DNA from: Myxococcota bacterium
GTDB lineage: Bacteria; Myxococcota_C; UBA6777
Reading direction: 5' to 3'
DNA: 51,157 nt
Assembly: GCA_023150835.1 (NCBI GenBank)
Contig: JAKLKB010000032.1
Coordinates: forward strand, 1 to 51,157
This document shows, piece after piece, positions 1 through 51,157 of the stretch (positions within the stretch are counted from its first letter, which is position 1; each line of letters opens with the position of its first letter). Made by a program: the position numbers and the translations under genes. The notes under the pieces are model-generated. The model ran no database searches, had not been told where the DNA came from, and was given only the letters and a program-made list of their open reading frames with translations.

Positions 1-19
1 CGCTGCCCGTTCCAACTTC

Positions 20-170
20 CCCCCGTTCACGGGGGGATTGAGGGGGGGAGAACAAAAGAAAAGGCGATCAAGACCGACTCTACGAGGTTTTCACCTTAAC
101 CTAACGCCTATGGGGCGCTGCCCCACGCCCCGCAAGGGACCGAAGGCCACTTGACCCCGTATTTGCGGGG
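20..170. repeat. Dispersed intergenic repeat (hairpin module plus REP-like module)
   Basis: CCCCCCGTTCACGGGGGGATTGAGGGGGG...AAAAGAAAAGGCGATCAAGACCGACTC...CCTAACGCCTATGGGGC recurs almost identically at about 14887-14995 and in part at 4105-4200. The following CCCCACGCCCCGCAAGGG...CTTGACCCCGTAT module recurs many times in the window. Confidence 0.8.
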
Positions 171-331
171 TGTTCCTACGCTTTTCACACAGGCAACGGC
201 TGCGCTTGGAGTGGTGCGAACACGGCTTTTTCGGTGTGTGTTGCTTTCGTCGTTGTGGATGGCGTTGGGAAGGGGGTTTTGGGGGAGAGGAAAAGCGTGG
301 GTGCGTGGTGAGTGTTTTGAGGAAGGGAGTT

Positions 332-1222
332 TTAGTTGAGGAGTGCGAAGAGTTGGTTGAGTTGGCGTTCGAGTTTTTTGGCGGGTGCGAGGCCGAGGTT
401 GCGTTGTTGGATGATCTCGCGGAGTTGAGATTTGGCTTCCATACGGCGGAGGCTTTGATCGCTTTTGTCTCGCTCACAGCGATAAGCGCGATGGCTTTGG
501 GGTTTGAGTAGGTGCGATCCGATGGGAGGTTCGCCGATCTGGATCTCGCCGCTTGCGACGCGCTCTTTGAGAGTGCTGGCTTGTTGCAAGGTGGTTGCTT
601 TGCCAACGTGGTTGGTTTGAGTGGAATGGGCTGCTTTGTTGTGGGCGGCCCATTCGGGGGTTTGGGAGTGTGCGCTTTTGGCCGTGTTGGATTGTGCGGC
701 TTTGGGCGGTGGTGGTGGAAAGTCCGAAGGCACCGCTTGTTTTGCCGGCGGTGGTGGAAAGTCCGAAGGCACCGCTTGTTTGGTGACAGACGCTCCTTTG
801 TTGGTGGGCAGAGCAGGTGCTTGTGCGGTGCCTGCGGAACCCACCGCACCGGGGGGAGGTGGTGGAAAGTCAGGTAGTGCGGGGGCTTGGCTTTCGCCTT
901 TGGTGGTTTCTTGGGCGGCTTTTTGTTCGAGGGCCTTTTGGCGAAGCGCACGAGCATCGATGCTGATCTCGGTTTTTTCTTGGCCACGATACGAACGGCT
1001 TGCGGCTTGACGGGCCGGTTGGTTGGGCGCTTTGTTGAGCGAGCTTTGTTCTTTCGTGGCAAACTGATCGGTGGGTTGACCTTCTGTTTGCGGTGTTTGC
1101 GGTGCTTGCGGGCCTTCTGTCCGTGTGGTGGACAGCGGGCCGCCTGCGTTGGGGGCGGCGGTTCGACCCGCCAAAGCAGAAAGAGGATTGCGCTGACCGT
1201 TGAAAGATTCGGAGGCGACCAT
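332..1222 (-). CDS. Hypothetical low-complexity Pro/Ala/Gln-rich protein, possibly a secreted effector
   Basis: Part of ORF 332..1249; the ATG at 1222 follows GGGAG. It contains repeated SDFPPPP motifs and is co-oriented with two translocator-like genes. Confidence 0.6.
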   Translation of the reverse strand: MVASESFNGQRNPLSALAGRTAAPNAGGPLSTTRTEGPQAPQTPQTEGQPTDQFATKEQSSLNKAPNQPARQAASRSYRGQEKTEISIDARALRQKALEQKAAQETTKGESQAPALPDFPPPPPGAVGSAGTAQAPALPTNKGASVTKQAVPSDFPPPPAKQAVPSDFPPPPPKAAQSNTAKSAHSQTPEWAAHNKAAHSTQTNHVGKATTLQQASTLKERVASGEIQIGEPPIGSHLLKPQSHRAYRCERDKSDQSLRRMEAKSQLREIIQQRNLGLAPAKKLERQLNQLFALLN

Positions 1223-1345
1223 GACAGACTCCCGATAGCCCGAAGGCAAAGAAAAGGGTTATTGAAAAGGTGAAGGACTCGGTGCAAGGGGAGGACCGCG
1301 TATCCCTGAATGTTCGGGCTTGGCGATCCTCCCCACAGGCTGGGA

Positions 1346-2569
1346 TTATCGGAGGTTTTGGATGAAGGATTGGAACATCTTGTCTTGGTGAGAAAGAATG
1401 GACATCAAGAACTGGAACATCTGCTCTTTTTGTTGCATGGCTTCTTTGTATTCCATCATCAGCATCTCGCGGTCGCCACCCGATTCTTTCAGTTTATTGA
1501 TTTGCTCTTGGAGCGCGTCTTTCTTCGCTTTATCCGTTTCTTTGCTCATCTGCTGTTCGAGTTCGCGGATTTGGGATTGGACTTTTCCGCTGTTGTTGAG
1601 TTTTTGCTTCAGATCTTCGACGCGCTTGTTGGCGTCTTCCAACATCCCGTACTGCTCCTTCGTGATCGGACCATCGCCGCGTTGCAGGGGTGAGCTTGGT
1701 GCAGAGGGTTGGCCGTTTGGAACAGAGGGCAACGACGGAGTCGGGCTGTTCGGAACAGAGGGCAACGACGGAGCCGGGCTGTTCGGAACAGAGGGCAACG
1801 ACGGGGGCAAACTGGGTGCGGTTCCTTGTCCGACGTTCGTGGTGCCGTTGAGAGCTTTGTCGAACATCGGGTGGCTGATCACTTTTTTGAGTATGCCAGC
1901 GATGCCTTGCGGAGTGTTGGGATCTTGGGCGATTTGTTTGAGCGACTCTTTGATTTGGGGGCCCGTCGCTGTTGAACCGCCGTTTTGGGCCATCTGAAGG
2001 GCGTTTAGAACCGAGAACAAGGTTTGCAGCGCGTGTTCTGTGGCCTTGATGGTTTTTTCTTGGTATCTATGCCCGCAGCCCGGACGTTTGGGAGCTTCTG
2101 TTTGGGGAGTGCCCTCCTGCTTTTTGGGTTCGAAGCTGTCGCTGCTGCCTTGGTTTGGAGCAGGGGGTTGGGATTTTTTAGCTTCTTCGGCTTTTTTAGC
2201 TTCTTCGAGCTGTTTGGCCTGTGCTGCTTGCATTTTTTGGGTGTAGGCAGCGATATCCGCTCTGGTGATCTTGCCGTCTGCTTTTCCATCGGCGGCGGAG
2301 TCAAGCGTGTGGAAAGCGGCTGCGTTTTGCAACAGAATGTTTGCTGCGTTGCGGATCTCGATGTTTTCGTGATTTTTGAGGTGGTGTAAGTCGTTTGTAT
2401 GGATTTCTCCGTCGTCTCGATTGTGGAGCCATGCCCCTGCGTTATCGAACTTTTCGAAGTATTTGTTGAGAGTCTCTGTCGCCTGATCAATCTGGCTTTT
2501 TGGAGGAGGGTTGTAAGACTGGCAAGAGTGGTAGTGGGCTGCGGTGTTGGTGTTGTTTTGAACGCTCAT
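1346..2569 (-). CDS. Putative type III-secreted / translocon-like protein with an EF-hand-like DGKI motif and a needle/translocator-like C-terminal helix
   Basis: Start MSVQNNTN follows AAAGGAGA. It contains FHTLDSAADGKADGKITRADI and 11-aa PSLPSVPN repeats. The C-terminus EAMQQKEQMFQFLMSILSHQDKMFQSFIQNLR resembles T3SS needle/rod/translocator termini. The function is inferred. Confidence 0.55.
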   Translation of the reverse strand: MSVQNNTNTAAHYHSCQSYNPPPKSQIDQATETLNKYFEKFDNAGAWLHNRDDGEIHTNDLHHLKNHENIEIRNAANILLQNAAAFHTLDSAADGKADGKITRADIAAYTQKMQAAQAKQLEEAKKAEEAKKSQPPAPNQGSSDSFEPKKQEGTPQTEAPKRPGCGHRYQEKTIKATEHALQTLFSVLNALQMAQNGGSTATGPQIKESLKQIAQDPNTPQGIAGILKKVISHPMFDKALNGTTNVGQGTAPSLPPSLPSVPNSPAPSLPSVPNSPTPSLPSVPNGQPSAPSSPLQRGDGPITKEQYGMLEDANKRVEDLKQKLNNSGKVQSQIRELEQQMSKETDKAKKDALQEQINKLKESGGDREMLMMEYKEAMQQKEQMFQFLMSILSHQDKMFQSFIQNLR

Positions 2570-3284
2570 GGTAAGGTCTCCTTTGTTTGGGTTCCGCGCT
2601 TTGGCGGGGGTTTGTTTTGTCAGCGTGTCTTTTTGCTTGTCTTCGCTGTGTACGCAGAGGCATAAGGGCAAAGGATATGCCGCCGCTTGGCATCTTTGTA
2701 GGTGGCTGATTCAAAAGGGAGATCGTTTTTTGATCCAGCGGATCACGCAGGCGATTGTCCAGAGATCGACGGTGTTGTGTTTGAGGTGTGGACGGTCGGG
2801 GTGGGGGGCGTTGTTTTGGATCTGGACACTTTGGGCAAAAGAGAGCCGCTTGTGTGCGTCGATGTGCTGTGATCAACAGATCGTGCGGTGATCGAAGGGC
2901 GGTGGATACGTGGTGATCAACAGATCGCGTAATGCTCAAATGGCCGTGGATACGTGGCGATCTTCTGATCGCTGATCTGTGCGGTGATCAGAGTAGGACT
3001 GCTCTGTGCGGTGATTAGATAGGACTTACGCAGTTGCCAAAAAAAGCCGTGTTCGCGACACTTCAAGCGGCAGTGCTGTGGGTGTGAAACACCACCGCTC
3101 ACTCCGCCAAACACGGGGTCCATCGAGCCGCGCCCTTGGCAGTGGGGCGTGGGGTGAAACCCCATGCGCGCCTTGTGAAGCTATGGTTGGCCCCCCACCC
3201 CACTTACGCGGTTGGGCTGATTTGGTTGGGGTTCACCCCATACGCGCCTTGTTAGCGCTGTAGACACTTGAAAAGACAAAAAAA

Positions 3285-3545
3285 GGAGTGGTGTTGGATC
3301 GGATTGATCTCGGGGAAAGGCAAGCGGACTTGCTTTGGGAGCGAATCGATTTGGAGAAAAGGCAAGTGGAGATGGTGTTGGGTCGGATTGATCTCGGGGA
3401 AAGGCAAGTGGAGATGGTGTTGGGTCGGATTGATCTCGGGAAAAGGCGAGTGGAGGTGGTGTTGGGTCGGATTGATCTCGGGAAAAGGCAAGTGGAGATG
3501 GTGTTGGGTCGGATTGATCTCGGGAAAAGGCAAGTGGACTTGCTA
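3285..3545. repeat. 42-nt tandem repeat (about 4 near-perfect copies plus degenerate ones)
   Basis: Unit GAGATGGTGTTGGGTCGGATTGATCTCGGG(G/A)AAAGGCAAGTG with 42-nt period, in an intergenic region. Confidence 0.85.
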
Positions 3546-4236
3546 TTCGTGAAGATTTTTTTGGAAAAAGTCTATTTGTACTCTTGAAAGCTGCTTCGCA
3601 GAGGCGAGGGGGGAGAGGAATGCGGATGGTTCGAGGAGATCGTTGTATGCTTGCCCCTCTCTGCGCGGCGAACCTTGTTTGCGTCCGCGTGGAGAGGGGT
3701 GGCCCGAAGGGCCGGGCTGAGGTTGTCTTACAGGGGTACAAATCGTGTGACGCTCACTCCGTCACTTGTGCGACACTCCTCTCCCTGTGACGCTCGCAAA
3801 GCCTCGCAAAGCCGCAAGAGGGAGGACGGCAGAAAGCCCGATTGAACAGAGAAACCCTGTCGCTATGCTTTTAGCACTTTCAACACTTTCCATGCTTTCC
3901 GTGCTTTGCGAAGCGCGCAACTCCCGTTGGTCGTTGTGCGTGGACTCTTCTTTGCAGCATCCCCTGCCTGTACCCGCGTTTTGTACCCCTGTTCTAGCCC
4001 TCCCCTGTTCACGGGGGAGGGAGAGAAAGTCGGAGGCCGCGAGGTTTTGGTTTTCCATGCTGCACGCTGTTTGCACGAGAGAGCGTCTTTGCCTGCTCCC
4101 ACTTCCCCCCGTTGGCCGGGGGGAATGAGGGGGGCGACAAAAGAAATAGCGATCCTCCTCGATTCTCCGATATTTCCGCCTTAACAAGGCGCCTATGGGG
4201 TGACACCCCACCAAACCATCCAACCGCGTAAGTCCT

Positions 4237-4364
4237 CTCTAATAGGACTTACGCAGTTCGATACGAAAAAGGCCCACGTTCGGGCGTGGGCGGTTCGCGA
4301 ACCGCCCCTACAACGTTCTGATATCTCAGGGTTTCCCTTTTCAACTGCGTAAGTCCTATTAGAG
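4237..4364. mobile_element. MITE-like element with 22-nt inverted termini and an internal GTAG-REP hairpin
   Basis: CTCTAATAGGACTTACGCAGTT (4237-4258) and AACTGCGTAAGTCCTATTAGAG (4343-4364) form a perfect inverted repeat. The interior contains GGGCGGTTCGCGAACCGCCCCTAC. A reversed copy lies at about 40260-40365. Confidence 0.7.
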
Positions 4365-4796
4365 TAGAACAGAGCTGTACGCTGATCCGAGCGGAACAGA
4401 TCGGTGATGCGTCGAACTTTGCGATCACACGACGGGCGGATTGCGCAGGATGCGGTCGCCAAAAAAAGCCGTGTTCGCGCCGTTTCAAGCGACAGAGCCG
4501 TTGTTTTGAAAAACCTGTGATCTATTCGCCAACATGGGGTCAAGGGGCGATAGTCTATGGCGGGGTTTGGGGCAGCGCCCCACAAAAACCAAATAATCCC
4601 CCCACAAAAACCAAATAATCCCCCCATAAAAACCAAACCATCGAATAGATGGGCTTTATCGAATTGAAGTCTTGTGATGGGAGAGCAGAGGAGAGGAGAG
4701 GAGAGGAGAGGAGAGGAGAGGATAGAAAAGCAGGGGGGATAGAAAAGCAGAGGAGAGAGAAGGGGGAGATGTGGAGAGGGCGGATGGTGGGGGAGA

Positions 4797-7541
4797 TCAG
4801 GCGGCGAGTTTTTGGAGTTGTTGAAGTTGTTGTTGGAGTTGTTGGGTGGCTTGGGAGAGTTGCTGTTGTGTGCTTTGGGCGTTTTTAGCGGCAGATTGGG
4901 CGTTTTGGAGGATTTGTTGAATGTTGGTGCCAGAGAGCAGTTGAAGGATCTGGAAGGGTTGGAGGCTTTGTGCGAGGCGAGCGAGGTCTTCTTGTTTGAT
5001 CTGGCTGTTGGTGCTGAGTTTGGCGAGAGATTGGCCGATATCGCCGGATGCAAAGGCTTTGACGAAGCTTTCGGCGAGGGAGGTGATCTGCGAAAGCGCG
5101 GAGAATGCGGGATCTTTGGCGATAGGGCTTTGTTGGAGTGCGCCGAGAGCTTTTCCAAAGGAACCTTGCGCGAGACCTTGTGCGATGTTGGCGATGGTTT
5201 GGAGCCATGAGAGACCTTGTTGGAGGCCGTTGTTGTTGGGCGTGCTGGTGCTTTGGGTGAGTTGTTGTGTACCTTGTTGGAGACTGCCGCTTTGGGCGGC
5301 TTGGAGGAGCTGTTGGAGTGGCTTGCTTTGGAGGATTTGGGAGAGGACATCTTGGAGCGAAGGAGATTTGCCGCTGGTGGATTGCGCGGATTGTGCGATG
5401 GATTGTGCGGCTTGGCCGAAGAATTCGGCGACTTTTCCGAAGGTGGGGTTGTTGAAGAATTGTGCGATGCCATCGCCGAGTTGAGAAAGTGTTTTGTTGA
5501 GGCTGCCATCTTTGGCTCCTTGGATCAGGGCCATGACAGGCTTGGCGAGTCCGAGAAGTTGTTGGACGGCGGGGTCTTTGGCGAAGCCTTGGGCGGCTTG
5601 CATGACGGAAGCAAGGCTCTTTTCGAGGTCTCCGCTGGCGATCTTTTGTTGGAGTTGCTTACCTTGTTCGGCCACTTTTTTGACTTGGTTGGCGGGGGCG
5701 GATGCTCCGAACTGACTGGCGATCTGTGTCGCTCCTTGAAGGGCCGCACCATAACGCCCATGCACAAGGTGGTTGACCGTTTGAACACCTTTGCTGAGGT
5801 TGTCCGTCACTTTTTTCACGCCATCGCCCAGCCCCATATCGCCCAATCCACCGACCACTCCCGCAAGTCCTGCAACAAACCCGTCCCAATTTCCTTTCGC
5901 CGCGCTTTGGATGGATTGTGCCGCACCTTGGGCAAGTTTGACGCCTTTTTGGACATAACCCATGACTTGATCGAAGCCTTTGCTGATCTGTTCGATGCTT
6001 TTGCTGGCGGCGTCCCCCGCGCCTTTTGCGAGTGCGCCTGCGCCTTTCAATGCGGCTCCCCCTGCGCTTGCAACGCCCGAGGCCACGCCCTCAAGGATGC
6101 CAAACACCGCTTTCATCGGATCACCGCTTTGCACAGCAGCGATGATCTCTTTGACAGCTTTGACCACCGCAACCGTCACTTTGATGCCGATCTCTAGGGC
6201 TTTTCCGATGGCGGGGCCCACGAACGGGATCGCTTTGGTCAGCGCGCTCAAGGCTGCGTTGCCAAGGGCTTCCCAGTTGCCGTCTTTGATCGCCGTGATC
6301 ACGCCATGCACCAACTCAAGGCCCGCGCAGATCAAACTCCCCATCCCCGGGATGATCATGTCCAAGAAAGGTTGGAGGACTTGGGCGATGGTCTTGAGAA
6401 CCTCAAAGACTTTTTGAAACGCCTCGGCGATGTGATCCCAAATCGACTTCGGTTTATCGGCCTTTTTAGCATCTTCGGCCTTTTTAGCATCTTCGGCCTT
6501 TTTAGCATCTTCGGCCTTTTTAGCATCCTCGGTGGATTTGGGTGCTTCGGTGGATTTAGGTGCTTCGGTGGATTTAGGTGCTTCGGTGGATTTAGGTGCT
6601 TCGGTGGTGGGTTGTTTGCTCTGGTTGTCGAACTGTGCGAGGCTTTGTTTGCTCTGGTTGTCGAACTGTTCGAGGCGTTGTCGTTCGGCCTCTTTGGAAG
6701 CAGGGGATTGGCCGTCAGGACCGGGCATGAGGGAAGGCATCGAAGGGGTTTCTGGTTTGCTGGTGGGGAAGTCGAGAGGAAGAAGGGGGCGTTCGTTTTC
6801 GCCGGACATGGGCCAACTTACGGGGAATTTGGGGATCTCTTGTTTGGGGAAAGGGAAGGGGGTGGGGTCGTTGGGGCTGGGCATAAGGGGGGCTTTGGGT
6901 TGAAAAGGAGCGGGCTCAAGGAGTTGGAGTACGCCCAACAAGGCATCGCAGAGTTTGTCGAATTGTTGAAGACCTTGTTGGTAGCCTTCTTTGGTGGGGG
7001 GGAGCTTTTGTTGTTCGAGAGATTGGAGCTGTTGTTCTAATTTGTCGAGTGCTTGTTTGAATTGCGGGCTGTGAAGGATACGTGCGAGATCGGGGAGCAA
7101 GATCCCTTTTTTGGGATCGAGGACATCGCGGAGTTGTTGGACAAGTGATCTTCCGATCGTCGCGATCTCTTGGAGGGCGGGTGGTGTGGTGGCTTCTTTG
7201 GATTGGAGTCCTTGCACGACACGGAGGCTGGCTTGCAGGGAGGCTTGGGCGGGAGTGGCGTTTCGCAAGGCTTGAGCGGTGTGCGTGCGTTCTTTGGAGG
7301 CGTTGGGAGCGGGGCTTTGGGTGGTTGAGGCGTGTTGGAAGCTGTTGTTTTGGGGGGCTGCTTCGGTTTGAGTTTGTGATGCGGAAGTGCCGTTTGATGC
7401 GGATGTTGCGGGCGTTTTCGTGGCGGTGGTTTCGGCCTTTGGAGTGGTTTGGCTGGATGGAGCGGCTTCGGTGTGACGCGCTGCGTCGTTTTTGTAAGGC
7501 GCATAAGCGGGGGTTTGGGGTTGATTGTGTACGCTGGCCAT
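4797..7541 (-). CDS. Large Gln/Ala/Gly-rich protein with a central hydrophobic hairpin, similar to a T3SS translocator (SctE) or pore-forming effector
   Basis: Start MASVHNQ follows AAAGGAGA. It has a disordered N-terminus, TEAPKS and EDAKKA repeats, the hydrophobic segment IAQVLQPFLDMIIPGMGSLICAGLELVHGVITAI...IPFVGPAIG, and a coiled-coil C-terminus. A class II chaperone-like gene is adjacent. Confidence 0.6.
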   Translation of the reverse strand: MASVHNQPQTPAYAPYKNDAARHTEAAPSSQTTPKAETTATKTPATSASNGTSASQTQTEAAPQNNSFQHASTTQSPAPNASKERTHTAQALRNATPAQASLQASLRVVQGLQSKEATTPPALQEIATIGRSLVQQLRDVLDPKKGILLPDLARILHSPQFKQALDKLEQQLQSLEQQKLPPTKEGYQQGLQQFDKLCDALLGVLQLLEPAPFQPKAPLMPSPNDPTPFPFPKQEIPKFPVSWPMSGENERPLLPLDFPTSKPETPSMPSLMPGPDGQSPASKEAERQRLEQFDNQSKQSLAQFDNQSKQPTTEAPKSTEAPKSTEAPKSTEAPKSTEDAKKAEDAKKAEDAKKAEDAKKADKPKSIWDHIAEAFQKVFEVLKTIAQVLQPFLDMIIPGMGSLICAGLELVHGVITAIKDGNWEALGNAALSALTKAIPFVGPAIGKALEIGIKVTVAVVKAVKEIIAAVQSGDPMKAVFGILEGVASGVASAGGAALKGAGALAKGAGDAASKSIEQISKGFDQVMGYVQKGVKLAQGAAQSIQSAAKGNWDGFVAGLAGVVGGLGDMGLGDGVKKVTDNLSKGVQTVNHLVHGRYGAALQGATQIASQFGASAPANQVKKVAEQGKQLQQKIASGDLEKSLASVMQAAQGFAKDPAVQQLLGLAKPVMALIQGAKDGSLNKTLSQLGDGIAQFFNNPTFGKVAEFFGQAAQSIAQSAQSTSGKSPSLQDVLSQILQSKPLQQLLQAAQSGSLQQGTQQLTQSTSTPNNNGLQQGLSWLQTIANIAQGLAQGSFGKALGALQQSPIAKDPAFSALSQITSLAESFVKAFASGDIGQSLAKLSTNSQIKQEDLARLAQSLQPFQILQLLSGTNIQQILQNAQSAAKNAQSTQQQLSQATQQLQQQLQQLQKLAA

Positions 7542-7990
7542 AACAGGTCTCCTTTGCTTTTGATTTTTGGGTGGCTTGTCTGCTTTTTTGGGGCACCGTG
7601 TTTGTCTGCGTGGCGGCAAAAGCAAGGGGAGCGCCGTGTTGTGCTGAATCGTTTATCTACTTGTTTTTTGTGCTGATTTTTTGATTTATGCGAGGTCGTC
7701 CGAAGCGAAAGAGGGTGGAGTTTGTGTGTGTTGTGTGGTCGGGTGTCCAAAACGTAGGCAGCGGACTGGACAGAATACGTGATAGGCAGACAGAAAGTGG
7801 AGGAGCGGGGTGCGGTCGATGAAAGCGCGGCGTGTTGTGGCGGTGGGCGGGAGTGGGTGGGTTGGGTGGACTGGCACAGATGATGCGAAGGGGCGTGCCA
7901 TCAAAAAAAGCGGGCCTTCACAAAGAAGGGCCGCAAAAGAAACGCGACGTATCAAGAACACGCGCAAAGAAGAGAAAGATGGAGGTTGAG

Positions 7991-8503
7991 ATGAATCTCG
8001 TTCAAGAGCGATTGTTTGCCCACCGTTACGCATCAACACTGACGGATCTACTGCGCGAATTGGCCGCAGCTCCCGAGTCCTTAGAAGCAATGCAAGAATG
8101 TTATCCAGCGCTGTGGGATGATTTGGCGGACAATGGTTTTGCGTGTCTGGATATCGAGCATTATCGGCAATCTTTCGAGATCTTTCAGTTTTTGGTCGAC
8201 CATCAACCGCACGATCCTTCTTTTCAAGCGGGTTTGGCGGATAGTCAAAGCGGCCTCAAGCATTACCTCGAAGCAGCGGCGGCTTACGAAGAGACCATCC
8301 GTCAAGCGCCCGATATACCCGAAGCCTACGTCTATTTGGCGGAGATCTACATGATGCTTGCGCAGCACGAACACGCACGGCCTTTGCTGGAGGAAGTGAT
8401 GCGTATGACCGAGGGGGGATTTGAACACCCGATGCGTAGTGCCGCCGAGCGGTTGATGGTGTTCATTCGTGAAGCTATACAAGCCTCGCAAGCCCCGAAC
8501 TGA
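7991..8503 (+). CDS. TPR protein, SycD/LcrH-like T3SS class II chaperone
   Basis: GGAGG RBS at 7981 and ATG at 7991. The 170-aa acidic protein has three TPR-like units (YRQSFEIFQFLVDHQPHDPSFQAGLAD; YLEAAAAYEETIRQAPDIPEAYVYLAEIY). Confidence 0.7.
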   Translation: MNLVQERLFAHRYASTLTDLLRELAAAPESLEAMQECYPALWDDLADNGFACLDIEHYRQSFEIFQFLVDHQPHDPSFQAGLADSQSGLKHYLEAAAAYEETIRQAPDIPEAYVYLAEIYMMLAQHEHARPLLEEVMRMTEGGFEHPMRSAAERLMVFIREAIQASQAPN

Positions 8504-8577
8504 TGGGGCAGATGGCTTGTTGGCGAGAGAATGAATGGATTGTGGGGGAGGGCTGTGTGGAAGAGAGATTGGAAGAT

Positions 8578-10105
8578 TTAGGGCAAGGGCAGCGGGGATG
8601 TGGGGGCATTGCGTTGTGTGAGGTCGCCATAGCCGAGTTGCCCGTAAGTGTTGACTCCCCAACACTTTGACCTGACGCACAGGTTTTGGTGCCAGCACAG
8701 GCATTTCCGCAACTTCCGCAATGTTGTTTGGAGGACGATGCGTCGACGCAGCCGCCCGCACAAAAAGATAGCGTTCCGGAGCAAGCGCAACTCCCCCCAG
8801 TGCATAAACGCGGCTGATCGCAGGGGCTGCTGCATGCGCCGCAATGGGCGACAGAGGTTTGTATATTGACACAAGCTCCATCACAAAAAGCCGTCCCTTG
8901 GGGGCATTGGCATGTACCGTTGTTGCAGATCTTTCCTCCTGTGCAGGCTTGTCCGCATCCCCCGCAGTGAGCGCTGTTGCTGTTGGTATCGACGCAGCCG
9001 CCTGCACAAGCCACCTGCTCGCTCGGGCAATTGAGCGCACACTTACCGTTGGAGCACACTTCTTGGGTCGCGCAAGCCTTGTCGCACCCGCCACAATGCG
9101 TTCCGCTCAATAACGTGTCTACACAAGCCCCGCCACAATCGGTTTTTCCGCTCGGGCATTTGCAAGCGCCTTCTTGGCAGGTCTTTCCGCCCGCACAGGC
9201 GTTTTCACAAGCTCCGCAATGGGTGCCACTGGCCTTGGTGTCCACGCAACTGCCCGAACAACGGACTTGTCCGCTGGGGCAATCGCTTTTGCGACAAAAG
9301 CCATCGACACAAGACAAATCTTTTGGGCAATCCGCGTCTTTTGCACAAGCACAACGGTCATCGGATGTTCCGTTGCAATCGTTGTCCAAGCCGCCGCATC
9401 GTTCAAAGTCCGGGGCCTTTGCGCCGTCACAGATTCCCCATTTGCGATCGACGCACTTTTGTTTTCCGAGTGGACACTCGCCCACCCTTTTCCTTTCTGG
9501 GCCGAGAGAACATTCCTGTTCTTTGCCGTCTTCGCAAAGGCAGCCTTCGTCCACGGAGCCGTTGCAGTTGTTGTCGATCCCATCGCAAGATTCAGAGGCC
9601 GCAGGGATCGTCATGCCATCACAAGCACCCCACACGCCTTTTTGGCAGGTTTGAACGAAAAGTGAGCGCAGTCCCGCTCCGAGGTGGGGCGGTTGTCGAG
9701 ACCATCGAGGCAACGGGCTTTTGTGTTCTCAGGGAAATTCGCACCGACGTCTTCGGCCTTGCAGTCGCCCCAGACAAGCTCTTTGAGAGGATCAGGTTGC
9801 GCTCTTTGTTGGCCCCATTCACAAGCACCGGCTTTTTGTAAGAGCTTGCAGGGGCGGATATCGCCCTTGCGTTGGGCAGGATTGCGCGTAGTCGAGATGC
9901 AAGTGCCGCTGATGCAATAGCCTTCGTATTTGAGGTTGCTGCAATCGCAAGGTTGAGTGCACTTGAGGCCGCTGGTGTTGTACTCGCTGACTTGGATATC
10001 GTTGGTGCATTCAGCGCTTCCACCACCACACGCCATCTGTAGCCAAAGCAACAAGGTACATAAACCCACCGGATATCGAAGCCCCTTGGGCTGCCGTTCA
10101 CGCAT
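8578..10105 (-). pseudogene. Fragmented myxobacterial Cys-rich lipoprotein (CDGxDNDC and Stig1-like repeats) with an RCC1-repeat remnant
   Basis: The N-terminal ORF (10105-9611) has a lipobox-like LQMAC and breaks off after CLDGLDN. The Cys repeats (CDGIDNNCNG; CVDTxxxxxHCGxC) continue in another frame. The terminal KCWGVNTYGQLGYGD (RCC1 motif) is out of frame with the Cys repeats and ends at 8578. Confidence 0.65.
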
Positions 10106-10138
10106 GTTGTTTCTCCGATTCTTCGAGATGTCTTTCTC

Positions 10139-10315
10139 TGATAGGACTTACGCGGTTGGTTTGTTTTTGTGGGGCGTCACCCATACCCCACTTCCTTAGC
10201 GCGGCTCTATGGGCCCCGTATCGGCGAAGAGATCGCAGGTTTTTCAACCAAACGACCCTGTCGCTTGAGCTTGTACGAACACGGCTTTTTTTGGGCAACT
10301 GCGTAAGTCCTATCA
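10139..10315. mobile_element. MITE-like element with TAGGACTTACGC termini
   Basis: TGATAGGACTTACGCGGTTG and CAACTGCGTAAGTCCTATCA are inverted termini enclosing a degenerate copy of the dispersed REP-like module. Confidence 0.65.
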
Positions 10316-10549
10316 ACCCTTGAAATAAAACTTATCAGATGAGAGACAACAGACTTTGGATGGTACGGGTGGGGGGTTGCGTAGAGCGGATGAGTTGTTT
10401 AGAAAGCAACGGCGCAGCGGTCGCTGTGGTGGGATGTTCGATCGATGTTAAATCGTGGGCTTTACTGTGGGGGATGGGCTGCGGTGGGTAGGGAGGCGAG
10501 GTTAAAAGCGCTCGGTGTATGGGTGAGTTTGGGCATGGATTTGAAACAG

Positions 10550-10717
10550 AGGCATAAGCTGCGAAAGCAGCATAGGCTGCGAAGGCAGCATAGGCTGCGA
10601 AAGCAGCGTGGTGATCGGAAAGCAGCGTGGTGATCGGAAAGTAGCGTGGTGATCGGAAAGTAGCGTGGTGATCGGAAAGCAGCGTGGTGCTCGGAAAGTA
10701 GCGTGATGCTCGGGAGG
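10550..10717. repeat. Tandem repeats (18-nt x about 3, then 19-nt x about 6) running into the RBS of the COG0523 gene
   Basis: AGCATAGGCTGCGAA(A/G)GC units are followed by AG(C/T)AGCGTGGTGATCGGAA units; the last unit ends in GGGAGG. Confidence 0.85.
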
Positions 10718-10723
10718 TTTGTG

Positions 10724-12217
10724 ATGGGTAAGTTGTCGGTGACGGTGTTGTCGGGATTTTTGGGAGCAGGGAAGACGAGTGTATTGGAGCACATTTTGCG
10801 TGAGCGCGATGAGATGCGTATCGCGGTGATCGTGAACAAGCCTAGCGGAGCGGGTGTGGCCGATGCGTTGGCGCAGCAGGGAGAGGCTCCGTGTTCGGCA
10901 TCAGATGGGGCGTGGGTGGAATTTTCGGACGGTTGTATTTGTTGCACGTTGCGAGAAGATCTGCACAAAGAGATCGAACGATTGGCGCGAGAGCAGCGCG
11001 TGGATCACCTGCTGATCGAGGCGATGGGGAGTGCAAGCCCGATCTCGATCGCGGAGATGTTTATGGAAGATCTGGAGGGGCCGTCGCTTTCATCGGTGGC
11101 AAGGCTTGATGCGATGGTGACGGTCGTGGATGCGCAAAATTTTCTGCGAGAGTACGAAGAAGCAGCATCGTTTGAAGAGCGCGGACTGGTCGAGGACGAA
11201 GACGAAGAGGACGAGGGGACGGTGACGGATCTGTTGATCGAACAAGTCGAATTTGCGGATGTGTTGATCGTCAATCAGATCGATCGGGTCGAACCCATCG
11301 AAGCGCAGCGACTGGTCGCGATCTTGCGTGTCTTAAATCCAAGAGCGGATCTGTTGTCAGCGGTGCAAGGGGCTGTTCCGTTAGAGCGGGTGCTGGGGAC
11401 GGGGCGGTTCGATGCGGTTGAAACAAGCCGATCTGCGGGATGGATGAAAGCTTTGCAACAGACCCCTTCGCCAAGCAGCGATACCACCGCACCGACGAGC
11501 TTTGTGTACAAACGAAGCATTCCTTTCGATGCGCAGCGGCTTTGGGGGCTGATCCACGACGAGAACTTTTGGGCGGGCATCTTGCGCTCGAAAGGTGTGT
11601 TTTGGCTCGCCGCTGCACCCGACTTGATCTACGAATGGGATCAAGCTGGTGGCTCCTGTCAACTCTTTCCCACAACGACATGGAGCGGAGAACACACCCA
11701 TCATAATCATCACGAACACACCCACCATTCGGGATGTTCACACGATCACGATCACGAACACGCCCATGAACACGGATGTTCGCACGATCACGAACACGCC
11801 CATGAACACGGATGTTCGCACGATCACGAACACGCCCATGAACACGGATGTTCGCACGATCACGAACACGCCCATGAACACGGATGTTTACACGATCACG
11901 AATACGCCCATGAACACGGATGTTTGCACACTCACGAGCACGGAGGTTCGCATCATCACGAACATACCCATGAACACACCCATGAACACGGATGCGCGGG
12001 GTGTTCGTGCGATGGTGCAGGCGGGTGTGAAGATGGAGAAGGGCAGGGGGGGATGGCGAAGGAGCGAGGCCAAGAACTCGTGTTCCTTGGGGTAGATTTG
12101 GATCGCGTGAGGATCGCGCAGCAGCTAGACGCTTGCTTGTTATCTCAGTCCGTGCAAGAGGCCGGAGAGTCGGCTTGGTTGGAGCTTCCGAATCCATTTC
12201 CTGTTCCCGAAGTGTGA
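10724..12217 (+). CDS. COG0523/CobW-family (ZigA/YciC-like) P-loop GTPase metallochaperone with a long His/Cys-rich insert
   Basis: GFLGAGKT Walker A, GCICCT metal motif, Exx[19 protein letters not shown], and CobW_C ([17 protein letters not shown]). The insert consists of 12-aa [12 protein letters not shown] repeats. Confidence 0.92.
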
Positions 12218-12228
12218 GAATCTGCGGG

Positions 12229-14460
<2,232 letters not shown>

Positions 14461-15041
14461 GAAGTGGAGATCGCTGTGGGCGTGACTGCGACCGCGTGGG
14501 CAGAGAAAGAGATCCCAAGAAGGAAGCGATGCCCGTAGTTTGCGGCAGCAAAAACATCATCATAGTGTACGTGGCAGGTTTTTTCCAGAGAGGCAGAGAT
14601 CGCACGCACCCGATGGTGGATGCAAATTTTAATTTGGGGAGATTCCGCACGATCATGAGAGGCAGATATCGTCGAGGCAAGGGCGTTTTGCATGAAAAAG
14701 CCGCGTTCGCGTCTGTTCAAGCGAAGGAGTCGTTGGTAGGAGTGGTACGAAAGCCGCCTGTAGTGTGATCGTTAAAGATGTAGGGGCAGCCCCCATAGGC
14801 GTTAGGTGAAGCCACAGCTGGCCCCTCTTACATGGGTACAAAACGCGGGCATCACGCAGAGGATACCGAAAAGAAGAGTCCACGGTCCCCCCGTTGGCCG
14901 GGGGGATTGAGGGGGGGGGCGAGCAAAAGAAAAGGCGATCAAGACCGACTCGACGAGGTTTCCACCTTCACCTAACGCCTATGGGGCAGCGCCCCAAAAA
15001 AGACAACCCCGATCCGTCGGATAATTTCAGGAGTGGTCGAA

Positions 15042-17966
15042 TTATCCGAGTTGAGATTGAAGTTGGAGATGGGCGCGATCGAGGAGCGCGTCGAGGGTGT
15101 GGCTGGGATCGTTGTACTCGCTGAGTGCGCTGTGAAGGAGGGGGGAAAAGGGCGCGTAGTGCTTGCTTGGGATGGGGTTTTGATAGAAGTGTTCAAAGAT
15201 GCATTGGAGGGTTTGTTGGGCGAAGAGTCCGTCGGTGCTAGGGAAAGCGATCGCGAGGCAGGAATCATCGAGGCGACCGAGGAGATCGAAGGGTCGGGTA
15301 TGGTTTTGGATGTGTTGTGCGAGTTGGATCAGGGTGATTTGGCGGGCTTCGGGTCCGTGTTGTTGAGCGAGAGCATCCCAAGCGTGGATCTGCAAAAGGG
15401 CGAGAACAAAGGGTCGTTGAAAGGCTTTGGCTTCGGCGAGTAGGGCGGAGGCGCGTTCGAGAAAGACGTGGCGGGTGAGGAGTCCGGTGTTGTTGTCGCG
15501 GTAGCGTTGTTGTTGCGTGGTTTGGGTGCGTTGGAGGCGGAGTTGGACGAGAGCAGTGATCTCTTCGCGGTGCATATTTTGCGTGACGATATCATGGAAG
15601 CCGATCTGGAGAGCGGTGGTTCGGAGTTTTCCTTCAAGGGCAGGAGAAAGCAGGAGTGTGGTCAGGTCGCTCCATCGGGGGGTTGAGCGGATGACGCGGC
15701 AGAGGTCCATACCACTAAAGCCGGGTACAGAGAGGCTGAGGAGGAGAAGATCAGGATTGATCTCTTCGAGGGTATCGAGCAGAAGAAGCGGGGAGGAGAG
15801 GGTGTGAACGGCGAAGCCAGCGCGGGTGAGGGCATCACCGACATCTTGGGCAAAGCCGGATTCATCGGGTGCGAGGAGGATATGAGAGCGTCGGATCGTT
15901 TGATGTCCCGTCAATCGGTGGAGAGCGTCAAGCCATGCCTGTTTGCGCAGGGGTTGGTTGAGCAGTTGGGAGGGGGTGATGTAGGAGGCGAGGATACGGT
16001 GGTGGAGTTCGGCTTGGTCGGTGAGAAAAAGGACGGGGACTTGTTCCATGTTGGGGCGACTGCGGATCCACTCGATCCAAAGGATGCCGCTGTTGATGAG
16101 AGAGGTTTCTTGTCGTACGGTTTGGCCGGAGGCTGCGGCCATTCCGTCGCGAGAGAGGCTGACATCCAAAAACAGGACATCGATCTGGTTGCTTTCGAGG
16201 ATCTGTTGAAGGGCTTCCCAGTCGTCGCTTGCGAGGACGCGGACGCGGTGTTCTTGGCCCCATGCGAGAAGGGCAGGGATAGTTTCGGGCTTTTGTCCGA
16301 CCACGAGCATGGTGGTTTCGGGCGGCATCTGCGCAAACTCCGAAGCGGAGGTTTGGGCAGGTGAGGCGTGTTGGAGATATTCGATGGTGAGTAGACACCA
16401 TTCGACACGTTCAAGAAGTCCTTGCCAGAAAGGCGTGGTATTGTCGGGATTTTGGTAAAGCAAGATCCAGATGGCTTGTTCGATCTCGGCGATGACTTCG
16501 TTGAGTTGGTGGTGTTCAAGAGCAGCGGCGATCCCGTAGACTTGTTGGACAAGGTGATAAGAAAATTGGAGAGGTTCTTGGGGGAAATAGCTTTGACGAG
16601 CGCTGGAGATGTGTTGGAGGAGTTCGTAGAGTTGGCTTTCGAGATCATCAAGGAGTTCGGGTTGGGTGGGGGCGTTGGAGGTTGTGCTGAGTGCGTTGTG
16701 TGCGGATGGGGCGGGCGTATGGAGAGAAGGTTTGGCTGTGTGTGCGGTTGTTGGGGAGGAATGAGGGGGAGGGTTTGCGGGTGGCGTGTTGGCTGTGGGA
16801 GGGACGGATTGGAGAGCGTCAGCGGTGGGGGTTTTCGTGCGTCGGGTGAGGTTGGAGGCTTTGGGTGCGAGGGTGGCGGAGGCGGTGAGGGAGGGCGAAG
16901 GGGTGCTTTTGGTGATACGGGGGAGGGTGGGTTCTTTGGGGTTCAGGGAAGGGCGAAAGGAGCCGAGATCTCCTGAAGTGACGGCATCTTGGGCATCATA
17001 GCGAGGGAGAGGATTTTTTTCGGGGGAGGGGTCAGGGAGAAGAGGGTTGGTGAGGGCGGATTTTCGGGCGAGTTGGCGCTGGACTTCTTGTTGTTGTTCT
17101 TCGATTTCACCGAGAAGAGCGGGGATGGATGGCATGGCGAACATGGTTTGTTCGGAGAAGATATCGGAGGCGATATCTTCGGTGTATGCGGGGCCTTCGT
17201 CGTCATCGTAGGCGAGAGTTGTTTTGGCGCGAGCGGGTGTTGGAGGAGGGGCAGAGATGCGGTCAAGATCGGCTCCGGAACGTTCGGAGCGTGGGACATC
17301 GATATGAAATAGCGGCGGGCCGACTTCGGGAAAGAGTTCATCGATCTCTTCGATCTCGGATATCTCGTCTGCTTCGCCAAGGTCGATCACGGCGTCCTCT
17401 TCGGAGGGTTCGTGATGAGAGGTGCCGGTGTCGTCTTCGGCGTCGATGAAGATCACATCTTCGGAGGAAGGGGAGGCGGGGAGGTCGGTGGGATGGGCGT
17501 CTGGGAGGTCGGTGGGATGGGGGATCTGATCGGGGGATATCTCGGCGGTGGTTTCGGCGATGGCTTGTGGAGAAGGGGGAGGGACAAGGTGTTCGATGTA
17601 GAGCAAGAGTTCGTCAAGGTTGAGTGGCTTGCTGAGGACTTTGTACACGCCGAGGTCACGGGTGAGTTCGCGGAATATCTTGATATCGCGGACAAAGACA
17701 GAGAGAGCGGAGACAAAGATGATGGCGCAGGAGTGGCCTTGTTCGCGCAGGCGTTGGATCAGCTTGTGTCCGTTCATCTCGGGCAGAAGGCCCTCAACGA
17801 GCAAAAAGGCGATGGGTTCTTTGAGCAGGAGGTGAAGGGCTTCGGAGGGCTTGTTGGTGACGAGGACGCGATATCCTTTGGCTTGAAGGGACTCGGTGAG
17901 TCGTTGGCGGAAAGCGCTCTCGCTATCGACGAGCAAGAGAGTTGGTATCATCAAACATTTCTCCAA
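15042..17966 (-). CDS. Multi-domain response regulator (REC, linker, HPt-like, REC, REC, degenerate GGDEF)
   Basis: N-terminal REC (LLLVDSE...KP), two further REC-like domains, and RDNNTGLLTR...DLLGRLDDSCLAIAFP (GGDEF fold with the motif lost). Confidence 0.8.
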   Translation of the reverse strand: MEKCLMIPTLLLVDSESAFRQRLTESLQAKGYRVLVTNKPSEALHLLLKEPIAFLLVEGLLPEMNGHKLIQRLREQGHSCAIIFVSALSVFVRDIKIFRELTRDLGVYKVLSKPLNLDELLLYIEHLVPPPSPQAIAETTAEISPDQIPHPTDLPDAHPTDLPASPSSEDVIFIDAEDDTGTSHHEPSEEDAVIDLGEADEISEIEEIDELFPEVGPPLFHIDVPRSERSGADLDRISAPPPTPARAKTTLAYDDDEGPAYTEDIASDIFSEQTMFAMPSIPALLGEIEEQQQEVQRQLARKSALTNPLLPDPSPEKNPLPRYDAQDAVTSGDLGSFRPSLNPKEPTLPRITKSTPSPSLTASATLAPKASNLTRRTKTPTADALQSVPPTANTPPANPPPHSSPTTAHTAKPSLHTPAPSAHNALSTTSNAPTQPELLDDLESQLYELLQHISSARQSYFPQEPLQFSYHLVQQVYGIAAALEHHQLNEVIAEIEQAIWILLYQNPDNTTPFWQGLLERVEWCLLTIEYLQHASPAQTSASEFAQMPPETTMLVVGQKPETIPALLAWGQEHRVRVLASDDWEALQQILESNQIDVLFLDVSLSRDGMAAASGQTVRQETSLINSGILWIEWIRSRPNMEQVPVLFLTDQAELHHRILASYITPSQLLNQPLRKQAWLDALHRLTGHQTIRRSHILLAPDESGFAQDVGDALTRAGFAVHTLSSPLLLLDTLEEINPDLLLLSLSVPGFSGMDLCRVIRSTPRWSDLTTLLLSPALEGKLRTTALQIGFHDIVTQNMHREEITALVQLRLQRTQTTQQQRYRDNNTGLLTRHVFLERASALLAEAKAFQRPFVLALLQIHAWDALAQQHGPEARQITLIQLAQHIQNHTRPFDLLGRLDDSCLAIAFPSTDGLFAQQTLQCIFEHFYQNPIPSKHYAPFSPLLHSALSEYNDPSHTLDALLDRAHLQLQSQLG

Positions 17967-18037
17967 AGAGCCGAGAGTGTAGGGGGGATGGGATCTGGGC
18001 GGCGCGGTGTTTGTTCGGATGTCCGAGCGATCGGAGG

Positions 18038-19723
18038 TTAGATCGAAGGAGGAGCGTGAGCTTCGCGGAGGTTGGGTGCGATGCCCATCCGAAAGCGCAG
18101 ATAAAAGTGTCCGATCTGGATGAGGTCGCCGTCGTTGAGTAGGGTGGGGCCTTTGACGGGCTTGTTGTTGATCAGGGAGGGCTGGGTGGCGATCATGTCG
18201 ATGAGTAGGTAGCCGCCGGGGGTTGCGACAAGACGGGCCTGCTTTTGGCTGATATCTTTGTCATCGAGTTGGATCTGTGCGCCTTGTCCGATCAGGGTTT
18301 CACCGAGGACAGGAAAGATCGTGCCTTCGGCGGGAGAAGCTCCCGAAGGGGCTTGCTCGACGATCAGATGGGCGTGGGGGATGCCAAAGACTTTTTGCAT
18401 GAGTTTGGAGAGAAGGTCGCGCTGTGTGGTGTTGAGGTCGATCATGGAGGTGTTGGTTTTGCGCAACATTCCGGTGGGATCGGAGATATCGCTTTTGGCG
18501 GCCTTACGGACTCTGCGGTAATGGTCTGCGTCGGGTCGTCGGGTGAAAACAGCGATGGCATCGACGATATGATCGTGCCAACGACGGGCTTCGCTGTCGG
18601 ATTGTGCGAAGCCATCGAGGTCTTCGATGCGTTTGATGAAAGGTTTGAGGATTTGGGCTGCGCGATCGAATTGTTGTTTGTCTGCGTAGCGATGGGCTTC
18701 TTCTGTGGCTTTGGCGACTTCTCCAAGCAAGATGCGCTCTGCGACGATCGGGTTCATTTTGAGGACGTTGTTGTGTTCGGAGTGGGCTTGGAGGGTATGG
18801 AAGAAAGATATCTGTTGGGGCGGTTGGCCGGGAAGTGTGTAGTTGAGTTCGATATCAGCGACGGTGAAAGCACCCAAGCGTGCGGGGGTTTTGATCTGCA
18901 TATCGAGCATCAAGTGGATCTTTTGTCCGCCGATCATGTCGGGTAGAGCGATCGCCATGCCGCGATCGGTGTAATGGATGGTTTGTTCGCCTCGGATGCC
19001 GAGAACCGAGCAGCCCATCCCGGGGCGAAAGAGGATCTTGATATCGGTACCGATCATACTAAACAAGCTGCCGAGTTCGCGTGCAAAGGCCAACGGTGCG
19101 ACTTCGCCGCTTTCGACATAAGCATACCCACCGCCACCTTGTCGGGCGATATCTTGGAGCAGATCTTCGTCGTGTTCGAGACCATAGCCAAAACAAGAAA
19201 CGGTGGTGTTTTGGCGTTTGCGCGCCACAAGGGCTTCGAGATCTCCGGGCTGTACCATGCCTCGATTGGGCTTTCCGTCCGAGAGCAAGACCATATGAAC
19301 CAGCTCGCCCGAGCGGGGTTCGGGGATATTTTTGAAGGCCATCCGAAGGCCGTCTTCCATGTTTGTGCTGCCGGCGGCTTGGATGCCGCTGAGGACGCCG
19401 TGAAAAAAGCCGCGTGTTTCGGGGGTAAGCAGCTTCATTGGCGTGACAAGGCGGCCTGTGTTGGCGAAAGTCACCATCCCAAGGCGATCATCTTCGTTGA
19501 GTTGTTGGAGCAGGATGCGGATGGATTCGATCATCAGTTCGAGCGGGCGTCCCATCATGGAGCCAGAAAGATCGACGCAAAGCATCAGAGAGATCGGAGC
19601 GCGGTGAGCGATGCGGATATCTTCGGCGGAAAGAGAGAGCAGCAATACTTGTTGGAGTTGTTGCTCGACGCCAAGCGTGGGATAAGCGAGATGGCTTTGA
19701 AGAGTTAGCGGGTTCCGGCTCAT
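18038..19723 (-). CDS. vWA domain protein with a C-terminal FHA-like domain
   Basis: AAGGAG RBS before MSRNPL; MIDAS motif DLSGSM, GSTNMEDGL, LLSDG; the C-terminal FHA-like region ends in LNDGDLIQIG. Confidence 0.85.
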   Translation of the reverse strand: MSRNPLTLQSHLAYPTLGVEQQLQQVLLLSLSAEDIRIAHRAPISLMLCVDLSGSMMGRPLELMIESIRILLQQLNEDDRLGMVTFANTGRLVTPMKLLTPETRGFFHGVLSGIQAAGSTNMEDGLRMAFKNIPEPRSGELVHMVLLSDGKPNRGMVQPGDLEALVARKRQNTTVSCFGYGLEHDEDLLQDIARQGGGGYAYVESGEVAPLAFARELGSLFSMIGTDIKILFRPGMGCSVLGIRGEQTIHYTDRGMAIALPDMIGGQKIHLMLDMQIKTPARLGAFTVADIELNYTLPGQPPQQISFFHTLQAHSEHNNVLKMNPIVAERILLGEVAKATEEAHRYADKQQFDRAAQILKPFIKRIEDLDGFAQSDSEARRWHDHIVDAIAVFTRRPDADHYRRVRKAAKSDISDPTGMLRKTNTSMIDLNTTQRDLLSKLMQKVFGIPHAHLIVEQAPSGASPAEGTIFPVLGETLIGQGAQIQLDDKDISQKQARLVATPGGYLLIDMIATQPSLINNKPVKGPTLLNDGDLIQIGHFYLRFRMGIAPNLREAHAPPSI

Positions 19724-19748
19724 GGTCGGGCGGCTCCTTGTTGCGTGG

Positions 19749-21095
19749 TCACTTGTTTGGTTGCGTGGGGTGGGCCGATGGATCATGCGAAAGCAGATAA
19801 TTGGCGCGTAACCATGCCTTGTGGGGGCGGGGGCGGTGTTTTCGGGATCTGTGTTGGGCAAACCACGAACGCATCACGCATTCGGCAGGCTTTCCGCGAG
19901 GCGAATAGCCTTTGTCCTTGGGTCCACCCGGCGCAAACCAGTTCCAGAAAAAGGCTCCGCGCAGGACATCGCTTTTTGACCATACTTCAGCGAAGGCTTG
20001 ATAGCAACGGCGTTGTTCTTCAAGCGAGATCGTCTTGTCGCGGGTGTAATCCCATGGATAGATGTTGGTGCCTTCTTGGCTATAATACCCGACTTCTGTA
20101 AACAGAAGTGGCTGGCGTGGATACGATTTTTTCCATTGTTCGATCTTGTGGCGGAGCTGGGTCCATGTGTTGCGCAGTTGCGAGAGGGGCGGATTGATGG
20201 CCTTGCTGAGCTCATAATAGTTGCTGATGCCGATCAGATCGAGCGCATCCCAAAAGGTGACGGGTTCGTAATGGTCCCAGTTGGCGGAGTAGATCAAGTT
20301 TCCGCTGTAGAGTTGGCGGATGGTACGGATCAGTTGGAGCCATCGGTGGCGATGCTTTTCCATGCTGACAAGCTCGCTACCGACAGAAAACAATTCGATG
20401 CCGTGTTGTTGGGCGATCTGGGCGTAATGGAAGATATAGCGTCGATAGCTACGCCACCAAGCATCGAGATTCGTGGGGTTGATCACGCCGCGCCAATCTT
20501 CGGGGCCGCGTTCTCGGAGTCGGACGATCGGGAGGAGAAAGACTTGGAGTCCTTGTCGGCGGGCTTGGTGGATGGTGCGGATCAGTCGGGCGTCACTGAC
20601 GGTTTTGGTTTCGTGGCGATCGATCTGCGTGGAGCGCACGTTTTTTTGGTACCAACTGACAATAAATCCGACGTGGCTTGCGCCTGTGTGGGCGATATCC
20701 GCGAGGAATCGTTCGTAATCGTAGGCTTGATCTTGGAAGTAGAGTCCGAGGCTGACACCGCGAAAGAACGGATGGGCGTGCCCTTTGCGCCAATCGGGAG
20801 CGGGCGCAGCAGCGGCGGGGGGTCGCATCGGCAGAAGAGGATATTCGTAAGGCTCGGTGCTCGGGAGTTTGCAGTCATAAGCGGTTTGTTGGCTTCGGTT
20901 GATCTGGGCGGTACTTGAGGCCAGCCAAAACACGATCAACAGGAAAAAGCCTACGATGCTCCATCGAGTGCGAGAGGACTGTCGGACCCGATCAAGAAAA
21001 GGCAACACCAGCGGGGCAGCGTCCGAAACAGCGGAAGGTGGGGGGGGGGCGTGTTGGTTTGGAGTATGGGGATCAACGTGCATGGATGCTCTCAT
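19749..21095 (-). CDS. Membrane-anchored glycoside hydrolase family 113-like (TIM barrel) protein
   Basis: ATGA overlap with the upstream kinase stop; TM segment WSIVGFFLLIVFWLA; motifs WRGVI, SVGSEL, YSANWD, FWDALDLIG, FTEVGY, GAFFWNW. Confidence 0.75.
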   Translation of the reverse strand: MRASMHVDPHTPNQHAPPPPSAVSDAAPLVLPFLDRVRQSSRTRWSIVGFFLLIVFWLASSTAQINRSQQTAYDCKLPSTEPYEYPLLPMRPPAAAAPAPDWRKGHAHPFFRGVSLGLYFQDQAYDYERFLADIAHTGASHVGFIVSWYQKNVRSTQIDRHETKTVSDARLIRTIHQARRQGLQVFLLPIVRLRERGPEDWRGVINPTNLDAWWRSYRRYIFHYAQIAQQHGIELFSVGSELVSMEKHRHRWLQLIRTIRQLYSGNLIYSANWDHYEPVTFWDALDLIGISNYYELSKAINPPLSQLRNTWTQLRHKIEQWKKSYPRQPLLFTEVGYYSQEGTNIYPWDYTRDKTISLEEQRRCYQAFAEVWSKSDVLRGAFFWNWFAPGGPKDKGYSPRGKPAECVMRSWFAQHRSRKHRPRPHKAWLRANYLLSHDPSAHPTQPNK

Positions 21096-22957
21096 TTTGG
21101 GGGTTGAAACCAGCCTTGTGTAGGGGTCGATGTTTCGGGCGTTTGTGGATCGGTGCGTTTCTCTTTGGTGAGGAGGGTGTTGTTTGTGGAGAGAGCCGCA
21201 AGATCCGCAGAGACAGCGCTGTTTGTGGGGGAAGCCGCAAGGTTTGAAGAGACAGCGCTGTTTGTGGGGGAAGACGCAGCAGCGGAGGAAAGGTCGCTTG
21301 GGTGTTCGGGGTCGATCGGAGCGGCGTCGAGGATATCGGGGCCTTGAAGGTCGGAGGGAGCGTCGTGTTGGGGTGGAGCGAAAGAAGGCGAAGGATCGAG
21401 GGTTTCGGGGGCGATATGCTGTTGGAGGCGTTGCCAAGCGTCTTGGGCGTTTTGTTGGGTCCAGTCTCCGAGGCTGGGTTGGGCTTGTTCGAGCGCGAGG
21501 CGCATCGCGTCAGCGGAAGAGAAGCGCTGTTTGGGGTCGATCGCAAGGGCCTTTTCGAGGATATCCAACAAGGCTGCGGGGATCTGGGGCGCCCGAGCAT
21601 GCAAGGCAGGGCGGGAGAATGCGCCTGTTTCGTGTTGTTCCTTGTAGTCTTGGATCGTGTCGGCTTGGACGAGAGGTTCGCCTGTGAGCAAGTGGTAGAG
21701 GATCGCGCCGAGAGCGTAGATGTCGGAAGCTACGAGGTTTTCGCCCTGAAAGCGTTCGGGAGCCATATAGGCGGGTGTTCCGGGATTTTTGCCATGTCCA
21801 CGTGCTGCGATCTCTGCGGGGGTTGCGGCGATACGGCAGGCGATACCAAAGTCGAGTACCTTGAGAAAGTCGTGTTGGTGTTCGTCGAAAGTGACGAACA
21901 AGTTGGAAGGCTTGAGGTCGCGGTGCAAGATGCCCTGCTTGTGGACGGCTGCGACGCCGCGACAGGCTTGGAGCATCAGATGAAGGGTGCGGGCAAGGGG
22001 GAGGGGGCCTTGGATCTGTTGAAGTGCAAAAAGGTTGATGCCTTGGAGCGATTCCATCACAAGGTAGAGGTCTTGTTCGGTCTCGCCAAAGTCGAGGATG
22101 CGCACGACGTGGGGATCTTGGATCTTGAGCGTGAGTTCTGCTTCTCGACGCCACGCTTGGAGAGCGCGTTCGCGCTGTGTGCTTTGGAAAGGCATACGTT
22201 TGATCACGCAAGGCTGGGCAAGAAGTCGGTTCCATGCAAGGTAGACTTGGCTCATCCCCCGCTGATTCAGGCGTTGTTGGATCTGATATCGCCCCAGCCG
22301 ATCCGTTTGGCTCAACAGACGGTGAAGATGCTGTAGCATCCATGCAGACAAAGCCCCAAGCGCCGTTGCCATCGCCAAAAGCACGTTGGAAAAACCAAAT
22401 TGGCGCATCGCCGCTCCTTCTTCTAACGGAGCAAACGAAAGCCACCCCACCGACAACGCAAACATACTCCACAACCACAGCGCCACAGGCAAAAAACCGC
22501 GCAGTCCACCCGGCAACAACACTCCACGCGCTACGATCAACAGCGCAAATAGCCCTGCTGTCGGCGTTTTGTAGCCGCCAAAGTAGTAGGCTCCGATCAC
22601 GCCGAGATACAGCGCCAACACCAGCCAGCCGATCCATTCTGCCCACTGCAAGAGCGATTCGCGCTGCCCTTTGAGGGTGGTCAGAAGCACCAAGATCCAC
22701 AACACCACGCCCACACCTGCGGCACCACCCATCACGGTCGTGATGCCCGTGTGGTGCCAACCCAACGGCGGCCACCACGCACCGATCATCCCCCCCAACA
22801 CAAACAGCGTTCCAAGGCTGCCCCACAGCATCTGTAGCCCTGCGCGCCGCATACGCGAAACAGACAGCAACCAAGGCGGCACCCCGTATGGATCATGCGA
22901 AACATACGGTGAGGCGTTGGTTTGCGAGGTTGAAGGACGTTCCATCAGTGTTGCCAC
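21092..22957 (-). CDS. Membrane-bound Ser/Thr protein kinase
   Basis: About six N-terminal hydrophobic segments, then kinase motifs HRDLKPSN, KVLDFG, GTPAYMAPE, DIYALG. Confidence 0.88.
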   Translation of the reverse strand: MATLMERPSTSQTNASPYVSHDPYGVPPWLLSVSRMRRAGLQMLWGSLGTLFVLGGMIGAWWPPLGWHHTGITTVMGGAAGVGVVLWILVLLTTLKGQRESLLQWAEWIGWLVLALYLGVIGAYYFGGYKTPTAGLFALLIVARGVLLPGGLRGFLPVALWLWSMFALSVGWLSFAPLEEGAAMRQFGFSNVLLAMATALGALSAWMLQHLHRLLSQTDRLGRYQIQQRLNQRGMSQVYLAWNRLLAQPCVIKRMPFQSTQRERALQAWRREAELTLKIQDPHVVRILDFGETEQDLYLVMESLQGINLFALQQIQGPLPLARTLHLMLQACRGVAAVHKQGILHRDLKPSNLFVTFDEHQHDFLKVLDFGIACRIAATPAEIAARGHGKNPGTPAYMAPERFQGENLVASDIYALGAILYHLLTGEPLVQADTIQDYKEQHETGAFSRPALHARAPQIPAALLDILEKALAIDPKQRFSSADAMRLALEQAQPSLGDWTQQNAQDAWQRLQQHIAPETLDPSPSFAPPQHDAPSDLQGPDILDAAPIDPEHPSDLSSAAASSPTNSAVSSNLAASPTNSAVSADLAALSTNNTLLTKEKRTDPQTPETSTPTQGWFQPPK

Positions 22958-23110
22958 GTGCGCTTTCTTTCTTGGTTTGGGTCGTTCTCGTCTTCACACT
23001 TTGGTGCGGAGACGTTATAACATACCCGACTTTTCCTAACACAAGAGACCCGACGCACAAAGGGCCTGTTTTTTGGGATTTGTTCGCGTCGCGCATGGAG
23101 GCATAAAAAG

Positions 23111-24097
23111 ATGGAGTCGAAAGAGTTGGTTCCCCGCAATCGGGTGATGTTGGACGAGGCCAAAGGCATGCTGCAAGGAACGCGGCTGCGCATGGAAGAA
23201 TCCATGAAGCTGCTTGGCCTGACCCCTGAGACGCTACCCTTGATCACGCTGTTTCCGTTGCTTTATGTCGCGTGGTCCAACGACAATATCGAACTCAAAG
23301 AGCTTCAAGTGATCTTGGAAGTCGCCAACGAGCACGGACTCTACGAAGGTTCCGCACGCGAAGTCCTCAGCTCTTGGCTAGAGTCCAAACCCAACGAGCG
23401 CTTCTGGAAGGCCGGACTGTACTTGGTGGGCGTGTTTCTCCAAGGCGAGAGCGACGCCACCAAAGGCACGATCTTGGAACTGGCCGAGCGCGTCGGACAT
23501 GCGGCGGGCGGGTTGTTTGGGATGGCTTTTACTGTCGATGCACGCGAGCGGGAAGCCTTGCAAAAGATCAGTACTGCGCTTGGTTTGCACAACGAAGCCG
23601 CACGAAAAAAAGTCATGGAAGCCGTCGAATCCCAGTTTTCCGAACGTGAGCTGTCTTGGCAAGATCCCATCCAATGGCAGTGGGTTCAGCTGGGTTCCAT
23701 CGTCATCACGGTGCTTCTGGCTTTGGTGTTGTTTGCACAACGTAGCTTTCTTGACGCGATCTTGCTGAGAGTCGTCCCCCCTGCCGCTCCCGAACCCTCG
23801 CTGCTTGCGGCGGGATTGATCTTCGTGATCTTGCCTGCGATCCCCTTTGTCTTGGGGGGAGCCTTGATCGGTTATCGTAGTGAAGGTGACGTGCAACGCG
23901 AGGCGGTCTTGGCGGTGATCATCCCTGTCGTGATGTACTGGGGGTTTTCCTTGGTGTTCTGGCTACTTGCAAAGAGCCAAACATGGGACGGGCGCCGCTG
24001 GATCATGCAAGCCACCTTTACAGCCGTCGCCATCTTTGTTACGGCGGGCAGCGCTCGCTTTGTTTCTTGGCTGACTTCGCACAAAAGTGGGCGTTGA
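23111..24097 (+). CDS. TerB-like helical domain plus C-terminal transmembrane segments
   Basis: GGAGG RBS; PLLYVAWSNDNIELKE and VGHAAGGLFG...VDAREREAL resemble TerB-like domains; four hydrophobic helices follow. Confidence 0.55.
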   Translation: MESKELVPRNRVMLDEAKGMLQGTRLRMEESMKLLGLTPETLPLITLFPLLYVAWSNDNIELKELQVILEVANEHGLYEGSAREVLSSWLESKPNERFWKAGLYLVGVFLQGESDATKGTILELAERVGHAAGGLFGMAFTVDAREREALQKISTALGLHNEAARKKVMEAVESQFSERELSWQDPIQWQWVQLGSIVITVLLALVLFAQRSFLDAILLRVVPPAAPEPSLLAAGLIFVILPAIPFVLGGALIGYRSEGDVQREAVLAVIIPVVMYWGFSLVFWLLAKSQTWDGRRWIMQATFTAVAIFVTAGSARFVSWLTSHKSGR

Positions 24098-24206
24098 TTC
24101 TTTGTGAAAAGTACTTGTCGCGGAAAATCCGCCTGAGACTGTTTCTCTAGCCTTGTGCGCCACCCTCCCTTGTTCTTTTCTCCCACGCTTATCGGAGCCC
24201 TACACG

Positions 24207-25397
24207 ATGCAACACTTTGGGGTATTGACGCGTTATCTCGTGCTTCCCGTCTTGTTTGTGATGATCTTTGGAACCGCCGTCGTCCTTTCTACTCGCGCTT
24301 ATCTTCAGCGACAAACTTTGCAAACCACGACCTTTCGCGATCCTCAAAGCATCGATACACTCGAAGCTGTCAAGCTCGGTGGATGGGAACAATCGTTGTT
24401 GATCCGTGGAAAAGATCGGCGCGCACCGATCTTGCTTTGGTTGCACGATGGACCGGGAGGCGCTTCGGATCTTGTGTTCTCACGGGCTTTTGAGCAATCG
24501 CTGGTGCAGCGGTTTGTGGTCGTGCATTGGGAGCAGCGCGGCACAGGAAAGTCCTATCGTGACGATCTGCCCGCCCACACCATGACGCTCCCACGCCTTC
24601 GCTCCGATCTTGTCGAGCTGGTCGCGTGGTTGCGCCATCGCTTTCAACAACCCAAGATCTATCTGCTCGGTTATGCGTGGGGTTCCACGCTAGGCTTGTG
24701 GTTCGCTCAACAACACCCTGACCAATTGCACGCATACATCGGGGTTTCACAGATCCTCGATTGGCAACAACACCTTCGTGAGGCTTATGCCGAAACCCTG
24801 CGACGCGCCAAACAAACCGACCGCGCCGAGCCGATCAATGCACTCACCCAGATCGGACCCCCGCCGTACTCGTCTCTTCTTTCTCTTCACACCCTTCGCC
24901 GATGGGTCGCGGAGTTTGGCGGGTATTTTCACAAAGCCCCCTCCTTTGGCAAGATGTTTCGTGCCTCCCTCAGTTCCCCCGATTATTCGCTCGCTGATCT
25001 GTTTCAATCCAACAAAGCCTACCAATTTTCTTCTCAACATCTTCTTCTGCCTGCCATCCAACAAACCAACCTCCGCTCCATCCGGCATCTGCATGCCCCT
25101 GCACTCTTCCTCTCCGGTCGCTACGACCTTTTGACCAGCGGCCAACAGCTCGAACGCTTCGTCCAACAGCTCCAAGCACCACACAAACAACTCCTCTGGT
25201 TTGAAGACGCCGGCTACGCTCCCCACCGCGAAGATCCCGACCGCTTCTACAAGGCTCTCCTCGATCTCCTCCCGCCCTTCGCAAAAACACCACAGCCAAA
25301 CACCCGTCCTTTGTCGCCCCCCTCTTCTCTCCCTTCCTTTCGCCCTGCTTCTTCTCCTTCCTTTCGCCCCGCTTCTTCTCCTTCTTCTCGCCCCTAA
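24207..25397 (+). CDS. Alpha/beta-hydrolase fold protein (proline iminopeptidase-like), probably catalytically inactive
   Basis: N-terminal TM segment; LWLHDGPGG, WEQRGTGKS, LLGYAWGS, SGRYD, FEDAGYAPH. The nucleophile Ser and the catalytic His positions are substituted. Confidence 0.8.
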   Translation: MQHFGVLTRYLVLPVLFVMIFGTAVVLSTRAYLQRQTLQTTTFRDPQSIDTLEAVKLGGWEQSLLIRGKDRRAPILLWLHDGPGGASDLVFSRAFEQSLVQRFVVVHWEQRGTGKSYRDDLPAHTMTLPRLRSDLVELVAWLRHRFQQPKIYLLGYAWGSTLGLWFAQQHPDQLHAYIGVSQILDWQQHLREAYAETLRRAKQTDRAEPINALTQIGPPPYSSLLSLHTLRRWVAEFGGYFHKAPSFGKMFRASLSSPDYSLADLFQSNKAYQFSSQHLLLPAIQQTNLRSIRHLHAPALFLSGRYDLLTSGQQLERFVQQLQAPHKQLLWFEDAGYAPHREDPDRFYKALLDLLPPFAKTPQPNTRPLSPPSSLPSFRPASSPSFRPASSPSSRP

Positions 25398-25449
25398 GGC
25401 TTTTTCTTTTTTTGATAGGTGTTACGCCGTTTCATCGGTGCTGTCGGCG

Positions 25450-25690
25450 TCACCCCACGCCCTTTGGTTTGTGGGATTCCACCCCACGCCCTTTGGTTTG
25501 TGGGATTCCACCCCACGCCCTTTGGTTTGTGGGATTCCACCCCACGCCCTTTGGTTTGTGGGGTTCCACCCCACGCCCCGCAAGGGAGCGCGCTCCCTTG
25601 ACCCTGTATCGGCGGGGCGAACGGTCGTTTTTTACCCGAGCGACCGCTCCGCTTGAACGCTCGCGAACACGTCTTTTTGTTTTCTGTCAG
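25450..25690. repeat. REP-like dispersed element with its terminal hairpin amplified in tandem (29-nt x4)
   Basis: CACCCCACGCCCTTTGGTTTGTGGGATTC repeats, followed by CCCCGCAAGGGAGCGCGCTCCCTTGACCCTGTAT. Related copies occur at about 32730-32930, 34640-34760, 37100-37215, 39925-40115 and 47270-47400. Confidence 0.8.
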
Positions 25691-25986
25691 AACCCACTCT
25701 CTCCAACCGTTTTGGAATAGAACGCCGCAGCGCGCTGCACGCCAAACTGCTTTCTTCGAACACCCGTTGGCGTGGTCGCTGTGTTTTGTCATCATCGACG
25801 CGCCCGTGAATGGGTCAAAAGCATCTTTGGCTGATCCCTGTACCGAAAATAGTCCATGCTTTTTTCTCCGAATTCATCTTTACAGGCGGGAGAAGAGCCT
25901 TGACTAAAAATAGGCGATGTGACAACTTTTTCTTCTTGTTGCTTTGACAAAGAACTGTTGCTGTGGATGATCTGAAAGGGAGAGCG

Positions 25987-27843
25987 ATGCACACATTATT
26001 TCAACAAATACAGAAATCTTATACCGCTGCACAACGCATCCTTGACGCCAACCATTCTTTTGGAGCAAATCCTTCGAATGACGAGGCATCTCTTCGTGGC
26101 TTGATGCTGCCTTTTGAACAAAGTATCCGCCATGCTTTCCAAGAATTCATGCAACCACCCTCTTGTTTTGACGATCTTAGAATACATACTTTTTATCGAG
26201 AAGACAAACTCCTTTTTCCTATTTCTGTTCCTCAAGTACCTAAACAAAGCCTCGAAGATATCTGCCAAGATGAATACAGGTCTTTGATGCGCCGCCTTGC
26301 GGCTCTTGCTGATGCTCTCGCACTTCCGCCCCTACGCATCCCCTGTTTTCTTGAAGAATGTTTTGCGCGTGACGAAGAAGGACAAATCTATGCGGCTTGG
26401 CCTTATCTTGCAGGGCTGCGGCTCGCAAATGGACAAACCCAACTCAAGCCCCACCAACGGGCTTTTCGCCATCTGATGCACCCGCAGCTCTCGCGCCAGC
26501 TACCCGACGATCTTGATTCTTACTTGCCTTCTGCGATGTGTTATAGCTTCGTTTTGTTTTTCTTGCGCCAGCTTCATCCGATGGCCGAGCAATGGGTGCA
26601 TCAAAAAGCCTTGGATCGCTTGCGTGCCTTGCTTCCTTGGCTTCCCCCCGCCTTGCCTGCTCTCTTGCAGCACGTCACCTCCACCGAACGTTCTCATCAA
26701 GAACAAGGCGCGACGACGCGATTTTGGAAACAGGTTGAAGAAATTTTTTTACAAGACCTTCATCTTCAAAAACACTCGTCTTTTTGTGATCTAGAGATAG
26801 AAAAAGAAAGCTATCAAGTCAGTGGTCGTCTCAAAGCAGGGCCTTTACAAGACGCTGAGCTTTGTGTCTCTCCCATCCCAAACGCTTTTTGGATGGGCGG
26901 TGTCGCCGATGGCGTATCTACCGCAGACCTCGGCAGCGGCGAAGAGGCCGCCCGTGAAGTCGCTCGTTGTTTCTCTGTCTTGGGCGCGACGTCGATGCCT
27001 CTCCTTGCCCAACCCACCGCATGGCCGATCGCGGTCTCTGACTTTTGGGCGACCTTTGCCAAACAAGCTCATACAGCGATCGCGCAACGCTGCGAAGAGT
27101 TACGTGCGTCTCATTTAGCTCCTGAAACCATCCAAGATCCGATGTCCTCGACCTTTGTTGCTGCGATGATCTTGGGAGATCGGGCAAGCATCGCTTGGCT
27201 GGGGGATAGCCCCGCGTGGCATTATCGAGCGGGTGAAGGCCGCTTGATCCGCTTGACGGTCGAAGATTCTCAGCTTTACGAGCGGCTCCGTGCGGGCGAG
27301 TGGGATGCCCTCTCTACGCCTACCGACGGCGATAACCATCTTTCTCGTTTTCTTGGGATGGCGTATCCTTCCGAACAAGAAACGAATACTTCTCTTGATC
27401 TGATGAAGCCGCATCAGCTTTTTGTCCAATTGCAAGAAGGTGATATCTTGCTTCTTGCCTCCGATGGGCTGCTCTGTGGAATCGGCGGTTTGTCTCCTTT
27501 CGTCCAAGACCAAAAACTCGAACAAAAGATCAAAGAATGCTTACAACAAGATCCTTCTTTGCGTCGTCTCGTGCTCTTTCTTGTTCAAGAGGCGGATCAG
27601 TATGGAGACGACAACATCTCTTTGATCGCTGTACGTGTCTCCAAACTGAACCCTCTGACCCAATCCGATACCTCGCCCTCTTCGGAACCCAAAAGCCCGA
27701 TGCCTGCTTCTGATCCATCTGATACCATTGAGGCGACTCCTTCGTTTTCTTCTTCTCAAACTGGACGCGCCTCGTCTGCGCCCTCTCTCTCTCAAGCAAG
27801 TGACGTCCCTGTCCTCAAAAAAAAGTCCAGAAACAATCGTTGA
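25987..27843 (+). CDS. PP2C-family phosphatase with a divergent, possibly pseudokinase-like, N-terminal domain
   Basis: PP2C motifs VADGVS, MSSTFVAA, WLGDSPAW, RLTVEDS, LLASDGL, DDNISLI are present. The N-terminal assignment is weak. Confidence 0.82.
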   Translation: MHTLFQQIQKSYTAAQRILDANHSFGANPSNDEASLRGLMLPFEQSIRHAFQEFMQPPSCFDDLRIHTFYREDKLLFPISVPQVPKQSLEDICQDEYRSLMRRLAALADALALPPLRIPCFLEECFARDEEGQIYAAWPYLAGLRLANGQTQLKPHQRAFRHLMHPQLSRQLPDDLDSYLPSAMCYSFVLFFLRQLHPMAEQWVHQKALDRLRALLPWLPPALPALLQHVTSTERSHQEQGATTRFWKQVEEIFLQDLHLQKHSSFCDLEIEKESYQVSGRLKAGPLQDAELCVSPIPNAFWMGGVADGVSTADLGSGEEAAREVARCFSVLGATSMPLLAQPTAWPIAVSDFWATFAKQAHTAIAQRCEELRASHLAPETIQDPMSSTFVAAMILGDRASIAWLGDSPAWHYRAGEGRLIRLTVEDSQLYERLRAGEWDALSTPTDGDNHLSRFLGMAYPSEQETNTSLDLMKPHQLFVQLQEGDILLLASDGLLCGIGGLSPFVQDQKLEQKIKECLQQDPSLRRLVLFLVQEADQYGDDNISLIAVRVSKLNPLTQSDTSPSSEPKSPMPASDPSDTIEATPSFSSSQTGRASSAPSLSQASDVPVLKKKSRNNR

Positions 27844-27986
27844 TCTTGTCAGAAACCATACGCCCCCAACGTCTTGGAAGAGATTGCGCTGTTGACCCAC
27901 TCAAGACACAGACCGAACAGGTCGCACAAAGCTGAAACCGCGACGGTTCCTTGCTTTGTGGCTGCCCTTCAACAAGGAGAACCCGT

Positions 27987-29312
27987 ATGTCCGAGCAAGT
28001 CGTCCTTTATCTTGAAACGGATCGAGACTTTATCCCAAAAAAGAAAAGCAACCAACAAGTGATCACGCGGATCAAGATGCAAACCTCCGACGAGCTATTG
28101 CTTTCGTCGCCACAGACCGATTGCTCGATCTTGTTGTTGATCGACACCAGCCAGTCGATGGAGGGGGCTTTTTCCACAGGCTACGCCCAACTCACCCGCC
28201 GCGAAGGTGTCCGACTTGCCGCCGAATCGATGATCCAACTCCTCCAGCCTCGCGACCAAGTGACCTTGGTTTTCTTCAACACTCGCGCCTACGAAGTCGC
28301 CCGTGATGCCGCTGGATCCCAAAAACGCGCACTGTCTGAGCACCTCCAGACCATCCACAACTACAACGGCTCGACGCATTTCGAGGCGGCCTTTGACTAC
28401 GCTGACGCTTGGGCACAAGGACAACCTCCCCAAAAAAGCAAGCGGATCTTGTTTTTGACTGACGGCCAATCCACCGTAGGATCTTGGACTCGCACGCTTC
28501 AATTGGCTGAAAAAGTAGCTTCTCTCGGTGCGACTGTCGATTGTTTGGGCGTCGGTGAAGACTTTGCTTTTGAGGCGATGCAGTCGCTTTCTGGCCCGTC
28601 GGGCGGCACCACCCAACGCTTGTTTTTGCCAAATGACGCCAAACGAGCCTTCCGCGATATCCTACAAAATGCCCAACGTGCCTTGATCCACGACGTCTTG
28701 TTGCAGATCCGTATCCCCCCCGATCGTCGTGACGTCGAGATCTACCAGACTGTTCCTGAGATCCGCTTTTCGATGCCTTCTGTCGACGCAACAGGCGGTA
28801 TGCAACAAATCCTACGCATCGGCGATATCTATCATCACCAAACTGCCGAAGTCTTGATCTCGATGAAGCTTGATACAGACACCCCCGATGCGAACCTTGT
28901 GCTGTTCCATTGTCGTCTTGACTACGCTATCCCAAGCAAGGGCTGGGTCGGCTTGTCCCACCAAGATATCGCACGCGTCAACCTCAGCGATGACCCCCGC
29001 CGTGAACGCCGCGACAGCAGCGTCTTTGAAGAATACACCGAAGCCTCACTTGTCCGTGATGAAGCTGAGTTCCGACAGATCCATACACAAGATTGGAAAC
29101 AGGCGATGCAACTCCTTCAACAAATGAAACAAAAAGCAGCCAATATGCGCTTGGTTGAAAAAGAACGCGCCTTCGAGCAAGCGATCCAACAGATGCAACA
29201 AACGCACGCCTTGAGTCGTGATCAACTCAACCAGCTCTTCGCTCAAAACGCACGCTCCACCCGCTCTCGCAGTCAGCCTGTACGTCAAGCTGCGAAACCC
29301 ATTCAGTTTTAA
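27987..29312 (+). CDS. vWA domain protein
   Basis: AAGGAGA RBS; MIDAS motif LLIDTSQSM, GSTHFEAA, FLTDG, LGVGEDF; helical C-terminus. Confidence 0.88.
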   Translation: MSEQVVLYLETDRDFIPKKKSNQQVITRIKMQTSDELLLSSPQTDCSILLLIDTSQSMEGAFSTGYAQLTRREGVRLAAESMIQLLQPRDQVTLVFFNTRAYEVARDAAGSQKRALSEHLQTIHNYNGSTHFEAAFDYADAWAQGQPPQKSKRILFLTDGQSTVGSWTRTLQLAEKVASLGATVDCLGVGEDFAFEAMQSLSGPSGGTTQRLFLPNDAKRAFRDILQNAQRALIHDVLLQIRIPPDRRDVEIYQTVPEIRFSMPSVDATGGMQQILRIGDIYHHQTAEVLISMKLDTDTPDANLVLFHCRLDYAIPSKGWVGLSHQDIARVNLSDDPRRERRDSSVFEEYTEASLVRDEAEFRQIHTQDWKQAMQLLQQMKQKAANMRLVEKERAFEQAIQQMQQTHALSRDQLNQLFAQNARSTRSRSQPVRQAAKPIQF

Positions 29313-29352
29313 TCTTTTTTCTTTTGCATTCTTTTTCTCTTGGAGGTCTCCG

Positions 29353-30186
29353 ATGGCTTGGAAGTGGAACGCAGCACCACCGCAACATCTTGTCTTACAT
29401 TCCGGCGCAACTTTTGAGATCTATTTGGATATCATCCCCAGCGAAGACGGTACTCTCCCTGCGATCTCATGGGATATCTCTCGCCTTGTTGGTCTTCAAG
29501 CCGAACAAGACGCCTCGGATATCCGACGCCTGCGCATCCACGCCCGTTGGGACAACGCCAGTTTCTCCCGTGTCTTTTATCGCGTCGAGGATCACACCCT
29601 TCGTTCTCACGGTATCGTCACTCTCGAAGTACCTTTGCAAGACCCTTCTTCTGTTCAACACCACACGTTCCTCTCTCAGAAAGAAGGCGATCTTGGAGGT
29701 GTTCTTCATCCACCACAAATACAAGACCAAAAAGAACAAGACTTCCATGAAAAAGAGGATATTGATTGGGAACTTGTCGATGCGTTCCTTGAAGTTTGGC
29801 GCGGTGACGAAAAAATCCAATCGCTTTCTCGCCCTTTGCCTAGAGAGCGAAGTATGACAGTCGGTCGCTTTTCCTTGGATCTGCCTGAGCGTATCGACCT
29901 CGATCTCGCAGGGCACTTCCCCAATGAATCGGATGAGCGACTTTGCTCGCGTTTGCAAGCCGAGATCTTTTGGCGAAAAGGCCGATTGTGGGTCCAAGAT
30001 CGCGGTCGCCATCCGATCTACGCAAAGCGCGACCCGCACCTCTTGCGCTGTTTGAGTGAACCTCATCCATGGGCAGAAGAAGAAGTCTTGCTTTTGCCCG
30101 GCGGACTCTCTTTGCGCTTGGTTCTCGAAGAAAAGAGCAATCTGCCTGTAAACGATCCAAGAAAAAAAGAGCATCGAAGGAGTTAA
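29353..30186 (+). CDS. FHA-like domain protein
   Basis: GGAGG RBS before MAWKW; the C-terminal MTVGRFS...IDLDL...CSRLQAEIFWRKGRLWVQDRG matches the FHA GR / SRxHA pattern. Confidence 0.68.
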   Translation: MAWKWNAAPPQHLVLHSGATFEIYLDIIPSEDGTLPAISWDISRLVGLQAEQDASDIRRLRIHARWDNASFSRVFYRVEDHTLRSHGIVTLEVPLQDPSSVQHHTFLSQKEGDLGGVLHPPQIQDQKEQDFHEKEDIDWELVDAFLEVWRGDEKIQSLSRPLPRERSMTVGRFSLDLPERIDLDLAGHFPNESDERLCSRLQAEIFWRKGRLWVQDRGRHPIYAKRDPHLLRCLSEPHPWAEEEVLLLPGGLSLRLVLEEKSNLPVNDPRKKEHRRS

Positions 30187-30192
30187 ATACAG

Positions 30193-31218
30193 ATGGGCCG
30201 ACTTACTAAAAACCGACACGCTGGACTTCGGATCGATGTATCGTATGGTGAAGATGACGGAGAACGCTTTGCGATCCCTTCTCTCTTGGGTGAGCGCTAC
30301 GAGATCACGGGCTGGCTCGCAGCAGGCGGATTTGGAGCGGTCTTTGTCGCCCGTGATCGGCGGATCTTTGACCGCCTTGTCTTGGTCAAGGCCAACCGTT
30401 ACTCGCCACACCTTTTTTCTCACCCACACGACGCCGAAAGAGACCGCGTGGTCGCCGAACAACGCGCTCGGATGCAGCACGAAGTCGCGATGTTGCGCAT
30501 CGCCCAACAACGGGAGATCGCTGGAACTCCCGTCTTGATCGATCTCCTCTATGCTCCTAGCCCCCAACTCTACGGCCCTCACCGTGGCCCTGACGGCCAA
30601 CACTTTGTGCTCGATGCCCAAGAAACCATGCAAGAACCTTATCTTGTCATGGGCTCGATCGACGGTGAAAGCTTGGGGCGTGCTTGTACCCGACCTCGGT
30701 TTCGTGATCAGCTACTCAAAAACACAAAAACCGTAGCCATCCAGCTTTGCGGTATCTTGCAAGCCTTTCATCGCTACGAACACCACGATGCCGGAAAGCT
30801 GGCCTTTATCTACCAAGATCTGAAACCCGAAAATGTCATCTGGACCCCCACCCGTTGCGCTTATTTGATCGACTTTGGTAGCTTTGCTGTACGAACTCCT
30901 GACCGCGTTGGCGGACAAAATCGCTTTCTTTGTACGTCTCCCTACGCTCCACCCGAGTTCTCTCAGTCCTATTCCGCTGAAGAGGCCATCGTCCCTTTGG
31001 CCGATATCTATTCCCTTGGCGTGACCCTGATCCATCTGTTGAAGGGCAAGATCCCTTGGATATCCCACACAGGACAAGTCGACTTGTCGCTCGATGCTTC
31101 TTGGCCGAGTGCTTGGCGGTCTTGGTTGCAACGCGCTACCGCAGAAGAGCCTTCCGAGCGTTTCACCTCGATGCTTGAGATGCAGCAGATCGCTTACCAG
31201 CTACCCGACAACGCGTAG
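30193..31218 (+). CDS. Hanks-type Ser/Thr protein kinase with intact motifs
   Basis: AAGGFGAVF, VLVK, HEVAML, YQDLKPENV, IDFG, YAPPE, DIYSLG, ERF. Confidence 0.9.
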   Translation: MGRLTKNRHAGLRIDVSYGEDDGERFAIPSLLGERYEITGWLAAGGFGAVFVARDRRIFDRLVLVKANRYSPHLFSHPHDAERDRVVAEQRARMQHEVAMLRIAQQREIAGTPVLIDLLYAPSPQLYGPHRGPDGQHFVLDAQETMQEPYLVMGSIDGESLGRACTRPRFRDQLLKNTKTVAIQLCGILQAFHRYEHHDAGKLAFIYQDLKPENVIWTPTRCAYLIDFGSFAVRTPDRVGGQNRFLCTSPYAPPEFSQSYSAEEAIVPLADIYSLGVTLIHLLKGKIPWISHTGQVDLSLDASWPSAWRSWLQRATAEEPSERFTSMLEMQQIAYQLPDNA

Positions 31219-31336
31219 GCTCTCGGAGCATCGGCTTTTTTCGTTTCTTCGTCGCCCACTCTCTTTCTTCGGCGACCTCGCAACTTGTCTTTTCCGTTGC
31301 ACTTTGCCATACCCAACCAACACGGAGGGCTTCGTG

Positions 31337-32707
31337 ATGTTTGTTGCTCAAGAGATCATCCAAGACGACCGCGATGAACGGCGTTGGCAGATCTTGCGCC
31401 CTGAACCCCGCCATCTTTTGGGAGAGTACCCTCTCTCCTTCTGGTCGGTGCGCGATCTGCGCCTCCAACGTGACTTGTCCATGCTGGGCTTGAACTACGC
31501 CCGTATCCCCAAAGATCGCCTCGCGTGGGATATCCCTGTGTTGCACCAGTGCTTTTCTCGCCTTGTCAAATTGATCAGCCAAAACTGCAATGCGTTTCCG
31601 GAAGCCATCGATTGGGTTTCTTGTACAAAACATCGCAGTCTTTCTTCTTTTCATGAACCATTCTTTGTCTTTTCTCCTGTCCAAGGAAGAGGGATCTCAC
31701 CACTCAAATCCGATGAACCCGATCGAGAGAAAAAAGTTGAACGTCTCTGTAAAAGTGTCGCCAACCTTTTGCGTGATATCCACCAAAACGGCGCTGTCTT
31801 ACGGGCTTTGCCTTTGCGTGGACTCCGCCGAAATCCTGCCAACCAAGTGATCCAGATCGCTTCGTTTTATACGCTTCAATCCATCGCAGAATTTCAAGGC
31901 TTCAACCCTTACGAAGCCGGCTTTCATCCTTCGCCCCGCTATGCCGCTCCTGAGTGCTTTGCTTCTTCTTCCGCCCTCACTCCCGCGACCGATGTGTACG
32001 CCTTGGGCTGTTTGCTCTTGGAATACCTCGGCGTGGCCTTGCCCGAACATCCCATCCCGCCCAACGATATGGACGCCCTTTGTCTCTCTTTGAACCTTTC
32101 TCCTTGGTGGCAGCGCTTTTTTAAGCTGGCCCTCCACGAAGTCCCTGAAGCCCGTTTTCAAGGAATGAGCGAGGTCTTGGCCTACGTCCTCTCTCGTGGG
32201 CAGCCTACACCACGCCAAAATACCCATGCCCGTCAGGCCCCTACACCTCACGCTCCCCGTACCAAACGCCCCGATGCCCCTCCTGCCGCACTCTTGATCT
32301 GGGGCGAGCAACTTCAACCCAAAGATCAGCGCTTCGATATCCACAAGCTCCTGCGTGATCTCCAAGCCCGCTATAGCTTGGGGCCTCTGCTCTATTTCGC
32401 TCTCGAACAAAACAACATGGACAACCCATACTTCCAACTCCTCCGAAAGCTGTCTTTTCAGATCGTCCCCTATCGCTTTCGCGATTCGATCTCTTCGTTT
32501 CTTCAAGACGCAAGCCGCCAGTGGTCCCCTACCCCACGCCACCTCATCGTCGGAAACCTCGACCAATCCGGCATCCAGACCCTGATCAAGATCGCTGAAC
32601 AATCTCGCGTCCACTTCGAAGTCTTTTCCACGGGCGGGCGCCCCCTCGCCCACCAAGGCAAGGCCGTCGATGCTCGTTCTTATCTCCAACAAAAAACCTC
32701 TTTTTAG
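31337..32707 (+). CDS. Pseudokinase fused to a degenerate NYN/LabA-like domain
   Basis: GGAGG RBS. The C-lobe motifs YAAPE, DVYALG and ARF are retained, but the catalytic loop (VLRALPLRGL) and DFG are lost. The C-terminal LLIWGEQL...DIHKLL...LYF...LLRKLSFQIV...LIVGNLD...FEVF pattern resembles a NYN fold (inference). Confidence 0.65.
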   Translation: MFVAQEIIQDDRDERRWQILRPEPRHLLGEYPLSFWSVRDLRLQRDLSMLGLNYARIPKDRLAWDIPVLHQCFSRLVKLISQNCNAFPEAIDWVSCTKHRSLSSFHEPFFVFSPVQGRGISPLKSDEPDREKKVERLCKSVANLLRDIHQNGAVLRALPLRGLRRNPANQVIQIASFYTLQSIAEFQGFNPYEAGFHPSPRYAAPECFASSSALTPATDVYALGCLLLEYLGVALPEHPIPPNDMDALCLSLNLSPWWQRFFKLALHEVPEARFQGMSEVLAYVLSRGQPTPRQNTHARQAPTPHAPRTKRPDAPPAALLIWGEQLQPKDQRFDIHKLLRDLQARYSLGPLLYFALEQNNMDNPYFQLLRKLSFQIVPYRFRDSISSFLQDASRQWSPTPRHLIVGNLDQSGIQTLIKIAEQSRVHFEVFSTGGRPLAHQGKAVDARSYLQQKTSF

Positions 32708-32949
32708 AGAGATGTGTTGGATGGTTTTTGTGGGGTTCCACCCCATACGCGCAAGGGCTTGTTTTTGTGGGTTCCGCCCCACACCCCGCAAGAGCTTGTT
32801 TGTGTGGGGTTCCACCCCGCGCCCCGCAAGGGAGCGCGGCTCCCTTGACCCTGTGTTGGCGAACTGATCACCGTTTTTCAAACCAGCGACGCTCTCGCTT
32901 GGAGTGCCGCGAACGCGGCTTTTTTTGGCGACTGCATCGTACGAAATCT

Positions 32950-33142
32950 GCTCGTTGTGTGATCGTAAAGACGTAGGGGCAGCCCCCCGTGGCTGCCCAA
33001 CCGCAGGGCGTCTACAGCGGATCGCGCTGGCCCTTCCGATCGCACCTCTTTCGGATACCGTACCACACGAGATCCGCTCGTTGTGTGATCGTAAAGACGT
33101 AGGGGCAGCCCCCCGTGACTGCCCAACCGCAGGGCGTCTACG
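32950..33142. repeat. Direct duplication (126-bp period) containing GTAG-REP hairpins
   Basis: GCTCGTTGTGTGATCGTAAAGACGTAGGGGCAGCCCCCCGTG(G/A)CTGCCCAACCGCAGGGCGTCTAC occurs at 32950 and 33076. A related REP occurs at about 14780 and, reversed, at about 40195-40220. Confidence 0.8.
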
Positions 33143-33207
33143 CACTATCCTTTGCGTACACGTCACTCGGATACCGTATAAGCCCTATTTAGAAACAAGG
33201 AGCGCCC

Positions 33208-34542
33208 ATGTCCAACAACAAAACTTTCAACGAACGCTACAGCGAAGCTCTGCCTTTGTTTCGTGCTGAAAACTACAAAGCTGCTTTGCCGCTTTTTCAA
33301 TCCCTACTACCCGAAGCGCCTGATCCCAAGGACCGCGCAAAGATATTGGCCAATATCCTTTCTTGTTTGCGGAAACTCGAACACAACGACAGCGCTTATT
33401 GGAAACAGATCGCGGGTGACTATGCCAAAACCCTTCACGATCCTGACGCTGTGAACTGGCCGAGCCAGCCCGCAGAGCAAGCCTTTGAAAAACTTGCCTG
33501 TGCTCTTTTTGAATACGATCCACAAGGCAGCTATGCGTTCTTGCTTGATCTCTATCGCTCCCTACCGACGGCCTTTTGTGCTGCTTTTGAAACGGGTCTT
33601 GCGACCGCCTTTGATCAAGAAGCCCGTCAATACGACCGTGCAGGTCACGAGGATCGTGCGCGGCAGATGGGCGAGCTTTATCTCGAATTGACCGCGTCCA
33701 GCACTGAGCACAAGGGAACCCGCGTCGCCATCCGCAACCGACTCGCCGATATGCTGATCTTCCATGCCTCCCGCGCAAACGAAGATCTCGAACGTCGCGC
33801 TTTCATGCTCTTGCAGGAGAGTCTCCAAGAACAACCCGACAATCGCTTTGCACGTTCTCTCCAAGAACACATCGCCCAACGCAACACTTTTCGCTTGCAG
33901 ATCGATCGCTTTTGGCATGACACACACAACCGCATCGCGCCGATGAAGACCAGCCTTCGCCGTCTACAAGAAGCCCCGCTCTCCAAACCGCTCCAAGACG
34001 CTGTTTCCGATCTCGACTACAACTTGGGCCTGATCGACACCAGCTTGCGTCTTTCAGGTGCTGCCCAAGGTTCATCGGCTGTCTTGCAACCTTCGCCCCA
34101 ACAATACCAAGACGTCGATCCTGTCGGCGTCTGCCGCGAGACGCTCCGACAAAATCACCTTGATCCAGAGGCGGTCGTTTTTCTCGGTCAGCCCGCTCCT
34201 TGGGAGATCGCCCCCAGCTATCTCGGCCTTGCTCTCCACAATCTCCTCCTCAACAGCCTTGAAGCCTACCGACGGCGTTCGCTACCTTTGCCGCAGCAGC
34301 CCGTCACCCTGACCATCGACTATCACCTCCAAACCATTCGTGTTTGTGACGCTGCTGGCGGGATATCTCCGCATATCTCTGATCCCTTTCTCCCTTACGT
34401 CTCGGAAAAAGGCGTGCAGATGACGTCTGGACTTGGACTCCTCCAAGCTCGCGAAGCCATCCGAGCGATGGGCGGTTCTTTGGTGCTTGATCCCCAACAA
34501 CCCAACGGCGGAGCCGCGTTCTTGATCCAATTGCCTCGTTGA
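33208..34542 (+). CDS. Cytoplasmic sensor histidine kinase with a TPR-like N-terminus
   Basis: AAGGAG RBS; H-box DRFWHDTHNRI, N-box LHNLLLNSLEA, DAAGGI, PFLPYVSEK, SGLGLL; no transmembrane segments seen. Confidence 0.85.
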   Translation: MSNNKTFNERYSEALPLFRAENYKAALPLFQSLLPEAPDPKDRAKILANILSCLRKLEHNDSAYWKQIAGDYAKTLHDPDAVNWPSQPAEQAFEKLACALFEYDPQGSYAFLLDLYRSLPTAFCAAFETGLATAFDQEARQYDRAGHEDRARQMGELYLELTASSTEHKGTRVAIRNRLADMLIFHASRANEDLERRAFMLLQESLQEQPDNRFARSLQEHIAQRNTFRLQIDRFWHDTHNRIAPMKTSLRRLQEAPLSKPLQDAVSDLDYNLGLIDTSLRLSGAAQGSSAVLQPSPQQYQDVDPVGVCRETLRQNHLDPEAVVFLGQPAPWEIAPSYLGLALHNLLLNSLEAYRRRSLPLPQQPVTLTIDYHLQTIRVCDAAGGISPHISDPFLPYVSEKGVQMTSGLGLLQAREAIRAMGGSLVLDPQQPNGGAAFLIQLPR

Positions 34543-34840
34543 TCTCCACGGCTCCAACACACAACAACACCGCTACAGCGGGGCCGCTTTCTTTGATCTA
34601 TGTGGACTCTTTCCTCTCTTTAGGAGGCTTTTGTGGACAAAAAACCCCGTGCTCTCGCCCGATCAAGCGACAGCGTTGTTTGTTTGAAAAACAATCGCTC
34701 TCTTCGCCAAACACGGGGTCAAGGGGGCCGAGACCCCTTGCGGGGTTTGGGGCAGCGCCCCATCAAACAAGCCAACTGCGTCAGTTCTTTCTTTACCTTG
34801 CTCCCAACAACAACGGGAGCGCACACAAAAGGAAACGCCA

Positions 34841-35941
34841 ATGCAACACGAACGTCGCCGTGTCCTCTTGATGGACGATGAGATCGCTTCCAGCCCATTG
34901 CTCAAACAAACTGTACAGGCGCTGCGCGAAGCGGGCTTCGATGTCACCGAAACCGACCGTATGTCCGCTGCGATGGATGCTTTTTATCAAAGCTACTATC
35001 ACATCTTTATCCTCGATATCGATATGAGCTTTGTCGAAGATATCCAAAATGGCGATGGCTCCGATGTCGCTCGCTTCTTTCGCGCCCTTGATAGCGAAAC
35101 CAACGTGATCTTTTTCAGCGCCCGTGGAAAGATCCGCCATTGGTTTGCCGCCGCAAACTACCATCTCTTCGGCTATGTCTTCAAAAGTGATGGCCCTGAT
35201 CCCATCCAAAAGCTGGTCGATCTCGCCCAACAAGCCGCCACCACAAAACCTCCGCACTCTTCGTTGTTGCGAAAACCCAGTCCCCCTCAACGTGCGATGC
35301 TTTACTTGCCTTCCTCCCTCCAGTCCGTCTCCGCACAAGACCTCCAACGTTGGACGCAAGAGGCCCTTCCTTCGTGGGAGATCGTCTCCTTCTCCGAAGC
35401 CCCTGACGCCGCCCTTCAACTCGAACAATCTCCCCGTACATGGGGGCTTGTGATCGCTGCTTCCGATTCTTTTTCCACTCGACCCCGACAAATCGGACCG
35501 ATCCGACAACTCTGTCGCCCTGATCTCCAACCCCACACGATCTACGCCTGTTGCGGCATCGAAAACAACAAAGACGCCATCTTGGATCTCGTGAACGCCC
35601 ATCCTTTCCGCTTCCTTGATCTCCTTGACACCGACTTCTCTTCCCAATTCACACAGGCCATCCTCGATGCTGTCCGACTCTACGGCCTCCAAGAGCGCTT
35701 GCTTGCTTCTCCCGATGCTCTCAAACGCCTTCGTCTCGACTTTTCCGAGGAAACCTACGCTCTTGTTCGCGACTCTTTCCCTGATGACCACGCTTGGGAG
35801 ATCGCCGAAGATTCTTCCGACTCTCTCGACGCTTCCGACCAAGAATACACAGACGACTCTTCCGACGATCCCGAAAACGATGACCAAGGCACCTCCGAAA
35901 CATCTCCTGCCCCCCATCCTCACAAGGAGGAACTCACATGA
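34841..35941 (+). CDS. Response regulator with a REC domain, a second REC-like domain and an acidic tail; no DNA-binding output domain
   Basis: VLLMDDE, IFILDIDM, FFSAR, GYVFK. The second domain has the HPFRFL pattern. The C-terminus is Asp/Glu-rich. Confidence 0.8.
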   Translation: MQHERRRVLLMDDEIASSPLLKQTVQALREAGFDVTETDRMSAAMDAFYQSYYHIFILDIDMSFVEDIQNGDGSDVARFFRALDSETNVIFFSARGKIRHWFAAANYHLFGYVFKSDGPDPIQKLVDLAQQAATTKPPHSSLLRKPSPPQRAMLYLPSSLQSVSAQDLQRWTQEALPSWEIVSFSEAPDAALQLEQSPRTWGLVIAASDSFSTRPRQIGPIRQLCRPDLQPHTIYACCGIENNKDAILDLVNAHPFRFLDLLDTDFSSQFTQAILDAVRLYGLQERLLASPDALKRLRLDFSEETYALVRDSFPDDHAWEIAEDSSDSLDASDQEYTDDSSDDPENDDQGTSETSPAPHPHKEELT

Positions 35942-37047
35942 ACACCCGTCCCTCCGCTCCCAACGTCTTTCGCAAACCTTCTCCTTCGCACCGTCCTTCA
36001 CGTCCCACACGCACTGCACCCCAAACCTTCATCCTCGATACCAACATCCTCCATCTTTGGGTGATGGAGATGACCGGTACCCCGCCTCCTTCTTCTTTCG
36101 ATCACATCCGCGCTCAAAAAGAACACGAAAAGCGCGCACGCGCCAAAAGCTTTTGCGAAAGCGCTTGCTCCCAACGCCTCTTTGTGATCCCCCCCGTCGT
36201 TTGGGTCGAGCTGTACGGTGTCCTTTTACAAAAAGATATCGATGTCTCCAACTATGTTCATTGGCGTCGTCTCCGCAAAGCCGCCCTCCAGCCGCTTGAG
36301 TCGATGATCGGGATGTCGGGGACTTTTTTTTCCATCGGTGAAGAAGAACTCGATCACGAACGCGCTGTCGAGATGTGCCGTGCTGAAGCCTCCGCAGAAC
36401 TCCTTGCCGCGTGGTCCGAGCGCGTCGGGCGTACCTATGACGACGGACGCCCCGTTGTGATCAAGGGACTTGACGGCATCGATGCCGCGATCTTGTCCTA
36501 CGCATGGAGCTATGCAGAAGCCCATCCTGATCGCGAAGTTCGTCTTGTCAGCGACGATCACGGCCTCGGCTTGATGGTTCAAGAACTCCACCGTTCCCCC
36601 AGCCTCGCTGGCGAAGAAATGCCCCCAAATCTCGGCTTCCGTAGCCTTTGGGGCAAACGCTTTCCCGAAACCCTCTCTTTCCATCCTCCTTCCACACCAC
36701 CCACCGCCACTTCCACTAAAGACGTCGTCTCCCCTACATCCACCGCCACTTCCTCTCAAGGCTCCACCATCCCCCCCAAAAACGCCGTCTCCCCCAAAGA
36801 CGCCGCCTCTCCTACACCCACCGCCACTTCCACTAAAGACGCCGCCTCCCCTACAACCACCGCCACTTCCACTAAAGACGCCATCTCTCCTACACCCATC
36901 GCCACTTCCGCTAAAGACGCCGTCTCCCCTACATCCACCGCTGCTTCCTCACCCTCTCCCGTCTCTCTGCCCTCGCCCGCTGTTGCGAACTCCGATACCG
37001 CAAACACACTTGCGCAAACGGCCTCGACTGTGTCAGAAAAACCCTAG
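35938..37047 (+). CDS. PIN-domain ribonuclease with a Thr/Ser/Pro-rich repeat tail
   Basis: ATGA overlap with the regulator; the PIN acidic tetrad is visible in FILDTNIL, VWVELY, DGIDAAIL, LVSDD; C-terminal KDAxSPTxTATST repeats. Confidence 0.8.
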   Translation: MNTRPSAPNVFRKPSPSHRPSRPTRTAPQTFILDTNILHLWVMEMTGTPPPSSFDHIRAQKEHEKRARAKSFCESACSQRLFVIPPVVWVELYGVLLQKDIDVSNYVHWRRLRKAALQPLESMIGMSGTFFSIGEEELDHERAVEMCRAEASAELLAAWSERVGRTYDDGRPVVIKGLDGIDAAILSYAWSYAEAHPDREVRLVSDDHGLGLMVQELHRSPSLAGEEMPPNLGFRSLWGKRFPETLSFHPPSTPPTATSTKDVVSPTSTATSSQGSTIPPKNAVSPKDAASPTPTATSTKDAASPTTTATSTKDAISPTPIATSAKDAVSPTSTAASSPSPVSLPSPAVANSDTANTLAQTASTVSEKP

Positions 37048-37218
37048 CCACACTCGCCCGCCCTCGGGCCGCTTCTGAAAGGAGCAACTCCCTGAGAAAC
37101 CCCGTTTCCGCGCCCCCACCAAGCGGCACAGTCGTTGGATTGAAACACCACTGCTTGTCCCGCCAATACGGGGTCAAGGGGGCAAAGCTCCCTTGCGGGG
37201 TTTGGGGCCGCGCCCCAA

Positions 37219-37405
37219 AAGAGCAGTCCAAAAACCCAAAAAGATCAAACCAAAAACCCAAACCAAAAGATCACCCCTCTTTTCCCTTCCCTAAATACAC
37301 AAGGACCGAGCAAGAGCAATCCAAAAACCCAAAAAGATCAAATCAAAAACCCAAACCAAAAGATCACCCTTCTTTTCCCTTCCCTAAATACACAAGGACC
37401 GAGCA
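37219..37405 (+). repeat. 93-bp direct duplication of the CARF gene 5' region, including its RBS
   Basis: Two near-identical copies end in ACACAAGGACCGAGCA; the first is followed by AG and the second by TG, which forms the start codon. Confidence 0.85.
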
Positions 37406-38886
37406 TGACGAACCAAACTCCGTTACAAGAAAAAACCGCTGAATGGAAGCGCCTTGCCGAAGAAGGAAAGGGCTCTGTTGACGAAGCCACCGCCTTTTAT
37501 GATCGCGAAGTGTTTCCGCTCGTTCGCACCCACTTCATCGAAGATGCCGAAGCGAAGGGCATTCACCCTGTTGACGCGCTGATCTTGCCCGTAGGCACAA
37601 GCCCTGAGCCGATTATCTTGTCCATCTTGGCCCTCAAGCCGCAGCGCGTGATGTTTTTGCCCACCCCTCAAACCCGCCAGCATCTCGACCGCATCATCGC
37701 TGAAACCCAGCTCAAACCCAGTCAATACCAAGACAAGACGATCGATGGCTCCGATGTCTTGGAGATCTACCGATGTATGCACCAAGCCGTCCGCGAGTGG
37801 CCTATCGCCACAAAGATCGGCGTCGATATCACCGCTGGAAAAAAGGTCATGTCCGCAGCTTGCGCCATTGCAGGCACCCTGATCGAGATGCGGATCTTTT
37901 ACGTCGATAGCGACTACCTCCCCAAACTCCGCCGCCCCGAACCCGGAACCGAGTACTTGAGCGAACTGCCCAATCCGCTCGTTGTCTTCGGCGATATCGA
38001 AGAACGTGAGGCCCGTAAACTTTATGCTGCCGCTGATTATGCCGGTGCTGCCAAACTTTGGGAACACCTCGCCATACGCATCCAAAACCCCACCGCTCCG
38101 GCTCTTTTCTCCTTCCTCGCACGTACCTACGAAGCGTGGGATCAACTCCACTACGCCAACGCCTTGGCTTCCATCCAAAAGCTCAATCAATCCGTCCGAC
38201 AATTTGGAAAAGATGCGCCTGTGTTTTTTCAATCCCACAAAGACCGCCTTTTCAAACAACAGCGCCTGCTCGAACGCATGGCCCATTCCGTCGATGAGAT
38301 GGGCAAAGAGACCGCTCTTGATTTGCAGATCCTCCAACAAAAAGACGCCATCCACGCCCTGATCCTCGAACTTTGGGCCTACGCCCAACGCAAGATCCAC
38401 CTCCGCGACCTCTCGACCGCCTCCTTGCTTCTGTATCGCACCGCCGAGCTTCTTGCACAACGCCGCCTTGCCCTTTATGGCATCGATCCTTCTCTCGCCG
38501 ATTATGCCCAACCCGGTATCGATCCCCAAGCCCTTCTCGATGCCGTCAATGCCCAACGCGTTTCCTTTAAATTTGAACGCCTCCAAGAACTCCCCATCAA
38601 GATCGCTATGCTCGATGCCTACGTGCTTTTGATCGCTCTCAACGATCCTTATGCTGCTCCTCTGGCCGAAAAACAATACAGCGGACTACAGCGCTTCAAT
38701 GGCATCATCAAGGCCCGAAATTCCTCGATCTTTGCTCACGGCTTTAAATTCGTCGCAGACGAACACGTCCGAAAAATGCGCGCCGAAGTCGAAGCACGCT
38801 TGCTTGATTTCTTCCGTGTCGAGGGCGTCTCCGATCCAGAGATCCAAGCCCAACAACAAGAACATTGTTTCCTAACCTTGGAGTGA
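37405..38886 (+). CDS. CRISPR-associated CARF protein with a C-terminal HEPN-like RNase motif (TIGR02710/Cas_02710-like)
   Basis: CARF motifs LILPVGTSPEPII and VDITAGKKVMS; IFYVDS...RRPEPGTE...LPNP; LYRTAEL; HEPN-like RNSSIFAHG. Confidence 0.85.
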   Translation: MTNQTPLQEKTAEWKRLAEEGKGSVDEATAFYDREVFPLVRTHFIEDAEAKGIHPVDALILPVGTSPEPIILSILALKPQRVMFLPTPQTRQHLDRIIAETQLKPSQYQDKTIDGSDVLEIYRCMHQAVREWPIATKIGVDITAGKKVMSAACAIAGTLIEMRIFYVDSDYLPKLRRPEPGTEYLSELPNPLVVFGDIEEREARKLYAAADYAGAAKLWEHLAIRIQNPTAPALFSFLARTYEAWDQLHYANALASIQKLNQSVRQFGKDAPVFFQSHKDRLFKQQRLLERMAHSVDEMGKETALDLQILQQKDAIHALILELWAYAQRKIHLRDLSTASLLLYRTAELLAQRRLALYGIDPSLADYAQPGIDPQALLDAVNAQRVSFKFERLQELPIKIAMLDAYVLLIALNDPYAAPLAEKQYSGLQRFNGIIKARNSSIFAHGFKFVADEHVRKMRAEVEARLLDFFRVEGVSDPEIQAQQQEHCFLTLE

Positions 38887-38926
38887 CCCAAGGCTATCTG
38901 CGAACTTGTATCATAGGAGAATTTCG

Positions 38927-39904
38927 ATGTATGGACTCGAAAAGCTGGAGATCGCACAGGTCTCTTGTCTCTTGCGAGCCAAGCGAAGCGCGGAGCTTCC
39001 ACCTTACCTTGGCTCGACTTTGCGTGGAGCGATCATCGATGCGATGCGGGCGACGGCTTGTCCGATGCGTTGCGAAAAGGTCGATGCTTGCGAAGGCAGA
39101 GCGCATTGCCCTTATGCTTATTGCTTTTCACCGCCACCACCGCCCCGCCAAGAAAACCTTCGGGGCTTTCTTGATCCCCCCCGCCCTGTCTTTGTGATCC
39201 CTCCGCCGATCCAAGCCACCGCGTGGGAACCTGCTCAACCTCTGCCCTTTGATCTGATCTTTGTGGGCCGTTCGATCACTTATTTTCAACAAGTTGCGGC
39301 TTCGCTGATCTTTGCTGTGCAGCATGGCCTCGGAAAAGGCCGCGCCCCTTTTGATTTGCTTGCCGTTCAAAATTGCCTCGGTGAACACAAAGGCGTCTCT
39401 CTTTGGAACCAAAACAAAGACTTCTTTTTGCCTGTTCAACCCACTCCCATCGCTGATGTTTTTCCCCTTCAGATCGGCCCTTCTGATACTGTACATATCA
39501 CTTTTCTTTCTCCGCTGCGTCTCGTCGAGCAAAACAAACTGCTGATGAAGCTTTCGTTTCGGTCTTTTTTCGGCCCTTTGTTGCGCCGTCTCTCTTCTCT
39601 TTTGTACTTCCACTGCGACGGCGAGTTGCAGATGGATATCCGTGATACCTTGTCCCGCGCTGAATCCGTTCAAACCCTCTCTTCTCACCTCGAATACGTC
39701 CCCCTCGAACGTTGGAGTAGTCGGCAAAATCAACACGTCCCGATGGATGGCTTGATGGGTTCGATCCTTTGGAAAGGCGATCTGATCCCTCACGTCTGGC
39801 CTTTGTTGCAGATCGGTTCGTTGCTCCACGTCGGCAAAGGCGTCAGTCTCGGTCTTGGGCGTTATCAGATCTCTTCTCTTCCTTCTCTTCCTTCTCTTCC
39901 CTAG
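38927..39904 (+). CDS. cas6: CRISPR pre-crRNA processing endoribonuclease Cas6 (variant with a Cys-rich N-terminal insert)
   Basis: AGGAGA RBS; YLGSTLRGA, CxxxC...C...CPY, PPRPVF, GLGKGR, FLSPLRL, and the G-rich loop HVGKGVSLGLGRY. Confidence 0.9.
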   Translation: MYGLEKLEIAQVSCLLRAKRSAELPPYLGSTLRGAIIDAMRATACPMRCEKVDACEGRAHCPYAYCFSPPPPPRQENLRGFLDPPRPVFVIPPPIQATAWEPAQPLPFDLIFVGRSITYFQQVAASLIFAVQHGLGKGRAPFDLLAVQNCLGEHKGVSLWNQNKDFFLPVQPTPIADVFPLQIGPSDTVHITFLSPLRLVEQNKLLMKLSFRSFFGPLLRRLSSLLYFHCDGELQMDIRDTLSRAESVQTLSSHLEYVPLERWSSRQNQHVPMDGLMGSILWKGDLIPHVWPLLQIGSLLHVGKGVSLGLGRYQISSLPSLPSLP

Positions 39905-40630
39905 TTGGAAATTCTCTGCGGAGGTTCCACCCCACGCCCCTTCTTGTTTTGTGGGGTTCCACCCCACGCCCCTTCTTGTTTTGTGGGGTTCCACCCCACG
40001 CCCCGCAAGGGAGCGCGGCTCCCTTGACCCCGTATTGGCGGGGCAAACAGACGTTTTTCAAACCAACAACGGCTCCGCTTGAAAGGGCGCGAACACGGGT
40101 TTTTTTGGCAACTGCGTCTCTCTTCTCCTAATTGGACCTATACGATATCCGCGTGATCGGTGATCGAAGGAGAGTACGTAGACGCCCGATTGTTGGGCAG
40201 CCACAGGGGGCTGCCCCTACCTTTTTACGATAAGTCAACGGGCGGATCTCGTATTATGCGGTTGAAAAGGGAAACCCTGAGATATCAGAACGTTGTAGGG
40301 GCGGTTCGCGAACCGCCCACGCCCGAACATCTGCCTTTTTCGTATCGAACTGCGTAAGTCCTATCCTAATTGGAATACGGTATCCGAGAGATGTGTACCT
40401 AAAGCAAACGTCTGCGAATACGTCTTTTTTCTCTGCACGCCACTCCTTTTTTTCAAAAACAACAGCTATGTTTCTTGAACGTCTGCGAACGCGTCTTTTT
40501 TCTCGATAAGCCACTCCTATCTTCGCAAGCTATTTCTTTTCTTCTGTTTGGTTTGTTCTCTCGGGATGTCGGGGATTTTACCCTGTGGTTCTGTATGGGC
40601 AAAGTGACACAAAAAGAATGGAGGTTTGCT

Positions 40631-43117
40631 ATGACAACGCTTCGGATGGACGGGCTTTTTTCCCGCGTTGTGTCGATCGCGTCTCTGCGCAGCGCTTTTT
40701 TTGAAGAACTCGATCGCAGCGAGGCGATCGGCATGGATGGGATGCGGCCTAGCGAATTTGGCAACGATCTCGAACGCGAATTGAGCCGCTTGCACGAAGA
40801 GCTGATCAACGGACGCTATCGCGCCCAACCTGTCGTTCGGATATTTGTTCAAAAACCAAACGGTGGCCGCCGTGCATTGGGGATTAGCGCTGTGCGTGAT
40901 CGTGTCTTGCAACGCTCGATCTTGCGAGCGCTGGCACCGATCTTTGAAGAGCGCTTTCTGGACTGCTCCCACGCATATCGTCCCCGTCGTTCGGCACAAA
41001 CGGCGCTTCACCACCTGCTCTCTTTGCGTGATGCGGGCTTTTCATGGGTGGTCGAGTCCGATATCGAAGATTGTTTTGGTTCGGTGGATGGCCCGCTGTT
41101 GCAACGTGAACTCGAAGCCATTACGGGCGATATCCAGCTTTCTCATCTGGTGATGCGCATCCTTCAATCGGGTGTCTTGGAATCTGGTTGCTTGCGCGAT
41201 GCCTATCTCGGACTACCCCAAGGAAGTCCCTTGAGTCCGCTGCTTTCCAACATCTATCTCCATCCCTTTGATGTCGAACTGGTTCAAGCTGGTTATCCAC
41301 TTGTCCGATACGCCGACGACTTTGTTGTTCTTGCTCACGATCAAAAAGAAGCTGAGATCGCTCTCCAAGCTGTACAAGATGCCCTCGCCCTTCGCGCTTT
41401 GCGACCCCACCCCCAAAAAACACGCCTTTCTCGTTTCCAAGACGGCATCTCTTTTCTTGGCTTTCTGATCGATGCTCAAGACCATCGGCCTAACCCCAAG
41501 TCCATCCAAAACCTTCTCGACCGACTCAATGAGGCCCGCTCTTCCCGTACTAAGCTCTCTCCTGCCGAACGCTTCGCCCAAAACGAAGCGATCCTTCAAG
41601 GTTGGCGTGCTTATTTTTCTCACTTCGGCGATCTTTCTCTGCCTCATCCTGAACAAGCCCTTGCTGCCGCATCCGTCGCTTTACGCCACAACGAAATACC
41701 CACCGCACAGCGCTTTTTGAAACAATCCGCCTCCCTTCACGAACCCTTTTTCGTCCAGCGCCGCACAGAACTCCAGCACAAGCTGTCTCAACTCTCTCCA
41801 CACAAAGGGCTTTTGTCGATCCAGCGCCACGTGCCTTCCTCTACCCCCCGCCGTCTCCTCCCTTACGGCCCCTCCGCTACACATATCGAAGCTCTCCCTC
41901 GCACTCCTTCCCCCACTCCCCCACAATACCCGCAGATCGACCCTTCCTTTCCGTTCGATACCTCGCCGATCACTGCCTCCAACCGCATCCATACTCCTTC
42001 CACGCCTTCTGACCGCACCGATACCCTCGACGCTATCGCCCTGAATCGCATTGACACGCTACCTCCCACGCCTTCTGACCGCACCGATACCCTCGAAGCC
42101 ACCGCTCTACACCCTCTCGGAGCCCACCACATCGCGCTCTCGATCCACACCGAGTCGATGGAGCCGCCGATCTCGCCGCTCCTTCGGCCCGATGTTTCCC
42201 CCTTGGAAGAGATCGAGGTGCTTCGGCGCGAACGCCTGCGTTTTCCCGATGAACCCACGATCTTGTTTGAGCTTGCGGAGGTGTATTGGCGTGCTGATCA
42301 GCCCTTGATCGCGACACATCTCCAACAGATCGCCGAAGCCCTCCCTCGATCTCCTGCTTTCCTTCCGATGCGTTGGCGCACAGAAGGTCCGATCCTTCGC
42401 CAAACACACGCCCTCGAAGATGCCTACTTTGCGCTGTTTTCGCGTGCCTCACACTTTTTGACTTACGGTGTGCAGCCCGATGGGCGCTTGCAGATCATCC
42501 CGCATGATGGGCGCTTTGGAGCGTTGCAGCTTCTTTCGCATCTGCGCGGTGACGCGATCTTTGGAGCGTATCTCTTGCGCCCTGATCAACGTACGCTGTT
42601 TGCGGCCTTGGAGGTTGAACCGACGCAGCGTATCTTGGCGGATGCTTGGAAAGATCCACACGAACGCAGCCAAGCCTCTCAGGCAGCTTGCCTCTACATA
42701 CTCGAAGCCGTCCGACGCTTGCGCGTTTGGGGCATCTCACCCTTGCTTCAACAAAACGGACAACATGGTTTTCGGCTGTGGCTTTTTTTTGCAAACCCTC
42801 AATCTACCGCCTCGATCAAGCGCTTCTGGCGTTCTTTGTTTGTATTCCTTCCTCCTCTTCCCACAGGACTCAGCCGTCAGTCTTTCCCCGAAAGCCCCAG
42901 CGAGCGCTGGCCGCATGGAGGCCGCCCGATCACCTTGCCGCTCGGCTCTCATCCGCGTACAGGCCGACGCACCTTACTTTTGAACCCCGAAGATGCCTCC
43001 ATTCAAGACGTTGAAACCGCCCTCCATTCGGTCCGAATGCTCGATGACTCCGCGCTCTCCCGTGTCTACAACGCTTTCCCCAACCCATCACAACCTCGGC
43101 CTCGACGCAAACACTGA
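40631..43117 (+). CDS. CRISPR-associated group II intron-like reverse transcriptase fused to a TPR-like unit and a degenerate AEP primase-polymerase domain
   Basis: GGAGGT RBS; RT motifs GMDG, KPNGGRRALGI, RDRVLQ, SHAYRP, ESDIEDCF, GLPQGSPLSPLLSNIYL, YADDF, FLGF; thumb-like LQGWRAYF. The C-terminal ~200 aa aligns by eye with the AEP domain of the next gene. Confidence 0.9.
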   Translation: MTTLRMDGLFSRVVSIASLRSAFFEELDRSEAIGMDGMRPSEFGNDLERELSRLHEELINGRYRAQPVVRIFVQKPNGGRRALGISAVRDRVLQRSILRALAPIFEERFLDCSHAYRPRRSAQTALHHLLSLRDAGFSWVVESDIEDCFGSVDGPLLQRELEAITGDIQLSHLVMRILQSGVLESGCLRDAYLGLPQGSPLSPLLSNIYLHPFDVELVQAGYPLVRYADDFVVLAHDQKEAEIALQAVQDALALRALRPHPQKTRLSRFQDGISFLGFLIDAQDHRPNPKSIQNLLDRLNEARSSRTKLSPAERFAQNEAILQGWRAYFSHFGDLSLPHPEQALAAASVALRHNEIPTAQRFLKQSASLHEPFFVQRRTELQHKLSQLSPHKGLLSIQRHVPSSTPRRLLPYGPSATHIEALPRTPSPTPPQYPQIDPSFPFDTSPITASNRIHTPSTPSDRTDTLDAIALNRIDTLPPTPSDRTDTLEATALHPLGAHHIALSIHTESMEPPISPLLRPDVSPLEEIEVLRRERLRFPDEPTILFELAEVYWRADQPLIATHLQQIAEALPRSPAFLPMRWRTEGPILRQTHALEDAYFALFSRASHFLTYGVQPDGRLQIIPHDGRFGALQLLSHLRGDAIFGAYLLRPDQRTLFAALEVEPTQRILADAWKDPHERSQASQAACLYILEAVRRLRVWGISPLLQQNGQHGFRLWLFFANPQSTASIKRFWRSLFVFLPPLPTGLSRQSFPESPSERWPHGGRPITLPLGSHPRTGRRTLLLNPEDASIQDVETALHSVRMLDDSALSRVYNAFPNPSQPRPRRKH

Positions 43118-43202
43118 TGAGGAACCGATCATGCGATCCCAAAATAAATCCTGCTTTGCTCTCCTTCTCTTCTTTCAATACAACCACCCATAGGAGCCGA
43201 TC

Positions 43203-45650
43203 ATGCAAACCGAGCCGCTGCTTCTTTCTGCAAAGTGTTGTGTTGAACAGGCCGATCTCTCCGCGCTTACCGCTTTGCTCCGATCCTTCGATAGCCCTTC
43301 GATCCAAGACCCAGCCTTTCATCTCGAATTGGCCGGATCTTGCGAAAAGATGGGCTTGCTCGATCTGGCCGTTCGCGAGTGTGGCCTTGCACTCCGTGAT
43401 GCTCCCACTCTTGAGGCTGCGCTGCGCTGTTCCCTCCGCCTTTCTCTCGAACAAGGAAACCTTCCTCACGCCGAACGCGACGCCCGACTTTTGCTTCAAA
43501 CCTACCCTCAAGATGTCCCGCTGCGTCTTGAGCTTGGTCGGATCCTTGAGATCTCGGGCCGCTTTAACGAAGCCCTCGAAGTCTACCAATCCACCACGCA
43601 GGGACACGAAAGCCCCCAACTTCAAGAGGCCAAACGGCGTGCAGCGCGTTATGCCCAACGTGGACGTTCTCGACCTGCCGTCGACGATCCGATCTTTCAT
43701 GACGCTTCGGACCCTGAGCAGGCTTCTACACAGTCCCATGATCCCGAACCTCTCGCCCCCACAGAGGCTGATGCGATCTCTTTCGCTCATCTCTTTTCGG
43801 GTCGTGAAGGCGTCTATGCCCGCCAGTGGTATAGCGATACGGGAAAGTCTGGATACACACCCGTCCACCAACCCTTCACTCCGCTTGTTGCGCGCAGTCA
43901 TCTCCTTGGAAATTATACCGTCGGCATCTACCCTTTGCGCATGAATCACAGCGTTTTGTTTCTGGCGTTTGATGTCGATATCGTCCAAGAAGCCCTCACA
44001 AAGGCCGCAAAAGATCAGCAACCCCACGAACTCCCTCGTCTGATCCGCACCGCCCACTCTGTTGCTCGCCAACTCCTTGATGCTTGCGCCATGTTTGATA
44101 TCCCCGCTGTTGTCGAAGATTCTGGATGGAAAGGGCGGCATCTCTGGATCTTTTTCTCCGAACCTGTCCCTGCCGCCTCAGCGCGGCGGATCGCGCAATG
44201 GCTGCTCCACACCGTCGGCCCTCTCCCCGAAGTCTGCCGCGTCGAGATCTTCCCCAAACAATCGCGTCTTGATCCCAAGCAGCTCGGAAACTTGATCAAG
44301 CTGCCTCTCGGCATCCATCGCGTCACAGGCCGCATATGCGCACTTTTGAACCCCGACGGCTCTCACATCGAGCGCCCCATCGAACACTTGCGCTCTCTCA
44401 AAAAATTGTCTCGCCAACGTCTCCAAGAACTCCTTGTCCACGCCGATCACATCGCTTCTCTCAAACAAGAGCGGCAACACGCACCGCCCAAACAGACCAA
44501 ATACCTCGATCCCATCGACTCCAACACCGCCCCTCAAAGCGCCGAGCTTGCTCCCTCCGCCCATCCCCCTTCCCCAACGCCTGCTCCCTACCGCGTCGGC
44601 AAAGACGAGGAAGTCGAGCAAGTCTTGCGTGGTTGTCCTGTCTTGCGCGCCATCGTCGGACGTGCGCTCTCCACCGGTATCCTTTCCAGCGACGATATCC
44701 ACATCCTGATCTACACGATGGGAAACCTCACCCAAGGCGATGCTGCCGTCAATGCCGTCCTTTCCAAAGTCCACAACGTCGATCCGCGTGTCAAACTCAA
44801 ATCTCCCCTCCGCAGCTACCCTACCAGTTGCCCAAAGATCCGCGCCCGTCTCCCCGAACTCACCGCAAGCGTCCCTTGCCATTGTGCTTTTCCCCAACAC
44901 ACAGGCTCTTATCCTCATCCTCTCTTGCATCTCGCTCGCCCTCCACAACTCCCCTCCGCTCCCACGATCTCTCCCTATCCATCCAAGAACCCGCCCTCTG
45001 CGATCTCTTCCTCTGATCCTGCCCCATCCTCCGACCACTCCGCGCTTCCTTACGAAAAAGCTCCCCCCACGATCTTCTCTCCGTTTCATCCTGCCCCATC
45101 CTCCGATCACTCCGCGCTCCCTTACGAAAAAGCTCCCCCCACGATCTTCTCTCCGTTTCATCCTGCCCCATCCTTCGACCACTCCGCGCTCCCCTACGAA
45201 AAAGCTCCCCCCACGATCTTCTCTCCCTCCCGGCCTGTTCTCGCCACAGACGGCTCTCCTCGATCTGCCGAATCTGCGCCTCCATCGTGGGAGATCCTTG
45301 AAAAACCATCCCGCACGCCTTCGCGCTCTGAACTCGAGTCTTGGACCCACCGCCTCCAACAAGCCCACCAAGATCTCTCGCACGCACAACAATCCATCCT
45401 CGCTCTTGAGCACAAGATCGCCCAATTCCTCCACAACCAAGGCACCCAAGAGTGCAAGACTCGATTCGGAACCCTTCGCGTCGACTCCAAACAACGCGTG
45501 CATTTTCTTCTCGAATCTTCTTCTCCTGAACACCTCTCCCCTTCGACCGATCCTCTCGCATCCTCCGAGTCTTCCTCTTCTTCTCCGCACTTTTCCGATG
45601 CGCCTCTCCCCGAGGATGGCGACGACGACACACACGGAGGCCACCGATGA
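43203..45650 (+). CDS. TPR-containing CRISPR-associated primase-polymerase (CAPP; AEP domain plus Cys-rich C-terminal domain)
   Basis: N-terminal TPRs; AEP motifs LFSGREGVYARQW, AFDVD (I), SGWKGRHLW (II), VEIFP (III), GNLIKLPLG; Cys cluster GCPVL...SCPKIR...CHC; 72-nt x3 repeat; ATGA overlap with cas1. Confidence 0.88.
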   Translation: MQTEPLLLSAKCCVEQADLSALTALLRSFDSPSIQDPAFHLELAGSCEKMGLLDLAVRECGLALRDAPTLEAALRCSLRLSLEQGNLPHAERDARLLLQTYPQDVPLRLELGRILEISGRFNEALEVYQSTTQGHESPQLQEAKRRAARYAQRGRSRPAVDDPIFHDASDPEQASTQSHDPEPLAPTEADAISFAHLFSGREGVYARQWYSDTGKSGYTPVHQPFTPLVARSHLLGNYTVGIYPLRMNHSVLFLAFDVDIVQEALTKAAKDQQPHELPRLIRTAHSVARQLLDACAMFDIPAVVEDSGWKGRHLWIFFSEPVPAASARRIAQWLLHTVGPLPEVCRVEIFPKQSRLDPKQLGNLIKLPLGIHRVTGRICALLNPDGSHIERPIEHLRSLKKLSRQRLQELLVHADHIASLKQERQHAPPKQTKYLDPIDSNTAPQSAELAPSAHPPSPTPAPYRVGKDEEVEQVLRGCPVLRAIVGRALSTGILSSDDIHILIYTMGNLTQGDAAVNAVLSKVHNVDPRVKLKSPLRSYPTSCPKIRARLPELTASVPCHCAFPQHTGSYPHPLLHLARPPQLPSAPTISPYPSKNPPSAISSSDPAPSSDHSALPYEKAPPTIFSPFHPAPSSDHSALPYEKAPPTIFSPFHPAPSFDHSALPYEKAPPTIFSPSRPVLATDGSPRSAESAPPSWEILEKPSRTPSRSELESWTHRLQQAHQDLSHAQQSILALEHKIAQFLHNQGTQECKTRFGTLRVDSKQRVHFLLESSSPEHLSPSTDPLASSESSSSSPHFSDAPLPEDGDDDTHGGHR

Positions 45651-46759
45651 TCCTTTATCTTGTCGAACAAGGATGCACTGTCGGACTCAAGAGCGAACGC
45701 CTTGAGATCCGTAAGCAACAAGAGGTCTTGGACAGCTTTCGTCTTGACGATCTTGAACAGCTTGTGTTGTTTGGGTACATCCAACTCACCACCCAAGCCA
45801 TTCAAGCCCTTCTCAAACGCGATATCGACGTCTGTTTCCTGTCTCGCAGCGGAGTTTTTTTAGGCCGACTCGCCGGGAAAATGGGCAAACAGATCGAGTT
45901 GCGTCGCAAACAATTCGCAGGGCTTGAGCAGTCGGCCTTTGCGCTTGATCTTGCGCGCCGTTGCATCGTCGGAAAACTCGCCAACCAACGGGCGTTGCTG
46001 ATGCGTTATCAACGCAAACTCACCGACCCCTCGATCGCGCAGGCCTTGCTTGGAATCCGCCTACTTGTCGGGCAAATCGATCAAGCCCAAGATCTCGATG
46101 TGTTGCGTGGTTTGGAGGGTAAAGCTGCGGCGTTGTACTTCGGTGTGTTGGGGCGGCTGATCTCTGCGCCGCAAGTCCACTTCACCACCCGCATCCGCCG
46201 CCCGCCCCCTGATCCTGTCAATATCTTGCTCTCCTTTGGCTACACTTTGCTCACCAAGATGGTGCATGGCTTCGTTGAGTCCGCTGGTATGGACCCATAC
46301 CTCGGAGCGTTGCATGCTCCGCGTTATGGACGTCCAAGTCTCGCACTCGATCTCGTCGAAGAATGGCGTCCTGTGATCGTCGACACTGCGGTCTTGCGTG
46401 CCATCAACACCAAAACCATCTCTCCTCAAGATTTCCTACCTGCACCCACTTCGCACGATCTTTGGCCCGAAGAATCCATCGAAGAGGACGAGATATCCCT
46501 TCTCGAACCGCCTTCTTCTTCCCTCGATCCGAACCCAGACGCCGAAGATGCCGCGTCTCCTCCGCGCCCTTTGTTGATGCAGCCCGAAGCCGTCAAGCGC
46601 TGGTTCGCTCTCTACGAACGGCGACTCCAAGAAGAAACTTTTTACCTTCCCAAACAATGCCGACTTTCTTATCGCCAAATCATTCGAGAGCAAGCCTACC
46701 TGTGCGCACGCCACCTCAAAGGGGAGGCCGAATACACTTCTTTTCTTCACGAACCTTGA
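45647..46759 (+). CDS. cas1: CRISPR-associated endonuclease Cas1
   Basis: LYLVEQG, GKLANQ, RGLEGKAAALYF, RRPPPDPVNILLSFGY, DPYLGALH, SLALDLVEEWRPVIVD. Confidence 0.96.
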   Translation: MILYLVEQGCTVGLKSERLEIRKQQEVLDSFRLDDLEQLVLFGYIQLTTQAIQALLKRDIDVCFLSRSGVFLGRLAGKMGKQIELRRKQFAGLEQSAFALDLARRCIVGKLANQRALLMRYQRKLTDPSIAQALLGIRLLVGQIDQAQDLDVLRGLEGKAAALYFGVLGRLISAPQVHFTTRIRRPPPDPVNILLSFGYTLLTKMVHGFVESAGMDPYLGALHAPRYGRPSLALDLVEEWRPVIVDTAVLRAINTKTISPQDFLPAPTSHDLWPEESIEEDEISLLEPPSSSLDPNPDAEDAASPPRPLLMQPEAVKRWFALYERRLQEETFYLPKQCRLSYRQIIREQAYLCARHLKGEAEYTSFLHEP

Positions 46760-46891
46760 TCTTGTTTCGGGTTGCGCAGGGGAGGCGAGTGTTGTCTCGC
46801 GATCTTCTCCTTCTTGATGATCGGATGGCTGGGGTTTGGAAGTCTTCTTGGTTTTTTCACGCAAATTTTGTCAACATGGATGGAACAAGCG

Positions 46892-47170
46892 ATGCTTTAC
46901 CTTGTCGTGAGTTACGATATCACCGAAGATCGACGGCGAAACCGAGTCGCCAAGCTGATGGAAAACTATGGCACGCGTGTGCAGTATAGCGTCTTTGAGT
47001 GCTTGCTCCAAGAGCAAAGCCTGCTTGAACTCCAAGAGCAGTTGCAGGCGATCTTGGATCTGGAAACGGACAGCGTGCGTTTTTACCGCTTGTGTGTTCG
47101 ATGTCGAGCGGGCATCGAGATATTCGGGCGCGGAACAACACAAAGCGAAGAACCCTTTGTAATTCTTTAG
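46892..47170 (+). CDS. cas2: CRISPR-associated endonuclease Cas2
   Basis: VVSYDITEDRRR, YGTRVQYSVFEC, DSVRFYRLC. An alternative ATG lies at 46880. Confidence 0.96.
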   Translation: MLYLVVSYDITEDRRRNRVAKLMENYGTRVQYSVFECLLQEQSLLELQEQLQAILDLETDSVRFYRLCVRCRAGIEIFGRGTTQSEEPFVIL

Positions 47171-47440
47171 CTTTCCTTTGTTTTGTGTTCAGTTCGCTTG
47201 CGTTGAAACGCGCCGTTTGTTCTTTGTGGGTTGTTTGTGTGGAGCGTTGAGTTTGTTCCTTATGTTTGTGTGGGGCTTTGCCCCACGCCCCACAAGGGAC
47301 TTTCGCCCCTTGACCTCGACTCGGCGGAACGGATCGACGTTTTACACACAAACGACTCTGCCGCTTGAGTCTTCGCGAACGTGGGGGGTTTTGTTCTCTA
47401 CATCGCCCCACGCAGAAGATTTCATGCGTTGTTCTCTGCG

Positions 47441-47670
47441 AGGGGTTCGCGACCGGCTTTTTTCTTGTTCGTCAACGTGGGTGGGGGGTCGCGACCGGCT
47501 TTTTTGCTGCTCGTCAACGTGGGTGGGGGGTCGCGACCGGCTTTTTTGCTGCTCGTCAACATGGGAGGGGGTTCGCGACCGGCTTTTTTGCTGCTCGTTA
47601 ACGCGGAAGGGGGTTCGCGACCGGCTTTTTTGCTGCTCGTTAACGCGGAAGGGGGTTCGCGACCGGCTTT
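47441..47670. repeat. 42-nt tandem repeat (5 copies plus a partial) between cas2 and the CRISPR leader
   Basis: TCGCGACCGGCTTT recurs at 47447, 47489, 47531, 47573, 47615 and 47657. Confidence 0.9.
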
Positions 47671-47859
47671 CGTTTTGGGTGAAAGTGTTAAGTGAAGTTG
47701 ACAAGCCGAAGCCCCGCAGATCACACGAAGCACAAAAGATCATGAAAAAGCAGCGCGTGTAATTATAAAGGTGGGGCTCTCTTTGGTGGGTGGGTGGTTT
47801 CACGAAAACTGTGATTAAGATCACTTTCCCGAGCAGGTCGACTTTTTTGCGCGAGCGAC

Positions 47860-48090
47860 CCATCACAAACCTATCGTTCTATAACATAAGCTATTGTTTT
47901 TACTTTGCTTCTGCTTAAATCGTGAATCGCCATTCAGTGAAGGGGGTGCATAGGTCGCGCAGTGCCTTGAAATTACAAATGATTTTTCATGAACGATTAT
48001 TCACTCAGAAGGCCCCCCCCCCCCGAGGGGGGGGGTGCATAGATTTTCCCTAAAAAAGTCCTTGCAAGAGAAGGCTCTCCGCGCTATACC
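47860..48090 (+). promoter_or_regulatory. CRISPR leader
   Basis: AT-rich non-coding stretch directly before repeat 1. It contains the direct repeat GGGGGTGCATAG twice, a C12-GA-G9 hairpin, and TTGCAA-N17-TATACC abutting the repeat. Confidence 0.75.
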
Positions 48091-51000
48091 CTTACTAGAG
48101 CTTCCGCGTTCGCAAGCGGATTGAAACTGAACGTTGTACACAGAAACGGTTGCCCCCTCAAGGCCTTACTAGAGCTTCCGCGTTCGCAAGCGGATTGAAA
48201 CGACTTTTTGTTCCTCGACTTTTTGTTCCTCGACTTTCTTACTAGAGCTTCCGCGTTCGCAAGCGGATTGAAACGTTCCCGTTCCTTTTCTCTCAGATGC
48301 CCACAGCTTACTTACTAGAGCTTCCGCGTTCGCAAGCGGATTGAAACCCCCCGCATATAAGAAAAGGCACTTATGTGGAATTCGCTTACTAGAGCTTCCG
48401 CGTTCGCAAGCGGATTGAAACTTAAAAGTGTCCATCATCGTTAAGACGGCTTTCGCGGCTTACTAGAGCTTCCGCGTTCGCAAGCGGATTGAAACATCGG
48501 ATCAAACCAAAGTCGATCACATCTGCCAACGGCTTACTAGAGCTTCCGCGTTCGCAAGCGGATTGAAACATCACGTCACTAACCGCAATAGATGTTTTCA
48601 ATGACTTACTAGAGCTTCCGCGTTCGCAAGCGGATTGAAACCTTGCAACTTTGATGTTGCACCTTAACCATGTTACCTTACTAGAGCTTCCGCGTTCGCA
48701 AGCGGATTGAAACGGGTTGGCATTTGAGCCATTGCTCGCTCAGCAGGGTTCTTACTAGAGCTTCCGCGTTCGCAAGCGGATTGAAACCTTGCTTAGATTC
48801 CACTCTTCCGTAGGGAATTCAAACTTACTAGAGCTTCCGCGTTCGCAAGCGGATTGAAACTTCAAGTTGGGGTGTTTTGGGTGTTCTGGGTGTTTTGCTT
48901 ACTAGAGCTTCCGCGTTCGCAAGCGGATTGAAACCCACAAGCACACCCACGGGTTGGAGATGACATAGCCTTACTAGAGCTTCCGCGTTCGCAAGCGGAT
49001 TGAAACGAAGAGACGAACAGGCGGGTAACCACACTCCATTCTTACTAGAGCTTCCGCGTTCGCAAGCGGATTGAAACCTACGCAGAAGGGCGGCGAATCC
49101 GTATCTACGGTTTCTTACTAGAGCTTCCGCGTTCGCAAGCGGATTGAAACGTTTGTCGGAGGGTTTGGGGTTGGGGAGGCGCTGTGCTTACTAGAGCTTC
49201 CGCGTTCGCAAGCGGATTGAAACCGTCAGCGTCGGCGGGAACGTTAGGGAATTGGATATCCCGCTTACTAGAGCTTCCGCGTTCGCAAGCGGATTGAAAC
49301 TTTTCCTTCAAAAAACTCACGATGTGTCTTCGACCTTACTAGAGCTTCCGCGTTCGCAAGCGGATTGAAACAAAGGTAGCGACTCCTTGACTTCGGGGGT
49401 GAGGCCCCCTTACTAGAGCTTCCGCGTTCGCAAGCGGATTGAAACTGGGCGGCTTCGGCGGCGGCTTCGGCGTCGCGTTGCTCTTACTAGAGCTTCCGCG
49501 TTCGCAAGCGGATTGAAACCGCCATCTCCCTATCAAAGCGGGAGGCGTAGCATGTGCTTACTAGAGCTTCCGCGTTCGCAAGCGGATTGAAACGATGTTC
49601 TTTGCGTGCGGCGGCTCGTCCCCAAGATCTTACTAGAGCTTCCGCGTTCGCAAGCGGATTGAAACAGTAGTAAAGGACTAGCCCCCGCACGGCCACGATG
49701 TGGCCTGCGTCGCGCTTACTAGAGCTTCCGCGTTCGCAAGCGGATTGAAACTATCCACGGGGCAGGATGTTGTACGGAAGCCCCTCACTTACTAGAGCTT
49801 CCGCGTTCGCAAGCGGATTGAAACCTTCGGCTTGGGCTTCGGCTTCTGCCTTGCGACCCTCTTACTAGAGCTTCCGCGTTCGCAAGCGGATTGAAACTAG
49901 GACGATGTCGGCTGCGCGTCGCAGGGCGATGCGAACTTACTAGAGCTTCCGCGTTCGCAAGCGGATTGAAACGCCTTTCTCCACAGCACCTGCGGCGATG
50001 TGGAGCTCAAAGCCATCTTCCTTACTAGAGCTTCCGCGTTCGCAAGCGGATTGAAACTTCGGGAGCCACTGGAATGGCCGCTTCGCCGTCCTCTTACTAG
50101 AGCTTCCGCGTTCGCAAGCGGATTGAAACTCTTTCCATTTTTTGGAAAGAAAAAGGTGCCGTACTTACTAGAGCTTCCGCGTTCGCAAGCGGATTGAAAC
50201 CCACCAAGGTCTTGAGGAACTCGGGCACCTCGCCCCCCTTACTAGAGCTTCCGCGTTCGCAAGCGGATTGAAACAAAGTAATCATGGTAATATTCTCCAT
50301 TTTTTTTGTCTTACTAGAGCTTCCGCGTTCGCAAGCGGATTGAAACATTCCGATTACGAGGGGGACGCCGGCGACGACTCCAAGGACTTACTAGAGCTTC
50401 CGCGTTCGCAAGCGGATTGAAACTGGGCGGCTTCGGCGTCTGCGTCGCGTTGGGCCTTGCGCTTACTAGAGCTTCCGCGTTCGCAAGCGGATTGAAACAG
50501 GGTCTCGAACACGTCAATCAGCCGACGCGCAGTGAACGCGCTTACTAGAGCTTCCGCGTTCGCAAGCGGATTGAAACGGAGGGGGAGCGGGGTTTGTCGG
50601 AGGGTTTGTGCTCTTACTAGAGCTTCCGCGTTCGCAAGCGGATTGAAACTATCATAGAGCGCGGTGTGATGGTCGTCGTCATCGTTCTTACTAGAGCTTC
50701 CGCGTTCGCAAGCGGATTGAAACCAGTTAAACACCAGCTCTGCGAACTTCTTGACGTGGCTTACTAGAGCTTCCGCGTTCGCAAGCGGATTGAAACAAGG
50801 CCGCGTCCAATGCGGCTGCGCAGCAGCCGAGCGCTTACTAGAGCTTCCGCGTTCGCAAGCGGATTGAAACGGCGATCGCACCGTCAACGGCGGCGTGGGG
50901 CGTATCCTTACTAGAGCTTCCGCGTTCGCAAGCGGATTGAAACACATCTCGCACAACTCCCCCCCCTCATCATGGTACCTTACTAGAGCTTCCGCGTTCG

Positions 51001-51157
51001 CAAGCGGATTGAAACAACACTCCACCGCCTTGAACCCGCTTTGTGTTGCGGGGCTTACTAGAGCTTCCGCGTTCGCAAGCGGATTGAAACATATCTGCAT
51101 CAGGGTCACTTCTTAATTTCTTGTTCCTTACTAGAGCTTCCGCGTTCGCAAGCGGAT
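48091..51157 (+). CRISPR. CRISPR array with a 37-nt repeat; 42 repeats (last one truncated by the window end) and 41 spacers
   Basis: Invariant repeat CTTACTAGAGCTTCCGCGTTCGCAAGCGGATTGAAAC with a TCCGC/GCGGA stem and an ATTGAAAC 3' handle. Spacers are unique, mostly 34-40 nt and up to 49 nt. Confidence 0.99.

Follow-up and report, generated by a model that had tools for sequence, protein, structure and literature searches.

The locus described here raises the question of why a CRISPR adaptation module would encode two primase-polymerases, one intact and the other fused to a reverse transcriptase (RT) and degenerate at its catalytic positions. We refer to the intact protein as the CAPP and to the fusion as RT-AEP*, the asterisk marking the degenerate AEP domain. 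The window, meaning the whole stretch of 51,157 nucleotides that was analyzed, is an entire contig, and the CRISPR array and whatever follows it are therefore cut off. Pfam and NCBIfam searches of the open reading frames gave, on the + strand, the order csm6-like, cas6, RT-AEP*, CAPP, cas1, cas2, leader and array, and together with direct reading they bore out the gene order and domain calls of a preliminary description of this DNA. The Csm6-like CARF/HEPN ancillary gene (37405-38886, + strand; PF09670, 9.4e-23, Csm6_6H; TIGR02710, 137 bits against a cut-off of 83.9) is a marker of type III association. It is followed on the same strand by cas6 (38906-39904; PF10040, 7.7e-15), the start codon of which is uncertain, and then by a non-coding spacer of 726 nt 5' of the RT gene (39905-40630) that holds two REP-like hairpins and short direct repeats. 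Type III effector genes were absent from the contig in the Pfam and NCBIfam searches, and Cmr2 was located on contig C111. As had been claimed, there is no cas4 on the contig; the four Cas4 Pfam matches across the whole assembly are all on other contigs.

The open reading frame of RT-AEP* reaches back to 40475, but we took the ATG at 40631 as the real start because a database record and an orthologue with identical first residues both agree with it. The resulting protein of 828 aa (40631-43117, + strand) begins with a group-II-intron-like RT of fingers, palm and thumb (residues 1-390, 40631-41800; RVT_1, 6e-29, 101.6 bits). Its palm contains a YADD motif, read directly, and the RT residues are invariant in an alignment with relatives. 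A proline-rich, low-complexity linker (residues 391-515, 41801-42175) leads to a three-helix, TPR-like segment (residues 516-590, 42176-42400) and then to AEP*, which occupies the remainder of the protein (42401-43117, stop codon at 43115-43117) and matched AEP-TOTE at 1e-10. The full protein scored 76.9 bits with PrimPol_Msp (NF040561), under the 200-bit cut-off. The preliminary description had read the protein as RT, TPR and degenerate AEP. The first and last of these stand; the TPR is at most TPR-like, a segment of only three predicted helices (at 9-22, 27-39 and 43-55 of an AF2 model), collinear in relatives, and no Pfam TPR match was found in the protein.

The adjacent gene encodes the CAPP (43203-45650, + strand; 815 aa), in which a TPR region (aa 1-185), an AEP domain (186-410) and a CTD (456-580) are followed by a repeat-rich tail and a C-terminal helix. 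It scored 288.5 bits with PrimPol_Msp, for which the cut-off is 200, and matched AEP-TOTE at 1e-42 and MsCAPP (7nqd) at 110.7 bits with the catalytic residues aligned. D257, D259, H313 and E348 sit in columns that are invariant across 16 CAPPs, and in the same alignment C478, C543, C559 and C561 of the CTD were likewise invariant; the CTD scored 182 bits with a custom CTD HMM. Pfam TPR matches were weak and under the Pfam cut-offs, and a custom HMM of the N-terminal region gave 157 bits. Scoring of 8000 candidates returned 702 homologues at E<=0.001, and an RT domain was absent from all 120 homologues among the matches listed. Judged from its sequence, with all invariant residues present, the CAPP is a typical family member of type A1, or CAPP-TPR, and its description as intact was correct. 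The proposed coupling to cas1 could be read directly: the stop codon of the CAPP and the start codon of cas1 overlap in ATGA. Of 80 related TPR-CAPP loci, 69 have Cas1 next to the CAPP, and CAPP-cas1-cas2 is a standard cassette, of a type common in Myxococcota and Desulfobacterota.

At the sites matching D257, D259, H313 and E348 of the CAPP, AEP* has E/E/R/Q, and the degeneracy noted earlier is thus real; the D/D/H/E tetrad was present in 125 of 126 non-RT CAPP-family proteins of the sample set. Further invariant positions are changed as well (K310H, N363R, K366T and the N-terminal FxxRxG...RQW block). The Glu-x-Glu might still bind metal, which could leave some residual activity. Despite the loss of catalytic residues, AEP* is predicted to retain the Prim-Pol fold: the AF2 model had a pLDDT of 88.2 and a pTM of 0.75, and its best Foldseek matches were to the Prim-Pol domain of MsCAPP (TM 0.82-0.84, target-normalised; E 9e-15). 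The protein stops about 20 residues past AEP, at a point where five relatives run on into a Cys-rich CTD. An orthologue, P0290 (801 aa), likewise has E/E/R/Q and ends early at the matching place. Identity to this orthologue was 83% in the RT, 88% in the TPR-like segment and 79% in AEP*, versus 26% in the linker, which has indels (26 gapped positions). Because the AEP* and TPR-like part is 79-88% identical to the orthologue and the linker only 26%, AEP* is clearly under constraint.

It might be asked whether RT-AEP* lies outside the CRISPR module, either as a group II intron RT that became domesticated or as a defence RT in its own right. Its best solved relatives are indeed group II intron RTs (PDB 7uim, 155.7 bits; 6ar1, 149.9 bits), with the Cas6-RT-Cas1 structure 7kft at 119.2 bits and the RT of CaCART-CAPP, 8bgj, at 37.0 bits, and it scored 266.4 bits with TIGR04416. 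That score, however, is under the cut-off of 300, as is the GIIM score of 17.6 bits under its cut-off of 23, and no endonuclease domain was found in RT-AEP*. An Rfam search at E<=1 over 36000-51157, which includes the spacer 5' of the RT gene, found no group II intron RNA and gave two unrelated sub-threshold matches only. A mobile group II intron was rejected in view of the missing intron RNA domains and the TIGR04416 and GIIM scores. In addition, the gene is flanked by cas6 and the CAPP, with which it shares its strand, and cas1 was in the locus for 20 of 20 RT-AEP relatives with usable context. The findings thus do not fit an RT that groups with mobile group II introns and is not conserved beside cas1. 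We consider a position outside the module very improbable.

We then compared the histories of the two halves of the locus. The cas1 gene (45647-46759, + strand; Pfam, 2e-87) belongs to the TPR-CAPP-linked Cas1 lineage: its product is 58% identical to Cas1 of TPR-CAPP-only Myxococcota loci and groups with them (96*, 99*). The cas2 gene follows on the same strand (46772-47170; PF09827, 6e-25), and since the Cas2 domain begins at residue 43, its true start may be further in. A single RT-TPR-AEP(DDHE)-CTD fusion that adjoins cas1, from another genome in this family, has an RT 52% identical to the one in the window, while the window Cas1 is just 37% identical to the Cas1 of that same locus. With a Cas1 from the TPR-CAPP lineage and an RT from the RT-CAPP lineage, the locus is a mosaic.

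The preliminary description regarded the presence of both forms together as unusual. It is uncommon, with an RT in the sampled flanks of 2 of 80 TPR-CAPP loci, just 15 of which were well flanked, but it is not unique. The pair was found in 5 of 401 Myxococcota genomes, 21 of which had a CAPP over the cut-off, and in none of 401 Thermodesulfobacteriota genomes, of which 50 had a CAPP. Six dual loci, which hold an RT-AEP fusion in addition to a stand-alone CAPP, were identified in all (the window and five Myxococcota genomes). The parts are known, and their pairing is a variant that is rare but recurs. The nearest Cas1 outside the dual loci belonged to the TPR-CAPP-only group in every case but that of L098, for which it came from L104, an RT..TPR-AEP-CTD locus without a class; in none of the six (0/6) was it from an RT-AEP-only locus. 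The integrase therefore belongs to the CAPP cassette. The cas1 gene lies directly beside RT-AEP in 14 solo loci and 1-3 genes off in the six dual loci, and in five of the six the RT gene is 3' of cas2 or on the opposite strand, uncoupled from the CAPP. The window differs from the other five dual loci in two respects: its RT-AEP* gene is upstream of the CAPP, not after cas2, and its fusion has no CTD, whereas one is kept in all five others. For these reasons the window fusion may work unlike its counterparts.

In all six dual loci the fused AEP was degenerate and the stand-alone CAPP intact, with EERQ, NNHQ, STRE, --RQ, HRRA and DDTT in the tetrad positions of the fused domains. Fusion-only loci had DDHE in 13 of 14 cases. 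The counter-example, L106, has RVVE without a separate CAPP within 11.7 kb or elsewhere in that genome. Of the RT-fused AEPs sampled, 82 of 99 retained D/D/H/E-or-D, and inactivity through residue loss is thus the exception. The raw Fisher p value for the association of a degenerate AEP with a partner CAPP was 1.8e-4, which overstates it; 2 independent contrasts fell on well-supported branches, rising to 4 when all branches were counted, and the median sign-test p was 0.5. The association accordingly rests on few independent events. That the Firmicutes CART-CAPPs are also inactive, by their authors' account (PMC10415136), is a further caution.

One explanation for this pattern is redundancy followed by decay, in which the RT (as proposed for Firmicutes CART-CAPPs) or an incoming CAPP took over priming and polymerisation and the fused AEP was left as a functionless vestige that is being lost. 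A graded series that would suit such a course does exist, from an intact fusion alone (L016) through a degenerate AEP with CTD and a CAPP (L062, L098-L101) and the window, where the CTD is already gone from RT-AEP* beside its CAPP, to an RT without AEP alongside a CAPP (L088). Decay does not readily account for the identity of AEP* and the TPR-like segment to the orthologue when the linker has diverged so far, nor for a fold predicted with high confidence. Moreover, a clade of 8 RT-AEP proteins, whose end branches measure 0.33-0.89, has no member with a full tetrad (6 degenerate, 2 only partly aligned) and yet the domain is still present throughout, an argument for retention of the dead domain over decay. 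We consider decay unlikely.

The components of the locus have been described before. The definition of the CAPP-TPR and CAPP-RT types dates from 2021 (Zabrady et al. 2021), and a 2023 paper described CART-CAPP fusions whose Prim-Pol domain is inactive (PMC10415136). The preliminary description had called the architecture unusual without confirming it as undescribed; the prior publication of RT fusions to an inactive Prim-Pol domain removes much of the claimed surprise. We found no published description of an RT-AEP fusion paired with a stand-alone CAPP, clade 12 of Toro et al. 2019 having been compared through a review statement only. That clade, in which RTs either neighbor an AEP domain or are fused to one (review PMC8632793), resembles the window in combining RT and AEP in a CRISPR locus, and was restricted to Firmicutes according to an earlier paper of the Toro group (PMC6013744). 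Like the CART-CAPPs of Caloramator australicus (CCJ33120) and Geobacillus lituanicus, RT-AEP* opens at its N-terminus with a group-II-like RT bearing YxDD, continues into a Prim-Pol domain and is encoded with cas1-cas2 of a type III system. Unlike CaCART-CAPP it lacks a CTD, and its RT is distant (37 bits, versus 156 bits to a group II intron RT); unlike the CART-CAPPs in general, it is adjoined by a second, intact CAPP. The window CAPP shares TPR, AEP, Cys-rich CTD and cas1-cas2 coupling with the TPR-CAPPs of Marinitoga piezophila (MpCAPP) and Marinitoga sp. (MsCAPP), but differs in its long repeat-rich C-terminal tail, in the RT-AEP* gene directly 5', and in that no Argonaute neighbor was seen. 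In RT-Cas1 and Cas6-RT-Cas1 systems (Marinomonas mediterranea, Thiomicrospira), too, a group-II-like RT is associated with type III adaptation, and RT-Cas1 type III systems acquire spacers from RNA (review PMC8632793). RT, Cas1 and Cas6 are separate genes in the window, however, the 7kft match covers the RT only, and the tether, if there is any, would be a dead Prim-Pol domain.

We think it rather probable that the locus is a type III-associated adaptation module, assembled from two CAPP lineages, in which RT and CAPP divide the labor and AEP* acts as an adaptor. The RT would copy RNA and possibly prime, by analogy with other CARTs: the Ca and Gl CART-CAPPs have inactive Prim-Pol domains, and the CART RTs prime and copy both RNA and DNA (PMC10415136). 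At the integrase, the CAPP would carry out DNA-templated priming, second-strand or gap-filling synthesis and displacement of strands; MpCAPP is capable of priming, extension and strand displacement, and binds Cas1 through its TPR+AEP part (PMC8211822). AEP* and the TPR-like helices would act non-catalytically, as an adaptor or by holding nucleic acid, and so keep the RT on CAPP-Cas1-Cas2.

A division of labor could also be had with two routes to one integrase, the CAPP taking DNA spacers and the RT supplying cDNA, with AEP* binding nucleic acid only and the polymerases not in contact. The Cas1 affinities of the six dual loci and the uncoupled RT genes of five of them are compatible with this, as is the report that CARTs alone support integration by Cas1-Cas2 in vitro (PMC10415136). 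By itself, though, such an arrangement does not account for the contrast between dual loci, with a degenerate fused AEP in 6 of 6, and solo loci, with an intact one in 13 of 14. The conserved TPR-like helices speak against it as well, since TPR mediates self-association of MpCAPP (PMC8211822) and protein contacts are thereby suggested; we find two separate routes quite unlikely. A more specific form of the adaptor reading, which we put forward tentatively as possible though doubtful, is that RT-AEP* forms a pseudo-primase/primase heteromer with the intact CAPP and/or Cas1, so that RT cDNA would pass to the CAPP for second-strand priming and then to Cas1-Cas2. This would have arisen at least 3 times, each time by an RT-CAPP fusion meeting a TPR-CAPP-Cas1-Cas2 cassette. 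The heteromer, if real, would answer a question raised by the CART-CAPP authors, who found the reason for keeping an inactive Prim-Pol domain unclear (PMC10415136).

The window and its Myxococcota counterparts constitute a natural experiment with three states: a fusion alone with an intact AEP, a fusion with a CAPP in which the AEP is dead and conserved, and an RT with a CAPP but no fused AEP. To our knowledge, CRISPR adaptation from RNA is understood for RT-Cas1 fusions only. Were the dead domain a docking module, it would represent a new way to couple reverse transcription with spacer integration, and RT-AEP*, CAPP and Cas1-Cas2 would make a compact three-protein set for RNA-recording tools. 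Should it not dock, what remains is an ordinary mosaic that joins two CAPP types already known.

Downstream of cas2, the leader region (47171-48090, + strand) contains an ORF at 47178-47762 with no family match in Pfam or NCBIfam, a 42-nt tandem repeat in 5.5 copies at 47442-47670 and one REP-like hairpin. The array (48091-51157, + strand) runs off the contig. Its 40 spacers, of 34-49 nt, gave only partial matches of 17-22 nt to their own genome, which say nothing on RNA origin. The 41 full repeats are identical, 37 nt long and end in ATTGAAAC; they span 48091-51090, and a partial 42nd lies at the contig end.

All genes of the CRISPR module, from 37.4 kb to the end of the window, lie on the + strand. 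Genes for a Csm6-like CARF/HEPN protein (37405-38886) and cas6 (38906-39904), recognized in Pfam and NCBIfam searches, are followed by the gene for RT-AEP*, an 828-aa protein in which an RT is fused to a degenerate AEP (Prim-Pol) domain, AEP* (RVT_1, 6e-29; AEP-TOTE, 1e-10). We placed its start at the ATG at 40631 on the basis of the database record and an orthologue with an identical beginning. The stand-alone TPR-AEP-Cys-CTD primase-polymerase, CAPP, comes next (43203-45650; NF040561, 288.5 bits with a cut-off of 200; AEP-TOTE, 1e-42), and Pfam and NCBIfam then identify cas1 (45647-46759, 2e-87) and cas2 (46772-47170, 6e-25). GGAG lies 8 nt upstream of the CAPP start, and the CAPP stop overlaps the cas1 start as ATGA. 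A Pfam search of the whole assembly (7.56 Mb, 93% complete, the window being one entire contig of 51,157 bp) returned four Cas4 matches, none on the window contig. These searches and the ATGA overlap agree with the gene order, the domains and the lack of cas4 on the contig given in the preliminary description. Cmr2/Cas10 was found on a different contig (203 bits).

The array contains 41 identical 37-nt repeats with the 3' end ATTGAAAC and a 42nd that the contig end truncates; its spacers measure 34-49 nt, and its repeat is absent from all other contigs of the assembly. We compared the spacers with their own genome and rejected self-targeting or host-transcript spacers, as there was no full-length match and only five partial ones (17-22 nt, E 0.002-0.009). 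Between cas2 and the array, the leader carries a 42-nt tandem repeat (47442-47670, 5.5 copies, 94% matches) spanned by an ORF without a family match (47178-47762). A REP-like hairpin, GTGGGGTTCCACCCCACGCCCC, occurs in 10 copies within 110-47291 (0 expected by chance), with sites including 25471-25579, 39951-40004 and 47270-47291. The copies are frequently tandem, sit in intergenic gaps and are not confined to the CRISPR module, and their spread over the window led us to reject them as borders of a mobile module. A 93-nt direct repeat in two copies (37219-37405) lies immediately 5' of the csm6-like gene, and a PIN-like ORF (35938-37047) contains 6.4 copies of a 39-nt repeat (36698-36948). Upstream of the CRISPR locus is a signalling gene cluster (18038-35941) encoding an FHA-VWA protein, Ser/Thr kinases, a PP2C-like protein, a second VWA protein, a histidine kinase and a response regulator.

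To compare the two Prim-Pol domains, we defined invariant positions on an alignment of 16 TPR-CAPPs. These were D257 and D259 in motif I, S307/G308/K310/G311/H313/W315 in motif II, E348/F350/P351/Q353 in motif III, N363/K366/H372, and four cysteines of the CTD. The stand-alone CAPP retains all of them and matched the solved MsCAPP Prim-Pol domain with 110.7 bits. AEP*, which is 32% identical to the AEP of the neighbouring CAPP over 189 residues, carries E/E/R/Q in place of the catalytic D257/D259/H313/E348 of CAPP, further shows K310H, N363R and K366T, and has lost the N-terminal motif. A degenerate AEP beside an intact CAPP, as first described, is thus borne out, and some residual activity of AEP* through E-x-E is possible. 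An AlphaFold2 model of AEP* with its upstream segment (20-row alignment; pLDDT 88.2, pTM 0.75) has three helices preceding the AEP core, and its best structural matches were MsCAPP Prim-Pol chains (target-normalised TM 0.82-0.84, E 9e-15), so that AEP* is predicted to keep the Prim-Pol fold. The RT-AEP* protein ends approximately 20 residues past the AEP; five relatives run on into a Cys-rich CTD and a C-terminal helix. A predicted complex of TPR-AEP* (313 aa) with CAPP residues 1-600, made without controls and uninformative on binding, gave an ipSAE of 0.00 in two runs (mark 0.32).

Published work places these features as follows. MpCAPP carries out priming, polymerisation and strand displacement, self-associates via its TPR and CTD, and binds Cas1 through its TPR and AEP part (Zabrady et al., PMC8211822). 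In two CART-CAPP fusions the RT was responsible for all synthesis and the Prim-Pol domain was inactive, which the authors suppose to be common, calling the reason for its retention unclear (Zabrady et al. 2023, PMC10415136). A review (PMC8632793) credits Toro et al. 2019 with RTs "adjacent or fused" to an AEP. Since RT-CAPP fusions with a dead Prim-Pol are in print (PMC10415136), joining an RT to an inactive AEP is no novelty, and that part of the surprise expressed in the preliminary description falls away. For a locus that pairs a fused CAPP with a separate one, no description was found in the CART-CAPP and CAPP-Cas1-RT literature, main articles forming the scope of the search. The locus makes the published question of why an inactive Prim-Pol is retained testable.

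We then compared RT-AEP* with P0290, its 801-aa orthologue, which shares E/E/R/Q and the early protein end. Identity was 83% in the RT region, 26% in the Pro-rich linker (26 gapped positions), 88% in the TPR-like helices and 79% in AEP*, a domain that is therefore under constraint. The window's CAPP and P0007 shared 90% identity across the AEP and CTD, and 40% in the tail, with 83 gapped positions there; in the window's gene, this C-terminal tail includes a 24-residue Pro/Ser-rich repeat encoded by 2.9 copies of a 72-nt repeat (45016-45226). An NCBI contig of 537,972 bp is the source of P0290 as well as of P0007. A longest contig of 28,376 bp is given in the records of P0144 (EGRT at the catalytic positions), which is the closest degenerate relative of full length, and of P0008, the closest among the more distant CAPPs. 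These matching contig records suggest that the RT-AEP*/CAPP pair was inherited together. With AEP* conserved to this degree, we consider it unlikely that the fused AEP is in plain decay.

The CAPP has a large family of relatives; of 8000 candidates scored, 702 reached E<=0.001. Those homologues that were listed, 120 in number, were typically 40-50% identical, came from Myxococcota and Desulfobacterota MAGs, were called CAPP type A1 or TPR protein where named, and included none with an RT domain. The window's RT was 52% identical to that of a single 1110-aa RT-TPR-AEP(D/D/H/E)-CTD fusion, which immediately precedes cas1 and comes from a different genus of the same family. When the AEP* region was used in a word-based protein search, only its own protein and one distant fusion were found. 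Exhaustive HMMER with the whole RT-AEP* query gave approximately 100 RT and AEP fusions among the best 150 matches, together with P0143, a fragment of 303 aa that shares 78% identity with the AEP* part and whose cluster includes P0290. We rejected a recent duplication of the AEP within the locus, given 32% identity between AEP* and the neighbouring CAPP AEP, 28% between AEP* and the family relative's AEP, and the 40-50% identity of CAPP to hundreds of TPR-CAPPs. A group II intron reading of the RT gene was likewise rejected on NCBIfam evidence and the absence of intron RNA by Rfam in 36000-51157. That the RT is unrelated to CRISPR is highly improbable.

We examined the catalytic positions in 99 RT-fused rows (two proteins counted twice) and 126 non-RT rows. 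D/D/H/E was present in 125 of the 126 non-RT rows, the exception being the fragment of the window's orthologue. Among the RT-fused rows, 82 had D/D/H/E or D/D/H/D, 12 were changed with all positions aligned, and 5 were partly aligned or truncated. Judged by sequence, most RT-AEP fusions in the family (P0128-P0289) look catalytically competent and inactivation is the exception, which qualifies the published guess of common inactivity, made from two Firmicutes proteins. Across a 168-row RT tree, the degenerate state required at least 8 changes. Of the other members of the window's fully supported RT clade of seven, two are degenerate fusions, two are intact fusions and two have the RT only. None of the eight members of another clade had the full tetrad (six degenerate, two only partly aligned).

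The pairing recurs. Our genome set contains only six species genomes of the window's phylum, and among 80 TPR-CAPP loci from species genomes, only 15 of which had at least 5-6 kb on both sides, cas1 was beside CAPP in 69 and an RT lay within the fetched flanks in 2. Both were from Myxococcota MAGs: L062 has TPR-CAPP, cas1, a short ORF with no match to Cas2 models, and RT-AEP(NNHQ)-CTD; L088 has cas6, a stand-alone RT, csm6, TPR-CAPP, cas1 and cas2. A CAPP family search of 401 Myxococcota genomes matched 48 at E<=1e-10 (21 over the cut-off), and 5 of the 401 had two matches a few kb apart; no such pair was seen in 401 Thermodesulfobacteriota genomes (100 with a match, 50 over the cut-off). Having both forms in tandem is thus unusual, as first proposed, but not unique. 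Compared with the Myxococcota dual loci, the window stands out by the lost CTD and an RT gene immediately 5' of CAPP.

We tabulated 17 fetched regions annotated with our own HMMs and 7 metagenome fusions. The latter came from a metagenome scan around the nearest degenerate relatives, P0144 and P0145 (themselves not among its loci), that yielded 80 loci, most of them having only an RT; an AEP was present in eight, of which seven were complete fusions, each with DDHE and none with a separate CAPP. Among loci whose context was usable, where a stand-alone CAPP was present, the fused AEP was degenerate in 6 loci and intact in 0; where the fusion was alone, it was degenerate in 1 (L106) and intact in 13. 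Left out were L105, L110, L113 and L114 (short or edge-of-contig, degenerate AEPs; in three of these genomes a TPR-CAPP lies on a different contig), L104 (overlapping frames), L112, L142 (near copy of L141) and L155 (truncated). Raw Fisher p was 1.8e-4, with five intact rows being near copies, and independent contrasts numbered from 2 (well-supported branches) to 4, too few for a sign test to reach significance; we therefore regard the link as suggestive. Degenerate fused AEPs originated separately three times alongside a partner CAPP (window, L062, L098-L101 clade) and once, in L106, with no partner. Both the paired architecture and the regularity it follows, a dead fused AEP with a live CAPP and a live fused AEP without one, seem to be undescribed.

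The locus is mosaic in origin. The window's Cas1 was 58% identical to, and grouped with (96* and 99*), Cas1 of Myxococcota loci having only TPR-CAPP, versus 37% identity to Cas1 of the RT-lineage family relative. Dual loci apart, the nearest Cas1 came from the TPR-CAPP-only group, or from L104 for L098, in all six dual loci, and from the RT-AEP-only group in none. The integrase thus goes with the cassette of the intact CAPP, which leaves the RT-AEP* gene without a Cas1 of its own lineage. In the simplest history, whose direction we infer, an RT-TPR-AEP-CTD and cas1 locus like that of the family relative gained a TPR-CAPP-cas1-cas2 cassette, after which the fused AEP would have lost catalysis and, in the window lineage only, the CTD. 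Two unconnected routes, one through the RT and one through CAPP, seem quite improbable. We favor, with some reserve, a division of labour between RT, CAPP and AEP*. Going by the published biochemistry of relatives, the RT would copy RNA and may prime, the intact CAPP would provide DNA priming, fill-in and strand displacement at Cas1-Cas2, and AEP* with its helices would be a non-catalytic adaptor or template holder.

We also noted several related loci. One Myxococcota genome (G062) has three CAPP-family loci: L088, with its stand-alone RT and TPR-CAPP; L111, an intact RT-AEP-CTD with cas1-cas2; and L112, with a partial AEP in a frame of 1004 aa. L104 (G091:C129:1-13000) has an RT segment and TPR-AEP(DDHE)-CTD in two overlapping long frames beside cas1-cas2, and could represent either an RT-TPR-CAPP fusion broken by a frameshift or a TPR-CAPP with an RT gene abutting it. 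Matches of 45-87 bits to CAPP model positions ~157-350 recurred in frames of ~800-1150 aa away from CAPP loci in Myxococcota and Thermodesulfobacteriota (e.g. G083:C1:2684527-2685051 and G792:C5:16913-17446), and probably represent another AEP-containing family. Upstream of the family relative's single RT-CAPP fusion (L016, G003:C804), a SAVED-domain ORF (5886-6431) points to cyclic-oligonucleotide signalling there too.

Follow-up and report, generated by a model that had tools for sequence, protein, structure and literature searches.

[quoted passage not shown] As described by Zabrady et al. 2023 (PMC10415136), the Prim-Pol (PP) domains of both proteins are inactive in vitro and the reverse transcriptase (RT) primes and extends; the same account proposes that Prim-Pol inactivity is common and asks why the inactive domain stays. 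The concept of an inactive AEP is already published for the CART-CAPP class, and the retention of an inactive Prim-Pol in RT–CAPP proteins is a question raised explicitly by the group that characterised these fusions. For the Marinitoga CAPPs, MpCas1 is reported to bind a TPR+AEP fragment of MpCAPP in yeast two-hybrid (PMC8211822). The wider problem is how type III systems convert RNA or DNA into integrable prespacers.

Here we describe a locus that constitutes a natural experiment: one operon holds an RT, a conserved AEP that is dead by its sequence and lacks the Cys-rich C-terminal domain (CTD), a motif-intact CAPP and adjoining Cas1–Cas2. The locus lies within a 51,157-nt stretch of a Myxococcota genome, hereafter the window. 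Sequence comparison and structure modelling together indicate that the fused AEP is very probably dead and selectively retained.

Results

The window operon runs in the order Cas6, RT–pseudoAEP fusion, CAPP, Cas1, Cas2 and CRISPR array. The following genes and elements were identified.

37405-38886, + strand: Csm6-type CARF/HEPN ancillary nuclease gene (Pfam Cas_Cas02710, Csm6 HEPN, E 9e-23; Csm6_6H; CARF_Card1)
38906-39904, + strand: Cas6 gene (Pfam CRISPR_Cas6, E 8e-15)
40631-43117, + strand: RT–pseudoAEP fusion gene, 828 aa from ATG 40631, in a frame open from TTG 40475
43203-45650, + strand: gene for a stand-alone TPR-AEP-CTD CAPP that keeps every catalytic motif (NF040561, PF22548 and TPR profile matches)
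45647-46759, + strand: Cas1 gene (Pfam Cas_Cas1, E 2e-87)
46772-47170, + strand: Cas2 gene, as the listed ORF, whose start may be further in (Pfam CRISPR_Cas2, E 6e-25, residues 43-112)
48091-51090, + strand: CRISPR array of 41 identical 37-nt repeats reaching the contig end (repeat search, exact matching)

All 41 exact repeat matches are confined to the window's contig. The Cas1–Cas2 pair, CRISPR array and type III context of a CART-CAPP locus are present, with Csm6, Cas6, Cas1, Cas2 and the array in the window and RAMP and Cas10-like genes on two other contigs of the same genome; no effector genes lie within the window itself. The gene following the fusion scored 288.5 bits against NCBIfam NF040561 PrimPol_Msp, the profile for CRISPR-associated primase-polymerase type A1 (cut-off 200), and matched PF22548 at E 1e-42, with weak Pfam TPR matches; it carries the motifs AFDVD, SGWKGRHLW and VEIFP as well as a Cys-rich CTD. 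An in-frame repeat (72 nt, 2.9 copies) is located at 45016-45226 inside this gene.

The fusion ORF (40475-43117, + strand) is stop-free on translation, in agreement with the original prediction of an intact frame. Its start was placed at ATG 40631 because the database form P0004 and the orthologue P0156 share this start, both beginning MTTLRMDG. The encoded protein is divided as follows.

40700-41659, + strand: reverse transcriptase domain (RVT_1, TIGR04416, RYADDFVVL in the translation)
41831-42175, + strand: Pro/Ser/Thr-rich variable linker of about 115 residues (22.6% identity and 26 gap positions against P0156)
42200-42340, + strand: TPR-like unit of three helices, packed ahead of the AEP domain (AF2 helices, conservation)
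42407-43069, + strand: catalytically degenerate CAPP-type AEP (Prim-Pol) domain (AEP envelope 645-865; Foldseek to MsCAPP)
42611-42619, + strand: motif I, E-V-E replacing D-x-D (BLASTP, phmmer, alignments)
42755-42781, + strand: motif II, NGQHGFRLW replacing SGxKGxHxW, with Ser to Asn, Lys to His and His to Arg (BLASTP, phmmer, alignments)
42875-42889, + strand: motif III, RQSFP replacing xE/DxFP, with Glu to Gln; the K-Q that follows is E-S (BLASTP, phmmer, alignments)

The N-terminal portion is a group-II-intron-like RT with the catalytic YxDD, present as YADD. It matches RVT_1 over residues 125-330 (E 6e-29) and TIGR04416 with 266 bits, a match that covers positions 15-328 of the 353 in that profile and falls short of its 300-bit cut-off. 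Pfam found no Cas1 domain in the fusion polypeptide, which distinguishes it from RT-Cas1 proteins, Cas1 being a separate gene. Ahead of the AEP domain, AF2 predicted three helices (model residues 7-20, 25-37 and 41-53) with a block pLDDT of 92-95, and this helical unit is conserved in the RT-fused relatives P0007 and P0030. The TPR-like unit proposed earlier for this position therefore stands as three confidently predicted, conserved helices, but its TPR assignment found no counterpart among Pfam TPR families at E <= 0.01 in the fusion protein.

The AEP family PF22548 (AEP-TOTE) matches fusion residues 686-862 at E 1e-10, and NF040561 scored 76.9 bits (E 1e-21), under the 200-bit cut-off for a CAPP. 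BLASTP aligned residues 670-856 of the fusion with residues 214-402 of the neighbouring CAPP (32% identity, E 3e-19) and returned exactly the substitutions that had been read by eye in all three catalytic motifs, including the position of motif I at 42611-42619. The DxD, motif II His and motif III acidic residue of a CAPP are replaced by ExE (E713 and E715), Arg and Gln, which sit opposite D-I-D, His and Glu of the Marinitoga sp. CAPP structures 7nqd/7nqf (phmmer against PDB, E 1e-10). Of the 150 database representatives that match best, 140 keep DxD, His and Glu/Asp.

We used 41 columns that are each at least 80% conserved across 142 intact CAPP-type AEP domains. The fused AEP retains 25 of them, chiefly Gly, Pro, Trp, Phe, Leu and similar residues such as those of LPLGxH and GxxxW, and the structural motifs earlier read as persisting (SHLRG, GAYLLR, LPLGSHPRTGRR and LLLNP) were all found. 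Among the 16 lost columns are both Asp of motif I, the Ser, Lys and His of motif II, the Glu of motif III and the Gln and Lys that follow. ExE alone is no proof of inactivity because Glu can coordinate metals; we infer inactivity because eight active-site positions have been lost together. The protein ends 15 residues past the AEP envelope and hence lacks a Cys-rich CTD of the CaCART-CAPP type, as had been noted against the neighbour that has one; the relatives P0007, P0030, P0084 and P0141 all have the CTD.

The AlphaFold model of the fused AEP module reached a pLDDT of 91.5 and a pTM of 0.88 (AF2). Its top Foldseek match in the PDB was MsCAPP chain 7nqf_B (E 4.7e-15, target TM 0.84, rmsd 2.9), and the top six were all Marinitoga CAPP Prim-Pol chains with target-normalised TM values of 0.80-0.85, with LigD-Pol, Prim-PolC and RepB' next, at E values from 5e-5 to 3e-3. 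The model and its structural matches assign the module to the Prim-Pol catalytic-core fold of the AEP superfamily, in keeping with the earlier expectation of a kept fold. By PF22548, NF040561 and both the sequence and the fold of MsCAPP, a CAPP-type AEP lies C-terminal of the RT as in CART-CAPP proteins. The pseudo-AEP is predicted to keep the Prim-Pol fold and the N-terminal helical unit while its metal- and nucleotide-binding residues are gone. A complex prediction of a Cas1 dimer with the dead AEP module, run without controls, gave a score of 0.22 (mark 0.32) and counts neither in favour of binding nor against it.

The original prediction had argued against random decay and had named, as the opposing case, close homologues that keep DxD/SxH. 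The closest homologues are the orthologue P0156 (801 aa, 74% identical, likewise without CTD) and the fragment P0006 (77% identical); both carry the same ExE, Arg and Gln, and the decay reading is not upheld for this reason. Identity to P0156 is 83.8% in the RT, 87.1% in the helical unit and 77.5% with zero indels in the AEP core, against 22.6% with 26 gap positions in the linker. Searches of genome contigs with P0156 as the query and of metagenome contigs with alignment A1 and P0006 gave no match to further loci. Thirteen of the 15 SNPs that distinguish the fusion gene in another strain (run X7) are synonymous; only two fall inside the pseudo-AEP region, one synonymous and one Leu to Pro.

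RNA-library contigs of one sample (X13, X16) match parts of the fusion gene at 100% identity. They may be DNA carry-over and show neither strand nor level, and we therefore claim no expression. A deletion variant, seen as a single X14 DNA contig joining 40721 to 45549, was rejected as too weak, with 21 letters on its shorter side.

Relatives were collected by an exhaustive search of representatives, a word-index homologue search having given one distant relative. In AEP trees, the window domain groups with RT-fused P0030, and in one tree also with P0007, both degenerate too; the clade in which this group nests (support 0.94-1.0) also takes in RT-fused AEPs whose motifs are intact, P0008 and L006 among them, and the neighbouring CAPP is placed far off, among TPR-CAPPs. 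The four best matches of the RT domain, P0008, P0007, P0048 and P0030, are the same proteins as the AEP relatives. By these sequence relationships, the fused AEP stems from an RT-fused AEP lineage and not from the neighbouring gene. An origin of the dead domain as a recent duplicate of the neighbouring CAPP is ruled out by the AEP trees. The collection contains six genomes of the window's phylum. Besides the window's own, a single one (G003) carries a related AEP; it is part of an RT-AEP-CTD fusion with intact motifs, and the 10.5-kb contig that encodes it shows no separate CAPP.

We then compared dead and intact AEPs across loci, in a small survey of related members drawn from incomplete MAGs, several with short contigs. 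The fused AEP is degenerate in all seven loci where an RT-AEP fusion occurs together with a stand-alone CAPP whose motifs are intact (the window, L063, L087+L096, L125, L126, L127 and L128), which represent only three dead lineages in the AEP tree against four to five motif-intact lineages without paired members. It is degenerate as well in genomes G084 and G302, where the pair lies on separate contigs. Nine further RT-AEP fusions have Cas1 directly downstream and no separate CAPP: all motifs are kept in seven (L006, L134, L139, L140, L142, L143 and L147), and two are degenerate (L136 and L137), with no other PF22548 match in their genomes. A large clade of dead stand-alone CAPPs is likewise without a live partner; a dead AEP can thus be maintained in the absence of one. 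We did not find this pattern, dead when paired and intact when alone, in print.

Dead stand-alone TPR-deadAEP-CTD proteins adjoining Cas1 comprise L155-L171, P0064 and P0124. The AEP tree suggests that the active site was lost at least four times within Cas1-linked genes, usually with His to Arg in motif II: in the window lineage, in a clade with NxN, in a large clade of RT fusions and in the clade of stand-alone TPR-deadAEP-CTD proteins. Beyond the window, Arg occupies this position in P0007, P0030, P0084, P0141, P0064, P0124 and P0144 and in L096, L125, L126, L128, L131 and L155-L171; the exceptions have Cys (P0054), Thr (L127 and L137) or Val (L136), and His is retained throughout the NxN clade. 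NF040561 scored stand-alone dead CAPPs over its cut-off, at 300-320 bits for all three tested, and these would therefore be named primase-polymerases without having the needed residues.

Discussion

The window fusion is likely a CART-CAPP-type adaptation enzyme in which the RT is the sole catalytic part and the AEP a selected pseudo-enzyme. In the proposed division of labour, the RT would make and prime cDNA on RNA, and the separate motif-intact CAPP would provide DNA-dependent priming and extension together with the Cys-rich CTD absent from the fusion. The dead AEP module would tether the RT within the adaptation complex by docking on Cas1-Cas2 and/or CAPP. By analogy, the docking surfaces may be those by which the TPR+AEP part of MpCAPP contacts Cas1 in yeast two-hybrid, and the fusion could be seen as a non-covalent counterpart of RT-Cas1 fusions. 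This scaffold or docking role is deduced indirectly, and that protein docking is the main job of the dead AEP is put forward tentatively. The original prediction had named an adaptor for nucleic-acid binding or dimerisation, likewise a putative role.

A somewhat unlikely alternative, compatible with docking and not exclusive of it, is that the dead cleft handles nucleic acid, binding template, primer 3' end or nucleotide without catalysis and perhaps holding the RNA/cDNA product until it passes to Cas1-Cas2 or to CAPP, which would make the second strand. In the model the DNA-binding Prim-Pol fold stays intact, and the Arg that replaces the motif II His in the window lineage and most other degenerate AEPs is still positive, a pattern that resembles pocket remodelling more than erosion; against such a role, three Lys/Gln residues that active CAPPs conserve beside the catalytic motifs are lost (K310H, K366T and Q353S in CAPP numbering). 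Residual catalysis, in which ExE with Arg and Gln does some nucleotidyl transfer on, for example, another metal or substrate, seems extremely improbable. Some active AEPs, human PrimPol among them, do have a DxE variant of motif I; Glu is able to ligate divalent metals, and three sequences from the window lineage share a fixed ExE. The motif II His, the motif III Glu and five further motif-adjoining positions have all changed, however, same-clade relatives have ExG or TxR, and the PP domains of the two CART-CAPP fusions described as tested are inactive (PMC10415136).

A scenario also offered in Zabrady et al. 2023 (PMC10415136) is that of a redundant remnant: the RT took over priming, a live CAPP adjoins, and the fused AEP would be dispensable and drifting. 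Loss of the CTD in the window lineage does resemble progressive reduction, and related dead AEPs differ in their catalytic residues (ExE, ExG, TxR). We nevertheless regard drift as very unlikely here, the domain being free of stops, frameshifts and indels, its core and helical unit far better conserved against P0156 than the linker, its fold predicted at high confidence, and dead AEPs persisting over deep clades, always in Cas1-linked genes.

It is possible, though we hold this with limited confidence, that spacer acquisition by Cas1-Cas2 has repeatedly drawn on the CAPP-type AEP fold for a second job that needs no catalysis. On this view, a dead copy fused to an RT usually has a live stand-alone CAPP encoded next to it, and an RT-fused AEP that is alone in its genome retains the catalytic residues. 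The comparative pattern predicts that the dead module is needed for complex assembly or substrate hand-off and that solo fusions need the AEP active site in vivo. If this is true, the Prim-Pol domains of solo CART-CAPPs would be active in vivo, against the published guess of general inactivity, and adaptation in paired systems would be the work of a three-enzyme machine made up of RT, dead AEP scaffold and live CAPP.

Several known proteins share parts of this architecture. Like the window fusion, E. coli PPRT (bioRxiv 10.1101/2025.09.07.674619) and DRT7 (bioRxiv 10.64898/2026.04.18.719102) combine an AEP/PrimPol with a group-II-like RT in one polypeptide, but by their descriptions the order is reversed with PrimPol first, the PrimPol domain is highly conserved, and they are presented as defence or repair proteins and not as CRISPR adaptation genes. 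In RT-Cas1 and Cas6-RT-Cas1 fusions (for example in Marinomonas mediterranea), a group-II-like RT is described as coupled to the integrase for spacer acquisition (PMC10415136; bioRxiv 10.1101/2023.09.01.555893); the window protein has no Cas1 domain, and the coupling proposed for it would run through the dead AEP module without a covalent link.

The RT-deadAEP-CTD proteins found beside a live CAPP (L063, L096, L125-L128, L129 and L131) and the stand-alone TPR-deadAEP-CTD proteins resemble the window protein in having a Cas1-linked CAPP-type AEP with replaced motifs. These degenerate CAPP-family AEPs differ from it in keeping 230-390 residues past the AEP domain (the Cys-rich CTD was seen by eye in L063, L096, L159, P0007, P0030, P0084 and P0141 only), in belonging to distinct AEP clades and in a gene order of CAPP-Cas1-RT-deadAEP against RT-deadAEP-CAPP-Cas1 in the window. 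A literature search found no papers describing them.

With the Marinitoga MpCAPP and MsCAPP (PDB 7nqd, 7nqe, 7nqf, 7p9j and 7qaz), the fused AEP shares the AEP fold (TM 0.84), the HLxG, GxY, motif II W, FP, LPLGxH and TGRR elements, a helical unit N-terminal of the AEP and a gene position upstream of Cas1. Unlike these TPR-AEP-CTD proteins, it lacks the catalytic DxD, His and Glu as well as a CTD, and has just three N-terminal helices; by NF040561 score, the true CAPP of the locus is the neighbouring gene (288.5 bits) and not the fusion (76.9 bits).

The closest likeness is to CaCART-CAPP and GlCART-CAPP, in which, as described, a group-II-intron-like RT at the N-terminus precedes a CAPP-type Prim-Pol and the gene accompanies Cas1/Cas2 in type III settings (PMC8211822, PMC10415136). 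In those proteins both polymerase and primase activity are reported to come from the RT, with an inactive PP domain, a division that is predicted here from sequence. Should the motifs of the two published proteins be intact and their operons lack a second CAPP, absent partners might account for the inactivity seen in vitro. Compared with their published descriptions, the loss in the window is written into the sequence, across three motifs and five further positions; the fusion lacks the CTD that spans residues 522-713 of CaCART-CAPP, has a variable linker of about 115 residues between its domains and is followed immediately downstream by a motif-intact TPR-CAPP gene.

The CRISPR adaptation locus

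The right-hand part of the window, on the + strand, is a CRISPR adaptation module with the following features.

37405-38886 (+): Csm6-type CARF/HEPN gene
38906-39904 (+): Cas6
40475-43117 (+): long ORF with RT and AEP domains (the fusion)
43203-45650 (+): CAPP gene
45647-46759 (+): Cas1
46772-47170 (+): Cas2
48091-51090: CRISPR array of 41 identical 37-nt repeats, reaching the contig end

The source genome (7.56 Mb in 239 contigs, the window being one entire contig) has, on its other contigs, four loci with Cas1 and two that are RAMP/Cas10-like, and the locus is present on contigs of public activated-sludge and aquatic metagenomes from several studies. A single DNA contig from sequencing run X14 shows an apparent 40721-45549 join omitting the RT-pseudoAEP and CAPP genes (4827 nt); its shorter side is 21 letters, so the join may be foreign or have arisen by chance. 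Between Cas2 and the array, a 42-nt tandem repeat (47442-47670; 5.5 copies, 94% match) may be part of the leader region; the ORF holding it (47178-47762) had no Pfam match. The CAPP gene contains, past its Cys-rich C-terminal domain (CTD), a 72-nt in-frame tandem repeat (45016-45226; 2.9 copies of a 24-residue Pro-rich unit), whose variable copy number would fit the length of P0033, a near-identical database form 73 residues shorter. Positions 12229-32707 hold, on both strands, a dense signalling-gene cluster (several Ser/Thr kinases, FHA and VWA proteins, a PP2C-like phosphatase, a cNMP-binding kinase and a response-regulator GGDEF protein), and the sign change of GC skew near 22-24 kb is the site of a gene-strand switch.

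The fused AEP domain has lost its catalytic residues

The most likely start codon of the long ORF is the ATG at 40631, because its database form (P0004) and a full-length orthologue (P0156) both begin MTTLRMDG. The N-terminal part is a group-II-intron-like RT (RVT_1 E 6e-29; TIGR04416 266 bits; YADD present), followed by a Pro/Ser/Thr-rich linker, a short helical unit and the AEP domain (PF22548 E 1e-10; NF040561 76.9 bits, cut-off 200). The protein ends only 15 residues beyond this domain and therefore lacks the Cys-rich CTD of CAPPs, in agreement with the original prediction.

That prediction had also described altered catalytic motifs relative to the neighbouring CAPP, and the BLASTP alignment of the two (32% identity over 189 residues, E 3e-19) shows exactly the substitutions claimed. 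In a phmmer search of PDB sequences, E-V-E, Arg and Gln of the fusion aligned to D-I-D, His and Glu of the Marinitoga sp. CAPP Prim-Pol domain (E 1e-10). Searching exhaustively through 1.84 billion representatives gave 508 matches at E ≤ 1e-3, and the AEP domains of the best 150 were aligned. As read from the alignment table, 140 of these 150 keep DxD as well as His in motif II and Glu/Asp in motif III; the ten others are P0006, P0007, P0030, P0046, P0054, P0064, P0084, P0124, P0141 and P0144. Across 142 intact domains, 41 positions are at least 80% conserved; the window domain retains 25 and has lost 16, among them (neighbour CAPP numbering) D257E, D259E, S307N, K310H, H313R, E348Q, Q353S and K366T. 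The retained columns (F, G, P, W, LPLGxH, G..R) look structural in kind. Motif II His is replaced by Arg in almost all dead domains found, among database proteins and surveyed loci alike.

The dead domain keeps its fold and is conserved

We modeled fusion residues 570-880 with AlphaFold2 from an alignment of 80 rows (mean pLDDT 91.5, pTM 0.88). The six best Foldseek matches in the PDB were all Marinitoga CAPP Prim-Pol chains, led by 7nqf_B (E 4.7e-15, target-normalised TM 0.84, rmsd 2.9 Å), followed by other AEPs (LigD-Pol, Prim-PolC and RepB'); the predicted structure thus bears out the claim that the fold is kept. Three high-confidence helices (model residues 7-20, 25-37 and 41-53) precede the core and are conserved among RT-fused relatives. 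The proposed TPR-like unit holds as a description of these helices but not as membership of the TPR family, as no Pfam TPR model matches them.

A 303-residue fragment, P0006, is 77% identical to the module, and its 90%-identity cluster includes P0156 (801 aa, on a 538-kb contig; 74% identical overall to the fusion). On the question of whether close homologues keep DxD, P0156 carries the same ExE, Arg and Gln, and likewise ends without a CTD.

Identity of the fusion to its orthologue P0156, by region
RT: 83.8%
Linker: 22.6% (26 gap positions)
Helical unit and N-terminal part: 87.1%
AEP core: 77.5% (no indels)

Because an unconstrained domain would resemble the linker, the AEP core appears to be under constraint, and neutral decay is unlikely given an indel-free core so much more similar than the linker. 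The comparison thus gives good support to the proposal of a dead AEP domain, a pseudoenzyme, that is retained rather than decaying. Residual catalysis is also unlikely, since D257, D259, H313 and E348 have been lost together with further conserved positions. In a divergent strain (run X7), 13 of 15 SNPs in the fusion gene are synonymous; the module has only two, one synonymous and one L-to-P change towards the family consensus, too few to judge the domain by itself.

Origin of the dead domain

In AEP-domain trees (FastTree, SH-like supports; deep nodes weakly supported), the window lineage clusters with P0030 and, in one tree, also P0007, both RT-fused and degenerate (TxR and ExG). This group is nested in a clade (support 0.94-1.0) of otherwise motif-intact RT-fused AEPs (P0008, P0009, P0020, P0048 and L006), and the same RT-AEP proteins are the closest matches of the window's RT domain. 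The neighbouring CAPP is placed far off, among TPR-CAPPs. On this phylogeny, the dead domain is an old RT-fused AEP, because it nests among RT-fused AEPs far from its neighbour; a decayed copy of the neighbouring CAPP is ruled out by the same placement. The L006 locus, from a same-family genome (G003:C804), is ordered Cas6, two unknown ORFs, a SAVED-domain ORF, an RT-AEP-CTD fusion and Cas1; its fusion is motif-intact with a Mu Gam/Gp157-TOTE-like C-terminus, and no separate CAPP lies on its 10.5-kb contig.

Fused AEPs paired with a live CAPP are degenerate in the loci surveyed

One genome per species was scanned with an alignment of intact CAPPs, giving 242 relatives, and the best 80 loci were kept. 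In 78 of these 80 the AEP gene is single with no RT in its flanks. Near-full Cas1 matches occur in 70 non-window ORFs of the 80 loci, and nearly all Cas1 ORFs among the matches listed lie just downstream of the CAPP gene. Locus L063 has CAPP-Cas1 followed by an RT-AEP with motifs NLN/His/Gln (motifs I, II and III); in L087 the RT that follows CAPP-Cas1 is truncated where its contig stops, and L096, on another contig (DIT/Arg/Val), is probably its continuation. A PF22548 scan of 401 genomes of L063's phylum matched 53, and 30 regions were examined, including every long-ORF weak match. Four further loci contain an intact CAPP, Cas1 and an RT-AEP, degenerate in all four.

Fused AEP motifs in the four further paired loci
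L125: SVT/Arg
L126: HAF/Arg/Gln
L127: VVS/Thr
L128: HIR/Arg

Two genomes carry the pair on separate contigs, again with a degenerate fused AEP (G084, NLN; G302, ETR/Arg). Where no separate CAPP is present and Cas1 immediately follows the RT-AEP, the fused motifs are intact in 6/6 (L134, L139, L140, L142, L143, L147); of the six genomes concerned, G310 also holds a paired system, and in the other five the fused AEP is the sole PF22548 match. Two dead fused AEPs without a partner are exceptions: L136 (RVV) and L137 (RT cut by the contig).

State of fused AEPs by presence of a stand-alone CAPP (window and L006 included)
Paired in one locus: degenerate 7/7, intact 0/7
Pair on separate contigs of one genome: degenerate 2/2, intact 0/2
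Unpaired, no separate CAPP: degenerate 2/9, intact 7/9

By the AEP tree, the paired dead cases fall into three lineages and the intact unpaired ones into four or five, so the independent evidence is modest; a lineage-level hand calculation (3/3 versus 0/4 or 0/5) puts the probability at 1/35 to 1/56, and it was a live CAPP that led to each of the two seed genomes. Among the nine paired cases, the window alone has the fusion ahead of the CAPP, and it alone has nothing past the AEP domain; in the other eight, 230-390 residues follow, with the Cys-rich pattern confirmed by eye in two of them, L063 and L096.

L131:5506-11967 (-) is a 2154-residue open frame with an RT at 1086-1387, a degenerate AEP at 1582-1833 and about 1000 further residues at the N-terminus. 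L143:3071-7983 (-) encodes its RT and motif-intact AEP in two overlapping frames, possibly through a frameshift or a sequencing error, or because they are two genes.

Stand-alone dead CAPPs

We scanned 401 genomes of another phylum (matches in 106; 20 regions examined) and found a TPR-AEP-CTD-sized protein with all motifs degenerate (e.g. HxR/..RRVW/ESFL) in 17 regions, 16 with Cas1 directly downstream, and no RT in the flanks. These proteins (L155-L171, e.g. L159:6762-8540) form one clade with P0064 and P0124 (support 1.0). The three members checked against NF040561 all reach 300-320 bits (cut-off 200) and would therefore be annotated as primase-polymerases. Since they stand alone beside Cas1, dead AEPs can persist without a live partner. 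This makes redundancy less convincing as the whole explanation of their death and supports a catalysis-independent role of the fold next to Cas1.

A possible role and relation to known systems

The window operon holds an intact RT, a folded, conserved AEP module with replaced catalytic residues, and a complete, motif-intact CAPP with Cas1-Cas2 immediately downstream. We propose that the RT would make cDNA, that the live CAPP would supply the CTD and DNA-templated priming and extension, and that the dead module may keep the RT within the adaptation complex. Docking has a precedent in the TPR+AEP fragment of MpCAPP, which is bound by MpCas1 in yeast two-hybrid assays (PMC8211822). Alternatively, or in addition to holding the RT in the complex, the dead module may retain substrate binding.

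Zabrady et al. 2021 (PMC8211822) reported the RT-CAPP architecture, and a 2021 review mentions clade 12 RTs "adjacent or fused to" an AEP domain (PMC8632793). Our search, with most subscription journals outside it, found no published description of CAPP domains that are dead by sequence, whether paired with a live CAPP or standing alone. For this protein class, the general idea of a retained inactive Prim-Pol (PP) domain is already in print: Zabrady et al. 2023 (PMC10415136) showed for CaCART-CAPP and GlCART-CAPP that priming and extension are the work of the RT, with an inactive PP domain. That paper hypothesises such inactivity to be common, says of the domain's retention that it "remains unclear why" and suggests redundancy and loss-of-function drift; the matching passages contain no statement on the motif state of these PP domains or on a second CAPP. 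New here are the sequence-level loss at all motifs, the missing CTD and the live CAPP next door, as is the comparative pattern (dead when paired, mostly intact when unpaired), which deserves a proper census. PP inactivity was shown in vitro for CaCART-CAPP and GlCART-CAPP; for the window fusion it is predicted from the loss of all catalytic motifs.
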